Part shown: in pieces, positions 1 through 64,000 of the stretch
How positions within the stretch are numbered: the stretch's first letter is position 1
Layout of the letters: each line of letters begins with the position of its first letter
Assembly: GCA_963769025.1 (NCBI GenBank)
Contig: CAVYKI010000003.1
Coordinates: forward strand, 832,001-896,000
Direction of reading: 5' to 3'
Length of the DNA: 64,000 bases
From: an uncultured Verrucomicrobiae bacterium
GTDB lineage: Bacteria > Verrucomicrobiota > Verrucomicrobiia > Chthoniobacterales > Chthoniobacteraceae
Position numbers and translations under genes: made by a program
Notes under the pieces: generated by a model
Told to the model about the DNA's origin: nothing
The model's database searches: none
Seen by the model: the letters and a program-made list of their open reading frames with translations, nothing else

Positions 1-1112
1 AACGGTCCGACGATGAAGAGCAGCAGCTTGTGCAGCGAGAGGATCTGCTGCTTGGTGAGCTGGTAGGCGTCGAGCGTCAGCACCAGCTTGCTGGAGCCGG
101 GCGTCTTCTCCGCCGCGCCGCCGACGAAAGTATCCGTGTATTCAATCGTGCCGGAGAGCGAAGGCACCGTGTTGTCCACCGCGAAGAACGCGTCCTCGTC
201 GCTCAGCTTCTTGAAGGCGTCGGACTCCGTGGTCTTCGGCCGGTTCGCGTCCTCGTTCCAGCGCAGGTTGAATTCATATTTGCTCTTGCCGTTCGATTCG
301 CGCTGCGGGTCCTCCACGAATTTGATCGAGCCGGTGATCGTATCCGCCACGGCCTTCCCGTCGTACATATAGTTCATCTTGATGCCGTTCGTGTAGTAGT
401 TGCCCGTGTCGTAGTCGTACACGAGGTCGCCATTCACCGTCGTCTCCGCGTAGGCCTCCGCCGGGCCGGCCGGCAGCACGAGTCCCTCGAAGCGCAGCGG
501 GTCATTGCCCTTGCTCTCGATCTTCACCGTCTTGCCGCCGATGTTGCGCACAAAGGAGAGCGCCTTCTGGCCCGCCGTCTTATCCTTGCCGGCTTTGCCG
601 TAGTAGGCCCCGCGCGCCTTGGATTCAAATGCGCGCGCCTTGCCCACCTGGTTGATCGCCATGCGCACGCCCGACGGATCATACTTTCCATCCGCGCCGA
701 GCGCCACGTTGCCGACGAGCACGCCGACGGTCTTTTTCTGCGCGGGATTTGCGGGATTCAGCACGCTCACATTCACTTCGAATCCGAGGCCCGCCTCCTG
801 AGCCGTCTTGTAGCCGCCCCATTTCGTGAGGTTCGGCAGGCGGACGATCTTCCCGCTGAACTCCGTCGTCCCCGCGACGGTCAGCGCCATCGTGTAGGTG
901 TCCTTGACGCCCGGCTTCGGCTTGCCTTTGTCGTCCGTGTTTTTGCGCGACGCGTAATCAATGTCCATCGTGCCGCTGATGGCCTTGGGCAGGTTCAGCT
1001 TTTCCGCTTCCTGCGCGCGCGCCGGGAGCGGGCTGAAGATCAGCGCGCTGAGCGTCGTTACCAGCGCGAGGAAGGTGCGTGTGCCTTTGGGTGGGGTGGT
1101 CGTGGATTGCAT
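1..1112 (-). CDS. Secreted hypothetical protein, 3' end outside window
   Basis: Manual translation from ATG at 1112: MQSTTTPPKGTRTFLALVTTLSALIFSPLPARAQEAEKLNLPKAISGTMDIDY...; signal peptide ending ARA|Q; Lys/Thr/Gly-rich; absent from ORF track, consistent with running off the edge. Confidence 0.75.
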   Translation of the reverse strand, partial: MQSTTTPPKGTRTFLALVTTLSALIFSPLPARAQEAEKLNLPKAISGTMDIDYASRKNTDDKGKPKPGVKDTYTMALTVAGTTEFSGKIVRLPNLTKWGGYKTAQEAGLGFEVNVSVLNPANPAQKKTVGVLVGNVALGADGKYDPSGVRMAINQVGKARAFESKARGAYYGKAGKDKTAGQKALSFVRNIGGKTVKIESKGNDPLRFEGLVLPAGPAEAYAETTVNGDLVYDYDTGNYYTNGIKMNYMYDGKAVADTITGSIKFVEDPQRESNGKSKYEFNLRWNEDANRPKTTESDAFKKLSDEDAFFAVDNTVPSLSGTIEYTDTFVGGAAEKTPGSSKLVLTLDAYQLTKQQILSLHKLLLFIVGP

Positions 1113-1355
1113 ATCGTGTGTTTGGTTGATTTTCAGTTCGGAAAATGAGGAAACCGCTGGCACCTTCAAAGAGCTGGGGCTGGATCGCGCATAGCCGCAC
1201 AGCGCATCGGAAAGGTGCCGCGATGCTCAGGCCCACGGGTTTGCAACGCAAGGAGAAAGAGGAAGGAAGAAGGAAGCACGTGGCAGGATGCGCCAGCCAC
1301 CGGCATGCAAAAGGCACGGCTCGCTTTGCCGGGGGATTTCGTTTCTCATTCGGGA

Positions 1356-1979
1356 ATGAGTGAAGTCGCCACATGGATTCGGGAATGCGATGAGGCGCTG
1401 TTCGCGCGGTTTCTCGACCGGCATCCGGGCGTTTCGTTTTCAAATGCGCGACGCGGAGCGGTGGATCTCGAAGCGGCGCGGGGCGTCTTGATCACCGGCG
1501 GGCCGGACATTGCGCTGGAATTCCACGCCGAGCCGCCGCGCGAACACTGGCTCATCCGCGATCCCGACCCCGTGCGCGACAAATGGGAATTTGAAGCGGT
1601 GCGTTTCGCCTACGAGCGCCGGCTGCCGCTTTTCTGCATCTGCAAAGGCGTGCAGGTGCTGAATGTCGCGCTCGGCGGCACGCTGCACGTGGACATTTCC
1701 GGGCACGATCTCCCGGAGATGAAATCGGCGAACGTGCAGCCGTTGCGCCATGCGGGCGGCGTGCGGCATCGCTTTGAGAAGGTGAACAGCTCACATCATC
1801 AGGCGCTGGATCGCGTGGCGGACGCGCTGGAGGTCGAGGCCTGGCATGCCGGGGACGGGATCATCGAGCAGGTGCGGCTCCGTGATTATCCGTGGGGGAT
1901 CGGCGTCCAGTACCATCCCGAGCGCGACCTGATGTATGCGAGCCTGTTCGACGATTTCTTCGGGCAACTCGCACGCTGA
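1356..1979 (+). CDS. Gamma-glutamyl-GABA hydrolase family / peptidase C26 (class I glutamine amidotransferase)
   Basis: ITGGPDI, ICKGVQVLNVALGGTL nucleophile elbow, VNSSHHQA, GVQYHPE. Confidence 0.9.
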   Translation: MSEVATWIRECDEALFARFLDRHPGVSFSNARRGAVDLEAARGVLITGGPDIALEFHAEPPREHWLIRDPDPVRDKWEFEAVRFAYERRLPLFCICKGVQVLNVALGGTLHVDISGHDLPEMKSANVQPLRHAGGVRHRFEKVNSSHHQALDRVADALEVEAWHAGDGIIEQVRLRDYPWGIGVQYHPERDLMYASLFDDFFGQLAR

Positions 1980-2108
1980 GCGCGGAGCCGGGAGACGCGG
2001 GCAAAGCCGGGTTGACACACTCCTTCGCGAGGATAACGGTCCCGCCATTCAGCGTCGCTGGATGCCCCCCACTCCCGCGTCCAACACCGGAAACTCCATT
2101 CCCTGCCC

Positions 2109-3224
2109 ATGAAACCTCGCCACTTCACCCCGGGAAAATCGCGCTGCATCACATTCCTCGTCGCTCTCGGAGCCTGGCTCGCCGCTCCGCCGGAGACATC
2201 CGGGCAGGGCTGCGTGGCGGTGCGCGGAGGCGGGCAATGTTCGCTGACGGGAAGTTTTTTGACAGGCGATGGCGCCGGCTATCCGAAGCCCGGCGACTGG
2301 CTGGCGTCGCTGAGCTACCGGTTCATTCATTCCGAGCGCCTTTTTGCCGAGGACAGCGAGTTTACGGCTCCCTCGGCGTTCGATGCGCAGCCCATCGCCA
2401 ACTCGCACTTCGTCGACCTCTCCGTGCTGTACACGGTGACCCCGCGGTTCAGCGTCGGACTCACCCTGCCATTCACCTACTCGGTCCGCTCGACGAAGTA
2501 CGAGCACGACGGCCTCACCCGCCGCGACAGTGAGGCAGGCGGGATCGGGGACGTCCGGCTCACGGCCTACTATTGGCTGCTGGACCCGGAGAAGAGCCCG
2601 AAAGGGAACATCTCGCTCGGAATCGGCCCGAAGTTTCCGACGGGCGACTACAATGCGCAGGACACCTTTTACACGGCGACCGGCGCGGTGAAACGCGCAG
2701 TGGACCCGTCCATCCAGCCGGGCGACGGCGGGTTCGGATTTTCCGCGGACATCCTCGCGTTTCGCGAGCTCGGGCCGCGATGGCAGGCGTACTTTCAGGG
2801 GTCGTACCTTTTCAATCCGCAGGACACGAACGGCGTGCCCGTGACCGGCGGCCCGCCAAACATCCTTTCGGTCACTTCCATCGCGGATCAATTCAGCGCA
2901 CGTTTCGGCGCGTCGTTCGCGCTCATCCCGGAGTGGGGCCTCTCGGTGACCCTTGGGCCGCGGATCGATGGCGTGCCGGCGACGGATGCTTTCGGCGACA
3001 GCAACGGCTTCCGCCGGCCCGGCTACGCCATCTCCGTCGAGCCCGGCATCACGTGGATGAAAAACGGATGGACGGTCTCCCTCACCACGCCTGTGGCGCT
3101 CTACCGGAACCGCATCCAGAGCAACGAGGACAAGCGCATCGCCGCCATCACCGGAACTCCGCACACGGGCGATGCCGCGTTTGCCGATTATTTCATCACC
3201 GCCAGCATCTCGCGGCGGTTCTGA
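2109..3224 (+). CDS. Outer-membrane beta-barrel 'transporter' (MetA-pathway/phenol-degradation channel-like)
   Basis: Signal peptide, GGIGDVRL, LGIGPKFPTGDY, IQPGDGG, alternating beta strands, C-terminal Phe. Confidence 0.65.
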   Translation: MKPRHFTPGKSRCITFLVALGAWLAAPPETSGQGCVAVRGGGQCSLTGSFLTGDGAGYPKPGDWLASLSYRFIHSERLFAEDSEFTAPSAFDAQPIANSHFVDLSVLYTVTPRFSVGLTLPFTYSVRSTKYEHDGLTRRDSEAGGIGDVRLTAYYWLLDPEKSPKGNISLGIGPKFPTGDYNAQDTFYTATGAVKRAVDPSIQPGDGGFGFSADILAFRELGPRWQAYFQGSYLFNPQDTNGVPVTGGPPNILSVTSIADQFSARFGASFALIPEWGLSVTLGPRIDGVPATDAFGDSNGFRRPGYAISVEPGITWMKNGWTVSLTTPVALYRNRIQSNEDKRIAAITGTPHTGDAAFADYFITASISRRF

Positions 3225-3412
3225 CCGGGCCGGTTTCCGCGGCAAGGCACGTCAGCCTCGAACAATTTTGACCGTTTCCGGTCTTCACGATGTCCACAGA
3301 CTGACGTGCAACCGCTGAATCGAAACGCGTGAAAACAAGGCCGTATGGAGCCGCCAAAAGTCATCCCGCACGCCACGCCGCGGCTGGCGGCTGAACCCGG
3401 AAAACGGATTCC

Positions 3413-4165
3413 TCAGCGGCGGCGCGGGAGATTCCGCCACGGCTTCACGTGCACCTTGGGCGGGGCGGGCTTTTCATCGGCCGGCTCGATCGGTGCCACC
3501 TCGGCGACGTAGATCATGTGGGCGGCGCGCTTGGCGCGGTCGTGGGCCTTGGCGGGATAGGCGGTGGCCTTGAAGCCGTGGCGCTTCAGGCTCTGCACGA
3601 AGCCGGGCTCGGGACATGCGGACCAGAAGGCAACCTCGCCGCCCTCGCGCAGCGAGCGGGCGATGAGGCCGAAGCCGCGGCTGCCGTAGATGCGCGAGTT
3701 CTTTTTCTGCACGAAGGAAGTGGGGCCATTGTCCACGTCGAGGAGTATGGCGTCGTAGCTGGGCTTCGGGGCCTGGAGGAGGACATCGAAGACATCGCGG
3801 GGGATCACTTTCACGCGGGGATCGTCGAGCAGCCTGCCGTTCACATTGCCGAGGAATTCGCGGTTCCACGCGACGACTTCGGGGAGCAGTTCGGCGACGT
3901 GGACGGTGGCGTCGGGGCCGACGATCTCCAACACGCGCTGGAGGCTGTAGCCGAGGCCGAGGCCGCCGATAAGCACGGCGGGGTTCGCATGTCCGCGCAA
4001 CCGGCGGCAGGGCAGCTCCGCGAGCGCCAGTTCGGAAGTCGTGGAGGTGGTGCTCATGAGCTGGCGGCCGTTCAGCTTCAGGAAATATTCGCCGTCGTGC
4101 TCGTGCAGGGTGAATCGCGAACCGTCGGGGGTGTGGGTCTCGGCGAGGGTGCGGAATGGTTTCAC
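3413..4165 (-). CDS. Spermidine-synthase-like SAM-dependent methyltransferase
   Basis: VLIGGLGLGYS SAM motif, VAELLPEVVAWNR, YDAILLDVDNGP. Confidence 0.85.
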   Translation of the reverse strand: MKPFRTLAETHTPDGSRFTLHEHDGEYFLKLNGRQLMSTTSTTSELALAELPCRRLRGHANPAVLIGGLGLGYSLQRVLEIVGPDATVHVAELLPEVVAWNREFLGNVNGRLLDDPRVKVIPRDVFDVLLQAPKPSYDAILLDVDNGPTSFVQKKNSRIYGSRGFGLIARSLREGGEVAFWSACPEPGFVQSLKRHGFKATAYPAKAHDRAKRAAHMIYVAEVAPIEPADEKPAPPKVHVKPWRNLPRRR

Positions 4166-4271
4166 GATTGGTCAGCGGATGGATTGCGCGGGAGGAATAG
4201 ACGCGCCGATGGGAAAGGCACGCGAATACGTCGCACCGATCCGCTGCCGCCGACAGGGGGAAGATTTTGGA

Positions 4272-4455
4272 AACGCAGAGGCGCAGAGGCGCGGAGGAAG
4301 AACAGGCGTGCTCGGACTCGGAGCCGACGACGGCAGAAGGCGGGCACTTCTCTGCCGCCGTGAGCCCGGAGTGAAAGGATAGCCCGCCTCCTGCCGTCGG
4401 CGGCTACGGTGTCCAGTCCTGCATCGCTCTCGCCGCGTCTCCGCGTCTTTGCGTC
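4272..4455. repeat. Nested intergenic palindromic (REP-like) elements
   Basis: Outer arms aacgcagaggcgcagaggcgcggag ... ctccgcgtctttgcgt enclose inner arms gagccgacgacggcagaaggcgggc (4321-4345) / gcccgcctcctgccgtcggcggctac (4382-4407). Confidence 0.7.
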
Positions 4456-4480
4456 AAATTCGAAGCCCTGCCCGCCTTCG

Positions 4481-4951
4481 CTACTGCTCGCTGGGCGGGC
4501 GGAGGAAGTCGATCTTGTCGCCGACCTTTTTGCTCTCCCAGATTTCCTTCATCACCATCACGTCGTATTCGCGCTGGGCGGACTCAACCCACACCTTCAA
4601 TGAATAGCCGGTGTCGGCGGTTTTTTCGGTCACGCCTTTGCGGCTCACGGTCATGAGCGTCTCGCGCAATCCGGGCTCGGCCTTCGCGCGGATCACGCCG
4701 GAGAGCATGTTCTTTGGCGGCTGGCCGGATTGAAAAACGGCCGCGATGATGAAGCCGAGCACGAGGAGCGCGATGAGCACGCCGATGATGACGTCGCGGC
4801 GGTTCACGCCTTTGACCACGAGGTGCGGACGCGGGGCGGGCGCGGGAGCCGCGGTCTGCGGCGCCGGGCTCGCCGCCGTCGCGGGTGCAGGCTTCGGCAC
4901 CGGGTTCGCTTCGGGTTTGGACTCGGGCTGCGGGGCTGGATTCGGGTTCAC
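4481..4951 (-). CDS. Hypothetical single-pass membrane protein with Pro/Ala-rich N-terminus
   Basis: 156-aa ORF with one hydrophobic helix; start overlaps stop of the upstream AI-2E gene. Confidence 0.7.
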   Translation of the reverse strand: MNPNPAPQPESKPEANPVPKPAPATAASPAPQTAAPAPAPRPHLVVKGVNRRDVIIGVLIALLVLGFIIAAVFQSGQPPKNMLSGVIRAKAEPGLRETLMTVSRKGVTEKTADTGYSLKVWVESAQREYDVMVMKEIWESKKVGDKIDFLRPPSEQ

Positions 4952-6468
4952 GAGATTGGAGGGGTTTCCGCAAGCGGAGGATTTTCCGGAGCGGGCACAG
5001 CAATGTTACGCTCCCACACGTAGCGTTTCAAGATAACCTTCGACGCGGCGGTGAGCGGCACTGCGAGGATCGCGCCGAGCAGCCCGCCGAGCAGCAGCGA
5101 CCAGAGGAAGACCGAGAAGATGACCGTGACCGGGTGCAGGCCGACGCGTTCGCCGACGATGCGCGGCGTGACGAAGAGGCCATCCACCTGCTGCACGATG
5201 GCAAAGACGCCTGTGACCACGACGGGGAAGACCCACCACGCCGCGCTCGCTGGCACCAGCCAGCTCCCACCTTGCACCGAGGCAATGATGACGGCGGGAA
5301 TCCAGCACAGCGTGATGCCGATGTACGGGATGATGCCGAGGAAGCAGAGGCCGAGGCCGATGAGGATTCCGAAGTCGAGGCCGACGATGCCGAGCAACGT
5401 GCCGGTGGCGATGCCGTTGATGGTGCTGACGACGAGCTGGCCTCGGAAGAATGCGATGAGGTAGCTGTTCACCTCGGTGAGGCACGCGACCACCTCGTCC
5501 TTGAACTTGCTGGCCCGCAACGGCACGTACTTCGTCCACGACGCGGCGATGTGCGGGGACTCGGCGAGGAAGTAGAAAAGATAGAGCGGGATGATGATGA
5601 GCGAGAGCAGGAAGCCGAAGATGCCGAGGAACCCGCCGAGGCTCGAATTGAAGAATCCCCAGACGGTGTCGAAGATGCGCGGCAGCGACTTGTTCAGCCA
5701 TTCGCCGGTGCTGATGTTGCGGATGACCTCCTCGGGGTTTGGCACCGCGGCAGCCTTTGGAGAGACGGGCTTCGGGACGGCTTCGACGGGCGGTGGCGCA
5801 GGCGCGGCTTCGGCTGCCGCCGCAACCACGGGCGCAGGCGCAGGCACCGGCGCAGGCACCGGCGCAGGCACCGGCGTGGGAGCGGGTGTTTCCGCCCCGA
5901 CGGGATTCACGGGCGCGGGTGCGGGTGCGGGCTTTGGCTTTTCCGGTTCGGCGGGCTTGGGCTCGGGCAGGGGCGCGGGCTTGGTGATTTCGTAGAGCTC
6001 GTCGGGGATGACGCGGAGCCCGTATTTCTCGCGGATGTCGAGGGCGAAGTTGGAGATGCCCTTCCGGACGGTCCGCGTGATGTCGGGGACCTTTTTCGCG
6101 AGCTTCGCGGTCTGCCCGGAGATTACCGGGAGGATCCAGAACATGATGCCGGCGAACGCGAGCGAGGTGACCACGAAGACCGCCGTGACGGCGCGGCGGC
6201 GCGTCGTCCCGAATCGCACGAGCCGCTCGACCAGCGGTTCGAGCAGGTAGGCGAGCACGCCGGCGATCGCGAAGGGCACGAGGATCGGCTGCAGGTAGGC
6301 CATCACCTGCGAAAAAATGTAAATGAACCAGACCGCGAGCGCGAGCGTCGCCGCTACGGAGACCGTGGCGAGTGCAGTCCACATCGTCTTGCGCTGCCAG
6401 GGCGTCGGGAAACGGAGTAAGCCGCCCACTTCATTCTGTGGCACTGGCGGCAGTTCCGGCGGGTTCAT
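4948..6468 (-). CDS. AI-2E family transporter (PerM/TqsA-like) with Pro/Ala-rich insertion
   Basis: LAYLLEPLV, FFRGQL, IPYIG, PRIVGERVGLHP, GAILAVPLTA; start taken at MNPPELPP. Confidence 0.9.
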   Translation of the reverse strand: MNPPELPPVPQNEVGGLLRFPTPWQRKTMWTALATVSVAATLALAVWFIYIFSQVMAYLQPILVPFAIAGVLAYLLEPLVERLVRFGTTRRRAVTAVFVVTSLAFAGIMFWILPVISGQTAKLAKKVPDITRTVRKGISNFALDIREKYGLRVIPDELYEITKPAPLPEPKPAEPEKPKPAPAPAPVNPVGAETPAPTPVPAPVPAPVPAPAPVVAAAAEAAPAPPPVEAVPKPVSPKAAAVPNPEEVIRNISTGEWLNKSLPRIFDTVWGFFNSSLGGFLGIFGFLLSLIIIPLYLFYFLAESPHIAASWTKYVPLRASKFKDEVVACLTEVNSYLIAFFRGQLVVSTINGIATGTLLGIVGLDFGILIGLGLCFLGIIPYIGITLCWIPAVIIASVQGGSWLVPASAAWWVFPVVVTGVFAIVQQVDGLFVTPRIVGERVGLHPVTVIFSVFLWSLLLGGLLGAILAVPLTAASKVILKRYVWERNIAVPAPENPPLAETPPIS

Positions 6469-6610
6469 CGCGGGGACCGTGCGCGGAGTCGCCGCGGGCA
6501 GCAAGCACAAGTGCGTGACGTTTCCGCGGCGCCGCGATCCCGCCCGCCCGGGCGTGGCCGTCCACAAAGCCGCTCGCCTTTTCCCGCATCGCGGGCATCT
6601 TGCCGGGTCC

Positions 6611-7111
6611 ATGCAGAATCCGTCGTCCCAGCGCGCCTTCACGCTCATCGAGCTGATGCTGGCGATCGCGATCGCGATCGCGGTGACGGCGCTGGCGGTC
6701 CCGAACATGCGCGGGGCGGCGGCGGAGCGGCGGCTCAACGAGACCTTTGAGCGCTTCGACGCGCTGGCGCGAAAGGCGCAGCTCTACGCGGTGCGCGAGC
6801 AACGCTCGTGGACGCTCATCTTCGACCCGGGGCAGATCTCAGTGCAGCCGGATGAGCCGACGCCCGAGGAGCGCGAGGCCGGCGGCAGCCCGCTCCAGGA
6901 AGTGCTCACGGCCGGCGAGGGCGAGAGCTACGCGCTCCAGCGGCATGCGTCGCTGCTCGCCCCGAAGGACACTTTTGCCGAATGGACCTTCTGGCGCAGC
7001 GGCACGTGCGAGCCGGTCATCGTGAGCTATGACGGCCCCGATGGCACGTGGTCGGCGCAATACAACCCGCTGACGGGGCATGGCGAAATCACCGATCAGG
7101 TCGTCCGATGA
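6611..7111 (+). CDS. Type II secretion minor pseudopilin, GspH/FimT-like
   Basis: Prepilin motif QRA|FTLIELMLAIAI; first gene of an overlapping cluster. Confidence 0.8.
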   Translation: MQNPSSQRAFTLIELMLAIAIAIAVTALAVPNMRGAAAERRLNETFERFDALARKAQLYAVREQRSWTLIFDPGQISVQPDEPTPEEREAGGSPLQEVLTAGEGESYALQRHASLLAPKDTFAEWTFWRSGTCEPVIVSYDGPDGTWSAQYNPLTGHGEITDQVVR

Positions 7112-7521
7112 ATGCGCTGCGCCGTTTATCCCGAAAGACCGGGGGCTTCCTGCTGCTGGATTGCATGCTGGCGGTGGCGATATTCGGCTTCGGCGTGATC
7201 GCGCTCGGACGCTCGGTGGAAAACTGTCTGCGGGCCGAACGCTTCCGCCGCGAAGAGGGCCTCGCGCAGCGGCTGCTGCAAAATTACATGGTGCAGATCG
7301 AGACCGAGGCGCTGCCGCTCGCGGACCAGATGACCGAGCAGCTCAAGGGCGCGTGGACGGGCATGACGCTGAACATCACCCGCGAGCAACTGAAGCTCCA
7401 GAACGAAAAGGATCAGGAGCTTTTCGGGCTCTACAAGGTGACGCTCGACCTGAGCTGGAGCACGGGGACCGAGGTCATCCACCGCGATCTCTCGTTCATC
7501 CTTTATCCGAGGCAGCGATGA
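7108..7521 (+). CDS. Type II secretion minor pseudopilin, GspI-like
   Basis: KTGG|FLLLDCMLAVAIF prepilin-like N-terminus, small size, ATGA overlaps on both sides. Confidence 0.7.
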   Translation: MNALRRLSRKTGGFLLLDCMLAVAIFGFGVIALGRSVENCLRAERFRREEGLAQRLLQNYMVQIETEALPLADQMTEQLKGAWTGMTLNITREQLKLQNEKDQELFGLYKVTLDLSWSTGTEVIHRDLSFILYPRQR

Positions 7522-8165
7522 GGACTCTCCCGCACCGCAGGAATGCGTTCACGCTGATCGAGGTCATGCTGGCCGTGGCGATCCTTTCGCTCACCACACT
7601 TGGCATTTTCCGCTTCGTGCAATCCACCGTGCGCGCCGTCGCCGCGTCCGTGGAGGATACCGAGGAGCAGCTCGCGGTGGACCGGCTCGCCGCGCTGGTG
7701 CAGGAGGAACTCTACAGCCTCCCCGTGCGAGGCCAGACGAACATCCAGGGCGAGGCCATCAAGCTGAACGGCGTGGATTTTGACGCCCTCGAATGGCGCT
7801 CGCGCGGCGGAGCGGGGCTGATGACCACGGCCGCCACGGGCGAGTACCGCGTGAAGCTGCGCATCCAGCCGATCGAGAAAAATTCGAACAAGTATGAGAT
7901 CGGCTTGTGGCGGCGGCCCGCGCTGCTGGACACGGCGGGGGGTCTCGTCGCCGGCGGGAGCGACAATGACGCCACATGGGTGCCGCTCCTGCAAAGGGCC
8001 GGGTCGCTGCGCCTGCGCTACTGGGATTCGCGGCTCGGCCAGCTGCTCGACTCGTGGCGCGACCCGACCGCGCGACCGTCCTTCATCATCATGAGTGTCA
8101 CGCTCGAGGGCGAGGCCGTGCCGTACGAGGCAGTGCTGCGCATTCCGATTTCCGCCGTGCAATGA
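7518..8165 (+). CDS. Type II secretion minor pseudopilin, GspJ-like
   Basis: RNA|FTLIEVMLAVAIL; C-terminal LRLRYWD...W...P pattern; position in cluster. Confidence 0.8.
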   Translation: MRTLPHRRNAFTLIEVMLAVAILSLTTLGIFRFVQSTVRAVAASVEDTEEQLAVDRLAALVQEELYSLPVRGQTNIQGEAIKLNGVDFDALEWRSRGGAGLMTTAATGEYRVKLRIQPIEKNSNKYEIGLWRRPALLDTAGGLVAGGSDNDATWVPLLQRAGSLRLRYWDSRLGQLLDSWRDPTARPSFIIMSVTLEGEAVPYEAVLRIPISAVQ

Positions 8166-9070
8166 TCGCGCCTCTCCGCTCCCGCCGCCGTGGCGCCGCG
8201 CTGCTCATCGCGCTCATGGCGATCGTCATCCTGTCCAGCGCGGTGCTGACCTGGTCGGCATACATCCGGCAGACGATCAGGGTCTCCGGCGAGACCTTCA
8301 ACGACACCGAGGCGCGGGCGATGGCGCACAGCGGCCTGGCGCTCGCGATGCACCCGCTCGCCAACAAGGAGACGCCCGTGCTGGCGATGGAGGAGGAGAA
8401 CGATCCCGGTTTCCGCGTGCGGCTGGTCAGCGAGGGCGCAAAGCTGAATCTCAACTTCCTTTTCGCCGGCGAAGACCAGCGCAAGCAGGACATCTTCCGC
8501 AAATGGCTGGAGAACCGCGGCATCGATTACCAGGCGCGGGACCACATGATCGACTGTCTCCTCGACTGGGTGGATGCGGACAGCGTCCGTCGTAACAACG
8601 GCCAGGAGGACGGGCCGAATTACCACCCGCCGAACCGCGGGCAATTCCTCACCGTGGACGAACTCGCCGAGGTCGCCGGCACCGAGCCGCTCACTTCGCA
8701 GCCGGGCTGGAAGGACGACCTCACCGTGTTTTCGCAGGGGCCGATCGATCTCTCGGCCGCGGACAAGCACATCCTCCGCCTGCTCCCCGGCGCGGGTGAC
8801 GACGGGATCGACCGCTTTCTCCAGTGGCGGCGCGGCGGCGACGAAATCGACGGGACGATCGACGATCCGGTGATCCAGAAGCTCGAGTCGGTGCAGGGAT
8901 TCCTGGGGATGAGCAAGTCGCAGTGGAATGCGCTGGGCGGGCTGATCACGCTCCGGGACAACACCTGGCAGATCATTTCCGAGGGCTGGTCGGGAAAAGT
9001 CGTTCGACAAGTGACCGTCGTGGTCCGTAAAGGAAGCCAGAACCCTCAAATTTTGAACTGGAAAGAATGA
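8162..9070 (+). CDS. gspK: Type II secretion protein GspK
   Basis: RRG|AALLIAL, EGAKLNLN, LLDWVDAD, F.TVDEL, IDLSAA. Confidence 0.88.
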   Translation: MIAPLRSRRRGAALLIALMAIVILSSAVLTWSAYIRQTIRVSGETFNDTEARAMAHSGLALAMHPLANKETPVLAMEEENDPGFRVRLVSEGAKLNLNFLFAGEDQRKQDIFRKWLENRGIDYQARDHMIDCLLDWVDADSVRRNNGQEDGPNYHPPNRGQFLTVDELAEVAGTEPLTSQPGWKDDLTVFSQGPIDLSAADKHILRLLPGAGDDGIDRFLQWRRGGDEIDGTIDDPVIQKLESVQGFLGMSKSQWNALGGLITLRDNTWQIISEGWSGKVVRQVTVVVRKGSQNPQILNWKE

Positions 9071-10287
9071 AGCAAAACGGCGCACTCGCAGCGTTCCTCG
9101 GCCCGGATGCCCACGGCTGGCGTGTCAGCGTCGGCGGTGGCGCGGAGCAGAGCGTCGCCACGATGGGCGAGGCGGTCGCTTCCTTGCCGGCGCATGCAAA
9201 TGTGGAGCTCGCTCTGCCGTGCCAGTCCGTCCTCATCGAGCGGCACAAGCTGCCCTCCACCGACAGCGCGGAGCTCGCCGACATGCTCCAGCTCCAGCTC
9301 GAAAAGACGCTCCCCTACCCGCTCGAGGACGTGAGCCACGGCTTCGAGGTGCTGAGCCAGACCGAAAATGAAAGCACGGTGCTCACTTTCGCCGCGTCCC
9401 GCATGCAGCTCGACGAGCTCTGCGCGCCGATGCGCGAAAAGGGCCACATCCCGGGTCGCATCACGCTCCAGGCGCTGCGCGTCGCGGCCTCCTGCCCGGA
9501 GACCGGCCACATCCTCGCCATCTGGCCCGAGCAGGAACAGACCGCGTGCGCCATCATCACCGACGGCAAGCTCGCGTGGGCACAGCCCATCGCCGGGCTC
9601 GGGCCGGATGCGGTGCTCACGGAATTGCCCGGCCTCCTGCTCTCTGCCGAGCTCCAAGGCGTGCCCACGGAATTTTCCGAGATCCGCGTCGCCGAGGAAA
9701 CAGCGGGCCTCGCCGAGGCGCTGAAGGCGCAGTTTGGAAAACCCGTGCTCCCCATCGGCGCGCTGCCCGGCGCGAAGGCCGCGCTCGATCTGCTGCCGCC
9801 CGCGTGGCAGGCAGACCTCCGCCGGCAGGAGCGCGGCGACAAGCTGAAGCAAAACCTGGTCATCGCGGGCGTCCTTTACCTCGTGCTGGTGGCCGTGGCA
9901 TTCGGCTACCTCGCGTGGATGAAGCGCGAGGTCCAGACCGCGCAGGGCGAACACGACGCGATGAAGCCGCGATTTGCCGGCATCGAAAAACAGATGGGCC
10001 GCTGGGATTCGCTCGCGCCGGTCATCGAGCCGAAGCGCTACCTCGTCGAGGTGCTCCACCAGCTCACGAAGGCGTGGAAGCAGAATGACAGGCTCCAGTT
10101 CACCTCGCTCACCTTCGGCCCGCGCGAATGGATCGCGAAGGGCGAGGGCACGACGGATGCGCGTTTCGACCTCGTGACCCGGCTGAAGGCGAGCAAGGAA
10201 TTCGACGCCTTCGACCTCCAGTTCCCGCCCGAGCAGCCGCTGAAGGACGACCGGTTCTCATTCGTCATCACCGGGAAACCCCACTGA
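9067..10287 (+). CDS. GspL/PilM-PilN-like inner-membrane platform protein
   Basis: Follows gspK; LQLEKTLPY actin-like segment, DLLP motif then a TM helix and periplasmic domain. Confidence 0.7.
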   Translation: MKQNGALAAFLGPDAHGWRVSVGGGAEQSVATMGEAVASLPAHANVELALPCQSVLIERHKLPSTDSAELADMLQLQLEKTLPYPLEDVSHGFEVLSQTENESTVLTFAASRMQLDELCAPMREKGHIPGRITLQALRVAASCPETGHILAIWPEQEQTACAIITDGKLAWAQPIAGLGPDAVLTELPGLLLSAELQGVPTEFSEIRVAEETAGLAEALKAQFGKPVLPIGALPGAKAALDLLPPAWQADLRRQERGDKLKQNLVIAGVLYLVLVAVAFGYLAWMKREVQTAQGEHDAMKPRFAGIEKQMGRWDSLAPVIEPKRYLVEVLHQLTKAWKQNDRLQFTSLTFGPREWIAKGEGTTDARFDLVTRLKASKEFDAFDLQFPPEQPLKDDRFSFVITGKPH

Positions 10288-10289
10288 GC

Positions 10290-10820
10290 ATGCTCGCCAC
10301 GATGAACAAGCGGGAAAAGTTTCTCCTCACCGTCACGGCCGTGGTGGTCGGCGTGCTGGTGAACTTCTATCTCGTCAAATTTTTCCTCGCGAACCGCACC
10401 GACCTCGCGCGCCAGCTCGCGATGACGCAGGCGAAAGTCGATACGCTGAAAAAGCGCGAGTCCGAGCGTGAACTCTGGTCGCGCCGCGACGCGTGGCTGA
10501 ATGAAAAGCTGCCCGTCCTCGGCGACCCCGATGTCGCGAGCAAGGCGTTGCGCGAATCCATCCTCGAGCTGGCCAAGAAGCATACCGTCACCCTCGAGTC
10601 GCCCGCGCCCAGCAACCCCGTCACCCGCCCCGGCCACATCTCTCTCGCGGTGAAGGTCGATGCGAAGGCGCCGTGGGGCGCGATGTTCAGTTTTCTCCAT
10701 GAGCTTCAGGGCCCGGAAGAATTCATCGCGATCGAAAACTGCGAAATCAAGGTGAACCGAGACGACAAGACGCAGCTCCGCGCCTCGCTCACCATCGCCC
10801 GCTGGTACGCGCCAAACTAG
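10290..10820 (+). CDS. GspM/PilO-like protein
   Basis: MNKREKFLL followed by TM helix, coiled coil and ferredoxin-like C-terminus. Confidence 0.7.
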   Translation: MLATMNKREKFLLTVTAVVVGVLVNFYLVKFFLANRTDLARQLAMTQAKVDTLKKRESERELWSRRDAWLNEKLPVLGDPDVASKALRESILELAKKHTVTLESPAPSNPVTRPGHISLAVKVDAKAPWGAMFSFLHELQGPEEFIAIENCEIKVNRDDKTQLRASLTIARWYAPN

Positions 10821-10877
10821 CGTCGCCGCCGCAGCGCTTGCCCCCGTCCCCGGTCCGTGCGAGCTTCCGCCGCTGCC

Positions 10878-11510
10878 ATGAAACCCCTCGTCATTTTCCT
10901 CGCCCTCTCCGCCGCGGCCAGCGCGGACGACATCATCCCGCAGGCGCTGCCCATGGATCGCTACTCCGAGACCGCCGCGACGTCCCCGTTCGTCCTCGAG
11001 ACGAAATCCACCGAGGCGCCGGTCGTCGAGAAGGTGAATCCCTTTCAGAATCTCTACCTCAGCGGCATCGGGAAGGCGGACGGGAAGGATTACGTCCTGA
11101 TTCAGCGTCTCGGTGAGGATCGCCCGATGCGCTTCATCGGGAACGAACCCGGCACCGATGAACTCGCAGTGAAGTCGGTCCTGATCGGGAATAATTTCCG
11201 CGAGACCAAGGTCGTCCTGCAAAAGGGAACCGAAACGGGCGAAGTCAAATTCAAGGAAGACTCGCTCAGCGCGCCGCCGCCCGCCGCTCCGGGAAATCGC
11301 CCGCCCGCGGCGTCCGGCCAGTTCCAAAAACCCGCAGGCATGCCCATCCCTCAGCCACAGGCCCAGACGGTGCGTCCGCCGCAATTTGGCACGATGACAC
11401 AGGTGCCGCGGCCTCAGGGGGCCGTGCCGCTGCCACAGGCCCCCAAGCCGCCGAGCATCCCGCAAACCCCCGGTGCGCCGAAGGGGCGGCTCCGCGTGAT
11501 CAATAACTGA
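10878..11510 (+). CDS. Exported Pro-rich protein, possibly GspC/PilP-like
   Basis: Signal peptide, SPF motif, LYLSGIGK, Pro/Gln-rich tail; last gene of the T2SS cluster. Confidence 0.55.
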   Translation: MKPLVIFLALSAAASADDIIPQALPMDRYSETAATSPFVLETKSTEAPVVEKVNPFQNLYLSGIGKADGKDYVLIQRLGEDRPMRFIGNEPGTDELAVKSVLIGNNFRETKVVLQKGTETGEVKFKEDSLSAPPPAAPGNRPPAASGQFQKPAGMPIPQPQAQTVRPPQFGTMTQVPRPQGAVPLPQAPKPPSIPQTPGAPKGRLRVINN

Positions 11511-11516
11511 TCGCCG

Positions 11517-12410
11517 TCACTGCCCGCGCCCGGCGAGCTGCTCCCACAGGGCGCGCTCCTTTTCGCCGAGGCTCGTCGGAAGCAGGACCTTCGCCTCCGC
11601 AAACAGATCGCCGCGCACGCCGGGGCCGGATGGCAGGCCGCGGCCCTTCAGCCGGAATTTCTGCCCCGGCTGCGTGCCCGCCGGGATCTTCATCTTCACC
11701 GCGCCGTCTGGCGTCGGCACCTCCACCTCGCCGCCGAGCACCGCGGACCACACGGGGATCGGCACCGCGCGGATCAAATCGAAACCGTCCGTGCGGTACT
11801 CCACATGCGGCGCGATTTTCACGAGCAGGAAAAGGTCGCCCCGTCCCCCGCCGCCGATCCCTTCGCCGCCCTGGCCGGCGAGCCGGATCTTCTGCCCGCC
11901 CCGCACGCCCCGCGGGACATTCACCGTCACCGTCTCCGCCCGGCCGCCGCGCTCGAGCGTGAACGCCTTGCGGCCGCCATGCAGCGCCTCCTCGATCGTC
12001 ACGGGCAGCTCCAGCTCCACATCATTCCCGCGCTGCGCAAATGAGCCGAAGCCCGGCTTCCGCTTCCGCCCGCCCCCTCCACCGAAAAACGCCTCGAAGA
12101 AATCGCTGAACGCGCCGCCATTGCCCCCGCCGAAATCCATTCCCCCGCCCTGCTGCCATTCCGGCGGCGGACCCTGGTGGCCCGGCCGGTTCCAGTCCGC
12201 GCCGAGTTCGTCGTAGCGCTTCCGCTTTTCCGGATCGCTCAGGACCTCGTTGGCCTCGTTGATCTCCTTGAACTTCGCCTCCGCCGTCTTCTTGTCCTTC
12301 GCGACATCGGGGTGATGCTGCCGCGCGAGCTTGCGGAAAGCTTTTCGAATTTCGTCCTGCGACGCCGTCTTCGCGACGCCGAGCACTGAATAGTAGTCCT
12401 TGAACTGCAC
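11517..12410 (-). CDS. cbpA: DnaJ-class chaperone, CbpA type (J domain plus C-terminal domain, no Zn finger)
   Basis: FKDYYSVLGV, HPD, FSDFFEAFFG, IPAGTQPG; GTG start. Confidence 0.9.
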   Translation of the reverse strand: MQFKDYYSVLGVAKTASQDEIRKAFRKLARQHHPDVAKDKKTAEAKFKEINEANEVLSDPEKRKRYDELGADWNRPGHQGPPPEWQQGGGMDFGGGNGGAFSDFFEAFFGGGGGRKRKPGFGSFAQRGNDVELELPVTIEEALHGGRKAFTLERGGRAETVTVNVPRGVRGGQKIRLAGQGGEGIGGGGRGDLFLLVKIAPHVEYRTDGFDLIRAVPIPVWSAVLGGEVEVPTPDGAVKMKIPAGTQPGQKFRLKGRGLPSGPGVRGDLFAEAKVLLPTSLGEKERALWEQLAGRGQ

Positions 12411-12519
12411 ACGATGATGAAAGCGAACGCGCGGATTCAATCAACCAGACAAATCGCGCCACTCGCGGACGCACCAGTCGGTGCTTGTTCACATAAGGTG
12501 CGGCATTCAGTTTCCGCCG

Positions 12520-12918
12520 ATGAAGTCGTTTCTCCGCTTCGCCGTCGCAATCATCGCCACTTTCACCTGCAGCCTCGCCGCAGTGCCGGACGAAATCCGG
12601 CAGGACCTCGGCAAGCTCGTGCCCGAGACAATCCGGCTCCTTGAGGCGAAGGAATACGCCACCGTGCTCGAGACGCTCGTGCCGCCGGATGACTTCAAGA
12701 AGATCACCTCGGAGCTGCCGCTCGCCGAGTTCGCCGCGAAGTTTGGTGAAAAAAAGGCGGCGGAGCTCCTCGCGGTGATGAAGATCGTGAAGGATCAGAA
12801 GCCGAAGCTTTCCGATGACGGAAATATCGCGACCGTCAGCCTCCCCGAGAGCACCGAGTTTCCGAAAAAGGAAATCGTGTTCGTGAAAATCGAGGGCCGT
12901 TGGTTCATCAAGAACTGA
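12520..12918 (+). CDS. Small secreted hypothetical protein (NTF2-like C-terminus)
   Basis: Signal peptide; ends FVKIEGRWFIKN. Confidence 0.7.
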   Translation: MKSFLRFAVAIIATFTCSLAAVPDEIRQDLGKLVPETIRLLEAKEYATVLETLVPPDDFKKITSELPLAEFAAKFGEKKAAELLAVMKIVKDQKPKLSDDGNIATVSLPESTEFPKKEIVFVKIEGRWFIKN

Positions 12919-13047
12919 TGCGTTCCCGCACGTAGCCACTCACGGCTGCGCGTAGCGCCGGGCGAAGCGGCCACAGGCGCCCGGTGGAATTCCGGCTTCG
13001 CCGGCGACAAACCCAAAGCTCCGGGGGCGGCGCAGGTTTCAACTCCC

Positions 13048-14055
13048 ATGCGTATCCCACTGTCCCTCCTCGCGGCGCTCGGCATCCTCAACGGCAGCAT
13101 CTTCGCCGCCGAGGCGCCGGCAACGAAACCCGCCGACCCCGCTGCCCCGAAACCCGCCGCGCCGAAGCGCGTCGATCCCGTCCTGCCCACCCCGACCGCC
13201 GCGGATGTCGTCTACGGGAAGCACCCGAAGCAGGTGCTGCATTTCTGGAAGGCCGAATCGGACAAGCCGACGCCGCTGCTTTTCTACATCCACGGCGGCG
13301 GCTGGCAGGGCGGCAACCGCACGAGCGTCGCTGGCATGCTGCCCATCATGCTGAAGGCGGGAATCTCCGTGGTTTCCGTCGAGTATCGCTTCATCGCCGA
13401 AGCGACGGCCGACGGCGAAAAGCCGCCGGTGAAAGGTCCGCTGCACGACGCCGCGCGGGCATTGCAGTTCGTGCGCAGCAAGGCGAAGGAGTGGAACATC
13501 GACAAGACGCGCATCGGCGCGAGCGGCGGCAGCGCGGGCGCGTGTTCCTCGCTGTGGCTCGCATTTCACCCCGACATGGCGGACCCGAAGAGCAGCGATC
13601 CCATCGCGCGTGAATCCACGCGGCTGTTTTGCGCGGCGGTGACGGGCGCGCAGACGACGCTCGATCCGAAGCAGATGAAGGAATGGACGCCGAACAGCAA
13701 ATACGGCGGCCATGCGTTCGGCTTCAAGGGCGACGCGGCGGCGAAGCTTTCGCAGTTCGACGAGTTCCTCGCCAAGCGCGACACCATCCTGCCGTGGATC
13801 GCCGAGTATTCGCCCTACGCGCTCGTCACGTCCGACGACCCGCCGATCTACATGCACTACAATGCGCCGCCCGCGATCGGCCAGGAACAGAAGGACCCGA
13901 CGCACACGGCCAACTTCGGCGTGAAGCTGCAGGAGCACTGCAAGGCGAACGGCGTGGAATGCGAACTCTACTACCCCGGCGCTACCGACGCGAAGCACAC
14001 GACTCCGCAGGACTACCTCATCGAGAAGCTCAAGGGCGCTTCCGCGAAAAAGTAG
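13048..14055 (+). CDS. Secreted alpha/beta hydrolase (BD-FAE / HSL-like esterase)
   Basis: HGGGW oxyanion motif, VEYR, GGSAG nucleophile, DPTH. Confidence 0.9.
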   Translation: MRIPLSLLAALGILNGSIFAAEAPATKPADPAAPKPAAPKRVDPVLPTPTAADVVYGKHPKQVLHFWKAESDKPTPLLFYIHGGGWQGGNRTSVAGMLPIMLKAGISVVSVEYRFIAEATADGEKPPVKGPLHDAARALQFVRSKAKEWNIDKTRIGASGGSAGACSSLWLAFHPDMADPKSSDPIARESTRLFCAAVTGAQTTLDPKQMKEWTPNSKYGGHAFGFKGDAAAKLSQFDEFLAKRDTILPWIAEYSPYALVTSDDPPIYMHYNAPPAIGQEQKDPTHTANFGVKLQEHCKANGVECELYYPGATDAKHTTPQDYLIEKLKGASAKK

Positions 14056-14083
14056 CCGGTTCGCTTCCCGAGCGTCCCTCGCC

Positions 14084-15585
14084 GTGAACGCTGTTCGTGT
14101 GAACGCACGCCGCTCCGCCACTTCCATCGCGGCGTTGCGACGTGGATTCCTCGGCTCCGTGGCCGTGGCATTCTTCGCCGCGCTGCTCCCGCTGCATGCC
14201 GCCGCGCCGGCGAAACCGAACATCGTCCTCATCTTCGTGGACAACCTCGGGAACGGGGACCTGCGCTGCTTCAATCCCGCGACACCGCACCGCACGCCGA
14301 ACATCGATCGCCTCGCGGCGGAAGGCACGCGCTTCACGAGCTTCTATGTCGCCAGCGGTGTCTGCACGCCAAGCCGCGCGGCGCTCATGACTGGCTGCTA
14401 CCCGCGACGCCTCGACATGCATGTGAGCGACCGCGGTGCCGTCGTGCTCCAGCCCGTCGCGCGCAAGGGACTCCATCCAGACGAGACGACCATCGCCGAG
14501 GTGCTGAAGTCCGCGGGCTATGCGACCGGCATTTTTGGAAAATGGCATCTCGGCGATCAGCCGGCGTTCCTGCCCACGCGTCAGGGCTTCGACGAGTGGT
14601 TCGGCATCCCGTACTCGGACGACATGACGAAGGACAAACGCCCCGACCGAATGGCCCGAGCTTCCGCTGATGCGCGGGGAAAAGGTGATCGAGGCGCCGG
14701 TGGAAAGGGATTTTCTCGTGAAACGCACGACGGAGGAAGTCATCGCATTCATCGAACGGAACAAGTCGCGGCCATTCTTCGCCTACGTGCCGCACACGAT
14801 GCCCGGTTCCACCGCGCATCCGTATTCAAGCCCGGCCTTCCGCGGCAAATCGGCGAATGGCGAATACGGCGACAGCGTGGAGGAACTCGACTGGAGCACC
14901 GGCGAAATCATGGCCGCGCTCAAGCGCCTCGGCCTCGACGCCAACACGCTTTTCATCTGGACCAGCGACAACGGCGCCGTGATGCGCAACCCGCCGCAGG
15001 GCAGCAGCGCGCCCTACAGGGGCTTCGGCTACGACACGAGCGAGGGCGCGATGCGCATGCCCTGCGTGATGCGCTGGCCGGGGAAAATCCCCGCCGGAAA
15101 AGTGCAGGACGCGCTCTGCTCGACGATGGATCTGCTGCCGACCGTCGCCCAGTTCACCGGCGTGCCGCCGCCCGCGAAGCCGATTGATGGCCGCGACATC
15201 CGCCCGATCGTCTTCGGTGCGGCGGATGCGAAGTCGCACTGGGATGAAGACGGCTTCGGCTACTACCGCCGCGGCCAGTTGCAGGCAGTGCGCGCGGGCC
15301 AGTGGAAGCTCTACCTGCCACTGGAGACGAAGCTCATCGAACAACGCCGCCAAGACATATCCCGCACCCGTGCCGGCGGAACTTTACGATGTGCGCTCCG
15401 ACCTTCACGAGGATCGCGAAGTTTCCGCGCGGCATCCCGACGTGGTGAAGCGCCTCACCGCGCTCGCGGAGAGGATCCGCGGCGAAATCGGCGACGACGA
15501 CAAGCCCGGAACCGGCCAGCGACCCGCCGGGAATGTGGAGAATCCGGTACCGCTGCTTTTGCAGGACGCAAAGCCGCCGCGCTGA
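14084..15585 (+). CDS. Arylsulfatase-family sulfatase, split by apparent frameshifts near 14650 and 15345
   Basis: KPNIVLIFVDNLG, CTPSRAALMTG, GKWHLG, TSDNG, EGAMRMP, ELYD across three ORFs; start uncertain. Confidence 0.88.
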
Positions 15586-15687
15586 TTCGCGGGCCGCTAC
15601 GCCAGACCGGGGCCATCGCCGGAATCGAAAGGAGGTCGCCTCGATGGCAAATAAACGCCACCGTCCGGGGTGAGTTCCCTGCGCCAC

Positions 15688-18600
15688 ATGTCCCGCAAAC
15701 ACCTTCCCCTCCCCCTGACCCCGTTCATCGTGTCCGCGCTCCTGCTGGCGGCGACCGGTCATGCCCAGACGACGCCCGATTTCCAGCGCGACATCCGGCC
15801 CATTCTTTCGAATGTCTGCTTCAAGTGCCACGGGCCCGATCAGGACGAGCGCAAGGGCGGCAAGACGGGGAGCGGACGGGCTGCGCTTCGACACCGAGGA
15901 TGGCTCGCGCGCGGACCTCGATGGTTACTTCGCAATCGTGCCCGGGCATCCCGAGAAGAGTGATTTGATCGCGCGCATCACCACGGACGATCCGGATGAC
16001 CTGATGCCGCCGCCGAAGTCGGGAAAGAAGCTTTCGCCGCGCGAGATCGAATTGCTCACGCAGTGGATCAAGGCCGGCGCGAAATACACGAAGCACTGGG
16101 CCTACGAAAAGCCGGTGCGGCCGCAGTGCCGGAAATCCGTAGTTCGGAATCCGGAATCCGGAATCCCATCGATGCATTCATCCTCGCGCGGCTGGAGAGG
16201 GAGAAGCTCTCGCCGCAGCCGGAGGCGGATCGCCACGCGCTGATCCGCCGCGTTTCGCTCGACCTCACGGGGCTGCCGCCGACGCCGGAGGAGGCGGATG
16301 CCTTCGCCGCTGACAAATCACCGGACGCCTATGGGAAAGTCGTGGACCGGCTGCTCGCATCGCCGGCCTACGGCGAGCACTGGGGCCGCGCGTGGCTCGA
16401 CCTCGCGCGCTATGCCGACTCGGCGGGCTATGCGGACGATCCGCCGCGGACGATCTGGGCGTATCGCGACTACGTCATCCGCGCGTTCAATTCGAACATG
16501 CCGTTCGATCAGTTCACCATCGAGCAGCATCGCCGGCGACCTGCTGCCAAACCCGACCGAGGACCAGCTCATCGCGACCGCCTTTCATCGCAACACGATG
16601 ACGAACAGCGAGGGCGGCACGGACGACGAGGAATTCCGCACCGCCGCGATCGTGGACCGCGCAAACACGACGATGTCCGTGTGGATGGGCACGTCGTTCG
16701 CCTGCGCGCAGTGCCACACGCACAAGTACGACCCGATCACCAACGCGGAATATTTCCGCCTCTACGCATTCCTGAACAACACGGCGGACGCGGACAAAAA
16801 GGATGAGTCGCCCGTGCTCAGCTTCATGACCGCGGAGCAAAAGACGCAGCGCGCGCAATGGGAGGCGGAACTGGCGGCGCTCGATGCGAAATTCAAGACG
16901 CCGCCCGCGCCGGTGATCGCCGGTGCGGCAAAATGGGCGCGCGAATTTCCCTCGAAGCTCGACTGGCGCTCGCCGCAGCCAGCCGCGGCAAAGGCGAAGT
17001 CCGGCGCCGCGATGGAAGCGCAGGCGGACGGCACGATCGCGGTGCCGAAGAACGATGCGAAGAAGGACACCTACACGGTGGAACTTCCGTCGCCGCTCGA
17101 CGGAGACAATTTCCGCGCTCCGAATCGAATCACTCCCGGCGGACACGCTGCCCGGCAAGGGTGCGGGGCATGGCGGCGGGAATTTTGTCGTCACGCGCGT
17201 GCGTGCGACGGTCGTGCCGCCAGCCGGGACCAAGGGGCCGGTCGCGCGCTTCGTCCGCATCGAGCTGCCGGGAAAAAAGAAGATCCTCCAACTCGCGGAG
17301 GTCGAGGTTTTCAGCGGCGCGAAGAACGTCGCGCTTGACGGTGCGGCGACGCAATCCGGGACGCTTGCGGATGCGGAGGCGAAGCGGGCGATCGATGGCA
17401 ACACGGCTGGCGAATACGCGAAGGGCTCCGTCGCACACGCCGCGGAAGGCGACGATCGCTGGTGGGAGGTGGATCTGAAAGCCGACTACCCGCTCGATCG
17501 CATCGTCGTCTGGAATCGCGCCGAGCTGCCCGAACGGCTGAAAGGATTCCGCGTGGTCGCACTCGACGCGAAGCGGCAGCCCGTGTGGGAGCGCGCCGAC
17601 AATGACGCGCCGGCGAAGAGCGTTTCCTTCGCCTTGAACGGGAACCGCGAAATGGCATTCAGCGCCGCAGTCGCGGATTTCACACAAGCCGACTTCGACG
17701 AGCAGGGCGTGCTGTCCGACGCGCCGAAGGACGCCAAGCCGAAAGCCGGCAAGAAGCAGCCGGGCTGGGCGGTCGGCGGCGCGACGACGAAGCCGCACAC
17801 GCTCACGCTCCTCGCCATCGAAGCCCGTGGATGCGCCGGCCGGTTCGCGCATCGTCGTGACCATCGAGCACGAGTCGAAGTTTGAGAAGATGACGCTCGG
17901 GCGCTTCCGCATCGCCGACGACGTCCGACCCGCGCGTCGCCGCGCATGTGCGCACGCCGGTGGACGTGCTCGGCATCCTCGCAGTCGCCGCCGAGCAGCG
18001 GACTCCCGCGCAGCGCGAGCGCCTGAAGGATTACTACGCGCGGCAGCTCGCACCCGAGCTGAAATCCGAGCGCGACAAACTCGCGGCGCTGCGCAAGCAG
18101 ATCGACGGCATGATGCCGGTGACGGTGCCGATGTTCCGCGAGCTCGCCGGCGACCAGCGGCGGAAGACGAAGATTCAACTGCGCGGCAATTTTCTCTCGC
18201 TCGGCGACGAGGTGACGGAAGGCGTGCCCGCGGCATTTCACCCGCTGCCGAAGGACGCGCCGATGAACCGCCTCACGCTCGCGCGCTGGCTGGTGGACGA
18301 GAACAATCCGCTCACCGCGCGCGTGGTCGCGAACCGTTTTTGGGAATCCATCTTCGGCATCGGCATCGTGCGCACGAGCGAGGAATTCGGCGCGCAGGGC
18401 GATGCGCCGTCGCATCCCGAACTGCTCGACTGGCTGGCGACCGAACTGGTCCGCGAAAAGTGGGACATGAAGAAATTCCTGAAGCTGCTCGTGACTTCCG
18501 CGACGTACCGCCAGTCGTCGAAGGTCACGCCTGAACTCGTCGAGCGCGACCCGGACAACCGGCTGCTCGCGCGCGGCCCGCGCTTCCGCATGGGCGCCGA

Positions 18601-19205
18601 GATGGTGCGCGATCAGGCGCTCGCGGTGAGCGGCCTGCTTTCGCGGAAAATGTTCGGCCCGTCGGTGCGCCCGCCGCGTCCGAACATGGGACTGAGCGCG
18701 GCATTCGGCGGCGGCCTCGACTGGGAGACCAGCGCCGGCGAGGACATGCACCGCCGCGCGCTCTACACCGAATGGCGCCGCACCGCGCCGTATCCCTCGA
18801 TGGTCACTTTCGACGCGCCCAACCGCGAGGTCTGCACGCTGCGCCGCAACCGCACGAACACGCCGCTCCAGGCGCTCGTGACGATGAACGACCCGGTGTA
18901 CGTCGAGGCCGCGCAGGCGCTCGCGCGACGCATGGTCGCGGGCGGCTCGACAGCCGAGGAAAAGGCGCGTGCCGGCTTCCGGCTCACGCTCACCCGCCCC
19001 CCGACCGAGAGGGAATTGCGACGCCTCATCGCGCTTCACGAGAGCGTCCTCGCGACCTACCGGCAGGATGAAAAGAAGGCGCGTCGAGATGGCGACGAAT
19101 CCAGTCGGCCCCGCGCCGAAAGGCGCGGACGTCGCCGACCTCGCCGCATGGACGACCGTCGCGAACACTCTGCTGAATCTCGACGAAACCGTGATGAAGC
19201 GCTGA
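15688..19205 (+). CDS. PSCyt1-DUF1549-DUF1553 (planctomycete cytochrome c) protein with inserted lectin-like domain; several frameshifts
   Basis: [100 protein letters not shown]. Confidence 0.9.
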
Positions 19206-19210
19206 ACCCC

Positions 19211-20672
<1,462 letters not shown>

Positions 20673-20727
20673 AGCGACCGGGCTTCGCGGCGTCTGCCGA
20701 TCTCCGAGAACATGGGCCGAAGTCGGA

Positions 20728-20830
20728 TTTAAACGCAAAGGCGCAGAGCGGAATAGGGAGGCCCGCAGAGGGGAATGAAAAACATCTCTCCGTGTCCCTA
20801 TCTATTTTCTCTGCGCCTCTGCGTCTTAAA
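20728..20830. repeat. Intergenic palindromic element (ACGCAGAG-type)
   Basis: tttaaacgcaaaggcgcagag ... ctctgcgcctctgcgtcttaaa; same family as the outer arms at 4272-4455. Confidence 0.7.
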
Positions 20831-20897
20831 AATGCGTCTCGGTCTGCCCTAAGATGACCGCGCAGATTGCGTCCATTTTCACCAACACTCAGATCCC

Positions 20898-22445
20898 ATG
20901 AACCACACAAAAGTCCCCTGTCTGCTTCCCGCCATCCTCGCGCTCACGACCGCCACTGCGCTCGCGGAGGTGAAGCTGCCGCCTGCCATTTCCGATCACA
21001 TGGTGCTTCAGCGGGAAATCGCCGCCCCGATCTGGGGCACGGCTGCGCCGGGCGAAGCGGTCAGCGTTTCCATTTCCGGCCAAACCAAGACCACGAAGGC
21101 GGACGAGAAGGGGGCATGGAAGGTGAAGCTTGATCCGCTGAAGGTCGCCGAGGGGCTCACGCTCACGGTGAAGGGGACGAATACGATCGAGATCAAGGAC
21201 GTGCTCGTGGGCGAAGTTTGGGTTGGTTCGGGCCAGTCGAACATGGACATGCTCGCGAAGAGCTACACCGCGGGAGACCCGGTGCTCGCGAAGGCGGTGG
21301 CGGAGACTTATCCGAAGCTGCGGCTGCTCTCGAAGGGCCGCAAAGGCTGGGAGGAGGCGACGCCGGAGAACAACCCGAATTTTTCCGCGCTGTTGTTCTC
21401 GTTCGGTTTCCGACTGCAGCAGGAGCTGAAGATTCCCGTCGGCATCATGGTCGGCGCGGTGGGCGGCACGCCGTCGGGCTATTGGCTCACGGAGGAAATG
21501 TATCGGAGCGATGCCGCGTGCCAGGCCCAGGTGAAGCTGTTTGCCGCGAACTACGATTTCGACGCGGCGAAGAAGAAATACGACGAGGATCTCGTGAAGT
21601 GGAAGGAAGCCGCCGAGCTGGCGAAGAAGGAAAACAAGAAGGCGCCCGGTGCGCCCCGCCCGCCGAGCAAGGCCGGAGAATCCGGTGGCAAGATCGGCAA
21701 CCTTTACGAGGCGCACATGCGGCCGTACGTCGGCTACGGCATCCGCGGCGTGCTCTGGGATCAGGGCGAGAGCGGGACGGCGATCACGGGCGTGGATCAA
21801 TACACGCTCATGGGCGCGCTCATCCGCGGCTGGCGCAAGGCGTGGGGCCAGGGCGATTTCCCGTTCCTCTACGTGCAAAAGCCGAGCGGCGGCGGACCGG
21901 CGTGGGACTACGAGGATCCCGTGACGAAGAACGCGAGCAAGCTCGTCCCGCAACCTGCCGCGACAAACGGCGATGGCGCCTACCGCGAGACGCACATCAA
22001 GATCGCCAGCTACCCGAACACCGCGATGGTCACCGCCAGCGATCTCGGGAGCGGGATCCATCCGATGAACAAATCCGGATACGGTGCGCGCGCTGCGCGC
22101 GTGGCGCGGGGTTTTGTTTACGGCGAAAATGTCGAATACTACGGCCCGGTGTACGCCTCGCACAAAATCGAGGGCGGCAAGGTGCGGATCCAATTCACGC
22201 ACACCGGCAAGGGTCTCGCCGCGCGCCACGCCGACAAGCTGCAGGGATTCGCCATCGCGGGTGAGGACAAGAGATTCGTATGGGCCGATGCGGTGATCGA
22301 CGGGGACAGCGTGGTCGTCTCCAGCAATGCCGTCGCGAAGCCCGCCGCAGTCCGCTACGCGTGGTCCGGGAATTTTCCGTGGGCGAATCTTTTCAACAAA
22401 GACGGGCTCCCGGCGCAGACTTTCCGCACGGACGACTGGAAGTAG
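20898..22445 (+). CDS. Sialate O-acetylesterase family (SASA) protein
   Basis: SDHMVLQR, GEVWVGSGQSNM, WDQGES, IHPMNK, AVRYAW, NLFNKDGLPA. Confidence 0.9.
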   Translation: MNHTKVPCLLPAILALTTATALAEVKLPPAISDHMVLQREIAAPIWGTAAPGEAVSVSISGQTKTTKADEKGAWKVKLDPLKVAEGLTLTVKGTNTIEIKDVLVGEVWVGSGQSNMDMLAKSYTAGDPVLAKAVAETYPKLRLLSKGRKGWEEATPENNPNFSALLFSFGFRLQQELKIPVGIMVGAVGGTPSGYWLTEEMYRSDAACQAQVKLFAANYDFDAAKKKYDEDLVKWKEAAELAKKENKKAPGAPRPPSKAGESGGKIGNLYEAHMRPYVGYGIRGVLWDQGESGTAITGVDQYTLMGALIRGWRKAWGQGDFPFLYVQKPSGGGPAWDYEDPVTKNASKLVPQPAATNGDGAYRETHIKIASYPNTAMVTASDLGSGIHPMNKSGYGARAARVARGFVYGENVEYYGPVYASHKIEGGKVRIQFTHTGKGLAARHADKLQGFAIAGEDKRFVWADAVIDGDSVVVSSNAVAKPAAVRYAWSGNFPWANLFNKDGLPAQTFRTDDWK

Positions 22446-22545
22446 AGCGCACGCGCCCGAACGCGGCCTGACCTCGTGGCGCGCCGCGGGCGGTTTCGCT
22501 TCTCCGCTTGCAGCGGGTGAGCCTCTGCGCCGTCATGCTCGTCGC

Positions 22546-23391
22546 ATGAAGATCGACTCGCATCACCACTTTTGGAAATACAGTGCCGAGCAATATCCGT
22601 GGATCGGCGACTCGATGGCTGCGTTGCGCCACGACTTTCTGCCGGAGCATTTGAAGGCGGAGATTGCGGCAGCGGGGATCGATGGCGTGATCTCCGTGCA
22701 GGCCCGGCAGAGTGTCAGCGAGACGGAGTGGCTGCTGTCGCTCGCGCATGGGAATGATTTCATCAAGGGCGTCGTCGGCTGGGTGCCTCTCGCGGAGGCA
22801 GGCGTGAGCGAGGTGGTCGGAAAATTTGCGGCGAATCCGAAACTGCGCGCCGTGCGGCATGTGGTGCAGGACGAGCCGGATGATCGGTTCATCCTCGGCG
22901 CGGATTTTAACCGCGGCGTCTCCGTGCTGAAGGACTTTGGCCTTGTGTACGACATCCTGATTCTCGAGCGACAGCTCGCGCCGTCGATCGAGTTTGTGGA
23001 CCGTCATCCGCAGCAGATGTTCGTGCTCGATCACATCGCGAAGCCGCGCATCGCCGAAGGCGCCATCGAGCCTTGGCGCACGGATATCCACGAGCTTGCA
23101 AGGCGGCAGAACGTCTTCTGCAAAGTCTCCGGCATGGTGACCGAGGCGGATTGGAAGACGTGGAGCGCGGAGGAACTGCGACCGTACTTCGATGCCGTGC
23201 TGGAGGCGTTCGGCCCGAAGCGGCTGATGTTCGGCACCGACTGGCCCGTATGCCTCGCGGCCTCCGGTTACGCGCGATGGGTGGATGTGGTCCGCAAGTT
23301 TGCGGCAGAGCTTTCCGCCGAAGAGCAGGATTGGCTGTTCGGCAACACGGCGGTGCAGGCTTACAGCCTCTCGCGCGGCGAACCGGCTTGA
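22546..23391 (+). CDS. Amidohydrolase_2 family, L-fucono/L-rhamnono-lactonase-like
   Basis: IDSHHHFW, GVVGWV, VLDHIAKP, KVSGMVTEA, FGPKRLMFGTDWPVC. Confidence 0.85.
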   Translation: MKIDSHHHFWKYSAEQYPWIGDSMAALRHDFLPEHLKAEIAAAGIDGVISVQARQSVSETEWLLSLAHGNDFIKGVVGWVPLAEAGVSEVVGKFAANPKLRAVRHVVQDEPDDRFILGADFNRGVSVLKDFGLVYDILILERQLAPSIEFVDRHPQQMFVLDHIAKPRIAEGAIEPWRTDIHELARRQNVFCKVSGMVTEADWKTWSAEELRPYFDAVLEAFGPKRLMFGTDWPVCLAASGYARWVDVVRKFAAELSAEEQDWLFGNTAVQAYSLSRGEPA

Positions 23392-23427
23392 AACCACCAC
23401 AGCGCCCGCATCCCGCGCCTCGATTGC

Positions 23428-23979
23428 TCAGATGACCTCGCGATATACGTCCGGGTGCGGGCGCGAGATCACGACGGCATTCACCAGCACTCCAGCTTCG
23501 GCGATGACGGCGCGACCGGCGGCGACGGCAGCCTGAACGGAACTCACATCGCCAGTCAGCGTGCAGAACGCCTTTCCTCCGAGTGCCATCGCGAGGCGGA
23601 CTTCGAGAAGTTGCACATCGGCGGCTTTCGCAGCGGCGTCGGCGGCCTTGATGAGCGTGGCAACATTGAACGACTCGAAGATGCCCAGCGCGCCGGTCGG
23701 CTCGACCGGTGTGGTGCGGCCGATCGCGGTGAGCACGCTTGGATGCAGGTTCGCGATGACGACGTGGTCGATGAGGCAGCCGCCCGCGACTTCGGTCGCG
23801 GTGGCGATGGCGGCCTCGACGCTCGCGGTGTCCCCTGCGACGAGGACCATGTATTTCCCCGAACAGATGGAACGCGAAAGCATGAGCTTCACGTTGCCCG
23901 CCTTGAGCGCGGAGTCCGCGACGCAGAATCCGGACGCGATGCTGGAAAGTTCGATGAGGCCTACGGACTTGTCGTTCAT
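23428..23979 (-). CDS. pduT: Tandem-domain BMC shell protein (BMC-T), PduT-like
   Basis: GLIELSSIASG, ICSGKY with the conserved Cys, second domain GIFE...ADAAAKAADV...LGGKAF, VISRPH. Confidence 0.85.
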   Translation of the reverse strand: MNDKSVGLIELSSIASGFCVADSALKAGNVKLMLSRSICSGKYMVLVAGDTASVEAAIATATEVAGGCLIDHVVIANLHPSVLTAIGRTTPVEPTGALGIFESFNVATLIKAADAAAKAADVQLLEVRLAMALGGKAFCTLTGDVSSVQAAVAAGRAVIAEAGVLVNAVVISRPHPDVYREVI

Positions 23980-25292
23980 TGCTTGGAAAGCGTGATGCGA
24001 TCCGCAAAGACCGCCGTGACGGTTGCCGCGAAAGGCGCATGGATGATCGCGCCGAGGGCATTTGGCGCGGGTTCGGAAATGGGCTGCCCGGCTTTCACCA
24101 ACTCGCCGGCTTTCACGAGCGGCACGGTGGGCCCGCCGGCGCTTTGTTTCAGCGGGAGGACGACCTTCTTCGCCTCGACAACGCCCGCGCGGAGCGGCGC
24201 CTGGCTGTCGTATTGCTCGATGTGCATCTTCTTCATCAGCGTCTTGATCGGCACGTGCCGTCCGTCGCGCATCGGGTGGACTTTGATGTCCGTTTTTCCG
24301 GTCCACTTGAAATTCTGCTTCCGCAACACGGCCTTCGAGTCGTCGCACGCTTCCTTCGGATACAGCTCCTCGGGGCACGCGTAGAGCGTGCAAAGGCCGC
24401 ACGAACAGCAGAGCGCGGCCCATTCGTTAAAGCGCTCCGAGCCCGTGCCGGTGAACGCGAGCGTGCGCATGACCTGGTGCGGCTCGACCTGGTAGCCGAG
24501 CAAAAAGCGCGGGCAAAATTCCGTGCAGTAACGGCACTGGTCGCACGCCGACTTGCCGATCGCGGCCTGTGTCTTCGCGGGCTTGAACTTCTTCTCCATC
24601 ACGTGATGCGTGCGCGGCAGGATGATGGCGCCGGTGCTCGTCTTCACCACGGGCCGGTCAAGATCGTCGGTCGTCTCCCCCATCATGAGTCCGCCGATGG
24701 CGAGCACGGGATCATCGCACGTCGCACCGCCCGCGGCCTCGATGCACTCGCGGTAACTGATTCCGATCGGCACGGTGAGCGATACCGGCTCACCGACCGC
24801 GCCGGCGATGGTGATTGTCTTGTGCGTGACCGGCTTTCCGTCCACAGCCTGCGCGATGTTTGCGAGCGTCTCGACGTTGTTGACGATTGCTCCGACGTGG
24901 ATCGGCAGTCCCGCGGGCGGGATGAGTTTCCCGGTGACGGTGTAAACGAGATCGTACTCGTCGCCCGCCGGGTAAAAGTCACCGAGCAACTGCACCCGCA
25001 CGCGCGTCCCCTTGCATGCATCCTCGATCGCTTCGACGGCTTTCTTCTTCTTCGCCTTGATGCCGATCACGCCTTCGTTCGCCCCGGTCGCAGCCATGCT
25101 CAGCTCGACGCCTCGGACAACGTCAGCCGCGTAATGTTCCATCACTGCCGCATCCTTGTGCAGCAGCGGCTCACACTCCGCGCCGTTGGCGATGATGATC
25201 TCGGCCTTCGAGCCGAGCTTCACATGCGCCGGAAATCCGCCGCCACCCGCACCGACAACACCAGCGAGCCGGACTTGATCGACGAGTGACAT
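23976..25292 (-). CDS. pduS: PduS/RnfC-like flavin- and Fe-S-containing oxidoreductase
   Basis: GVVGAGGGGFP, ANGAECEPLL, YPAGDE, CDQCRYCTEFCP, CCSCGLCTLYACP. Confidence 0.88.
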   Translation of the reverse strand: MSLVDQVRLAGVVGAGGGGFPAHVKLGSKAEIIIANGAECEPLLHKDAAVMEHYAADVVRGVELSMAATGANEGVIGIKAKKKKAVEAIEDACKGTRVRVQLLGDFYPAGDEYDLVYTVTGKLIPPAGLPIHVGAIVNNVETLANIAQAVDGKPVTHKTITIAGAVGEPVSLTVPIGISYRECIEAAGGATCDDPVLAIGGLMMGETTDDLDRPVVKTSTGAIILPRTHHVMEKKFKPAKTQAAIGKSACDQCRYCTEFCPRFLLGYQVEPHQVMRTLAFTGTGSERFNEWAALCCSCGLCTLYACPEELYPKEACDDSKAVLRKQNFKWTGKTDIKVHPMRDGRHVPIKTLMKKMHIEQYDSQAPLRAGVVEAKKVVLPLKQSAGGPTVPLVKAGELVKAGQPISEPAPNALGAIIHAPFAATVTAVFADRITLSKQ

Positions 25293-25301
25293 GCCCTGCG
25301 C

Positions 25302-26378
25302 CTACTTTTTCAGATTCGCGACGATTTCGTCGGTGAGCTTCTGCACGAGCGCTTCGATCTCGGCATCGCTCGATGGCGACGCCATTCGTCATCGGATTGA
25401 ACGGCGTGACCGGCGATGAGCAGCCGTGCGAGCCGCACATCTGCGTCCACGGATCGACTTCGCAGAGGCCGGCGGGCTTGAGGTCGTAGCGGTCGTCGGG
25501 GAGGCCGAGGCTCTTCTTGATGTTGAGCAATTCGGGCAGCTTGTCGCACGGGATCGACGCGCTGCCGGGAATGGCCTGCGCGAGGATGACCGTGCGGCAA
25601 TACGCGTCGGTGATCTCCATTTTGAAATACGCGTCCTCGACCGACTTGCCCCAGCAGATCACGCCGTGGTTGCCCATGAGGATGGACTGGTGCTTCGGCG
25701 CGAGCGGGAAAATCTCCGCGGCGATCTCCGGCGAACCGGGCGTCTTGTAAGGCGTGTAGGCGACCGTGCCGACGAACACTTCCAGTTCGGGAATCAGGCG
25801 CGGCGGCGGCTGCATGCCCTTGATGGCGAATGCGCCCGCGTGGACCGGATGCGCGTGGCACACGCTCACGGCCTCGGGCGTGGAATGGAAGATGGCCATG
25901 TGCGTGGTGATTTCGCTGGAGCGCTTCCACGTGCCGCCGAGCTGCTTTCCCTTGCCATCGACCATGCACATCATGTCGGGCGTCATGAAGCCCTTGCTCA
26001 CGCCGGTCGGCGTGCAGATGAAGCGATCCGGGCCGAGCCGCGCGGAGATGTTGCCGCCGTTGCCGTCGCAATATTCGCGCGCCCAGATGCGGCGTCCGAT
26101 GTCGCAGATCTGTTCCTTGATCGTCGTTCGCTTCCTTCGAGGCGAAAAGGCGACGTCATCCGCGCTGTAGGCCGGATGCTCCGGCGGCAGGCGCGGGTGC
26201 AGCGGCGCGTGCGTCACCGCCAGGGCGACTGCGCGGCTCCGTCGTAAACGACCTTTATGCCCGCCTCGGTGAAGATGTCCTTCGCGCCGGGCGTGAGGCG
26301 CGTTTCGCCGTTCTGCCGGAATTCCTTCGCGCCGGTTTTGACAAAGTCTGCGGCTTCTTTTTGTGCGATGAGTTTCAT
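25302..26378 (-). CDS. Class II aldolase (fuculose/rhamnulose-1-phosphate aldolase-like) of the microcompartment; frameshifted at both ends
   Basis: GNGGNIS, TPTGVSKG, SSE..THM, HAHPVHA, PYKTPGS, MGNHG; C-terminal amphipathic EIEALVQKLTDEIVANLKK. Confidence 0.88.
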
Positions 26379-26381
26379 AGT

Positions 26382-26659
26382 TTATTCCTTGTAGAAAAAT
26401 TCGTCGACGAGCGCGGCGCAGTAGGCGTCCACGGGGGTTGGCTTCTCGAATGGGCACGCGGCCTCGCGGCCTTCGCTGATCGCGATCTGCTGCCCGACGC
26501 CCGCGCCGAGCTGATCGTAGACGACGATCGCCGGGTCATGCTTCTCGCGCCGCCGAAAGTGTCCGTCTTCCACGGCAGCGTCAGCAGGAGCCGCTCGCCG
26601 ATGTATTTCTTCGAGCGCACGGAAAGTGTGACGCGGCCGATGACGGTGCCCATTCTCAT
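26382..26659 (-). CDS. EutN/CcmL BMC vertex pentamer (frameshifted)
   Basis: MRMGTVIGRVTLS then, in a shifted frame, VYDQLGAGVGQQIAISEGREA...PVDAYCAALVD. Confidence 0.85.
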
Positions 26660-26919
26660 AGCGCGAGGCTCCTCTCCGGATCGATGATGCCCATCACGGA
26701 CCAGCGCGCCGGACTGCGTTCGTCGCCGACCATCTTGCGCGCCTCGCTGCCGTCGCTGGAGATCATCACCTTCTGCCCGATGCCCGCGCCGAGGGAATCG
26801 AGCACGATCTGCGGTGCGAGATCCGGACTCTCAGGGATCGCGATGAGCAGCCGCCAGCCATCGAGGCTTTTGTGCTTCACCGTCGATGTGACGTGTCCCT
26901 TGATCGTCGCTAAGCGCAT
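26656..26919 (-). CDS. EutN/CcmL BMC vertex pentamer
   Basis: MRLATIKGHVTSTVKHKSL, DSLGAGIGQKVMISSDG, GIID. Confidence 0.9.
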   Translation of the reverse strand: MRLATIKGHVTSTVKHKSLDGWRLLIAIPESPDLAPQIVLDSLGAGIGQKVMISSDGSEARKMVGDERSPARWSVMGIIDPERSLAL

Positions 26920-26927
26920 TGGGGCAT

Positions 26928-28358
26928 TTAGAAAAGGTTCAGGTTTTCCACCATCACGCAGCGGCGCGAGCGGGTGAACGTCATGGGCGTGGTGACGCCT
27001 TCGCCGGTCGGCGTGGCGACGCTGAAGCTCAGGAAGCCTTCGCCGCCGAGACCGAGGCCGGTCATGCACGGGCCGTTCTTGATGAATAGCGTGGTGTCCA
27101 CGACCTGCGCCATCTTGGTGAGGTTGCGGATGTTCTGCGAATGCATGATCGCCGTGTGCTTGTAGTTGTGTTCGGCCTTGATCGCTTCCGCGATGGCGAC
27201 GTCCACATTCGGCACGCGCACGACGGGGATGAAGGGCATCATCTGCTCCTCATCGACGAAAATGTGGTCCGCCTTCGTCTCGCCGAAGAGGAGCTGCGTG
27301 GACGGCGGGACGTCGAGGCCGATGGCCTTCGCGAGCACCGCGGCGTCGCGGCCCACGAGGTCGCGGTTCACGACCGGATGCGGGCAGCCCGCGCCTTTTC
27401 CCTGCGGGAAAACGAACGCCTTTTCCGCGAGCGCCTCGATCTGCCTGGCGTCGAGTTGCACGGCTCCGGCGCGCTTCAGCGCGGCCATCAGTTTGTCCGC
27501 GACGGCTTCGACGACGAACACTTCCTTTTCGCCGATGCAGAGCAGGTTGTTGTCGTAGCTCGCACCCTGGATGATGCACTTCGCTGCGTGATCGAGGTCG
27601 GCGGTTTCGTCGACGACGACCGGCGGATTTCCGGGCCCGGCGCAAATCGCGCGCTTGCCGACTTTCATCGCCGCCGCGACGACCGCGGGGCCGCCGGTGA
27701 CGCAGAGCAGCCGCACCTTCGGGTGCTTGCACATGATGTCGAAGGTTTCGAGCGTCGGCTTCACCACGGTGGTCAGCAGGTCGCTGATGCCGGTCTCCTG
27801 GAAAATCGCCTCATTATAGCCGCGCACCGCGAGCGCCGCCACGTTGCACGCGGCGGGATGCGTGTTGAAGACCGCGGCATTGCCGGCGGCGATCATGTTG
27901 ATCGCATTGCCCGTGAGCGTCGGGACGCTGTGCGTCGAGGGAGTCACCGCACCGACAACTCCCCACGGCGCGAAATCCACAATCGTCAGGCCGAAGTCGC
28001 CGCTGAAAGCCATGCGCTCGAGGAACTCGACGCCGGGCACGAGGTCGCCGCAAATCTTGAGCTTCTCGATCTTGTGATCGAGGCGGCCGATTTTCGTCTC
28101 GGCCATTTCGATTTCGCCCCACTCCTTCGCCTTCGCGACGCACATCTTGCGGATGACATTGATCGCCTTGCGCCGCGCGGACACGCCGAGTTCGCGCAGC
28201 TTTTCAAAGGAGCGATGCGCCGCCTCGCACGCGTCTTCCATTTTCTCATACACGCCAAACGCGGTCTTCGAGGAAGGCGCGGCCTTTGTCTGCGAGGCGA
28301 GGCGGGCGAGCACTTCGCTCACCACTTTGGATACCAGTTTTTCGTCAATCATTGCCAT
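26928..28358 (-). CDS. CoA-acylating aldehyde dehydrogenase (EutE/PduP family)
   Basis: ETKIGR, PWGVVGAVTPST, TGGPAVV, GPGNPP, DNNLLCIGEKE, TPTGEG; N-terminal encapsulation-peptide-like helix. Confidence 0.93.
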   Translation of the reverse strand: MAMIDEKLVSKVVSEVLARLASQTKAAPSSKTAFGVYEKMEDACEAAHRSFEKLRELGVSARRKAINVIRKMCVAKAKEWGEIEMAETKIGRLDHKIEKLKICGDLVPGVEFLERMAFSGDFGLTIVDFAPWGVVGAVTPSTHSVPTLTGNAINMIAAGNAAVFNTHPAACNVAALAVRGYNEAIFQETGISDLLTTVVKPTLETFDIMCKHPKVRLLCVTGGPAVVAAAMKVGKRAICAGPGNPPVVVDETADLDHAAKCIIQGASYDNNLLCIGEKEVFVVEAVADKLMAALKRAGAVQLDARQIEALAEKAFVFPQGKGAGCPHPVVNRDLVGRDAAVLAKAIGLDVPPSTQLLFGETKADHIFVDEEQMMPFIPVVRVPNVDVAIAEAIKAEHNYKHTAIMHSQNIRNLTKMAQVVDTTLFIKNGPCMTGLGLGGEGFLSFSVATPTGEGVTTPMTFTRSRRCVMVENLNLF

Positions 28359-28379
28359 GTGAAGTCAGTTTAGAAGTTG

Positions 28380-28464
28380 GCCCGCGAAAGACGCGAAAGG
28401 ACGCGAAAATTTCGGGGAGATGTTGATGGAATTCATTTCGCGCATTTTCGCGTGTTGCGCGGGC
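28380..28464. repeat. Intergenic CGCGAAA-type palindrome, copy A
   Basis: gcccgcgaaagacgcgaaaggacgcgaaa ... tttcgcgcattttcgcgtgttgcgcgggc. Confidence 0.75.
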
Positions 28465-28470
28465 ACGAAG

Positions 28471-28779
28471 TCACTGCGCTTTGAACAGGATGTGTTTGCC
28501 GACATCCACGGTGTCCACGATGCCGATCACGACGGCATCCACGGGCGAATCCTTGTCGTCAGCCGCGAGCCGCGCGGAGCTGCCCTGCACGATGAGGACG
28601 ATTTCGCCTTCCCCCGCGCCGAGGGTGTCCGTGACCACGAGCGTGCTCGTGCCGGGCTTCCATTCCTTGGCCGTCGGCGAATCAATCACAAGCGGACGCA
28701 CGAGGAGAAACTTGTTCCCCGTCATCTTCTTGTTCTTCTTCGTCGCGACGACGCTGCCTTCTACGCGGGCTAAAATCAT
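28471..28779 (-). CDS. EutN/CcmL BMC vertex pentamer
   Basis: MILARVEGSVVATKK, DTLGAGEGE, QGSSAR, PVDAVVIGIVD. Confidence 0.93.
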   Translation of the reverse strand: MILARVEGSVVATKKNKKMTGNKFLLVRPLVIDSPTAKEWKPGTSTLVVTDTLGAGEGEIVLIVQGSSARLAADDKDSPVDAVVIGIVDTVDVGKHILFKAQ

Positions 28780-28792
28780 GGTCTGAGTTTGT

Positions 28793-28873
28793 GCCCGTGA
28801 AATACGCGGAAATTGCGAAATGGATTCAGGCAAAAGCCCCGCCCTTTTCGTGTCATTTCGTGTGTTTCGCGGG
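28793..28873. repeat. Intergenic CGCGAAA-type palindrome, copy B
   Basis: cccgtgaaatacgcggaaattgcgaaa ... tttcgtgtcatttcgtgtgtttcgcggg. Confidence 0.7.
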
Positions 28874-28880
28874 TGTCAAA

Positions 28881-29162
28881 TTACTTCGCCTTCGGGAGCA
28901 CTGCGACGAGATCGCCGTGCGGGCGCGCGATGACGCTGATGCTGACGATTTCGCCGAGGCCTTGCGCGGCGATCTTGCCGGCTTCGGTCGCGGCTTTCAC
29001 GGCGGCGACATCGCCGGTGACGCAGACGGTCACCATTGCGTTGCCGACCTGGGTGATGGGGCCGACGAGTTCGACGTTGGCGGATTTGAGCATCGCGTCC
29101 GTCGCTTCGACGAGTGCGACGAGGCCGCGGGTTTCGATGAGTCCGATTGCTTGTTGTGCCAT
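28881..29162 (-). CDS. BMC hexamer shell protein (BMC-H)
   Basis: [35 protein letters not shown]. Confidence 0.95.
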   Translation of the reverse strand: MAQQAIGLIETRGLVALVEATDAMLKSANVELVGPITQVGNAMVTVCVTGDVAAVKAATEAGKIAAQGLGEIVSISVIARPHGDLVAVLPKAK

Positions 29163-29225
29163 ATGATTAGTTGAATGTTGAGGGTTGAGTGTTGAGAGAC
29201 GCGCGAGCGAACTCCGGTTGTTTGG

Positions 29226-30410
29226 TTAGTTGCTGGTTGAAAGTTTTGCCCACGCGTTGCGGGCGATGATGATTTCCTCGTTCGTCGGAATGACGCGCAC
29301 TTCGATCTTCGAGCGCGGCGTGGAGATAACGGCTTCGTCGGCGCGCGTGCGGTTGTTTGCGTCGCGGTCGAGTTCGAGGCCGCAGAATTCGAGGTTCGCG
29401 CAGATTTTCTCGCGGAGGATCGGGTTGTTCTCGGCGATGCCTGCGGTGAAAATGAGGACGTCGGCGCCGTTCAGCTCGACAAGGAACTGGCCGATGTATT
29501 TGCGGATCGCGGCGACGAATACATCGAGCGCGATGGACGCGTCGGCGTTGCCTTTCGCGGCTGCGTCGAGCAAGTCGCGGATGTCGCCGGTCGCGAGGCC
29601 GGAAAGGCCTTTGAGGCCGGACTGCGAGGTCAGCGCCTTTTCCACGGCATCAATGCCGAGGCCGAGGTCACGGGCGAGGTAGATGAGCGCGAAGCAGTCG
29701 AAATCGCCCACGCGGTTGTTTTGCGGCAGTCCGCTCTGCGGCGTCATGCCCCAGCTCGAATCAATGGCCTTTCCATCGCGCACTGCGGCGATGGATGAAC
29801 TGCCGCCGAGGTGGCAGGAGATGATGCGCAGCTTGTCCGTGCCGCGCAGTTCCGCGCAGCGCTGCGAGACGAAGCGATGGCTCGCGCCGTGGAATCCGTA
29901 GCGCCGGATGCCGTATTTCGTCTCCCATTCGCGCGGGACCGGGTAGCGCACGTTTTCCACCGGCACCTCGTCGTAAAATGCGGTCTCGAATGTGCCGATG
30001 CACGGGAGCTTCGGGTGCGATTTGTGGAAGCTGCGCACCGCCGCGACGTACGGCGGATTGTGCGCAGGCAGAAGCGTGTTGATTTCCTCCATCGCGCGTA
30101 GCACGGGCTCCGCGAGCACCTGCGTGCCCGAGATACCGCGGGCCATCACCGGCTTGAAGCCGACCGCCGCGAGTTCGCCGAACCCGCCGAGCATTTTTTC
30201 GACGAGCGCGATCGCTGCACCGTGGTCGGGCAAGGCGGTCGTGCCGCTTTGCTCCGGCTCGCTGCCGATCTGCGCCTTCCACGGCGACTCCGCGCTGCCG
30301 ATCCGCTCCACGCCACCCTTCGCCAGCACGCGCTCGGAGGGCATCTCGATCAAGCGGAACTTGAACGAGGTGCTGCCGATGTTGGCGACGAGGATTTTGT
30401 TTGGCGTCAT
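29226..30410 (-). CDS. ackA: Acetate/propionate kinase
   Basis: NIGSTSFKF, PAHNP, RRYGFHGASH, CHLGGSSS, FTAGIAEN, IPTNEE. Confidence 0.93.
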   Translation of the reverse strand: MTPNKILVANIGSTSFKFRLIEMPSERVLAKGGVERIGSAESPWKAQIGSEPEQSGTTALPDHGAAIALVEKMLGGFGELAAVGFKPVMARGISGTQVLAEPVLRAMEEINTLLPAHNPPYVAAVRSFHKSHPKLPCIGTFETAFYDEVPVENVRYPVPREWETKYGIRRYGFHGASHRFVSQRCAELRGTDKLRIISCHLGGSSSIAAVRDGKAIDSSWGMTPQSGLPQNNRVGDFDCFALIYLARDLGLGIDAVEKALTSQSGLKGLSGLATGDIRDLLDAAAKGNADASIALDVFVAAIRKYIGQFLVELNGADVLIFTAGIAENNPILREKICANLEFCGLELDRDANNRTRADEAVISTPRSKIEVRVIPTNEEIIIARNAWAKLSTSN

Positions 30411-30417
30411 GGATTTG

Positions 30418-30513
30418 GCCCGCGAAAGGCGCGAAAAAGCGCGGAAGGAGGTTTGTTGTCAGTTGGCGATCTGTTCCGGAAACCTTTCGCGATCTTTCGC
30501 GTGTTTCGCGGGC
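30418..30513. repeat. Intergenic CGCGAAA-type palindrome, copy C
   Basis: gcccgcgaaaggcgcgaaaaagcgcggaa ... tttcgcgatctttcgcgtgtttcgcgggc. Confidence 0.75.
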
Positions 30514-30528
30514 ACAGATGCCCGGTGT

Positions 30529-30834
30529 TTACTTCGCGGGTCCGTTCACCGGCTTTCCGCCGAGGAATTTCCCGAGACCGTGCAGGTCGTCGTGCGGACG
30601 CGGGATCACGTGGACGGCGACGACTTCGCCGATCGCGGTCGCTGCGGTCGCGCCAGCTTCGACGGCGGCCTTCACCGCGGCGACGTCGCCTTTCACAAAG
30701 ACGGTCACGTAGCCCGAGCCGACTTTTTCCCAGCCGATGAGTTCCACATTCGCGGCCTTCGTCATTGCGTCAGTTGCTTCGAACTGCGCGACGAGACCCT
30801 TGGTTTCGATCATTCCGATTGCTTGTCCAGCCAT
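30529..30834 (-). CDS. BMC hexamer shell protein (BMC-H)
   Basis: [37 protein letters not shown]. Confidence 0.95.
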
Positions 30835-30873
30835 AGTATTTGAGAGGTAAAAGTTGAGTGTTGAGAGGCGTGT

Positions 30874-31143
30874 CTAGCTGGTGAAAAACTTCAGCAGCTC
30901 CGGCGTGGGCCGGGCGATGACGTGGGACGCGACGAGATTGCCGACGCGCTTGGCCGCTTCCTTCCCGGCTTCGACTGCGGCCTTCACACTGCCGACGTCG
31001 CCGCGGACGATGGTCGTGATCAAGGCCCCGCCGATCGGGATGGATTTGACGAGTTGCACATTCGCGGCCTTGACCATGGCATCACTGGCTTCCACCAGGC
31101 CCACGTAGCCGCGCGTTTCGATTAGTCCGATTGCTTCGCTCAT
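30874..31143 (-). CDS. BMC hexamer shell protein (BMC-H)
   Basis: AIGLIETRG, DAMVKAANV, RGDVGSVKAAV, HVIARP. Confidence 0.95.
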   Translation of the reverse strand: MSEAIGLIETRGYVGLVEASDAMVKAANVQLVKSIPIGGALITTIVRGDVGSVKAAVEAGKEAAKRVGNLVASHVIARPTPELLKFFTS

Positions 31144-31171
31144 TTGTTTTTAGTTTTGGGTTAGAATTCGA

Positions 31172-31301
31172 CCCGCGGAATCCGCGAAAGGCTCGAAAGG
31201 GTTTGGTTGTTTGAAAGTGTCGTTCGCTGCTGCTGTCGCGCGTCCGTTGTGGGGTTGATTCAGTATGGAAAAATTTCGCGTCGTTTCGCGTGTTTAGCGG
31301 G
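31172..31301. repeat. Intergenic CGCGAAA-type palindrome, copy D
   Basis: cccgcggaatccgcgaaaggctcgaaa ... tttcgcgtcgtttcgcgtgtttagcggg. Confidence 0.7.
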
Positions 31302-31304
31302 CTG

Positions 31305-31979
31305 CTAGGTCTTGATCAGTTCGACCTTCGTCGCGCGTTCGAGATCGCAGGCATTCGCCTCGTCGGTGTCAATGTGCACCTCCAGCTTGAAGCTCGGATC
31401 CACGCGCACGATCATCTCGTCAAAGCGCGTGTTGCACATCGGCGAGGTGACTTTCATCGTGATCCGGTCGAGGTGCTTCACTCCGTAAAATTTTGCATCG
31501 CCCGGCGACATGTGGACGTGCCGCGCCGCGCGGATGATTCCGTTTTTCATCTCCAGCATTCCCTTCGGTCCCATCACGTATCCGCCGGGGGTTCCTTCGA
31601 TGTCGCCCGACATCTTTACCGGAATATCCATGCCGAGCTGCACGGCGTCCGTCAGCGCGAGTTCGATCTGCGTGAGATTCCGGCACGGTCCGAGGATTCT
31701 CATGCTCGGGATGACGCGGCGGCGCGGCCCGATGAGCGTCACCGTCTGCTCCGAGGCAAACTGCCCTTCCTGATAAAGCATCTTGTGGACGGTGAGCTTC
31801 GCACCCTTGCCGAAAAGCGTCTCCAGATTCTCCGGCGAAATGTGCATGTGCCGCGCGGAACTGTTCACCACGAGCGTCGGCGCATTTCCCGCCGGCACAT
31901 TTTGCCCTAGCTGTTTCGCCATGGAAGCGCGCACAAGGGCCTCGATGACGGGGCGGCTGGGGGCGGTGGTGGAACTCAT
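31305..31979 (-). CDS. pduL: Phosphate propanoyltransferase/acyltransferase PduL
   Basis: SARHMH, RILGP.R, Q.ELA.TDA, SGDIEGTPG, RHVHMSP, HIDTDEANA. Confidence 0.95.
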   Translation of the reverse strand: MSSTTAPSRPVIEALVRASMAKQLGQNVPAGNAPTLVVNSSARHMHISPENLETLFGKGAKLTVHKMLYQEGQFASEQTVTLIGPRRRVIPSMRILGPCRNLTQIELALTDAVQLGMDIPVKMSGDIEGTPGGYVMGPKGMLEMKNGIIRAARHVHMSPGDAKFYGVKHLDRITMKVTSPMCNTRFDEMIVRVDPSFKLEVHIDTDEANACDLERATKVELIKT

Positions 31980-31994
31980 TTTTAGAGGGAAAAC

Positions 31995-32039
31995 TTATAT
32001 GACTGGACGCAATCATATAAAAATGCGCGGCTTGGTCAA
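31995..32039 (-). promoter_or_regulatory. Sigma70-like promoter of the BMC operon with overlapping palindromic operator
   Basis: Minus strand TTGACC-N16-TATGAT (32039-32012); perfect inverted repeat TTATATGA-N10-TCATATAA (31995-32020) covers the -10 box. Confidence 0.65.
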
Positions 32040-32073
32040 TGGAAAAGTTTGCCTTTTTTACGCACGTGTCCGG

Positions 32074-32944
32074 TCATAAAATATGGACCGGCATTTCTTC
32101 GCTCTCCGACTCCGCCGGAGGCGTGCTTTCCTGCGCCGGGACAGCCCGTGCTGCCGCACCCCGCCCGCCCGTCGCGGTGCGCTGGCCCTCGCGCAGCGTG
32201 ATTCCGGCTTTCGCGAGGCGTTCATCGGCGACATCCGTGACCAGCGCATCCACCCGCTCCCACGGCACGAGGAAATGGGGAGCCTTCCGGTTCAGCTTCG
32301 AGCCATCAATGCAGAAGACCGCCCGCGTGCTGCGCTCGAGGACGACCCGCTGCTGGTCCACGATCGCCGCCTGCGAATTCCAAATTCCCTCCGGATCCAT
32401 CGCCTCCGCGGAGAGGAATGCCGTGTCGAACTTCCAAAACTCCAGGCTCTTCTGGGCCGTCTCGCCGAGCAGCGTGGACTGCAAATGCAGAAGCTGGCCC
32501 GCGACCATGGAACACCTGCACATCCGGAATCGCCGCCAGCATTTCGCCGACCGGCAGATTGGAAGTCACGATGGTCACCGGCGTGACCGGATGGTCGCAA
32601 AACGCCTCCGCCACCGCACAGATCGTCGTCCCGGAATCCAGGAAATAAGTCCCGTTCGGCTCCATGAATGACAGGGTCGTCCGGGCGATTTTCGCCTTCG
32701 CCTGCGCGGCCCTGCCCTGCCGGTCGCGGAATGAAGGAAACCGGTCATTAAACTCCGCCAGCGCCCCGCCGTGAGTGCGCTTGATCTTCTTCTCGCTGAC
32801 TAGCGCCGCCAAATCCCGACGAGCCGTCGCCTCGGAAACTCCAAGCCGGCGGCAAAGCTCCTTCACCGGCAGATAGCGGTGCTGCCCGAGCAACTGAGCA
32901 AGCCGCTCACGCCGCGCCTGCACGATATGAAAGGGAACCTTCAC
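32074..32944 (-). CDS. DeoR/GlpR family transcriptional regulator (frameshift near 32500)
   Basis: HTH LGVSEATARRDL, RTHGGA, K.KIA, FLDSGTT, VTSNL, DGSKL, LVTD. Confidence 0.9.
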
Positions 32945-33130
32945 GCGCTACGATCGCGTTTTAATGACCGATGTCAATTATAACCGAAATTCTGCGATGA
33001 GCGGAAAGGAGCACGCCTCATCCGATGGGTGAACGCGATCCTGTTGGCAAATTCACGAGCCCTTTCGCTTGTCTCCATTCCTCGGTCCTCATCTTCAGAT
33101 TTTGGGTGGCCGGTTTCGCATGGGATGGAT

Positions 33131-34120
33131 TCATCTGGCCGTCGGCTGCGGCAGTCTGTCCGCGATCTTCCCTGCTATCTTCTGCGCGAGGATCTGGTGC
33201 CCCTCGGGCCGGAGGTGCGCGGTGTCCATGAACAGCGGGGCGAAGTCCATGGGCGAAAGCGCGTCTTTCATGGAAAGGATCGCGACGTCGGGTGCGGCGA
33301 AGGATCGCGCGAGGTCGTCGAGGCCGTTGTCGTCGAGCGTGGCGTCCTTTCCGCTGCCGCGCATGCGGACTTGCGTGACGAGCAGCATCGGCACGCCGGC
33401 CTTGCGACAGGCGGCGATGTCTTCGGCGAGGAAGTCCTTCACGCGTTTCTGCCATGTGCGGATTCGCTCGTCGTCCATCGAGGCCACGGTCTCGGCGGCG
33501 GCATCGTTCACGCCCTGCTGCGCGCGGATTTTTTCCGGCAGCAAGGCCCAGAAGACGCCCTCGGTCTTCATCTCGTGGAGCCGCCGGATGAGCGCGCTCT
33601 GCATGAGTGTGTTGCCGGGCTTCCAACCTTTGTTGTCCTGACTGCGCCGCCATTCTCGCTCGTCCTCGTACTCGTTCGAGTTGTTCACGTGGCGGATCAC
33701 GAAGTCCGGCCGGTAATCGAGCGCCTTTTGCAGGACGATGTGGCAGCGTTGCGCGCCGTAGCCGGGGAGGCAGAGGTTCCAGCCTTCGGCGGAAATGCCG
33801 CGCTCCCTCAGCAACTCCGCGAGCCTCGTCGAATAGGCGTCCGCCAGCGATGGGCCGCGTGGAACGGAGTCGCCGACGACCATGATGCGGGCCACTCCTG
33901 GCGGCTTCCGTTGCGGAAAATGTTGCGGCAGGAACTTGCGCCCACCCGCGCGGACCAAGTCTAGCGAGCCGTCCGCATTTTCGTGAAAGCCCGCGGTCGG
34001 ATGGTAGCCGTAATCGAAGCGGCCCGACAGGCCGCGCGAGTAAAAGGTGCGCATCCCGAGTTCGCCGAGCACGAGCATCGCGACGACCAGCAGGAACGAT
34101 TTGGTGAAGGTGCGGCGCAT
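33131..34120 (-). CDS. SGNH/GDSL-like periplasmic O-acetylation partner protein
   Basis: N-terminal TM, VVGDS, PGYG, FMDTAHLRPEGH; directly downstream of the MBOAT gene. Confidence 0.75.
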   Translation of the reverse strand: MRRTFTKSFLLVVAMLVLGELGMRTFYSRGLSGRFDYGYHPTAGFHENADGSLDLVRAGGRKFLPQHFPQRKPPGVARIMVVGDSVPRGPSLADAYSTRLAELLRERGISAEGWNLCLPGYGAQRCHIVLQKALDYRPDFVIRHVNNSNEYEDEREWRRSQDNKGWKPGNTLMQSALIRRLHEMKTEGVFWALLPEKIRAQQGVNDAAAETVASMDDERIRTWQKRVKDFLAEDIAACRKAGVPMLLVTQVRMRGSGKDATLDDNGLDDLARSFAAPDVAILSMKDALSPMDFAPLFMDTAHLRPEGHQILAQKIAGKIADRLPQPTAR

Positions 34121-35757
34121 CAGAATTGGAAGTAGATGAACTCGACATCGCCGCTGGTGCTCGTCGCGATGGCGAGGAACATCAGCACGTAAACGAGACT
34201 CCGCGCGACCCACGGCCAGTGGTCGATTTCCACCTCGTCCTGCGCGCGACGTGTCGCGAATTGCAGCAGCGCCAGCGGCACCGCGTGGATCGCGAGCCAC
34301 AGCGCGGGCGAACGCCATCCGACCACACCGGCCTGCACCGCCGCGGGCAATGCCTCGCCGATCGCCGGCTTCCACAGCCCCGATGCGCCCGCACTTTCCC
34401 AGTGCGTGAATGCGACGAACCAGTCGCCGAGCTGCGCGAGCGAGTTGCTCCGGAAGATCGCCCAGCCGACGAGCGTGAGCGAAAACATCACCACCGTCCC
34501 GAGCGGCACGCGCCAGCCGCTTTTCGCCGACTCGAGCGCGCGCAGCGGGGCGACGAGACGGTAAATGATCAGCAGCGCGCCGTAGTACGCGCCCCAGAGG
34601 ATGTAGGTCCAGTTCGCCCCGTGCCACAGGCCGGCGAGCACCATCGTGAGGCCGAGATTGCGCAGCGTGGCGAGCTTGCCGCCGCGATTTCCGCCGAGCG
34701 GAATGTACACGTAATCGCGGAACCACGACGACAGCGTGATGTGCCAGCGCCGCCAGAAATCCGACGGCCCCTGCGCGAGGTACGGGTGATGAAAATTGTC
34801 CGTGAGCCTGATGCCGAGCAGTTGCGCGGAGCCGCGCGCGATGTCCGTGTAGCCGGAGAAATCGCCGTAAATCTGCACCGCAAACGCCAGCACGCCGAGC
34901 AGCGCCCACTGGCCGTTCAGCGGCGTGTCGGGCGCGAATGCGTAGCTCGCGAGCAGCGCGCAGTTGTCCGCGACGAAGACCTTCTTGAACAACCCGAACA
35001 GCAGCAGCCGCGCGCCGCGGTGAAACACCGCCGGGTCCCACACGCGCGGCGTGGCGAATTGCGGCAGCATCTCGTGCGCACGCTCGATGGGACCGGCGAC
35101 GAGCTGCGGGAAGAACGACAGGAACGCCGCGAACAGCGGGAAATCCGCGACCGCCTTGGCGTCGCCGCGATACACGTCGATCGTGTAGCTCATCGCCTGG
35201 AAGGTGTAGAACGAAATGCCCACCGGCAGCAGGATGTTCGGCAGCGTCCAGCCCGCATTCCAGCCGAACGCCGCGAGCGCGTGGACGAGCGTGTCGGCGA
35301 AGAAATTGAAATACTTGAAGAAGCCAAGCACGACGAGATTCGACCCGAGGCTCAGCAGCAGGAACGCGCGCCGCTGCTTCGCTTCCGGGAGCCGCCAGAG
35401 CAGCGCATACAGCCCGGTGAAGAGCACCGGCAGCGCGATGGCCGGCGTGAGGTGCTCCCACGAGACGTCGTGACCCTGGAATTGCAACGCCTTGCACACC
35501 AGCATCCACGCGGCGGGAATCGCCGTCATCCCCGCGACCTTCGTGAGCGCGACGCGCTGGCGGTTCATCGCGGTCGCCGCGAAGTAATCCACAATCGTCG
35601 TCGTGAAATGCAGCGCGAGAAAACGCGCATCCCAGAATCCGTAAAACGAGTAGCTCGCCGCGAGGATCAGCCAGATCCGCCCGCGCCACGGCAGCCGCCA
35701 ATAGAGCGCGAAGACGCTCGCGAGAAGGACGGCAAATTCCCACGAGGTGAAAGACAT
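34120..35757 (-). CDS. MBOAT family O-acyltransferase (AlgI/DltB-like)
   Basis: FFKYFNFF, LPVGISFYTFQ, FFPQLVAGPI, DFSGYTD, FWRRWHITLS, GLWHGA, EFIYFQF. Confidence 0.93.
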   Translation of the reverse strand: MSFTSWEFAVLLASVFALYWRLPWRGRIWLILAASYSFYGFWDARFLALHFTTTIVDYFAATAMNRQRVALTKVAGMTAIPAAWMLVCKALQFQGHDVSWEHLTPAIALPVLFTGLYALLWRLPEAKQRRAFLLLSLGSNLVVLGFFKYFNFFADTLVHALAAFGWNAGWTLPNILLPVGISFYTFQAMSYTIDVYRGDAKAVADFPLFAAFLSFFPQLVAGPIERAHEMLPQFATPRVWDPAVFHRGARLLLFGLFKKVFVADNCALLASYAFAPDTPLNGQWALLGVLAFAVQIYGDFSGYTDIARGSAQLLGIRLTDNFHHPYLAQGPSDFWRRWHITLSSWFRDYVYIPLGGNRGGKLATLRNLGLTMVLAGLWHGANWTYILWGAYYGALLIIYRLVAPLRALESAKSGWRVPLGTVVMFSLTLVGWAIFRSNSLAQLGDWFVAFTHWESAGASGLWKPAIGEALPAAVQAGVVGWRSPALWLAIHAVPLALLQFATRRAQDEVEIDHWPWVARSLVYVLMFLAIATSTSGDVEFIYFQF

Positions 35758-35896
35758 TGTGCGCGAGGTACAGCGGCGCTTGGGGGGTTGTCCATTCGCA
35801 AGATCAGCCCCGCCGGGGTGAAAAGTGAGGCGTCTCCCTTCCCACCTCCCGCCCGCGGCACCGGGAGCCGGAGGGATGCCGCTTTTCCACCCCCTG

Positions 35897-36600
35897 CTAC
35901 GGCACCGGCGGCACCGCGGGCGGCGCGGGCTGCTGCGGGTGATCCTCCAGCAGGCTCTGCTGCATGTAGAGCGCCAGCTTCTCCGGCTGCCGCGCAAACA
36001 TCTCCGCGATCTTCAGCAGATTCAGCATCAGCATGAGCTGCAGGTTTTCCCGCGCCAGCTTCTTGCCCTCCTGCGTCGTCGTCTTCGCGCCCGCCGCCGC
36101 CTCGCTCGCGCTGTAGGCCGCCATCCAGCCCGCGTGCAGCGCCGTCGCCTCCGCCACCAGCGGCGCGCCGAGGTCGGCCTGGTGCGCCGTCACCCCGTTC
36201 AGCAGCGTCTGCAGGTGGTTCTTGAGCTGATCATCCGTGCTGGAGGAAAAAAACCGGCCGCCCCAGCGGGAAACACTCCGTCATCTCCGGCGAATTCTGC
36301 CCGAACTTCATCACCACCGCGCCATGCAGCTTCGCGATGTCGCCTGCCAGCCCCGCGCGGAATTCGCCCTTCGCCGCCGTGCGCGCCTTTTGCACGCCCA
36401 GCTTCACCGTCTCGCTCGTCAGCGACGATGTCAAAATTCTGCATCGCCGTATCCACCGCCGCGATGGTCCCATTGAGCTGGCCGCCGATGGTGTCCGCGG
36501 TCGCGCGCCCGAGGAATTCGATGGTGAGCGACGAGAGTTCGCCGCTGGAGATGCCCTCGTCGTCGAGGGGATTCGTGCCGATGCGATGGAGGTCGAGCAT
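35897..36600 (-). CDS. Hypothetical mostly helical protein (~230 aa), split by two apparent frameshifts
   Basis: Three consecutive minus-strand segments (MLDLHRIG..., TSETVKLG...TECFPLGR, DDQLKNHL...PPVP) join into one plausible protein. Confidence 0.6.
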
Positions 36601-36805
36601 GGGAGGGAGTGGGTTTGGGTCATACCGCGAGCCCCCGGGGTTTTGCCGCCGGACGGCGGGAGCCCGCTTAGGTTCCGTCTGGCTATCGCGCGCTATAGCA
36701 CTGGGTGCCACATCGCGGCAAGGGAAAAATCCAAAGATTTTCATGGCCTTGATTTTCAGCCTCAAAAGAACAGAAAAGTCATCCCTCGCTCCCGAGAGTG
36801 CCATG

Positions 36806-37191
36806 CCCAAAACCAGGCAGGCATCCCGCGACGCCGCGAGACTCATACCCAAAATACAGGCGGCATCCTGCGACACCGCGAGGCTCCTACCCAAAACTCA
36901 GGAGGTGTCTCGCGACGCCGCGAGGCTCACTCCCAAAACTCAGGAGGTGTCTCGCGACGCCGCGAGGCTCACTCCCAAAACTCAGGAGGTGCCTCGCGAC
37001 GCCGCGAGGCTCACCCCCAAAACTCAGGAGGTGCCTCGCGACGCCGCGAGGCTCACCCCCAAAACTCAGGAGGTGTCCTCGCGACGCCGCGAGGCTCACC
37101 CCCAAAACTCAGGAGGTGTCTCGCGACGCCGCGAGGCTCACCCCCAAAACTCAGGAGGTGTCTCGCGACGTCGCGAGGCTCACCCCCAAAA
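36806..37191. repeat. Tandem array of about 9 copies of a 42-bp unit with an internal palindrome
   Basis: Unit cccaaaactcaggaggtgtCTCGCGacgcCGCGAGgctcacy; copies start near 36806, 36848, 36890, 36932, 36974, 37016, 37058, 37101, 37143; first two are degenerate. Confidence 0.95.
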
Positions 37192-37435
37192 CGCTGGATA
37201 AATTTCGACACCCCCCGCCGCCCCCATGAAAAAGCCCCATTTCGCCCACTTTTGCCCGCAACCCCCCCTGAAATCCCCACCCCTTGGACGGACACGCTCC
37301 GTCGTGTCCCCATTCCCTCCCCGCCGCGCCCCCATCCCCGCCCCATCCCCGCCAGAGCCTGTCATGCACTTTGCTGGCGAATGAAGGCAATCCTGGAGGG
37401 AGGGCCAAAGGCCCTGTACAAGCCCGCCCAGCCCT

Positions 37436-37570
37436 GGGTATCGCGTGGATCCAGTCCAGATACGCCTGCTCGGTGCGGATGGAATAGTGCTTCCCGCGCA
37501 AAATGCGCCGCACCTCATCGGGAAGTTTCGGCTTGCCTGCCCCACCTTTGGGCGAAAAGGTTTCGCGCAT
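37436..37570 (-). pseudogene. intI: Integron integrase N-terminal fragment (SAM-like domain only)
   Basis: PKLPDEVRRILRGKHYSIRTEQAYLDWI matches the IntI N-terminal consensus; similarity ends right after. Confidence 0.8.
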
Positions 37571-37619
37571 GGCTTCCCTTTGCCGCACAGCCACCCCCGA
37601 CCGCAACCGTTTTAGACGA

Positions 37620-37650
37620 AACCCACTTTCGCCTACTTCTTGTTAGGCGT
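37620..37650 (+). other. Putative attI recombination site
   Basis: GCCTACttcttGTTAGGC (GTTRRRY core at 37642-37648) lies between the intI start and a divergent cassette ORF. Confidence 0.55.
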
Positions 37651-37668
37651 TTCTAGCGTTTCCTGTGA

Positions 37669-38115
37669 ATGAGCGATGCGAAGCAACCCGACCTTGAGCA
37701 CGATGAGTTCTGCATCACCCTCTGCTTCTCCGGCGACGACATTGACCCGCCAGAGATTACTCGGCTCATCGGCTCGCAGCCCACTGACTCCGCACGCACC
37801 GGCGATCCGAACGCCCGTCTCAGCGAGCGCACAGGACGCTCTTACACTTACCCGCGCGGCTTTTGGAGTTTGTCCATGGAGCGCAGCTCGCGCGATATCG
37901 AGAAGCAGGTTTCCGAGCTTTTCACACGACTCACGCCAGACCTTGCGGTGTGGAGTTCACTTAGCACACGCTACGAGGGGCATCTGTTTTGCGGCGTCTT
38001 CCTCGCGTGGTTTGGTCACGGCTTCGGCATGTCTCCGGCATTGCAGCGCCAGCTCGCAGACCGCAATCTTGCCATCGAGTTTGACATCTATCCTGAATAC
38101 GACCGAAACGCCTGA
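37669..38115 (+). CDS. DUF4279-family protein, integron gene cassette
   Basis: GDDIDPPEITRLIG..PT, G.W.L, terminal EFDIY; stop codon lies inside a degenerate inverse core GCCTGAC. Confidence 0.75.
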   Translation: MSDAKQPDLEHDEFCITLCFSGDDIDPPEITRLIGSQPTDSARTGDPNARLSERTGRSYTYPRGFWSLSMERSSRDIEKQVSELFTRLTPDLAVWSSLSTRYEGHLFCGVFLAWFGHGFGMSPALQRQLADRNLAIEFDIYPEYDRNA

Positions 38116-38198
38116 CCCCCAAGTTAGCTTTGAGTCATGGCGGAGTCAGTGGGAGTCCGAGTAAGTCGTCCGTCGCCATGACCTCAAAGGTAACCGTG

Positions 38199-38800
38199 GT
38201 TGGACAAGCCCGCGGTGAAGTTACCGCCGGCAGTCGCAGGCACGCTGGAGCTTCTTGCGGATTGCTTTTGCGTCTGGCCGGCCCGGTCGGCGCCTTGGGT
38301 GTCTTGGCGGGAAGAAGCGGCGGTGGAGTGCGCCCTGCAAGTGCGCTGTGCCGCGCGGGCGGGTGGCTTTGATGGTGCCGATCCGTTCCCGCATTGGTTG
38401 ATGAGGTATCCCGGCGGGGTGTCCGGGCAACGCTCCGCCCTCTCCGCCATGGGGGGAGTTTTCCGGGATGCCATGGAACCGCGTGCTACGCGGATGGGGT
38501 GCTGTGGATGGCGTGTTCATCCGGCGGGTGTTGCCATGGGGGTGGTGCGCGGGCGGGACGCATCCGGCGCATCCAGCGCGGCGGGCGCCTGATGATTTGC
38601 AGCAGGGTCATCTCGTTGCCGCAGCAGGGGCACACTGGCTTGGGCGGTTCGAGGGGCGGCGGCTTGGGCGCGGGGCGGGTGCCGAGGATCCGGTGCAGGC
38701 GTTCGAGCTTCAGCGTCCATTCTCCTATCCGTGCATGGCCGCCCTCGCGGGCGGACAGCACCATATGACGGATGCGTCGGGTGAAGCGGAACGGGGCGCG
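38199..38800 (-). mobile_element. IS91-family (Y2) transposase C-terminal remnant with downstream non-coding end
   Basis: Frameshifted RIRHYG-like motif and C-terminal PVCPCCGNEM zinc ribbon; minus-strand GGCTTGTCCAAC at 38210-38199 resembles IS91-like termini as I recall them. Confidence 0.55.
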
Positions 38801-39005
38801 GTCCAATTTGATGATGCCTTCCGGCATCACCCTTCGGGCTGGCCTGCGGCCAGTCTATCTCGCTCCGCTCGATGATGGCGTCGCACTTCGTGCGGACCGA
38901 GTGCCGGTCAGGCTGCGCTTGCCGCCGCAGGCGGAGCCATCGGCGTAGTCGAAGGGCAAGCGGATGCCGAACGACCGAAGGGTGGGCGCGCGGTGGGCGC
39001 GCGGG

Positions 39006-39786
39006 CTACTTCGAGTAGTAGCGCACGTAGTCCACCGTCATCTTCACCCTGCTCGTCGTGCGGTCGCCGTAGCCGCCTTCGGGGATGGCCCACGACCACA
39101 GCTTGTCCTCCACCTCCGTGCTCAGGATGATGAATTGCGGACGCCGCGAGACCGGCCCCGGCGTTTCCCAGAGCATCTTGTCGTCGATGAAAAAGCGGTA
39201 GCCCGACTCGCTCCATTCGCAGCCGTAAGTGTGGAAGCCCTTGTCGAGCCCGAGGTCGGGCGTGAGCAGGCCGGAGCCATTCCGGTGCGCGCCGTAGCCG
39301 TCCCAGTGCAGCGTGAAATTCACCTTTCCCGCCATGCGCTTGCCCTCGTGATCCGTTTCGCGGTGCTCCACAAAATCCACCTCATTCCCCGCCGTCCCCA
39401 CATTGCCGATGTGATCGCCCATGAAGGGCAGCAGCATCGGCTCCGAGATCGACCAGAAGACCGACCATGTCGCCGGCGCGTCCTGCCACCGGATGCGCGC
39501 CTCGTAGTAACCGAACGACGGTTCAAATTTCCCCTTCGTGGAAACCATCCCGGTGTAGTGCTTCCCGCCCTCGGTGTAGGTCGTGATGATCAACTTTCCG
39601 TCCGCGATGCTCACGGCATCCGGCGTGTTGATGGCGTCGCGGCGCTTGCCCGGACAGCCAGATTTTCCACTTCGCCGGGTCGAGCTGCGTGCCGTCAAAT
39701 TCATCCGCCCATTTCAACTGATACCCCGGCGGCGGTTCCGCGGCAGCGAGGGTGACGATGGCGAGCAGCAGTGCGAGGGGTTTCAC
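39006..39786 (-). CDS. Glycoside hydrolase family 16, secreted (frameshift near 39655)
   Basis: Signal peptide, YQLKWADEFDG, FGYYEARI, catalytic EVDFVE, FHTYGCEW, MTVDYVRYY. Confidence 0.88.
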
Positions 39787-39881
39787 TTTCCGAGTCGTGC
39801 GCAGCCACGCGCCCGGAGTCAACCCGCGGCGTGCCACGGCTGGACAAGACGCATCCCGTCGCCGATGAAAAGTCCGTCGCA

Positions 39882-41010
39882 ATGAACGTCCACGGCACCC
39901 ATTACCGCACCATCTGGCAAAAGCCCGGCAGACGACCGCGTCGTCGAGATCATCGATCAGCGCGCACTGCCGCACCGGTTCGTCATCGAGAAAATCTCCA
40001 CCGTCGCGCAGATGGCCGCGGCCATCGCGGAGATGCACGTCCGCGGCGCGGGGCTCATCGGCGCATCGGCCGCCTGGGGGATGTATCTCGCAGCGATCGA
40101 GGCAGCGCGCAGCCGCGCCTTTGACAAACGCCTCGCCGAATCCGGCGCGACGCTGAAAGCCACGCGCCCCACCGCCGTGAATCTCGCCTGGGCCGTGGAC
40201 CGCCAGCTCGCCGCCATCGCACGCGGCTCGACGGCGAAGGAGAAGATCGCCATCGCGCGCGAGACCGCCGTTTTGATCGCCGACGAAGACGCCGCCGCCT
40301 GCGCCGCCATCGGCCGACACGGGCTGCCGCTCCTCCGCGCCATCAGCCGCAGGAAAGGCGGCGCGCCGGTGAACGTCCTCACGCATTGCAACGCCGGCTG
40401 GCTCGCATTCGTGGACCACGGCTCCGCCACCGCGCCCATCTACGCCGCGCACGATGCCGGCATCCCCGTCCACGTGTGGGTGGACGAGACCCGCCCGCGC
40501 AGCCAGGGCGCAAAGCTCACCGCGTGGGAACTCGGCCAGCACGGCGTCCCGCACACCGTCATCGCCGACAACACCGGCGGCCACCTCATGCAGCACGGCA
40601 TGGTGGACATGTGCATCACCGGCACCGACCGCACCACGCGCACCGGCGACGTCGCGAACAAGATCGGCACGTATCTGAAAGCGCTCGCCGCGCGCGACAA
40701 CCGCGTCCCCTTCTACGTCGCGCTGCCGTCGTCGTCGTTCGACTGGAAAATGCGCGACGGCCTGCGCGAAATCCCCATCGAGGAGCGCGGCTCCGAGGAA
40801 GTGAAATTCGCCGACGGCCTCACCATCGGCGCCAACGGCAAACCCGGCCGCCACGCCGAAGTCCTCGTCGCCCCGCCCGACAGCCCCGCGGCGAACTACG
40901 GCTTCGACGTGACGCCTTCGCGCCTCGTCACCGGCCTCCTCACCGAACGCGGCCACTGCCGCGCCACGGAAAAGGCAATCCTCGCGCTCTTCCCCGAGCA
41001 CGCAAAGTAG
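39882..41010 (+). CDS. mtnA: S-methyl-5-thioribose-1-phosphate isomerase (frameshift near 39925)
   Basis: YRTIW, IDQR.LP, M.VRGA, TRPTAVNL, LTHCNAG, VDETRP, ANKIGTY, FDVTP. Confidence 0.93.
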
Positions 41011-41118
41011 TCCCGCGCTTCAGCGCATCACGACACGTGGATGTCAGCACGCGTGCAGTTGCCTGCGGATATCGCAACCATGGGTGCGTAAGACGCGCTG
41101 AAGCGCGGGACCATTCCG

Positions 41119-41448
41119 TTACCGCAACTCCACGATGCGCTGACCGCTGTCGAACGCCTGCTGGATGAAGGGCCAGTCCTCGGCAAAGCGGGCGAGCAGC
41201 GCGGCGTTCCGGCAATTGCCGATGCGCACCCAGAGCAAGCGGCCCGTGTCGCTGTCGCGATTTGCGAGGTGAAGAAAATCCTCGTCCTTGGAAACGACGA
41301 TGCGGTTTTCAGCCGCGGCACGTGCCCAGATCTCGGTATCGGTAAACGAGTCAGGGCTGAGGTGCAGGACGTGGACCGCATCCGCGTCCTGCGCCGCGAG
41401 CCAATGCGCGAGCGCGACGGGCAATTGGTTGTCCACGAGCAGCCTCAC
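41119..41448 (-). CDS. DUF5615 PIN-like toxin (VapC45-like)
   Basis: LLVDNQLP, HV, D..IW..A, VSKDEDF, GN. Confidence 0.85.
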   Translation of the reverse strand: MRLLVDNQLPVALAHWLAAQDADAVHVLHLSPDSFTDTEIWARAAAENRIVVSKDEDFLHLANRDSDTGRLLWVRIGNCRNAALLARFAEDWPFIQQAFDSGQRIVELR

Positions 41449-41669
41449 GCTGCGGTGAGCACGGCGTGATCCGTCTGGCGCGCGGCGTAAAGGAGAGCGG
41501 CGCGAATGTCATCCTCTTCGAGGAAGGAATAATCGGTGAGGATTTCCTCGTGCGAAGCGCCCGCCGCGAGGAGTTCCAGCACATCCACCACGCGGATGCG
41601 CATCCCGCGGATGCAGGGGCGTCCGCCGCACTTGCCCGGTTCGATGGTGATACGGTCGAGGAGCGACAT
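41445..41669 (-). CDS. DUF433 antitoxin (VapB45-like)
   Basis: RITIEPGKCGGRPCIRGMRIRV, EEILTDY..LE.DDIRAALLYA; overlaps the toxin start. Confidence 0.92.
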   Translation of the reverse strand: MSLLDRITIEPGKCGGRPCIRGMRIRVVDVLELLAAGASHEEILTDYSFLEEDDIRAALLYAARQTDHAVLTAA

Positions 41670-41761
41670 GTGCGGAGGCTAGCCCGATTGTTGCGGGAGA
41701 CAAGAGCGCTTCCGCGCTTCGTCTGGCTTGAAGCACCGCACACACCGGCTACAACTCCGGC

Positions 41762-43099
41762 ATGGGTCCCCGCACACGTGTGTTGATCGGCAGCGTTGCA
41801 GTTTTGCTCGCGTGGACGCTTGGCTACGGCATGGGCGGCGGGTTTCGCATCGGCGGAAATGGCGCGGCGGACGACTCGTTCGGGGATCAAGGCGCGGGGC
41901 GGCACATCCCATGGACACGCGAGCGGCTGATCGATTCCATTAAGCCTATAGGCAAGGAGCCGCACAGTATGTCTGCAGTCCGGTTTGCGATGAAGCTCAC
42001 CGAGCAACTGGGCCCGAAGGATTTTCCGCTCGCGCTCAAGGTCGCCGAAGAGATCAAAGATCAGCTTGCTGGGAACGAACGGGTTTTCAACCAGGTGGCG
42101 CTCATGCGTTGGGCGGAAATGAAGCCTGAGGCAGCCGCGGAATACCTCAAGACCAACGACAAAATCGGCCCCGAATACCTTTCTGATAGTGATGCGTTCC
42201 TCGCCGTCTGGGGCGCTGCGAATCCCACCGCCGCGATTGCCTGGGCGAAGACGCTTCGCGCGGACCAACGGCGGGGTGTCCTCAAACAAATTCTAGTGGC
42301 GACCGGACGCCGGGATCTGGATGCAGCCATTGCCCTTGCGCGGGCTCATACGCCTGAGTTGCTGAACGCTGGCACTCTCGGTGTGAACGACGGCACTCTC
42401 GGTGAAGCGTTCAGTAACACGCTCATCAGTATGACGCTCATTGATCACGACTCTGAGCGCATCGCACGCACCCTCGCTCCGCTCGGCATTTCAAACGCGT
42501 TCCATCTCGCTACATCAAGGTGGGCAGTGAAAAATGTCGATGAGGCCATGAAATGGGCGCTGGAACTCACGGACGAAAAAGTCCGCACCCAAGCATTGAA
42601 GGCCGTCTGGCAGGGATTCGCCGAAAGGGATGCCAAGGAAGCTGCGCGCCAGTTTGCGAAGAACGCCGCTGACGCTCCGTTCATCGAAGGCGTAAGCAAG
42701 GACATTGCGACGAAGCTGGCGTGGACGGCTGCTAGTTGGGCTGCCATCTGGGCTGCCACGCTCCAGCAGCCCAAGGCGCGGCGTGAAGCCTTCGAAGCAC
42801 TGGGGTCGCACTACGGAAGCATTGATGCCGCCGCGGGCGGTCGGTGGCTGGAGACGCTGCCTGCGGGAGCGGATCGGGACGGTGCAATCAAAGTCTTCAT
42901 TCAGCGTGCCAAATCAACCCACCCAAGAGAATCAGCCGAATGGGCGACGGCCATTCAGGAACGTGACGACCGCCGTGATGCTCTGCGCGAGGCTGTCGAG
43001 ACTTGGTTTACCAAAGACCTCGGCACTGCTCTGGAATGGCTCCAGACGTCGCCCAAACTTTCCGACGAAGATAGGCGTGCCCTTTTGAAGAAAAAATAA
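41762..43099 (+). CDS. Hypothetical membrane-anchored alpha-helical repeat protein
   Basis: N-terminal TM; recurring W...dP.aA..Wa motifs; composition visibly more AT-rich than the flanks. Confidence 0.75.
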   Translation: MGPRTRVLIGSVAVLLAWTLGYGMGGGFRIGGNGAADDSFGDQGAGRHIPWTRERLIDSIKPIGKEPHSMSAVRFAMKLTEQLGPKDFPLALKVAEEIKDQLAGNERVFNQVALMRWAEMKPEAAAEYLKTNDKIGPEYLSDSDAFLAVWGAANPTAAIAWAKTLRADQRRGVLKQILVATGRRDLDAAIALARAHTPELLNAGTLGVNDGTLGEAFSNTLISMTLIDHDSERIARTLAPLGISNAFHLATSRWAVKNVDEAMKWALELTDEKVRTQALKAVWQGFAERDAKEAARQFAKNAADAPFIEGVSKDIATKLAWTAASWAAIWAATLQQPKARREAFEALGSHYGSIDAAAGGRWLETLPAGADRDGAIKVFIQRAKSTHPRESAEWATAIQERDDRRDALREAVETWFTKDLGTALEWLQTSPKLSDEDRRALLKKK

Positions 43100-43119
43100 C
43101 TGGCAGGTGCGGTGACACG

Positions 43120-44091
43120 CTAATCGCCGTATCCGCCTGGATGCCTCACATGCCAGGCCCAGGCGCTGGCGATGATCTTTTCCACGTCCTGGAATTGCGG
43201 TTTCCAACCGAGTTCGGCGCGGACTTTTTCCGAGGCGGCGATGAGGCGCGGCGGGTCGCCGGGGCGGCGCGGCTTTTCGAGGACGGCGATTTTTTTGCCG
43301 GTGACCGTTTCGCAGGCGGCGATGATTTCGCGGACGCTGGTGCCGCCGCCGGTGCCGAGGTTGTATTTCGCGCTCTGCGGGGCGGTGAGGGCGAGCATGT
43401 GCGCCTGCGCGAGGTCGAGGATGTGGATGTAGTCGCGGATGCACGTGCCGTCGGGCGTGGGGTAGTCGGTGCCGTAGATTTCGACGTGCGGCTTCTGGCC
43501 GAGGGCGACCTTGAGGACGTTCGGGATGAGGTGCGTCTCGATGCGGTGATCCTCGCCGAAGGTCTCGCTGGCGCCGGCGGCGTTGAAGTAGCGCAGCGCG
43601 ACGTAGGTCAGGCCGTGGATTTCGGAATACCAGCGGAGGATCTGCTCGAAGATGAGCTTGCTCTCGCCGTACGGATTGATCGGGCGCTGCGGGACGGTTT
43701 CGTCGATCGGGATCTGCTCCGGCACGCCGAAGGTGGCGCAGGTGCTGGAGAAGACGAGGCGCTTGCAGCCGGCGGCGTGCATGGCGTCGAGGAGGTTGAT
43801 GCCGCCGTGGACGTTGTTGCGGAAATATTTCGAGGGGTTCGTCATGCTCTCGCCGACGAGGGCATTCGCCGCGAAGTGCATGACGGCGTCGGGCCGCACT
43901 TTCTCCAGCGCATCCTCGATGTCGCAGCGCTGCTGGAGGTCGCCGGTGATGAGCACCGCGCGGGAATCCACGGCTGTGCGGTGGCCTTCGGTGAGATTGT
44001 CAAAGACGGTGACGATGTGGCCGGAGTTGAGGAGCTGTTCGACGCAGATGCTGCCGATGTAGCCGGCGCCGCCGGTGACGAGGATTTTCAT
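43120..44091 (-). CDS. galE: UDP-glucose 4-epimerase
   Basis: VTGGAGYIGS, HFAA...VGES, NPYGESK, LRYFNAAG, DGTCIRDYIH. Confidence 0.96.
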   Translation of the reverse strand: MKILVTGGAGYIGSICVEQLLNSGHIVTVFDNLTEGHRTAVDSRAVLITGDLQQRCDIEDALEKVRPDAVMHFAANALVGESMTNPSKYFRNNVHGGINLLDAMHAAGCKRLVFSSTCATFGVPEQIPIDETVPQRPINPYGESKLIFEQILRWYSEIHGLTYVALRYFNAAGASETFGEDHRIETHLIPNVLKVALGQKPHVEIYGTDYPTPDGTCIRDYIHILDLAQAHMLALTAPQSAKYNLGTGGGTSVREIIAACETVTGKKIAVLEKPRRPGDPPRLIAASEKVRAELGWKPQFQDVEKIIASAWAWHVRHPGGYGD

Positions 44092-44207
44092 GGTGCGCCG
44101 GGTTTACCGCGCTGTCGCGAAGTCGGAAAGGGCAATCAAGACCGTGCTTGCCTCGCAGGATGACGCCGCTAGAACGGGCGTCCCTCAACCTCCAAGAACT
44201 CACTTTT

Positions 44208-45113
44208 ATGCCAGAACGCATCGGATTTGTCGGAGTCGGCCGCATGGGCGCAAACATGGCGCGCCGCCTCAAGGACGTGGGTTACCCCGTCACCGCCGTC
44301 TATGACATCAACACCAAGGGCGCGCAGGAACTCGCCGCCGAACTCGGCGCGGAAGCCTGCACGAAGCTCTCGCGCGTGACCGAACTGAGCGACGTGATCA
44401 TCACCGTCGTCACGGACGACAAGGCGATGCTGAACATTTTCACGAACAAGAAGGACAACCTGCTCATGGGCGCGAAGGGCCGCACGTTTGTGAACTGCGC
44501 GACCATTTCCCCGGCGACGCACGTGCAGGTGGAAAAGCTCGCGAAGAAGGCAAAGGCCGCGTCGCTGGAAGGCTGCATGGCGTCGAGCATCAACCAGGCG
44601 CGCGCCGGCACGCTCTACCTCATGTGCGCGGGCGAAAAGGCGACGTTTGAGAAATTGAAGCCCATCCTCACCAAGCTGAGCGACGAGGGAAAACTGATGC
44701 GCTACATCGGCAAGGCCGGGCAGGCGGCGCAGGTGAAGGCGCTCGTGAACATGGTCATGAACATCAACACCGCCGGGCTCGCCGAGGGCCTCGGCCTCGC
44801 GGATGCACTGAAGCTGGACCTCAAGGTCGTCAGCGAAGTCTTCAGCCAGACCGGCGCGAACAGCCGCGTGCTCGTGACCGACGGCGAGGACATGATCAAC
44901 CGCGACCATTCGTGCTTCTTCAGCGCCGCGCACGCCGCGAAGGACAGCGGCATCGCGCTGAGCCTCGGCAAGCAGCAGAAACTCAATCTTCCCCTCGCAG
45001 CCGCCACCTTCGCGCAATACTCGAAGATGGTGAAAACCGGCCTCGGCGCGCTCGACAAGAGCGGCATCGCCGAGCTGACCTTCAAAGGCCGCGGGCCGAA
45101 GAAGAAAAGATGA
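44208..45113 (+). CDS. NAD(P)-dependent beta-hydroxyacid dehydrogenase family oxidoreductase
   Basis: IGFVGVGRMGANMA, K.LVN, KD.GIAL. Confidence 0.88.
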   Translation: MPERIGFVGVGRMGANMARRLKDVGYPVTAVYDINTKGAQELAAELGAEACTKLSRVTELSDVIITVVTDDKAMLNIFTNKKDNLLMGAKGRTFVNCATISPATHVQVEKLAKKAKAASLEGCMASSINQARAGTLYLMCAGEKATFEKLKPILTKLSDEGKLMRYIGKAGQAAQVKALVNMVMNINTAGLAEGLGLADALKLDLKVVSEVFSQTGANSRVLVTDGEDMINRDHSCFFSAAHAAKDSGIALSLGKQQKLNLPLAAATFAQYSKMVKTGLGALDKSGIAELTFKGRGPKKKR

Positions 45114-45242
45114 TCGGTGATAAGTGAAAGGTGCGGAGCAGGCCCCTGACCACCTCTCACGTTTCACTTTCCAGCTGTCACCCCACAGTTCCCCCGCCGA
45201 CTCGGCGGATCCTCAAACAACCAACAACCAAACAAAAAACAC

Positions 45243-45680
45243 ATGAGCTACGTTCCCATGATCAGTTCCGGAGTCGCCGGCCCCCTCGGCGCCCTCCATC
45301 TCCCCCGTCTCTGGCTGAAACTCAGCCTCGAAGCCGCAGGCAAACTCGCCGCCGGCTACCCCGGCCTCGGCAAGGGCTACGACCAGATGACCTGCGACCA
45401 GCTCGGCTTCGACGGCGCGGCCGCGACGGAGTTCGTCAAGACCAGCAAGCCCAACTATCCGCAGTTCGAGGCGTGGGTGCGCCAGAACGGCAAGAAGCTG
45501 ACGAAGGCCGACATCCAGCGCCACAACCTCGCCATCCTCGGCTATTGCCACGATGACGCGACGCGCAAAGGCATCCTCACCGCGAGCGGCCTGCCCGACG
45601 ACGGCAGCGTGCTCCCCGGCGCGATCGACCTGAACAACCTCGACGACTGGCAGGAATTCCACGCCGCCGTCCTCAAGTAA
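45243..45680 (+). CDS. DUF5069 family protein
   Basis: GPLGALHLPRLWLK, GY...GYD, NNLDDW. Confidence 0.75.
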   Translation: MSYVPMISSGVAGPLGALHLPRLWLKLSLEAAGKLAAGYPGLGKGYDQMTCDQLGFDGAAATEFVKTSKPNYPQFEAWVRQNGKKLTKADIQRHNLAILGYCHDDATRKGILTASGLPDDGSVLPGAIDLNNLDDWQEFHAAVLK

Positions 45681-45700
45681 GGCGCGAGCCCACGAATCAC

Positions 45701-45737
45701 AAAAGCCGGCGCGGGAAACTGCGCCGGCTTTTTTTTG
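45701..45737. terminator. Bidirectional intrinsic terminator
   Basis: aaaagccggcgc-gggaaact-gcgccggcttttttttt between two convergent genes. Confidence 0.88.
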
Positions 45738-45738
45738 A

Positions 45739-47118
45739 TCAGCCGGGAAGCTTCACGCTGAACGTCGCACTCGTCCCTTCCTCACTTGCGGCGGTGATGC
45801 TGCCGCCGTGCGCATGCACGATGGCCTGCGCGATCGCGAGGCCGAGCCCGGCGTGCCCGGCGGAGCGCGCCTGGTCCGCGCGATGGAAGCGCTCGAAGAC
45901 ATGCGGCAGGTCCGCCGTGGAAATGCCGGGGCCTGTGTTATGGACGGTGAGCCCGGCGCTGCCGTTCTCACGCGCCGTGGTGATGCGCACCGTGCCGCCA
46001 TCGCGGTTGTATTCGATGGCGTTGGCGAGCAGGTTCGTGACGACCTGGGCGATGCGCTCTCCATCGCAGCGGCACGGCGCCGCGGTAAACTCTTCGGAGA
46101 TCGTGATGGCTCGCTTTGCCGCGAGAGGGCGGATCAACTCCGAGCAGTCGGCGGCGATTCCCGCAAGGTCGCACTCTTCGCGGCGCATGGCCTCCTGTCC
46201 CGCGTCGAGCCGTGCGAGTTCGAGCAGGGACTCGATGAGGCCCCGCATCCGCTGCGTGGCGCGCTGGCAGGCTTCGATCGTCTCGCGGTATTCCGAGGCA
46301 GGGCGCTCGCGAGCGAGGGCGGCCTGCGTCTGCGTGAGCATCACGGCGACGGGCGTGCGCAGTTCGTGCGCGGCATCGGCGGTGAAGCGCGCCTGCTGCG
46401 CAAACGCGGCGTCGAGCCGTGCGAAGGTTGCGTTCAGGACGCCGGCGAGCCGTCCGAGTTCGCTGTCCGTCTCAGTCGTGCTGATGCGCTGTGAGAGATC
46501 GCCTGCGGCGATTTTTTCCGCCGTGGAGGTGATGTCGTCCACCGGCTTGATTGCGCGCGTCGCGAGCCACCACCCGCCGATCATTCCCGCGGCGAGGACC
46601 GCGCCGCCGATGGCAGCGAGGACTGCGGCGAACGTGTGAAGCTCGGTATCCTCCGCCGCGATCGTGCGGCCCACGAGCACACAGTCCACCGGTGCGGCGA
46701 AGAGGAACGACTCGCGGAATTCGCCGCGCGTCCGCACGGCGGCGTCGCGGCTCCGCGGCTGCGGGATGTTCGCCGGCGCGTTCGGCGACCGCAGCACCGG
46801 CTCCTTGCCGCGCAGCCAGACGGCGAAGTAATGCCCCGCGCCGTCGCCGAAGAGCGCGGACTGCTGCGGGGTGAGCCGGACCTCACCGAGCTGCGGCGGC
46901 CCCGGCGCACGTTCCCTGCCCGGCGGCCCCGGGCGGTTGGCGGCGCGCAGCGCGACGACGAGCGTGGAGACGCGCACCTGCAATTCCTCGTCGATCCGCC
47001 GGAAGCGCCGCGCCTTTTCAAAATGGAATGCGGTGAAGCCGAAGCCGCACAGCACGGCGACGAGCAGCGCGCCATACCAGAGCTGCAGCCGCCAGCGGAT
47101 GGACATTGGGAAACGCAT
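45739..47118 (-). CDS. HAMP-domain sensor histidine kinase (CusS/QseC-like class)
   Basis: Two TM helices, HAMP, FTADAAHELRTP, NLLANA, N.GPGI, FERF.R.D, GLGLAIA. Confidence 0.93.
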   Translation of the reverse strand: MRFPMSIRWRLQLWYGALLVAVLCGFGFTAFHFEKARRFRRIDEELQVRVSTLVVALRAANRPGPPGRERAPGPPQLGEVRLTPQQSALFGDGAGHYFAVWLRGKEPVLRSPNAPANIPQPRSRDAAVRTRGEFRESFLFAAPVDCVLVGRTIAAEDTELHTFAAVLAAIGGAVLAAGMIGGWWLATRAIKPVDDITSTAEKIAAGDLSQRISTTETDSELGRLAGVLNATFARLDAAFAQQARFTADAAHELRTPVAVMLTQTQAALARERPASEYRETIEACQRATQRMRGLIESLLELARLDAGQEAMRREECDLAGIAADCSELIRPLAAKRAITISEEFTAAPCRCDGERIAQVVTNLLANAIEYNRDGGTVRITTARENGSAGLTVHNTGPGISTADLPHVFERFHRADQARSAGHAGLGLAIAQAIVHAHGGSITAASEEGTSATFSVKLPG

Positions 47119-47771
47119 CACGTATCGATGCAATAGCCGTGGCCGCGCCGCGTGGCGATGAAGTCGTGGCCGAGCTTCTTGCGGACGTTCGAGACGTGGA
47201 CATCGAGCAGGTTCGACAGTGAATCGTCGTTCTCGTCGAAGAGATGCTCGTAGAGCTGCGTGCGCGTGACGACCTCGCCGCGGTGCAGCGCGAGGAATTC
47301 CACGAGCGAATACTCGCGCGCGGTGAGCACGACGGGCTTCTTCTTATGCAGGACGGTGCGCGCCGCAATGTCCACCGTCACATCGCCAATCTCGATCACC
47401 GAGCGCGCCTCGCTCGCGCTGCGGCGGATGATCGCGCGCAGCCGCGCGAGCAGTTCGGGGAGGTCGAACGGCTTCACGAGGTAGTCGTCCGCGCCCGTGT
47501 CGAGGCCGCGCACGCGATCGGCACTGCGATCGCGCGCGGTGAGCAGCAGCACGGGCGTCTTTTTCTCCACGCGAAGGCGGCGCAGCACCTCCCAGCCGTC
47601 GAGGCGCGGCAGCATCACGTCGAGCACGATGGCGTCGTAGTTCACTTCACGCGCCTTGTAGAGCCCGTCCTCGCCATCCGCCGCCGTGTCCACGGCATAG
47701 CCCTCCTCGCGCAGCGCGTGCGCGAGGCCGCGCAGGAGGTCGGGCTCGTCTTCGACGATGAGAATGCGCAT
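47118..47771 (-). CDS. OmpR/PhoB family response regulator
   Basis: MRILIVEDE, LDVMLP, GADDYLVKPF, LTAREY, DVHVSNVRKKL, TRRGHGY. Confidence 0.95.
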   Translation of the reverse strand: MRILIVEDEPDLLRGLAHALREEGYAVDTAADGEDGLYKAREVNYDAIVLDVMLPRLDGWEVLRRLRVEKKTPVLLLTARDRSADRVRGLDTGADDYLVKPFDLPELLARLRAIIRRSASEARSVIEIGDVTVDIAARTVLHKKKPVVLTAREYSLVEFLALHRGEVVTRTQLYEHLFDENDDSLSNLLDVHVSNVRKKLGHDFIATRRGHGYCIDT

Positions 47772-47789
47772 GGGGTGAGTGTCGGCGCG

Positions 47790-47878
47790 GCACCTTAACG
47801 GGAGATGAAGCGCGTGAGAAAGGCGGAGCGCGGAAAAATTTGCGGGGCGCGTGCGTGCTTCACCTTGCCTTAAGGTGC
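47790..47878. promoter_or_regulatory. Two inverted 22-bp boxes, probable response-regulator binding sites
   Basis: gcaccttaacgggagatgaagc (47790-47811) and the reverse complement of 47857-47878 (gcaccttaaggcaaggtgaagc) match at 18/22. Confidence 0.7.
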
Positions 47879-47897
47879 GCCTTTGCAACCTGCGCGC

Positions 47898-50040
47898 ATG
47901 AAACGAAGCCTCCTCCATCTCGCAGGCCGCGCGCTTCTTGCGTCGCCGGCATTTTTCCCCGTCGCCGGGTCGGCGCACGACGCGAACGGCGAGCCGCATA
48001 GGGCATACGAAACACCCGCGGGGTCGCCGGTGGTTCTGCTCGCGCAGGCGGATGCACAGCAAGATCGCACGCAGGTCGGCGCGCGCAGGATGCGGACGAA
48101 CCGGCCCGCGCAGGCGGCGGCGTTCGAGGCGTTCGCGCCAAAGGTGAACGTGCGGTGGGACGAGCGGTTTCTTTTCGTCGAGGGCAACGGGCTGCCGTCG
48201 CACAACATGATGGTGGGCATCACCGCGTGGCAGCAGCAGGTGCCGCTGCCGCAGAATTACTCGGGCGCGAATGCATGGCAGATTCCGCTCGTGCCGGTGC
48301 CGGCGAAGGAGCCTGCGTCGATCAAGGACCGCTTCCTGCGCGGGGCGATCGCGCTGGCGGTGAATGGCGTTCCCATTTTCAATCCGCAGAACAACCGGGG
48401 CGAAGTCTCGCAGGAGATAGGCGAACTGGACGAGTGGGGCGGTCACTGTGGGCGCGCGGACGACTATCATTACCACGCCGCGCCGCTGCATTTGCAGGCG
48501 GTCGCCGGGAAAGGCCATCCCATCGCGTTTGCGCTCGATGGCTATGCGATCTACGGCCTCACGGAGCCGGATGGCGCGCAGCCGACGGGGCTCGATGCGT
48601 TCAACGGCCACACGACTCAGGCGCTCGGGTATCATTATCACGCCTCGAAAAAGTACCCGTACGTGAATGGCGGATTCCGCGGCGAAGTCGTCGAACGCGA
48701 GGGCCAGGTGGACCCGCAGCCGCGCGCGAATGGTGTGCGCGAGGCATTGCAGGCTTTGCGCGGCGCGAAAATCACGGCCTTCGAGAGCACTGGCGCGAAC
48801 AGCTACAAGCTCTCCTACGATGTGAACGGCGACAAACGCGCGGTGCTCTACTCGATCAATGCGGACGGCACGTTCCCGTTTGAATTCCAGAACGGCAGCG
48901 CGGGCACGACGAAACAGGTTTATACGCTGCGGCAGCGTGGCGGCGGCGGTGGCGGGCCGCGCCCCGATGGCGAGCGTCCGCCTCGTCGCGCCGGTGAACG
49001 TCCCGGCGGCGGCGGGGATCGTCCGCCTCGTCCCGAAGATGGTCCCGGTGGGCCGCCTCCGCGCCCAGGCGGCGGCGGTGAACGCCGCGGCGGCCAGCAG
49101 GAGGCCGCCTCGCATTTCGGCCCCGATGCGATGAAAAAGCCGAGCGCGACTTTTGTCCTCACCAGCCCCGAGATTTCTGCCGATGGAAAACTGCCGATCG
49201 ACTACACGGGCGACGGCAGCGGCGCGACTTTGCCCCTCGCATGGAAGGGCGCGCCCGCGGGCACGAAGAGCTATGCGCTCCTCATGGATCACGTCGCGCC
49301 GGGCAATATGATGAAGCACTACTGGACGATGTGGGACATCCCCGCGGGCACGACGAGCCTTCCGAAAAACGTGAAGGGCGTCGGCAAAACCGGCGCGAGC
49401 TTCAAGGGGCAGATCGGCTACGAGCCGCCGCATTCGCAGGGGCCGGGTGCGAAGACCTACGTGCTCACGGTCTATGCGCTTTCGTCGCCATTGCAGATCA
49501 CGCAGCAGCCGCGTGAGGTGAACCGCGACGTCCTGCTCGCGGCGATGAAAGACAAGGTGCTCGCGAGTTCATCGCTGAGCGTCGTCTATTCGCGCAGCGG
49601 CAATGCGCAGAGTGAAGGCCAGCGCCCGCCGCGCCGGGAGGGCGGGCCGGGTGCCGATGGCCAGCGCCCACCGCGGCGCGAGGAGGGCGGCAACGGTCAA
49701 CCACCCCCGCCTCCTCCGCAGGCGCAAGTGCAGGAGCAGCTCATTTCCGCGGCGCCGCAATTCGCCGCCGCGGATCAACCGCCACAGCCTCCGCAGCCCG
49801 GCGAGCGTCGTTCGGGTGGGCCGGGCGGAAAAGGTGGCGGCAAAGGCGGCCCGCCCGGCCTCATCAAGCCCAGCATCGCCGACACGATGAAGCTCAACGT
49901 CTATGCGGACAATTGGTTCATGCTCTACGTGAATGGCGCCTCGTCGCCGTGGACCCGATCCAGTTCACGCCGCACAACGTCGTGAGCGTGGATTTTCTCC
50001 CCGAGTATCCGATGACCATCGCGGTGATGGCCAAGGACCC
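47898..50040 (+). CDS. YHYH domain plus YbhB/YbcL (PEBP) fusion protein with Gly/Pro/Arg linkers; 3' end disrupted
   Basis: GAIALAVNGVPIFNP, LDEWGGH...YHYH, second YHYH; W.GAPAGTKSYALLM.H, YWTMWDIP, YEPPHSQGPG. Confidence 0.85.
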
Positions 50041-50088
50041 TCTGCTCTGCTCCCCCGCTCCCGTCGCAAACCTTCACGCGCAAGCCCC

Positions 50089-51453
50089 ATGAAACGTATC
50101 CTCGCCGCACTTGCACTTCTCTGCCTCGCCACCGGCGCCTTCGCGGCTGCGCCGAATTTCGTTTTGATCCTCGTCGATGACCAGGGCTGGAGCGGCACCT
50201 CGGTGCCGATGATTCCCGGCAAGGACTTCAGCCGGACGCCGGGATTCCAGATGCCGAATCTCGACCGGCTCGCCGCGCAGGGGATGGTTTTTTCCCAGAC
50301 GTATGCGGGTCATCCGAAGTGCGAGTGCTCGCGCGCTTCGCTGCAAATGGGCCGCACGACGACGAGCCTCAACGCCATCACGAAACAATCGCGCACTTGG
50401 AATGCGCCGCCCGCCGACTCGCTGGTGAACACACTCAAGCGCGCCAACGCCGGCTATCGCGCCGCGCATTTCGGCAAGTGGCAGTGGCCTACGCCGCCGG
50501 AGAAATTCGGCTACGACCTAAGCGACGGCGTCACCATGAATGAGGACGGCGACACCACCGATCCGAACGATCCGAAGCAATCCTTCGGCATCACCCGGCG
50601 CGCGCAGTCCTTCGTGGAGCAGCAGGTGAAGGACGGGCATCCGTTTTTCCTCCAGCTCTCGTATTACGCCGTGCATCAGCAGCCGCAGGCGCTCGCTTCC
50701 ACGCTGAAGAAATATGAAGGCGCGGGCGCGGGCGGTGGCGGTGGCCGCGGCGGCAAAGGAGGCGGGCCGATCATGGCAGCCATGACCGAGGATCTCGACA
50801 CGTGCATCGGCGTGCTTTTGAAAAAGCTCGAAGCCCTCGGCATCGCGAAGACCACCTACATCATCTACACGTCCGACAATGGCGGGCGTTCCCAGGCACT
50901 GAAGGGCGGCAAGACGGTCTGCGATGAGGGCGGCATCCGCGTCCCGATGATCGTCCACGGTCCCGGCATCCGCGGCGGCACCCATTGCGCCGAGCCTGTC
51001 GTCGGCTACGACATTTTCCCCACGATCCTCGACATCGTCGCGCCGGGCTTCGCGCTGCCGAAAGGCATCGAGGGCGGAAGCTGGAAGCCGGTTCTGACGG
51101 GCGGCGGAACGGGCAAGGTGAAGCGCCCGATCGATCGCATGGTCTGGCATCACGACGTGGAAATCGAACACCCGCAAACCGCGATGCGCAAAGGCGACCT
51201 CAAGCTCATGCACTACTGGGATACGAAGGAGGATTTCCTCTATGACCTCGCCGCCGACCTCGGCGAACGCAACGATCTCGCGAAGGCGAAGCCCGAAGTG
51301 ACCGCGCTGTTGCTTGCCGAACTCAAGGCGCACGTGCGCGCGGGACTCGGCGAACAGAAGTTCGCCGCGCTCGAAGGAGGCAAGTTCGAGGCTGGCGGAG
51401 GCCGCCGTGGCGGCGAGGGCAAAGGCGGCAGGAAGAGGGGCGCCGCACAATGA
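50089..51453 (+). CDS. Sulfatase family protein with atypical CECSR active-site motif
   Basis: PNFVLILVDDQG, PNLDRLA, KCECSRASL, FGKW, TSDNG, EGGIRVP, LYDLAADLGE. Confidence 0.88.
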   Translation: MKRILAALALLCLATGAFAAAPNFVLILVDDQGWSGTSVPMIPGKDFSRTPGFQMPNLDRLAAQGMVFSQTYAGHPKCECSRASLQMGRTTTSLNAITKQSRTWNAPPADSLVNTLKRANAGYRAAHFGKWQWPTPPEKFGYDLSDGVTMNEDGDTTDPNDPKQSFGITRRAQSFVEQQVKDGHPFFLQLSYYAVHQQPQALASTLKKYEGAGAGGGGGRGGKGGGPIMAAMTEDLDTCIGVLLKKLEALGIAKTTYIIYTSDNGGRSQALKGGKTVCDEGGIRVPMIVHGPGIRGGTHCAEPVVGYDIFPTILDIVAPGFALPKGIEGGSWKPVLTGGGTGKVKRPIDRMVWHHDVEIEHPQTAMRKGDLKLMHYWDTKEDFLYDLAADLGERNDLAKAKPEVTALLLAELKAHVRAGLGEQKFAALEGGKFEAGGGRRGGEGKGGRKRGAAQ

Positions 51454-52928
51454 AGACGCCCATGACCACCCTCCATCGCATCGCCGCTTCCGCGCTGATC
51501 TTCGGCGTGGCCCTGATCGCATTTTCCGCGGACGACAAGCCGCGCGGCCCCGGTGGAGGGAAGCGCCCGCAGGACGCACCGCTGGACGACGCGCGCTTCC
51601 TTTTCAAAACCGAAGTGCCCGCGCATCCGCTGGACGTGGTGCTTGGACGGCCGACGACAAACTCCGTGACCGCGAGCGTGCTCGCATATGCGGAACGGGA
51701 GGGAATCATCCAGTATGGCCCGACGGCAGGGAAACCGGTGGCGAAGACCGCGGAGTTCGCGCTGAAGGCCGGCGAGCCTTTGGAAGTCGCGATCACCGGC
51801 TTGCAACCCGACACGCAGTACTTTTACCGGCTGAGCACGCGCGAGAAAAGCGGCGCGTGGACGGGCGAGCCGGAGCACTCGTTCCGCACGGCGCGGCCTC
51901 CGGGCGGCGCGTTCACGTTCACGATGCAGGCAGACCCGCATCTCGATTACAACACCGAGCCACAGCTCTATCTGCGCTGCCTCGCGAACGCGCTCGCGGA
52001 CAAACCGGACTTCATGATCGATCTTGGCGACACGTTCATGACGGACAAGCACCGCACGCGCGGCGGTGCCGCGGCGCAGTATCTCGCGCAGCGCCATTAC
52101 TTCGGCAGCATCGCGCACAGCGCGCCGCTTTTCCTCGTGCTCGGAAACCACGACGGCGAATCGGGCCGCTGGCTTGATGGCACGGCGGACAACCTCGCCG
52201 TGTGGTCGAACGCGCAGCGCAAGCGCTACTTTCCCAATCCGCTGCCCGACACCTTCTACACCGGCAACGTGACGAAAGACGCGCACGCCGGTTTGCTGCA
52301 GGACTATTACGCATGGGAGTGGGGCGATGCACTGTTCGCAGTGCTCGATCCGTTTTGGTTTTCCAAACGCGAGCGCGGCGGCGGCGACAACTGGTCGAGC
52401 ACGCTCGGCCGCGAGCAATACGACTGGCTCGCCGCGACGCTCACGCAGAGCCGCGCGAAGTTCCGCTTCGTGTTCCTGCATCACCTTGTCGGCGGCTTTG
52501 GCAAGGATGCGCGCGGCGGCGCCGAGGCCGCGTCGCTTTTCGAATGGGGCGGGCACGACCCGGACGGAGCTGATGTTTTCAAGACGAAGCGCCCCGGCTG
52601 GCCGATGCCGATCCACGAACTGCTCGTGAAGAACCGGGTGAACGCCGTCTTCCACGGACACGATCACCTGTTCGTGAAGCAGGAACTCGACGGCATCGTG
52701 TATCAGGAGGTCCCGCAGCCCGGCCACCCGCGCTACGACAACACGCGCAGCGCCGTGGAATACGGCTACAAGAGCGGAACGCTGCTCGGCAGCTCCGGCC
52801 ATCTGCGTGTTCGCGTGTCGGGAGAAAAGGCGACCGTGGAGTACGTGCGCGCATTTCTCCCGGCCGACGAGAATGGCGGACGCAGGAATGGGGCGGTTGC
52901 GTTTGCTTACGAAGTCCGGCCGCGGTGA
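51450..52928 (+). CDS. Secreted metallophosphoesterase with purple-acid-phosphatase-type N-terminal domain
   Basis: GLQPDTQYFYR, ADPH, DLGD, GNHD, FLHH, FHGHDH. Confidence 0.88.
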   Translation: MKTPMTTLHRIAASALIFGVALIAFSADDKPRGPGGGKRPQDAPLDDARFLFKTEVPAHPLDVVLGRPTTNSVTASVLAYAEREGIIQYGPTAGKPVAKTAEFALKAGEPLEVAITGLQPDTQYFYRLSTREKSGAWTGEPEHSFRTARPPGGAFTFTMQADPHLDYNTEPQLYLRCLANALADKPDFMIDLGDTFMTDKHRTRGGAAAQYLAQRHYFGSIAHSAPLFLVLGNHDGESGRWLDGTADNLAVWSNAQRKRYFPNPLPDTFYTGNVTKDAHAGLLQDYYAWEWGDALFAVLDPFWFSKRERGGGDNWSSTLGREQYDWLAATLTQSRAKFRFVFLHHLVGGFGKDARGGAEAASLFEWGGHDPDGADVFKTKRPGWPMPIHELLVKNRVNAVFHGHDHLFVKQELDGIVYQEVPQPGHPRYDNTRSAVEYGYKSGTLLGSSGHLRVRVSGEKATVEYVRAFLPADENGGRRNGAVAFAYEVRPR

Positions 52929-52964
52929 TCGTTCGGAGTCCTCTGGCAGCCCGCTTCCGTTCGT

Positions 52965-53726
52965 TTATCCAAGGAACGCCTGCCACGCGAGCCGCAGCGC
53001 GAGCGCGAGTGCCACGGTGATGAACAGCGGCTTGATGACCCGCGCGCCGTGCGTGATGACCAGTCCGCTGCCGAGCCGCGCGCCTACGAGTTGCCCGACG
53101 ATCATCGCTGCGCCGACGTCGAAGCGCAGGCACCTGGAAAATGCGAATGCAGCGAGCGCGGCGAGGTTGCTCATGAGGTTCAGCGCCTTCGTCGTGCCGG
53201 TCGCGGTGCGGAGATTTTGCCCGAGTGTGAGCACGCACGCGAGCATCCAGAACGAGCCCACGCCCGGACCGAAGAAACCGTCGTAGAATCCGAGCAGCGT
53301 CCCGAACAGCAGTGCGAACGCGACCCTTCCGAGCCGTGCCGGACGCGGAGTGTCGCCGAGTCCCGGATTGAGCGCTGTGTAAATCGCAACGGCCACCAGC
53401 AGAGCCGGCACCACGCGGCGAAGGATCGCCGGGTCCATCACGGCTGCGGAACACGCACCGGCAGCGGATGCGGCAAAAGTGATCCCCGCAGCGAGCCGAA
53501 GCCCGCGCCATTGGATGAGTCCTGCCCGCATGTAGCGCGCGACCGCCAGCAGCGTCCCACACGTGGACTGAAGCTTGTTCGTCCCGAGCGCGATTTGCGG
53601 AGGGAGTCCCGCCCACACGAGCGCCGGCACGGAGATCAATCCACCACCTCCCGCGATGGCATCGATGAACCCTGCCGCCGCACCGGCGACGGAGAGCAGG
53701 AGGTAATGCCACCATTCGAGAGTCAC
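52965..53726 (-). CDS. TSUP (TauE/SafE) family transporter, YfcA-like
   Basis: GFIDAIAGGGGLI, ALGTNKLQ, GFYDGFFGPG. Confidence 0.92.
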   Translation of the reverse strand: MTLEWWHYLLLSVAGAAAGFIDAIAGGGGLISVPALVWAGLPPQIALGTNKLQSTCGTLLAVARYMRAGLIQWRGLRLAAGITFAASAAGACSAAVMDPAILRRVVPALLVAVAIYTALNPGLGDTPRPARLGRVAFALLFGTLLGFYDGFFGPGVGSFWMLACVLTLGQNLRTATGTTKALNLMSNLAALAAFAFSRCLRFDVGAAMIVGQLVGARLGSGLVITHGARVIKPLFITVALALALRLAWQAFLG

Positions 53727-53788
53727 GCACGCAGTCTTACGGCGGGCGGCGCGTGACTGGCACGCACCGATGTGCTAACGGATCTCCC

Positions 53789-55222
53789 GTGCAACTCCTC
53801 CAACAGCGCTGCCTCGAAGTCACCCGCCGCCATTTCCTGCGGGACTGCGGCGTGGGTCTCGGAAAGATCGCGCTCGCCGGCCTGCTCACGGATTCACTCG
53901 CGCGGGGAGCGTCGGTCCCGGCGGATTCGCTCGCGCCGCGCCAGCCGCATTTCAAGGGGAAGGCAAAGCGCGTCATCCATCTCTTCATGGCGGGCGCGCC
54001 GTCGCAGCTGGAGCTGTTCGACTACAAGCCCGAACTCGCGAAGCTCGAGGGCAAGCCGCTTCCGCCATCGGTGATCGGCGGCCAGCGCTACGCATTCATC
54101 CGGCCGGATGCGGCGGTGCTCGGCCCGTGCTACAAATTTGCGCGTCACGGAAAATCCGGCGCCGAGCTGGGCGAGACACTCCCTCATCTCGCGAAGGTGG
54201 CGGACGAAATCTGCCTCGTGAAATCGGTGAGCACCGACCAGTTCAACCACGCGCCCGCGCAGCTTTTCTTCAACAGCGGCTTTTCCCAGCCGGGGCGTCC
54301 ATGCCTCGGCTCGTGGGTGCTCTACGGTCTTGGCGCGGAGACGCAGGAGCTGCCGGCATTCGTCGTGATGAGCACCGGCAGCGGGCTGAGCGGCGGCTCG
54401 GCGCTGTGGTCGAGCGGATTCCTGCCGACCGTCTATACCGGCACGCGCTTCCGCAATCAGGGCGATCCGATTTTGAACCTCGGCAATCCCGACGGCGTGG
54501 ACGCGAGGCTCCAGCGCGACACGATCGATCTCATCCGCGCGCTGAACGAACGGCAGCTCGCGCAGGTCGGCGATCCGGAAATCGCGACACGCATCGCGAA
54601 TTACGAGATGGCATTCCGTCTCCAGACGAGCGCGCCGGAACTGATGGATCTGCGCAATGAGAGCAAGGAGACGCTCGAACTTTACGGCTGCGATCCCACC
54701 AAGGCGTCGTTCGCCCGAGCGTGCCTGCTCGCGCGGCGTATGATCGAGCGCGGCGTGCGTTTTGTGAACATCTACCATGAGGGATGGGATGCGCACAGCG
54801 ACGTGGCCGGCAACGTGAAGAACAACTGCGCGAAGACCGACCAGGCCAGCGCCGCGCTCGTGATGGACCTCAAGCGCCGCGGGCTGCTCGATGACACGCT
54901 GGTGATCTGGGGCGGCGAATTCGGCCGCACCCCGATGGTCGAGACGAATCCCTCGCTCGGCCGTGCGCTCGGCCGCGACCATCACCCGCAGGCGTTCACG
55001 ATGTGGATGGCCGGCGGCGGCATCCGCCCCGGCATGAGCTACGGCGCGACGGACGACCTCGGCTTTCACGTCGTGGAAAATCCCGTCCACGTCCACGACG
55101 TGCAGGCGACGATCCTGCACACGCTCGGCTTCGACCACGAGCGGCTCACGTATCACCACGCCGGCCGCGACTTCCGCCTCACGGACGTGCATGGGAAGGT
55201 GGTGAAGGCGATCCTCGCCTGA
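53789..55222 (+). CDS. DUF1501 domain protein (Tat-exported)
   Basis: [56 protein letters not shown]. Confidence 0.93.
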   Translation: MQLLQQRCLEVTRRHFLRDCGVGLGKIALAGLLTDSLARGASVPADSLAPRQPHFKGKAKRVIHLFMAGAPSQLELFDYKPELAKLEGKPLPPSVIGGQRYAFIRPDAAVLGPCYKFARHGKSGAELGETLPHLAKVADEICLVKSVSTDQFNHAPAQLFFNSGFSQPGRPCLGSWVLYGLGAETQELPAFVVMSTGSGLSGGSALWSSGFLPTVYTGTRFRNQGDPILNLGNPDGVDARLQRDTIDLIRALNERQLAQVGDPEIATRIANYEMAFRLQTSAPELMDLRNESKETLELYGCDPTKASFARACLLARRMIERGVRFVNIYHEGWDAHSDVAGNVKNNCAKTDQASAALVMDLKRRGLLDDTLVIWGGEFGRTPMVETNPSLGRALGRDHHPQAFTMWMAGGGIRPGMSYGATDDLGFHVVENPVHVHDVQATILHTLGFDHERLTYHHAGRDFRLTDVHGKVVKAILA

Positions 55223-55274
55223 GCGGATCACGCGCGGTCTTGCCTGCGCACCTGCGCTTGCCATAAGCGAGGGC

Positions 55275-56216
55275 ATGACAAAACGCATCGCACTCCTTTT
55301 CGCCGGGCAGGGCGCCCAAGCCGTGGGCATGGGCCGGGATCTCGCCGCGCAGTATCCCGCAGCGGGCGAGCTTTTCCGCGAGGCGGATGCGATCCTCGGC
55401 CGTTCGCTCAGCGGCATCGCCTTTTCCGGGCCGGACTCGGAACTCGTAAAAACGGCAAATTGCCAGCCCGCGCTGTTTGTCCACGGCCTCGCCTGCCTCG
55501 CCGCGTTGCGCTCTGAAATCAGCGAGCTGCCGGTGCACATCGCGGCGGGACTTTCCCTTGGCGAATTCACCGCGCACGCCGCGGCGGGGACGTTCGCATT
55601 TGCCGACGGTCTCCAGCTCGTCGCCGAGCGCGGACGGCTGATGCAGGAAGCCTGCGAACGCACGACCGGTGCGATGGCGGCGCTCATCGGCGGCGACGAA
55701 TCCATCGTGCGCCAGATCGCCGCGGAGTTCGGCGTGGACGTGGCAAATTTCAACAGCCCCGGCCAGATCGTGCTCTCGGGCGAGGATGCGAAGATTGATG
55801 CGTTGCTGGAAGTCGTGCGCGACCGCGGGATCCGCAAGGCCGCAAAGCTGAACGTCGCCGGCGCGTATCACTCGCGCCTCATGCAGAGCGCCGCCGACGC
55901 ACTCGCGCCGAAGCTCGTCTCGACGCCGATGCAACCGCCAAGATTTCCCGTCGTCGCGAATGTCTCCGCGCGCCCCGTCAGCGATCCCGCCGAGCTCCGC
56001 GCCGCGCTTTCCGCGCAGGTCACCGGCTCCGTGCGATGGACCGAGACGATCGAGTTCCTCGTGGATGTCGAGAAGGTGGAGCTTTTCCTCGAGCTCGGTC
56101 CCGGCGGCGTGCTCGCAGGACTCGTGAAGCGCACCCGCAAGGACACGCCCGTGCTCAGCATCACCGATTCCGCCTCCCTCGCCGCCGCGGTCGCCGCGTT
56201 GCGCGGGCCGGCCTAA
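55275..56216 (+). CDS. fabD: Malonyl-CoA:ACP transacylase
   Basis: LFAGQGAQ, QPAL, GLSLGE, NFNSPGQ, VAGAYHS.LM, ELGPG. Confidence 0.95.
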   Translation: MTKRIALLFAGQGAQAVGMGRDLAAQYPAAGELFREADAILGRSLSGIAFSGPDSELVKTANCQPALFVHGLACLAALRSEISELPVHIAAGLSLGEFTAHAAAGTFAFADGLQLVAERGRLMQEACERTTGAMAALIGGDESIVRQIAAEFGVDVANFNSPGQIVLSGEDAKIDALLEVVRDRGIRKAAKLNVAGAYHSRLMQSAADALAPKLVSTPMQPPRFPVVANVSARPVSDPAELRAALSAQVTGSVRWTETIEFLVDVEKVELFLELGPGGVLAGLVKRTRKDTPVLSITDSASLAAAVAALRGPA

Positions 56217-57208
56217 CGCGCCGCCGCCTTCCCCGCCTCAACGACGTGGACGGTGATGCCGAAGAGCTTCCACTTCGACGCCTCGCGCACGTATTCGAGC
56301 TTGAAATCAAGCTTCCGCGGACTGCCCGGGATGCTGGCCTGAAACACGGTCGCATCGAACGTGCCGTTCATGCTCAGGACGCCGTCGGAATTCACACGCG
56401 CCGGCTCGGAGAGAATCATCTTCGTCCCCTTGATGGGCGAGAGATCGACCTTCGCATCGACGGCCGCTGCGAAAGCGTTGCGAAACGCCGCGGCCGTGAC
56501 GCGGTTTTCGTCGTTGAACGGATCCTTGATCGCCACACGCGATGCCGTGGACCCGCCGTACGTCACGTCGAGCGGATCCCGTCCGCGAAATTTCCATCGG
56601 TCCGACGCCGACGCGTACAGCGCGGTGAAGTCGCCGCCGTTCTGGATGGCTTCGTTGAAGAGGAGCAGCGTCTCTTCCGCGAGTTGCCGGAGCTGCGGCT
56701 CGGCGGGGACATCGAGGGCGCTCGGCTCCAGGATCTCCACCGACCTGGCTCCGAGCGTGTCGCGCGAACGCGCCGCGACGGCGAAGACATCCTCCCCGGC
56801 ACCGCCTCCCGCTCCGGTGTCCGAGCGCGCCTCCATCAGCCGCCACCTGCCATCCTCCATCGTGAAAACGAAATTGAGCGGGAGCTTGCCGCCGTCCTTG
56901 AGGGTGAAAATCCCGCGCACCGTGGCGAGTCTGCCGTGGCGCTCGGGCTCGCCCCATTCCGCACCGCTCGATTCGGACAGGCCCAGATCGCGCACGCGCG
57001 CCTCGAAGTAGTTCGCCGAGCGCGTGAACCGGAAGGCCGGCGAAGCCTCCTGATAAGCCTCGGCAAATCGCTGCTCGGAAAACATCCGCCCCATCTCCTC
57101 GGCGGCATCACGGGCCGTCCTGCTCCGGTCCTCGCAGCCGCAGAGCGCTGCGGCGAAAATCAGCGCCAGCGTGCTGAGGAATCGGTTCGGGAAAATCTGG
57201 TGCTGCAT
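56213..57208 (-). CDS. Hypothetical lipoprotein with two NTF2-like (DUF4864-like) domains
   Basis: Lipobox ALCG|C; two domains each with AY..AS..F and terminal E.g.WrL motifs. Confidence 0.65.
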   Translation of the reverse strand: MQHQIFPNRFLSTLALIFAAALCGCEDRSRTARDAAEEMGRMFSEQRFAEAYQEASPAFRFTRSANYFEARVRDLGLSESSGAEWGEPERHGRLATVRGIFTLKDGGKLPLNFVFTMEDGRWRLMEARSDTGAGGGAGEDVFAVAARSRDTLGARSVEILEPSALDVPAEPQLRQLAEETLLLFNEAIQNGGDFTALYASASDRWKFRGRDPLDVTYGGSTASRVAIKDPFNDENRVTAAAFRNAFAAAVDAKVDLSPIKGTKMILSEPARVNSDGVLSMNGTFDATVFQASIPGSPRKLDFKLEYVREASKWKLFGITVHVVEAGKAAAR

Positions 57209-57230
57209 CGGGGGCAAACTCACGCGGTCT

Positions 57231-58169
57231 CTACCGGCTCCATTCCAGCATCCGCCGCAGCGGCAACTCGGCCCGCGCACGGACCGGCTCGGGGAGGACG
57301 ATTTGCGGCTGCAGGTTCAGCAGGCATGCGTGGAGTTTTTCGAGGGTGTTCATCTTCATGTAGCGGCAGTCTGCGCACGCGCAGTGGTCGGTCGGTCCGG
57401 CGATGAAGTGCTTGCCCGGAATCTCCCGCCGCAGCCGGTGCAACATCCCGCTCTCGGTGACGATGACAAACGCCTGCGAGGGATGCTGCTTGCAGAAGGA
57501 AATCATCTTTTCCGTCGAGCAAACCTCGTCCGCCAGCAGCCTCACCGCGCGTGTGCATTCCGGGTGCGCGACGACCGGCGCGTCGGGCCACTCGGACTTG
57601 ATGCGGTCGATGGATTTCCGCGTGAACTCGACGTGGACGTAGCAGTTCCCCTTCCACAGATCCATGTGCCGTCCGGTGTGCTCCATCACCCACTGGCCGA
57701 GGTTTTCGTCCGGGACGAAGAGGATGTTCCGATCCTTCGGCACGCGTTCGACGATCTTCGCGGCGTTGCCGCTCGTGCAGATCACGTCGCTGAGCGCCTT
57801 CACCCCCGCGGAGCAATTGATGTAGGCCACGACGTAGTAATTCTTGTCCGCGTGCGCCTTCAGGTGCGCCTCGAGCTTGTCCGCCGGACACGAGTCGCTC
57901 AGCGAGCAGCCGGCATCCACATCCGGAAGCACCACGGTCTTCGTCGGATTCACAATCTTCGCCGTCTCCGCCATGAAATGGACGCCGCAGAATGCGATCA
58001 CCTCGGCTTTCGTCTCCGCCGCCTTGTACGCCAGCCCAAGCGAATCGCCGACAAAATCCGCCAGCTCCTGGATTTCCTTCACCTGGTAGTTGTGCGCCAA
58101 AATGACGGCGTTGCGCTCGCGTTTGAGCGCTTGGATTTCACTGACGAGATCGAGACCGGCGACTGGCAT
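57231..58169 (-). CDS. nadA: Quinolinate synthase A
   Basis: ILAHNYQ, FCGVHFMAETAK, AGCSL, AHPEC, C.YMKMNTL. Confidence 0.96.
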   Translation of the reverse strand: MPVAGLDLVSEIQALKRERNAVILAHNYQVKEIQELADFVGDSLGLAYKAAETKAEVIAFCGVHFMAETAKIVNPTKTVVLPDVDAGCSLSDSCPADKLEAHLKAHADKNYYVVAYINCSAGVKALSDVICTSGNAAKIVERVPKDRNILFVPDENLGQWVMEHTGRHMDLWKGNCYVHVEFTRKSIDRIKSEWPDAPVVAHPECTRAVRLLADEVCSTEKMISFCKQHPSQAFVIVTESGMLHRLRREIPGKHFIAGPTDHCACADCRYMKMNTLEKLHACLLNLQPQIVLPEPVRARAELPLRRMLEWSR

Positions 58170-58251
58170 GCCAGAATCTACGTCCGGGATCCCCGCGGCT
58201 CAAGGCCCGGTTGTCGCCGGCGCTTCCGTGCGCGCTTCAGCAGGACTCGGC

Positions 58252-59124
58252 TCACGCCCCGATGGGGTGCCAGGTCGTCTTGAATTCGATGAGCTCGCGA
58301 ATCTCGTAAAGGCCCTGCGCGTCGTCGGCGAACCAATCGACGGACTCCTCGGCTTTGTGAAGGCGCACACGCTTCACGCTTTCTGCCGCACCGAGCTTGA
58401 GCCGCTCGCGATCCGCTGCGTTCGCCAGACCGCTGATCGCGCGGATGTGTTCGTGCGTGGCGAAGGTGGGAATCAGTTCGCTGCGCAGTCCGGTGAGCAG
58501 GTTCACGACACCGCCCGGCAGATCGCTGGTCGCGAGCATCTCGCCGAGCAGAATCGCCGGATACGGCTGCGCCTGCGAAGCGAGCGCGACGACCATATTC
58601 CCACTCGTGATCGCGGGCGCGAAGAGCGAGACGAGCGCGAGCAACGGCGCTTCGTCCGGCGCGATGACGCCGACGATGCCCATCGGCTCGGTGACGGTGA
58701 AATTGAAATGCGGCGAAGCGACCGGGTTCACGTTGCCGAGCAGCTGCTCATACTTGTCCGCCCAGCCCGCGTAGTGGATGAGCCGGTCGATGCTCGCCGT
58801 CGACTTCCCTCGCGGCGTCGGCTTCGCTCGCGCCGCCGAGCGCGATCGCCTCGCGCCATTTCCGCGCTGCGCGCCTCGATCATCTCGCCGAGCCGGTAAA
58901 GGATCTGCCCGCGGTTGTAGGCCGTGCGTTTCGCCCAGCCCGGCCCGGCCTTCGCCGCGGCCTCGACGGCATTGCGCAGATCCTTGCGCGTGCATTGCGG
59001 GATGTTCGCGAAGAAATTCCCGTGTGCGTCGTGCAGCGCGAAAGACGCGCCCACTTTCCGAGCGGATGAACGCGCCGCCGACATAAACCTTCGGGGTCTT
59101 GGTGATGGGGAGTCGTGCGGCCAT
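58252..59124 (-). CDS. Short aldehyde dehydrogenase family protein (internal frameshifts)
   Basis: KVYVGGAFIRSESGR, W...TAYNRGQILYR, YAGWADK, EPMGIVG, KTTWHPIGA. Confidence 0.85.
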   Translation of the reverse strand: MAARLPITKTPKVYVGGAFIRSESGRVFRAARRTREFLREHPAMHAQGSAQCRRGRGEGRAGLGETHGLQPRADPLPARRDDRGAQRGNGARRSRSAARAKPTPRGKSTASIDRLIHYAGWADKYEQLLGNVNPVASPHFNFTVTEPMGIVGVIAPDEAPLLALVSLFAPAITSGNMVVALASQAQPYPAILLGEMLATSDLPGGVVNLLTGLRSELIPTFATHEHIRAISGLANAADRERLKLGAAESVKRVRLHKAEESVDWFADDAQGLYEIRELIEFKTTWHPIGA

Positions 59125-59130
59125 GGTGGG

Positions 59131-60640
59131 TCAGACGAGTTTGCAGTAATCGAGCAGCCCCTGCCGGCCGCCTTCGCGCCCGAAGCCGCTTTCCTTGTAG
59201 CCGCCGAACGGCGACGTCGGATCGAATTTGTTGAAGGTGTTCGCCCACACGACGCCGGCCTTCAGCTCGGTGCTCATCTTCAGAATGCGCGAGCCCTTGT
59301 CCGTCCACACGCCGGCGCTCAGGCCGTAGGCCGTGTTGTTCGCCTTCTCGATCGCCTCCTCGACGGTGCGGAAGGTGAGGATGCTGAGCACCGGGCCGAA
59401 GATTTCCTCGCGCGCGATGCGATGGCTCTGCGTGACGTTCGAGAACACGTCGGCCGGAAATAGAATCCCTTCGTCGGCAGCCGGCACGGCGGGCTGGAAA
59501 ATTTCCGCGCCTTCCTTCACGCCGCTCTCCACGAGCTCGCGTGATCCGGTCGAGCTGCTCCTTCGAGTTGATCGCGCCGACGTCCGTGTTCTTGTCCAGC
59601 GGATCGCCGACGCGCAGCACCTGGATGCGGCTCTTCAGCTTCGCGAGCACCGTCTCGGCGACGCGTCTCCTGCACGAGCAGCCGCGAGCCCGCGCAGCAG
59701 ACATGGCCCTGGTTGAAGAAGATGCCGTTCACGATGCCCTCGACCGCCTGGTCGAGCGGCGCGTCGTCGAAGACGATGTTCGCGGCCTTGCCGCCGAGTT
59801 CCATCGTCATCTTTTTGTCCGTGCCCGCGAGCGAGCGCATGATGATCTTGCCCACCTCCGTCGAGCCGGTGAACGCGACCTTCGCGGCCAGCGGATGCGT
59901 CATCACCGCCGCGCCGGTCTCACCTGCGCCCGTCGACGAAATTCACCACGCCCGGCGGCAGTCCGGCATCCTGCAGAATCTCCGCCAAACTTCAGCGCCG
60001 TGATCGCTCGTGGTCTCGGCAGGCTTGAGCACGACGCGTGTTCCCCATCGCCAGCGCCGGCGCGATTTTCCACGCGAGCATGAGCAGCGGGAAATTCCAC
60101 GGGATCACCTGCCCGACCACGCCGAGCGGCGCGACGCGGCGACCCGGCGCGACGTAGTCGAGTTTGTCCGCCCAGCCGGCGTGATAGAAGAAATGCGCCG
60201 CCGCCATCGGCACGTCGAAGTCGCGCGATTCCTTGATCGGCTTGCCGCCGTCCATCGTCTCCGCCACGGCAAATTCCCGCGCGCGATCCTGCAGCAGCCG
60301 CGCGATGCGGAAGAGATATTTGCCCCGCTCGCGGCCCGGCATCTTGCCCCACGCGCTGTCGAACGCCTGCTGCGCCGCCTGAAACGCGGCATCCACATCC
60401 GCCGCGCCCGCGAGCGCGATGTCCGCGAGCTTCTGTCTCGTTCGCCGGGATTGATCGGAGTCGAAATACTTCCCGCTCTTCGGCGCGACGAACTTCCCGT
60501 CGATGAACAGGTCGTAGCGCGTCTTCAGCTTCGGATCCGCCGTCTCGGGCGCGGGATCGAATTCCCACAGATCGCCGAAGATGAGTTCGCGCGCAGACTG
60601 GCGGCGGGCGGCTGGTCGTTTGCGGGGCGGCTTTGGGCAT
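59131..60640 (-). CDS. Aldehyde dehydrogenase (several frameshifts)
   Basis: [48 protein letters not shown]. Confidence 0.9.
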
Positions 60641-60645
60641 GGCGT

Positions 60646-61588
60646 TCAGTAGCTTTCCGCGGCTTCGCTGAAGACATACGGCGCCTGATACGCACCGGTG
60701 CTTTCCTTCTCGATCTGCCGCAGCAGATCGTTGAGCAGCGAGACTCGCGCCGAAGCGGTAGCGCGTGTTGTTCAGCCACGCGTCGCCGAGCGTCTCCTTC
60801 ACCGCGACGAGAAAGTGCAGCGCCTGCTTCGCCGTGCGGATGCCGCCGGCGGGCTTCATCCCGATCGCGATGCCGGTCTCGAGATAGAAATCGCGGATCG
60901 CCTCGATCATCACCTGGTTGTTGCCGAGCGTGGCATTGAGCGAGGTCTTGCCGGTGCTCGTCTTGATGAAATCGCCCTGGCCGCAGCACGCGCATCGCGA
61001 GGAACGACGCGGCGCGGATGTTGTCGTAGGTCTCCAGTTCGCTCATCTCGAGGATCACCTTCAGCGTCGCCGTCACCGCACGCTTCGACCACCGCGGCGA
61101 TCTCGTCCTGCACCAGCGCGAATTCGCCCGCGAGAAACGCCCCGCGGTTGATCACCATGTCGATCTCATCCGCGCCATCGGCCACCGCCGCGCGCACCTC
61201 GGCGAGCCGCGTCTTCAGCGGCGCCTGCCCGGACGGAAATGCCGTCGCCACCGACGCGATCTTCACCGTCGTCCCCGCGACGCGCTTCGCGCGCATGCCG
61301 CACCATCGCCGGATAGACGCAGACCGCCGCCGCGCTGCGGGACGTCGCATCCGTCGTGCGGCGTGAGCGCCTTCTGGCAGAGCGACGCGACTTTGCCCGG
61401 CGTGTCCTTGCCCTCGAGCGTCGTGAGATCGACCATCGAGACCGCGAGCTTCAGCCCCAAGAGCTTCGACGCTTTTCTTGATGCTGCGCGTCGTGTACTT
61501 CGCCACGCGCTCCTCGACGCCGACCTGCATCCACGGTGCCGACCTCTTCAACGAGGCGGCGGAGCGCAGCGGGGGAAATGGGAGGCAT
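60646..61588 (-). CDS. deoC: Deoxyribose-phosphate aldolase (several frameshifts)
   Basis: DLTTLEG, SVATAFPSG, GADEIDMVI, LKVILE, FIKTSTGK, KPAGGIR, RFGAS. Confidence 0.9.
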
Positions 61589-61647
61589 CCCGGCACGCTA
61601 TGCGGCCATCCGATCCCCACAATGCAAAATAAGCCACCGCAAGCCAA

Positions 61648-61718
61648 GGTAGGGAGGTCTCGCCGAGGCCGCCCACGCTGAGTCAAAGACGGGGCGCTTT
61701 CGCCGAAAGCGCCCTACC
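61648..61718. repeat. GTAG-type REP-like palindrome overlapping the xerD stop codon
   Basis: ggtagggaggtctcgccgaggccgccc ... ggggcgctttcgccgaaagcgccctacc. Confidence 0.6.
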
Positions 61719-62601
61719 CGCGCGGGTGGAATTTCCGGTGCACGGCCTTTAGCCGGCTCTGATCGACGTGCGTGTAGATTTGCGTCGTCGAGATGTCGGC
61801 ATGGCCGAGCAGCTCCTGGATGATGCGCAGATCCGCGCCGCCGCCGAGCAGGTGCGTGGCGAAGCTGTGCCGCAGCAGATGCGGATACACGCGCGTTTCG
61901 ATGCCGGCGCGCTTTGCGGTGCCCTTCACGATCTGCCAGAGGCGCGAGGTCGTGAGCGACTTGCCGTGGTGCGAGAGGAAGACGTGGCTGCCGGTGCGCT
62001 TCGAGACGAGCCGCGGGCGCTCGGTGGCGAGATACGCGTTGATGGCCTCGCACGCCTTCGTGCCGACGGGGACGATGCGCGTCTTGTTGCCCTTGCCGGT
62101 CACGCGGATCATGCGGTTGTCGAGGTCGAGAGTTTCGAGGCGCGCGCCGGTGAGTTCGCTCGCGCGGAGTCCGCTTGCGTAGAGCAGCTCGAGCATCGCG
62201 CGGTCGCGCAGGCCGAGCGGCAGCCTGGTGTCCACGGCGGCGAGCAGGCGTTCGACGAGCGGCTCGTTCAGCGTCTCGGGCAGGTAGCGCTCCATGCGCG
62301 GCAGCGGCAGGACATCGGCGACGTCGTGCGGGATGCGCGTGCGCACCGCGAGCCAGCGGAAGAAGATTTTCAGCGCGACGATCTCCAGCTTGATGCTCGA
62401 TGCGGCGAGGCCCGCGCGTTTTCGCTCCGCGAGAAAATCCTGCAAGTGCGCGAGCGTGACGGCGGCGGGCTCGGCGAGCTGCTTGCGCTGCGCCCACGCG
62501 GCGAATGTCTCCAGCGAGCGGCGCGTGGAGAGCTGGTAGTTGTCCGAGAGCCCGCGCTCGGTCGCGAGGTAGAGGATGAAGTCCTCGATGTCCGCGCGCA
62601 T
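61714..62601 (-). CDS. xerD: Site-specific tyrosine recombinase XerD
   Basis: ERGLS.N, RDRAMLELLYASGLR.SE, GKGNKTR, HLLRHSFATHLL, LLGHADISTTQIYTHV, HPR. Confidence 0.9.
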   Translation of the reverse strand: MRADIEDFILYLATERGLSDNYQLSTRRSLETFAAWAQRKQLAEPAAVTLAHLQDFLAERKRAGLAASSIKLEIVALKIFFRWLAVRTRIPHDVADVLPLPRMERYLPETLNEPLVERLLAAVDTRLPLGLRDRAMLELLYASGLRASELTGARLETLDLDNRMIRVTGKGNKTRIVPVGTKACEAINAYLATERPRLVSKRTGSHVFLSHHGKSLTTSRLWQIVKGTAKRAGIETRVYPHLLRHSFATHLLGGGADLRIIQELLGHADISTTQIYTHVDQSRLKAVHRKFHPRG

Positions 62602-63392
62602 CACGCCGCGGAGTGAAGAAACGCGGTGAGCGGGCTCGTCGCGCTTGCGGTGACGCCGCGCGCGGCGAGTCCCGTCTCGTGCGCCTCGCGCCCGGCCTCG
62701 ACGGCCATGCGAAATGCGCGCGCCATCCGCACCGGGTCCGGCGCGATGGCGATGGCGGTGTTCACAAGCACGGCAGCCGCGCCCATTTCGAGAGCTTCGG
62801 CGGCCTGGCTCGGTGCGCCGATGCCGGCGTCCACGACGACAGGCACGGTGCATTGATCGAGGATGATCTCGATCTGCGCGCGCGTCTCGATGCCGCGGTT
62901 GCTGCCGATGGGTGAGCCGAGCGGCATCACCGTCGCGCAGCCCACGTCCTCGAGGCGCTTCGCGAGCACGGGGTCGGCATTGATATAGGGCAGCACGGTG
63001 AAGCCTTCCTTCACGAGAATCTCCGCGGCCTTCAGCGTCTCGATCGGGTCGGGCAGCAGGTAGCGCGGGTCGGGATGGATCTCCAATTTCACCCAGTCGC
63101 TGATGCCCGCCGTGCGAGCGAGTCTCGCAAGACGCACGGCTTCATCGGCGTTCATCGCGCCGCTCGTGTTTGGCAGCAGCAGGTATTTTTTCGGGTCAAT
63201 GAAATCGAGGATGTTCGCAAACGGGTCGCCTTTCCCCGACAGGTCCGCGCGGCGCAGCGCGACGGTGACGATCTCCGTGCCGCTCTCCGCGAGCGCGTCG
63301 GCCATGGCCTGGTTCGAGGAAAATTTCCCCGTCCCGAGCAGGAGCCGCGAGCGGAAGGTGCGGCCGGCGATGACGAGCGGTTCAGTGGGCAT
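62601..63392 (-). CDS. thiG: Thiazole synthase
   Basis: [41 protein letters not shown]. Confidence 0.96.
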
Positions 63393-63446
63393 GTCGAGGG
63401 AGACTACACGCGTGGAAAAATTCGCGCACGCGGAAAGCGGAACGGT

Positions 63447-63600
63447 GTGTCTCGGGGAGCGCGGGCGCCTCGCCTGCCGTATTCCGCGCCTCGCGGAATA
63501 CACCCGGATGCCCAAGGCCAACCGAAAACAAACCGACGCCCAGTGTGCCGCGCGGGGCGCACGGCACGGCGCGCGAGGGCGCGCGCGCTCCCCGAGACAC
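63447..63600. repeat. MITE/REP-like element with perfect 17-bp terminal inverted repeats
   Basis: gtgtctcggggagcgcg (63447-63463) and cgcgctccccgagacac (63584-63600). Confidence 0.75.
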
Positions 63601-63623
63601 GCAGTCCTGCTCCTCGCGCACGC

Positions 63624-64000
63624 TCACAGCCGCACCGGCACATCGTGCGTGGCGAGGAAGCGCTTCACGTCGCCGACGGTGTAGGTGCCGAAATGGAAGA
63701 TGCTCGCCGCGAGCACGGCATCCGCGCGGCCTTCGCCCAGGACCTCCGCCATGTGCTCCAGCGAACCCGCGCCGCCGCTCGCGACCACGGGCACGCCGAC
63801 GGCTTCGCTCACCCGGCGAGTGATCACGAGGTCGTAGCCCTGCTTCGTGCCGTCGGCGTCAATCGAGTTCAGCACGATCTCGCCTGCGCCGCGGCGCACG
63901 GCTTCCTCGGCCCACTCGACGGCGCTCCACTTCGTCTCCTCGCGCCCGCCTTTCACGAAAACCTTCCACACGCCGGGCGCGGTGCGTTTGCAATCAATGG
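63624..64000 (-). CDS. hisF: Imidazole glycerol phosphate synthase cyclase subunit, 5' part outside window
   Basis: [34 protein letters not shown]. Confidence 0.95.

Follow-up and report, generated by a model that had tools for sequence, protein, structure and literature searches.

The window analyzed here is a 64,000-nucleotide stretch of DNA from an uncultured Verrucomicrobiae bacterium. It carries a gene for a DUF1549/DUF1553 c-type cytochrome protein with a lectin domain nested inside it, a DUF1501 gene, a gene for an amidohydrolase and, on the opposite strand, a microcompartment operon. The features, in window coordinates, are as follows:

15688..19205, plus strand: cytochrome gene, encoding a predicted signal peptide, PSCyt1, PSCyt2 (DUF1549), a host jelly roll with the nested F-type lectin domain (FTLD), and PSD1 (DUF1553)
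15817..15831, plus strand: first haem c attachment motif, CFKCH, in PSCyt1 (sequence reading and PF07635 match)
16703..16717, plus strand: second CXXCH motif, CAQCH, inside DUF1549/PSCyt2 (sequence reading and PF07583 matches)
16950..17240, plus strand: N-terminal half of the host jelly roll, start approximate, spanning the indel near 17096 (orthologue-model strands 12-88)
17241..17312, plus strand: permuted head of the FTLD, VARFVRIEL...LAEVEVF, equivalent to the final two strands in canonical F-type lectins (aligned by HMMER to lectin C-termini)
17322..17645, plus strand: body of the FTLD, KNVALDG...SVSFALNGN, corresponding to the first nine canonical strands (VIA-align superposition and invariant columns)
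17388-17402, plus strand: calcium motif AIDGN (h2DGx), in the FTLD body
17415-17417, plus strand: Tyr, an aromatic residue of the FTLD body
17427-17429, plus strand: Ser calcium ligand, in the FTLD body
17436-17438, 17517-17519 and 17535-17537, plus strand: His, Arg and Arg of the triad, in the FTLD body
17646..17930, plus strand: C-terminal half of the host jelly roll (...GWAVGG...LGRFRIS), spanning the indels near 17815 and 17915 (model strands 236-323 and alignment of an insert-less paralogue)
18266..19033, plus strand: PSD1/DUF1553 domain (PF07587, E 7.5e-100)
Indels of the cytochrome gene: insertions near 15873, 16529, 17096, 17815, 17915 and 19083, deletion near 16123 (DNA alignment to 8 orthologues)
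19211..20669, plus strand: DUF1501 gene, PF07394 in two frame pieces, starting 5 nt past the cytochrome stop
20853-22442, plus strand: extra SASA-like gene between the DUF1501 and lactonase-like genes
22546..23388, plus strand: L-fucono-1,5-lactonase-like amidohydrolase gene, no indel (NF052480, PDB 4dlf, synteny)
23428..32565, minus strand: Planctomycetes/Verrucomicrobia-type microcompartment operon, convergent with the lactonase-like gene (Pfam and BMC domain positions)

PF07635, PF07583 and PF07587 were matched in this order, each over its cut-off, in the frame pieces of the window and in orthologues. By reading, the cytochrome protein begins with a hydrophobic signal-peptide-like segment that points to Sec export, implying that this two-CXXCH DUF1549/DUF1553 protein would be exported, and the DUF1501 protein begins with a twin-arginine-like TRRHFL. 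The host jelly roll returned only generic structural matches (legume lectins, CBMs and viral capsids, Z 5-7). When a 1174-aa orthologue was compared with the PDB, the solved relatives were F-type lectins, besides a marginal c-type cytochrome, FoxE (E 0.0013).

In the window the cytochrome gene is read in three frames because of seven single-base indels, whose positions were taken from the DNA alignment, replacing a tblastn search whose first HSP merged frames. The 400-base FTLD stretch lies wholly in one frame, with the nearest indels at ~17096 and ~17815. In same-genus genomes the gene is intact, with orthologues of 1150-1200 aa. Seven frameshifts in 3.5 kb, together with about nine insertions of 1-2 nt in the DUF1501 partner and none in the lactonase-like gene, might be read as the marks of a true pseudogene in this organism. 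We give this reading very little credence, since essential genes are broken likewise (alaS is split over at least five frame pieces and the Rpb2_6 domain of rpoB over four), the changes in the cytochrome gene are almost all +1 insertions, and the protein remains ~80% identical to its orthologues within each frame piece. The genome is 83% complete and comprises 13 contigs. On the basis of this genome-wide breakage, shared by alaS and rpoB, the seven frameshifts are errors of an indel-rich assembly; the frameshifts that a preliminary description of this DNA had proposed to repair are thus present, and artefactual.

No sequencing run of this strain was found, as none contained half or more of the words (best share 0.10). 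Contigs of relatives, from four runs, have one base fewer at 16529, ~17818, ~17918, 19081/19083, 19922, 20101/20111 and 20412; they agree with the orthologue indel alignment and are not independent proof of error.

Fold and strand order of the inserted domain

Positions 17241-17645 of the plus strand encode a complete F-type lectin domain. The coding stretch lies in reading frame 15600 of the window, and its portion 17241-17639 ends ...(26 residues)-RAELPERL...SVSFALN. When it was searched with phmmer against all PDB chains, all six matches were F-type lectins (E 3.5e-31 to 1.5e-08, far above chance similarity), among them FBP32 (3cqo, 3.5e-31), lectinolysin (1.3e-14), the fucolectin-related protein of S. 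pneumoniae (3.3e-14 and 3e-13) and eel agglutinin (1.5e-08). F-type lectins were likewise the PDB matches for the orthologue and for a paralogous architecture. Among Pfam families, PF22633 was matched at 44.4 bits against a cut-off of 27.8, covering profile positions 1-68 of 91, and PF00754 reached 27.5 bits on the window piece, below its cut-off of 28.2.

Structure prediction led to the same assignment. The orthologue module (jelly roll plus lectin) was modelled at a pLDDT of 92.4 and the window's own 142-residue FTLD at a pLDDT of 90.5 and a pTM of 0.86, the latter with 8 strands and 3 short helices by DSSP. In VIA-align comparisons ten F-type lectin entries ranked top, with Z of 12.3-14.4 for the orthologue module and 12.1-14.2 for the window domain, and residues 27-136 of the model were superposed on residues ~10-125 of F-type lectins with an rmsd of 1.4-2.2 over 108-111 residues. 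An unbiased structural search of 48,161 chains placed three F-type lectins first (Z 12.1-13.4), followed by one domain from entry 8ayr, an Akkermansia sialidase/fucosidase (Z 10.2), and by CBM32 domains (at most 9.6).

By sequence evidence and aligned ranges, which all agree, the strand order of the FTLD is circularly permuted: it opens with the two strands that usually close the fold and has no further strand after its body. In HMMER alignments residues 73-162 of the query correspond to lectin residues 10-101, whereas lectin residues 122-148 are matched by residues 47-73. With FBP32, a tandem lectin, query residues 44-150 align straight over the boundary of its two domains. A linker of 3-4 residues (F-SGA-KNVAL) joins the head strands to the usual N-terminus. 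Similarly, in 49 of 50 rows of the 48,161-chain search the alignment starts only at model residue 27-30, so that strands 3-11 and 19-27 fall outside it. The canonical order from beta1 to beta11 is not followed by the FTLD; its head strands correspond to the last two canonical strands and none come after the body, and it was therefore filed as a permuted variant and not as a canonical member. In space the head strands would occupy the canonical beta10 and beta11 positions, a placement inferred from sequence, confidence values and unaligned ranges, the superpositions having been sequential.

Local alignments to tandem lectins would look the same if the head strands were the remnant of a lost upstream lectin repeat and the domain were truncated instead of a folded permuted lectin. 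That origin appears most improbable to us: the head is as conserved as the core (of 80 related loci, 78-80 retain residues R8, A21, E22 and V23, with R8 in all 80 and E22 in 79), it is predicted at a pLDDT of 94-96 within the compact domain, its strands supply a calcium ligand, and a C-terminal strand motif that could complete the fold downstream was found in 0 of 81 sequences.

DUF1549 and DUF1553 flank the host jelly roll, and a loop of this jelly roll holds the permuted lectin. A paralogue of 1008 aa (G013) aligns to residues 12-506 and 648-1173 of the orthologue, and in the paralogue the two aligned parts adjoin at residues 518 and 520; it is without exactly the lectin, and its host jelly roll is uninterrupted.

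Ligand site and candidate sugar

The residues that contact sugar and calcium in F-type lectins are largely retained. H68, R95, E97 and R101 of the FTLD align with His, Arg, Asp and Arg of FBP32. Across related loci the triad His is found in 79/80, the first Arg in 80/80 and the second Arg in 79/80; among the calcium ligands, D54 is kept in 80/80, E22 in 79/80 and S65 in 61/80 (with Thr in 5 and Gly in 11). The His, both Arg and the calcium Asp are invariant in alignments of 57 and 58 sequences. Ala21 and Glu22 of the head match Cys146 and Glu147, which figure in the list of calcium ligands of eel agglutinin (PMC5712786), and are kept in 78/80 and 79/80. The FTLD contains no cysteines, neither the adjacent pair through which eel agglutinin touches fucose nor any other.

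The published motif reads HX24(26)RXDX4(R/K). The H-X26-R spacing of the FTLD is exact (an F-type lectin review prints X24, whereas its own residue numbers, 52 and 79, give 26), and the tail R-A-E-L-P-E-R corresponds to R-x-E-x3-R, so that the loop is one residue shorter than published and carries Glu in place of Asp. Across 81 sequences the inter-arginine loop ranges from x3 to x7 (R-x-E-x3-R in 7, R-x-D-x5-R in 49 and x4 in 12). Given this range and the x5 loop of lectinolysin, which was solved in complex with fucose (3lei), the motif spacing is not strictly defining. The preliminary description had proposed, from the letters alone, a permuted F-type lectin domain with the usual C-terminal strands first, set inside a DUF1549/DUF1553 cytochrome c protein and carrying a calcium motif, an exact H-X26-R and a divergent R-X-E-X3-R. 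Each of these points agrees with our findings, and the HMMER search and the structural superposition, checks of the kind it had recommended, both pointed to F-type lectins.

The retained triad, methyl-pocket aromatic and calcium ligands point to a terminal alpha-L-fucose-type sugar (axial 4-OH, 6-deoxy-L-galacto configuration) as the most likely ligand. The fold could instead have been kept without sugar binding, as a protein-protein or structural module, or with another ligand, within the cytochrome/DUF1501 machine. The shortened loop, the Glu for Asp and the missing Cys-Cys pair are compatible with this, and He et al. 2017 (PMC5615132) placed the F5_F8_type_C of these proteins among protein-protein interaction domains. 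Moreover, a Pfam survey of 104 ORFs at 12 diverse loci revealed no recurrent partners besides DUF1501 and further PSCyt/DUF1501 pairs and no fucosidase or fucose-pathway neighbours, so that context outside the genus gives no independent support for fucose. We nevertheless consider a lectin fold without sugar binding unlikely. Near-invariance of the triad over two phyla, together with the calcium ligands, is hard to explain without a canonical site, and the fucose-complexed lectinolysin also departs from the published loop length. In addition, the closest relative outside the family is attached to a catalytic domain of GH95, a fucosidase family.

Distribution and genomic context

The lectin insert was found in 802 clusters, and the 80 genome loci examined were all bacterial. 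A same-genus orthologue that is 86% identical over DUF1553 and lies in the same three-gene cluster is without the whole 380-aa module. With a fucose-type ligand as the preferred reading, the FTLD would be a cassette, optional in its presence, that lets the periplasmic cytochrome/DUF1501 pair recognize a substrate or be targeted. Regarding its origin, the best representative-library matches are multi-repeat proteins, over whose repeat boundaries query residues 4-109 align contiguously. The permuted form thus probably arose from a tandem lectin array, of which a segment cut out across a repeat boundary would yield the strand order described here. Environmental sequence data also point to an abundance of F-type-like lectin domains, counted over hits irrespective of taxonomy, whereas a 2025 review speaks of only "a few representatives".

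Where the related locus offers room of 3.5 kb or more, as it does in 41 cases, DUF1501 lies downstream of the lectin-bearing gene in 37. In close relatives the lactonase-like gene takes third place in the cluster, following the cytochrome/DUF1501 pair in 6 of 6 determinable cases, and was found beside the pair in 0 of 80 loci outside the genus. Its product matches NF052480 over profile positions 1-286 of 287 (E 4.6e-89) at 298.8 bits, below the equivalog cut-off of 400 bits, and is therefore called lactonase-like only; PDB 4dlf, which we take to be the L-fucono-1,5-lactonase BmulJ_04915, is matched with an E value of 7.9e-65. The enzyme is apparently cytoplasmic, since a signal peptide would not fit into the orthologue frames, which span 276-280 aa.

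The microcompartment operon encodes a tandem-BMC shell protein, an RnfC/Nuo51-like protein, a class II aldolase, an aldehyde dehydrogenase, EutN, BMC shell proteins, acetate kinase, a PduL-type phosphotransacylase and DeoR. GC3-based picking had selected a plus-strand ORF at 23392-24381, which had no Pfam match; a PF00936 search identified a tandem-BMC gene on the minus strand.

The preliminary description had placed a fucose/rhamnose-type operon of this kind about 4 kb away and had taken it as a functional lead. The operon is indeed present and ends 4.2 kb from the cytochrome stop codon. If the lectin-bearing cytochrome sensed fucosylated glycans or fed them into this pathway, both would concern 6-deoxy sugars, and BMC shell genes do occur in 12 of 13 same-genus genomes with the orthologue. 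However, they also occur in 7 of 11 genus genomes without it, and the operon lies on the opposite strand, in convergent orientation. Of 80 related loci, surveyed to a distance of up to 10 kb, 0 have a shell, PduL, aldolase or EutN gene near the lectin-bearing gene. In relatives with both on one contig the distance is ~308 kb (G014) or ~50 kb (G015), and in 10 other same-genus genomes they lie on different contigs. The link is largely refuted by synteny, and we regard a shared pathway as very unlikely. The insert is common regardless of deoxysugar genes, an outcome that the preliminary description had itself named as refuting; the co-occurrence that it had suggested checking proved to involve no conserved linkage, and its lead did not hold. 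We infer that the operon is a chance neighbor of the cytochrome gene; a tempting but false lead is thereby removed.

Overall, we consider it probable that a circularly permuted F-type lectin domain, derived from a tandem array, is nested as an optional cassette with a fucose-type ligand in an exported cytochrome, the microcompartment being a chance neighbor and the frameshifts artefacts. A broader proposal, which we rate as improbable, is that the permuted lectin serves as a plug-in unit by which electron-transfer enzymes in the periplasm of Planctomycetes and Verrucomicrobia select their substrates. Within this genus, L-fucose-type sugars, whether free or terminal on glycans, would be oxidized by the cytochrome/DUF1501 pair to the lactone, which the co-clustered fuconolactonase-like enzyme would then open. 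The cassette would also have been transferred to at least two further families of exported proteins, namely GDSL-DUF7133-HEAT-cupredoxin/cytochrome c proteins and HZS_alpha-FGE-sulfatase proteins. If true, this would provide a first substrate class for the DUF1549/DUF1553/DUF1501 system, whose cytochromes, together with DUF1501, make up some of the most duplicated gene pairs in these two phyla.

Comparison with known systems

The FTLD is 27-33% identical to lectinolysin of S. mitis (3le0/3lei), the fucose-binding modules 2j1r and 2j22 of S. pneumoniae, striped bass FBP32 (3cqo) and eel agglutinin (1k12), with a Z of 12-14 and an rmsd of 1.4-2.2 over ~110 residues. Common to all are the His/Arg/Arg triad, AIDGN, the Ser and Glu calcium ligands and the methyl-pocket aromatic. 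Unlike these solved lectins, the FTLD is permuted, is nested and not terminal or in tandem, has an x3 loop with Glu and contains no cysteines. CBM32 and discoidin (F5/8 type C) domains and domain 1 of galactose oxidase share the galactose-binding-like jelly roll at a clearly lower Z of 7-10. In the galactose-binding domain of a bacterial sialidase and in galactose oxidase, only the His and first Arg of the triad are retained (PMC5712786).

The occurrence of F5/8-type-C domains in PSCyt1/PSCyt2/PSD1 proteins has been reported (He et al. 2017, PMC5615132). In the available parts of this paper and of Kamneva et al. 2012 (PMC3542564), both on the PSCyt1/PSCyt2/PSD1 and DUF1501 module, F-type identity, permutation, nesting or presence/absence among orthologues is not noted. 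Our literature searches found no work joining F-type lectins with DUF1553 or DUF1553 with DUF1501. Judged by titles and the beginnings of abstracts, circular permutation of F-type lectin domains brought up only irrelevant matches and the three DUF names no functional study; the two lectin reviews, the only papers on lectins among the 15 of 52 matches listed, made no mention of permutation. F-type identity, permutation and nesting appear to be new, and the FTLD census of Bishnoi et al. 2015 may list such architectures.

The FTLD is the only recognizable functional handle on this widespread family of exported haem proteins: it is the only part of the 1174-residue protein with a clear solved relative, and its ligand-site residues are almost invariant. 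The L-fucono-1,5-lactonase BmulJ_04915 of Burkholderia multivorans was reportedly described by Hobbs and colleagues in 2013. The lactonase-like gene compares with it through a full-length, below-cut-off NF052480 match, and is tied to the cytochrome/DUF1501 pair only in this genus. For lectin biology, the FTLD adds an F-type fold that is circularly permuted at the gene level and serves as a nested insert. Among legume lectins, concanavalin A is circularly permuted relative to favin by post-translational transpeptidation. That pair likewise presents a jelly-roll lectin fold read from another start, whereas the permutation of the FTLD is encoded in the gene and combined with a domain insertion.

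A cytochrome gene interrupted by assembly errors

Reading of the frames revealed a single long gene hopping between three plus-strand frames at 15600-19600 of the window, with a DUF1501 gene after it:

15688 (+), start of the cytochrome gene, with a hydrophobic N-terminus read by eye
15817-15831 (+), CFKCH motif, direct reading
16703-16717 (+), CAQCH motif, direct reading
19203-19205 (+), stop codon of the cytochrome gene, direct reading
19211 (+), start of the DUF1501 gene (Pfam and reading), with a twin-arginine-like TRRHFL read by eye

Pfam matches on the frame pieces of the cytochrome gene were PSCyt1, PSCyt2 (DUF1549, two pieces), PF22633 (F5_F8_type_C_2; 44.4 bits against a cut-off of 27.8, covering 1-68 of the 91 profile positions) and PSD1 (DUF1553, E = 7.5e-100). 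The stretch 17241-17640 lies in a single frame and contains H-X26-R and R-A-E-L-P-E-R, exactly as the preliminary description gave them. A second DUF1501 gene, intact and with no adjoining PSCyt/PSD gene, is found at 53669-55219 (+, E = 2.3e-159); within 49933-55219 (+) it is preceded by a sulfatase, a metallophosphatase and, on the opposite strand, a TauE sulfite exporter.

The frameshifts noticed earlier are real in the assembly and are artefacts. Orthologues in same-genus genomes are uninterrupted (1150-1200 residues, 64-81% identity across the insert), and alignment of the window DNA to eight of them located six single-base insertions (about 15873, 16529, 17096, 17815, 17915 and 19083) and one single-base deletion (about 16123). 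The DUF1501 gene (19211-20669, +) carries about nine further small insertions and the lactonase-like gene none. The window's own genome (G000) is assembled in 13 contigs, yet its marker completeness is 83%; its alanyl-tRNA synthetase gene alaS falls into at least five frame pieces (G000:C3:812579-815599), and four pieces make up the Rpb2_6 domain of rpoB (G000:C3:126485-128054). Because these essential genes are broken likewise and cannot be dead, the indels arose as errors in sequencing or assembly. Small indels occur throughout the assembly, for example in an aldehyde dehydrogenase in three frames (window 58255-60645, -) and a sulfatase in two (14084-15965, +), and any gene call in G000 needs frameshift-aware reading. 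None of the public sequencing runs searched contains the window strain (best share of words 0.10). The same bases are missing from relatives' contigs in the runs, which fits error, yet is not independent of the eight-orthologue alignment.

A permuted F-type lectin domain nested in a jelly roll

A phmmer search of all PDB chains with a 228-residue in-frame piece matched six sequences, every one an F-type lectin.

PDB matches of the in-frame piece (entry, protein, phmmer E-value)
3cqo, FBP32, 3.5e-31
3le0 / 4gwi, lectinolysin, 1.3e-14
2j1r, S. pneumoniae fucose-binding module, 3.3e-14
2j22, S. pneumoniae fucose-binding module, 3e-13
1k12, eel agglutinin, 1.5e-08

Similarly, the only solved relatives of the full 1174-residue orthologue were F-type lectins plus a marginal c-type cytochrome. 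AlphaFold2 models were obtained for orthologue residues 419-766 (pLDDT 92.4) and for the window's own 142 residues (pLDDT 90.5, pTM 0.86), and with both the top ten VIA-align entries were F-type lectins (Z 12.3-14.4 in one search and 12.1-14.2 in the other, rmsd 1.4-2.2 over 108-111 residues, 27-33% identity). F-type lectins also took the first three places when 48,161 chains were scanned independently of Foldseek (Z 13.4, 12.8 and 12.1), followed by a domain of 8ayr, an Akkermansia sialidase/fucosidase entry (10.2), 6eon (10.0) and CBM32 (9.6 or lower). The assignment as an F-type lectin domain, first proposed from the sequence, is well supported by the six sequence matches and the top fold matches.

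According to the available text of a 2017 review (PMC5712786), eel agglutinin has a fucose triad of His52, Arg79 and Arg86, with Phe45 in the methyl pocket, and the calcium ligands Asn35, Asp38, Asn40, Ser49, Cys146 and Glu147. Mapping to the window used a constant offset of 16, in agreement with the HMMER end points.

Equivalent residues of eel agglutinin and the window domain
Asp38, Asp54
Asn40, Asn56
Phe45, Tyr61
Ser49, Ser65
His52, His68
Arg79, Arg95
Arg86, Arg101 (early by one residue)

The mapped binding and calcium residues are invariant or nearly so among 57-58 aligned family members. Across 80 loci from Verrucomicrobiota and Planctomycetota, His is kept in 79, Arg95 in 80, Arg101 in 79, Asp54 in 80 and Ser65 in 61, and the acidic residue of the triad loop is Asp (67), Glu (9) or Gly (4). 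Between the arginines, 49 of 81 sequences have an x5 loop, 12 have x4 and 7 have E-x3; lectinolysin, solved with fucose (3lei), has an x5 loop, so the window spacing lies at one extreme of a range within which lectinolysin also falls. Given the near-invariant ligand residues, fucose-type binding by the window domain may reasonably be inferred. The review prints the motif, in the text available, as HX24RXDX4(R/K), and its own His52/Arg79 numbers leave 26 residues between; FBP32 as aligned here also has 26, matching the motif of the preliminary description.

In HMMER alignments the first 27 or so residues of the domain, the head (VARFVRIEL...LAEVEVF), match the last 27 residues of lectinolysin and the following 90 match its first 90, and the alignment to the tandem protein FBP32 spans the boundary between repeats without a break. 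Among the matches listed from the 48,161-chain scan, 49 of 50 alignments start at model residue 27-30, as do all ten lectin alignments of both VIA-align searches, and the structural alignments end about 20-30 residues short of the lectin chain end. The head forms two strands (pLDDT 94-96) within the compact stand-alone 142-residue model, and its Ala21-Glu22, equivalents of the calcium ligands Cys146-Glu147, are conserved at 78 and 79 of the 80 loci. A strict head-strand pattern precedes the domain in 59 of 81 sequences, and a second copy of the head strands follows it in none of the 81. From sequence and models we strongly infer that the head strands would occupy the canonical last-strand positions in space. 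The head's match to lectin C-termini, the absence of a following copy and the starting points of the fold alignments all agree with the circular permutation claimed at the outset, and the permuted strand order is well supported. The one listed alignment of 50 that covers the head strands is 6eon (galactanase BT0290, residues 654-778; model m38f4a25754e5 residues 1-115, Z 10.0), which may reflect either a jelly-roll register shift or a solved domain with similar strand order.

In the orthologue model, the strands preceding residue 90 and those following residue 236 form a second, host sandwich, with only generic jelly rolls as structural matches (Z 5-7). A 1008-residue same-genus paralogue matches orthologue residues 12-506 and 648-1173, with residues 518 and 520 of the paralogue adjoining at the gap, and keeps the host sandwich with the lectin absent. 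The orthologue of another genome of the genus, G012 (835 residues, L020:6646-11636, G012:C68), is without the whole 380-residue jelly-roll and lectin module; it retains 86% identity over DUF1553 and the same cluster of cytochrome, DUF1501 and lactonase-like genes. The lectin is therefore an insert inside an insert, and the core protein can do without the module. Overall, nesting in a host jelly roll is well supported, and G012 and the module-bearing orthologues offer a natural with/without pair. A 1326-residue paralogue (L022:2781-6758, G014:C21) aligns with the orthologue as far as the host jelly roll, and the match resumes at DUF1553; the roughly 350 residues between are different and gave no Pfam match, and the same insertion site seems to accept other inserts.

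Microcompartment and lactonase-like neighbours

Three further features lie downstream:

20853-22442 (+), ORF of 530 residues weakly resembling sialate O-acetylesterases (SASA), between the DUF1501 and lactonase-like genes
22546-23388 (+), L-fucono-1,5-lactonase-like gene (NCBIfam model, PDB match)
23428-32565 (-), Planctomycetes/Verrucomicrobia-type microcompartment (BMC) operon, 4.2 kb from the cytochrome gene stop

The nearby microcompartment had been offered as a functional lead, which is not supported. The operon's shell, EutN, PduL and aldolase proteins were found by tblastn (E 1e-8) in 0 of 80 related loci. The search covered 6 kb or more downstream in 34 of the 60 cytochrome loci. Within the genus, 12 of the 13 genomes that have the orthologue contain BMC domains, as do 7 of the 11 that lack it, these genomes being kin and not independent; the four with neither are 63-96% complete. 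In G014 and G015, where orthologue and BMC share a contig, some 308 kb and some 50 kb respectively lie between them. In the window, their proximity results from a local rearrangement.

The lactonase-like gene is a better but local link. It matches the whole length of the NCBIfam L-fucono-1,5-lactonase model (E = 4.6e-89; 298.8 bits, below the 400-bit equivalog cut-off) and PDB 4dlf (E = 7.9e-65). In all six judgeable genomes (G000, G001, G003, G004, G014 and G015), the lectin is followed at a distance of 3.0-4.8 kb by a same-strand copy of at least 77% identity. Both genes are present on separate short contigs in G011 and G024; G005 and G010 have the lactonase copy, and the lectin orthologue was not found there; G012 has this lactonase downstream of the insert-less cytochrome/DUF1501 pair. 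Five more distant genus orthologues (64-69% identity) are accompanied only by an approximately 50% identical lactonase copy on other contigs, and outside the genus the gene is near the lectin in 0 of 80 loci. The lactonase orthologue frames, at 276-280 residues, are too short to include a signal peptide, so the protein is probably cytoplasmic, the cytochrome/DUF1501 pair being probably exported. Pfam on 104 neighbouring ORFs at 12 diverse loci showed no recurrent sugar-pathway partner. In this lineage the lactonase-like gene hints at sugar-lactone chemistry; the lectin-bearing family is not defined by it. The SASA-like ORF was found in G000 only; the lactonase directly follows DUF1501 in G001, G012 and G014.

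Distribution, other architectures and known systems

A word-indexed search returned 802 clusters (E 1e-5 or better). Of the 120 listed, every one has PF22633, and PF07587 is missing from just one, an 819-residue sequence that is probably a fragment. A scan of one genome per species gave 140 confirmed relatives, with 80 loci kept. The lectin lies between DUF1549 and DUF1553 in 60 of these 80, and DUF1501 is next on the same strand in 37 of the 41 loci with room. From the remaining 20 loci, 19 non-PSCyt ORFs were scanned, leaving out L061, a 186-residue contig-end piece. Sixteen (L072, L074, L077, L079-L082, L085, L086, L088, L092, L093, L095, L096, L098 and L100) belong to a (ThuA)-GDSL-DUF7133-HEAT-lectin-cupredoxin/cytochrome c family; DUF7133 is present in 15, the contig-start fragment L095 having only HEAT, lectin and cupredoxin. 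A same-genus protein of this type (L019:4202-8797) gives the same cross-boundary alignment to FBP32. This large, exported architecture again couples the lectin to electron-transfer domains. Two more ORFs (L073:2284-6375 and L102:9878-13930) combine an N-terminal permuted lectin, a hydrazine-synthase-alpha middle domain (HZS_alpha) and an FGE-sulfatase domain, and one has no other domain. A frameshifted lectin match also occurs on another contig of the window's own genome (G000:C9:506287-506686).

An exhaustive search of representatives yielded 7075 proteins with a match at E 0.001, a number falling to 2785 at 1e-10 and to 428 at 1e-30. The list is headed by long tandem arrays, with as many as 37 matched stretches, in which query residues 4-109 align contiguously; this fits a derivation of the permuted form from a tandem lectin array. 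The closest relative outside the family, among those looked at, is 55% identical and joined to a catalytic domain of GH95, a fucosidase family. The 7075 representatives, from a library that gives no taxonomy, are at odds with the "a few representatives" of F-type lectins in bacteria stated in the available part of a 2025 lectin review.

F-type lectin domains in Planctomycetes and Verrucomicrobia are mentioned in the accessible text of PMC5712786, citing Bishnoi et al. 2015. Our literature search, whose reach did not extend to Bishnoi et al. 2015, found no report of F-type lectins joined with DUF1553. Among the papers listed when permutation was searched for, lectins were the subject of the 2017 (PMC5712786) and 2025 reviews alone, and "permut" is absent from the available text of both. 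DUF1501 and the PSCyt1/PSCyt2/PSD1 module were described by Kamneva et al. 2012 (PMC3542564, in the part available). He et al. 2017 (PMC5615132), in the sections available, place the F5_F8_type_C of such genes among the protein-protein interaction domains and state that nothing is known of the genes' function; the permuted, nested lectin gives a practical handle on this unexplained cytochrome protein family.
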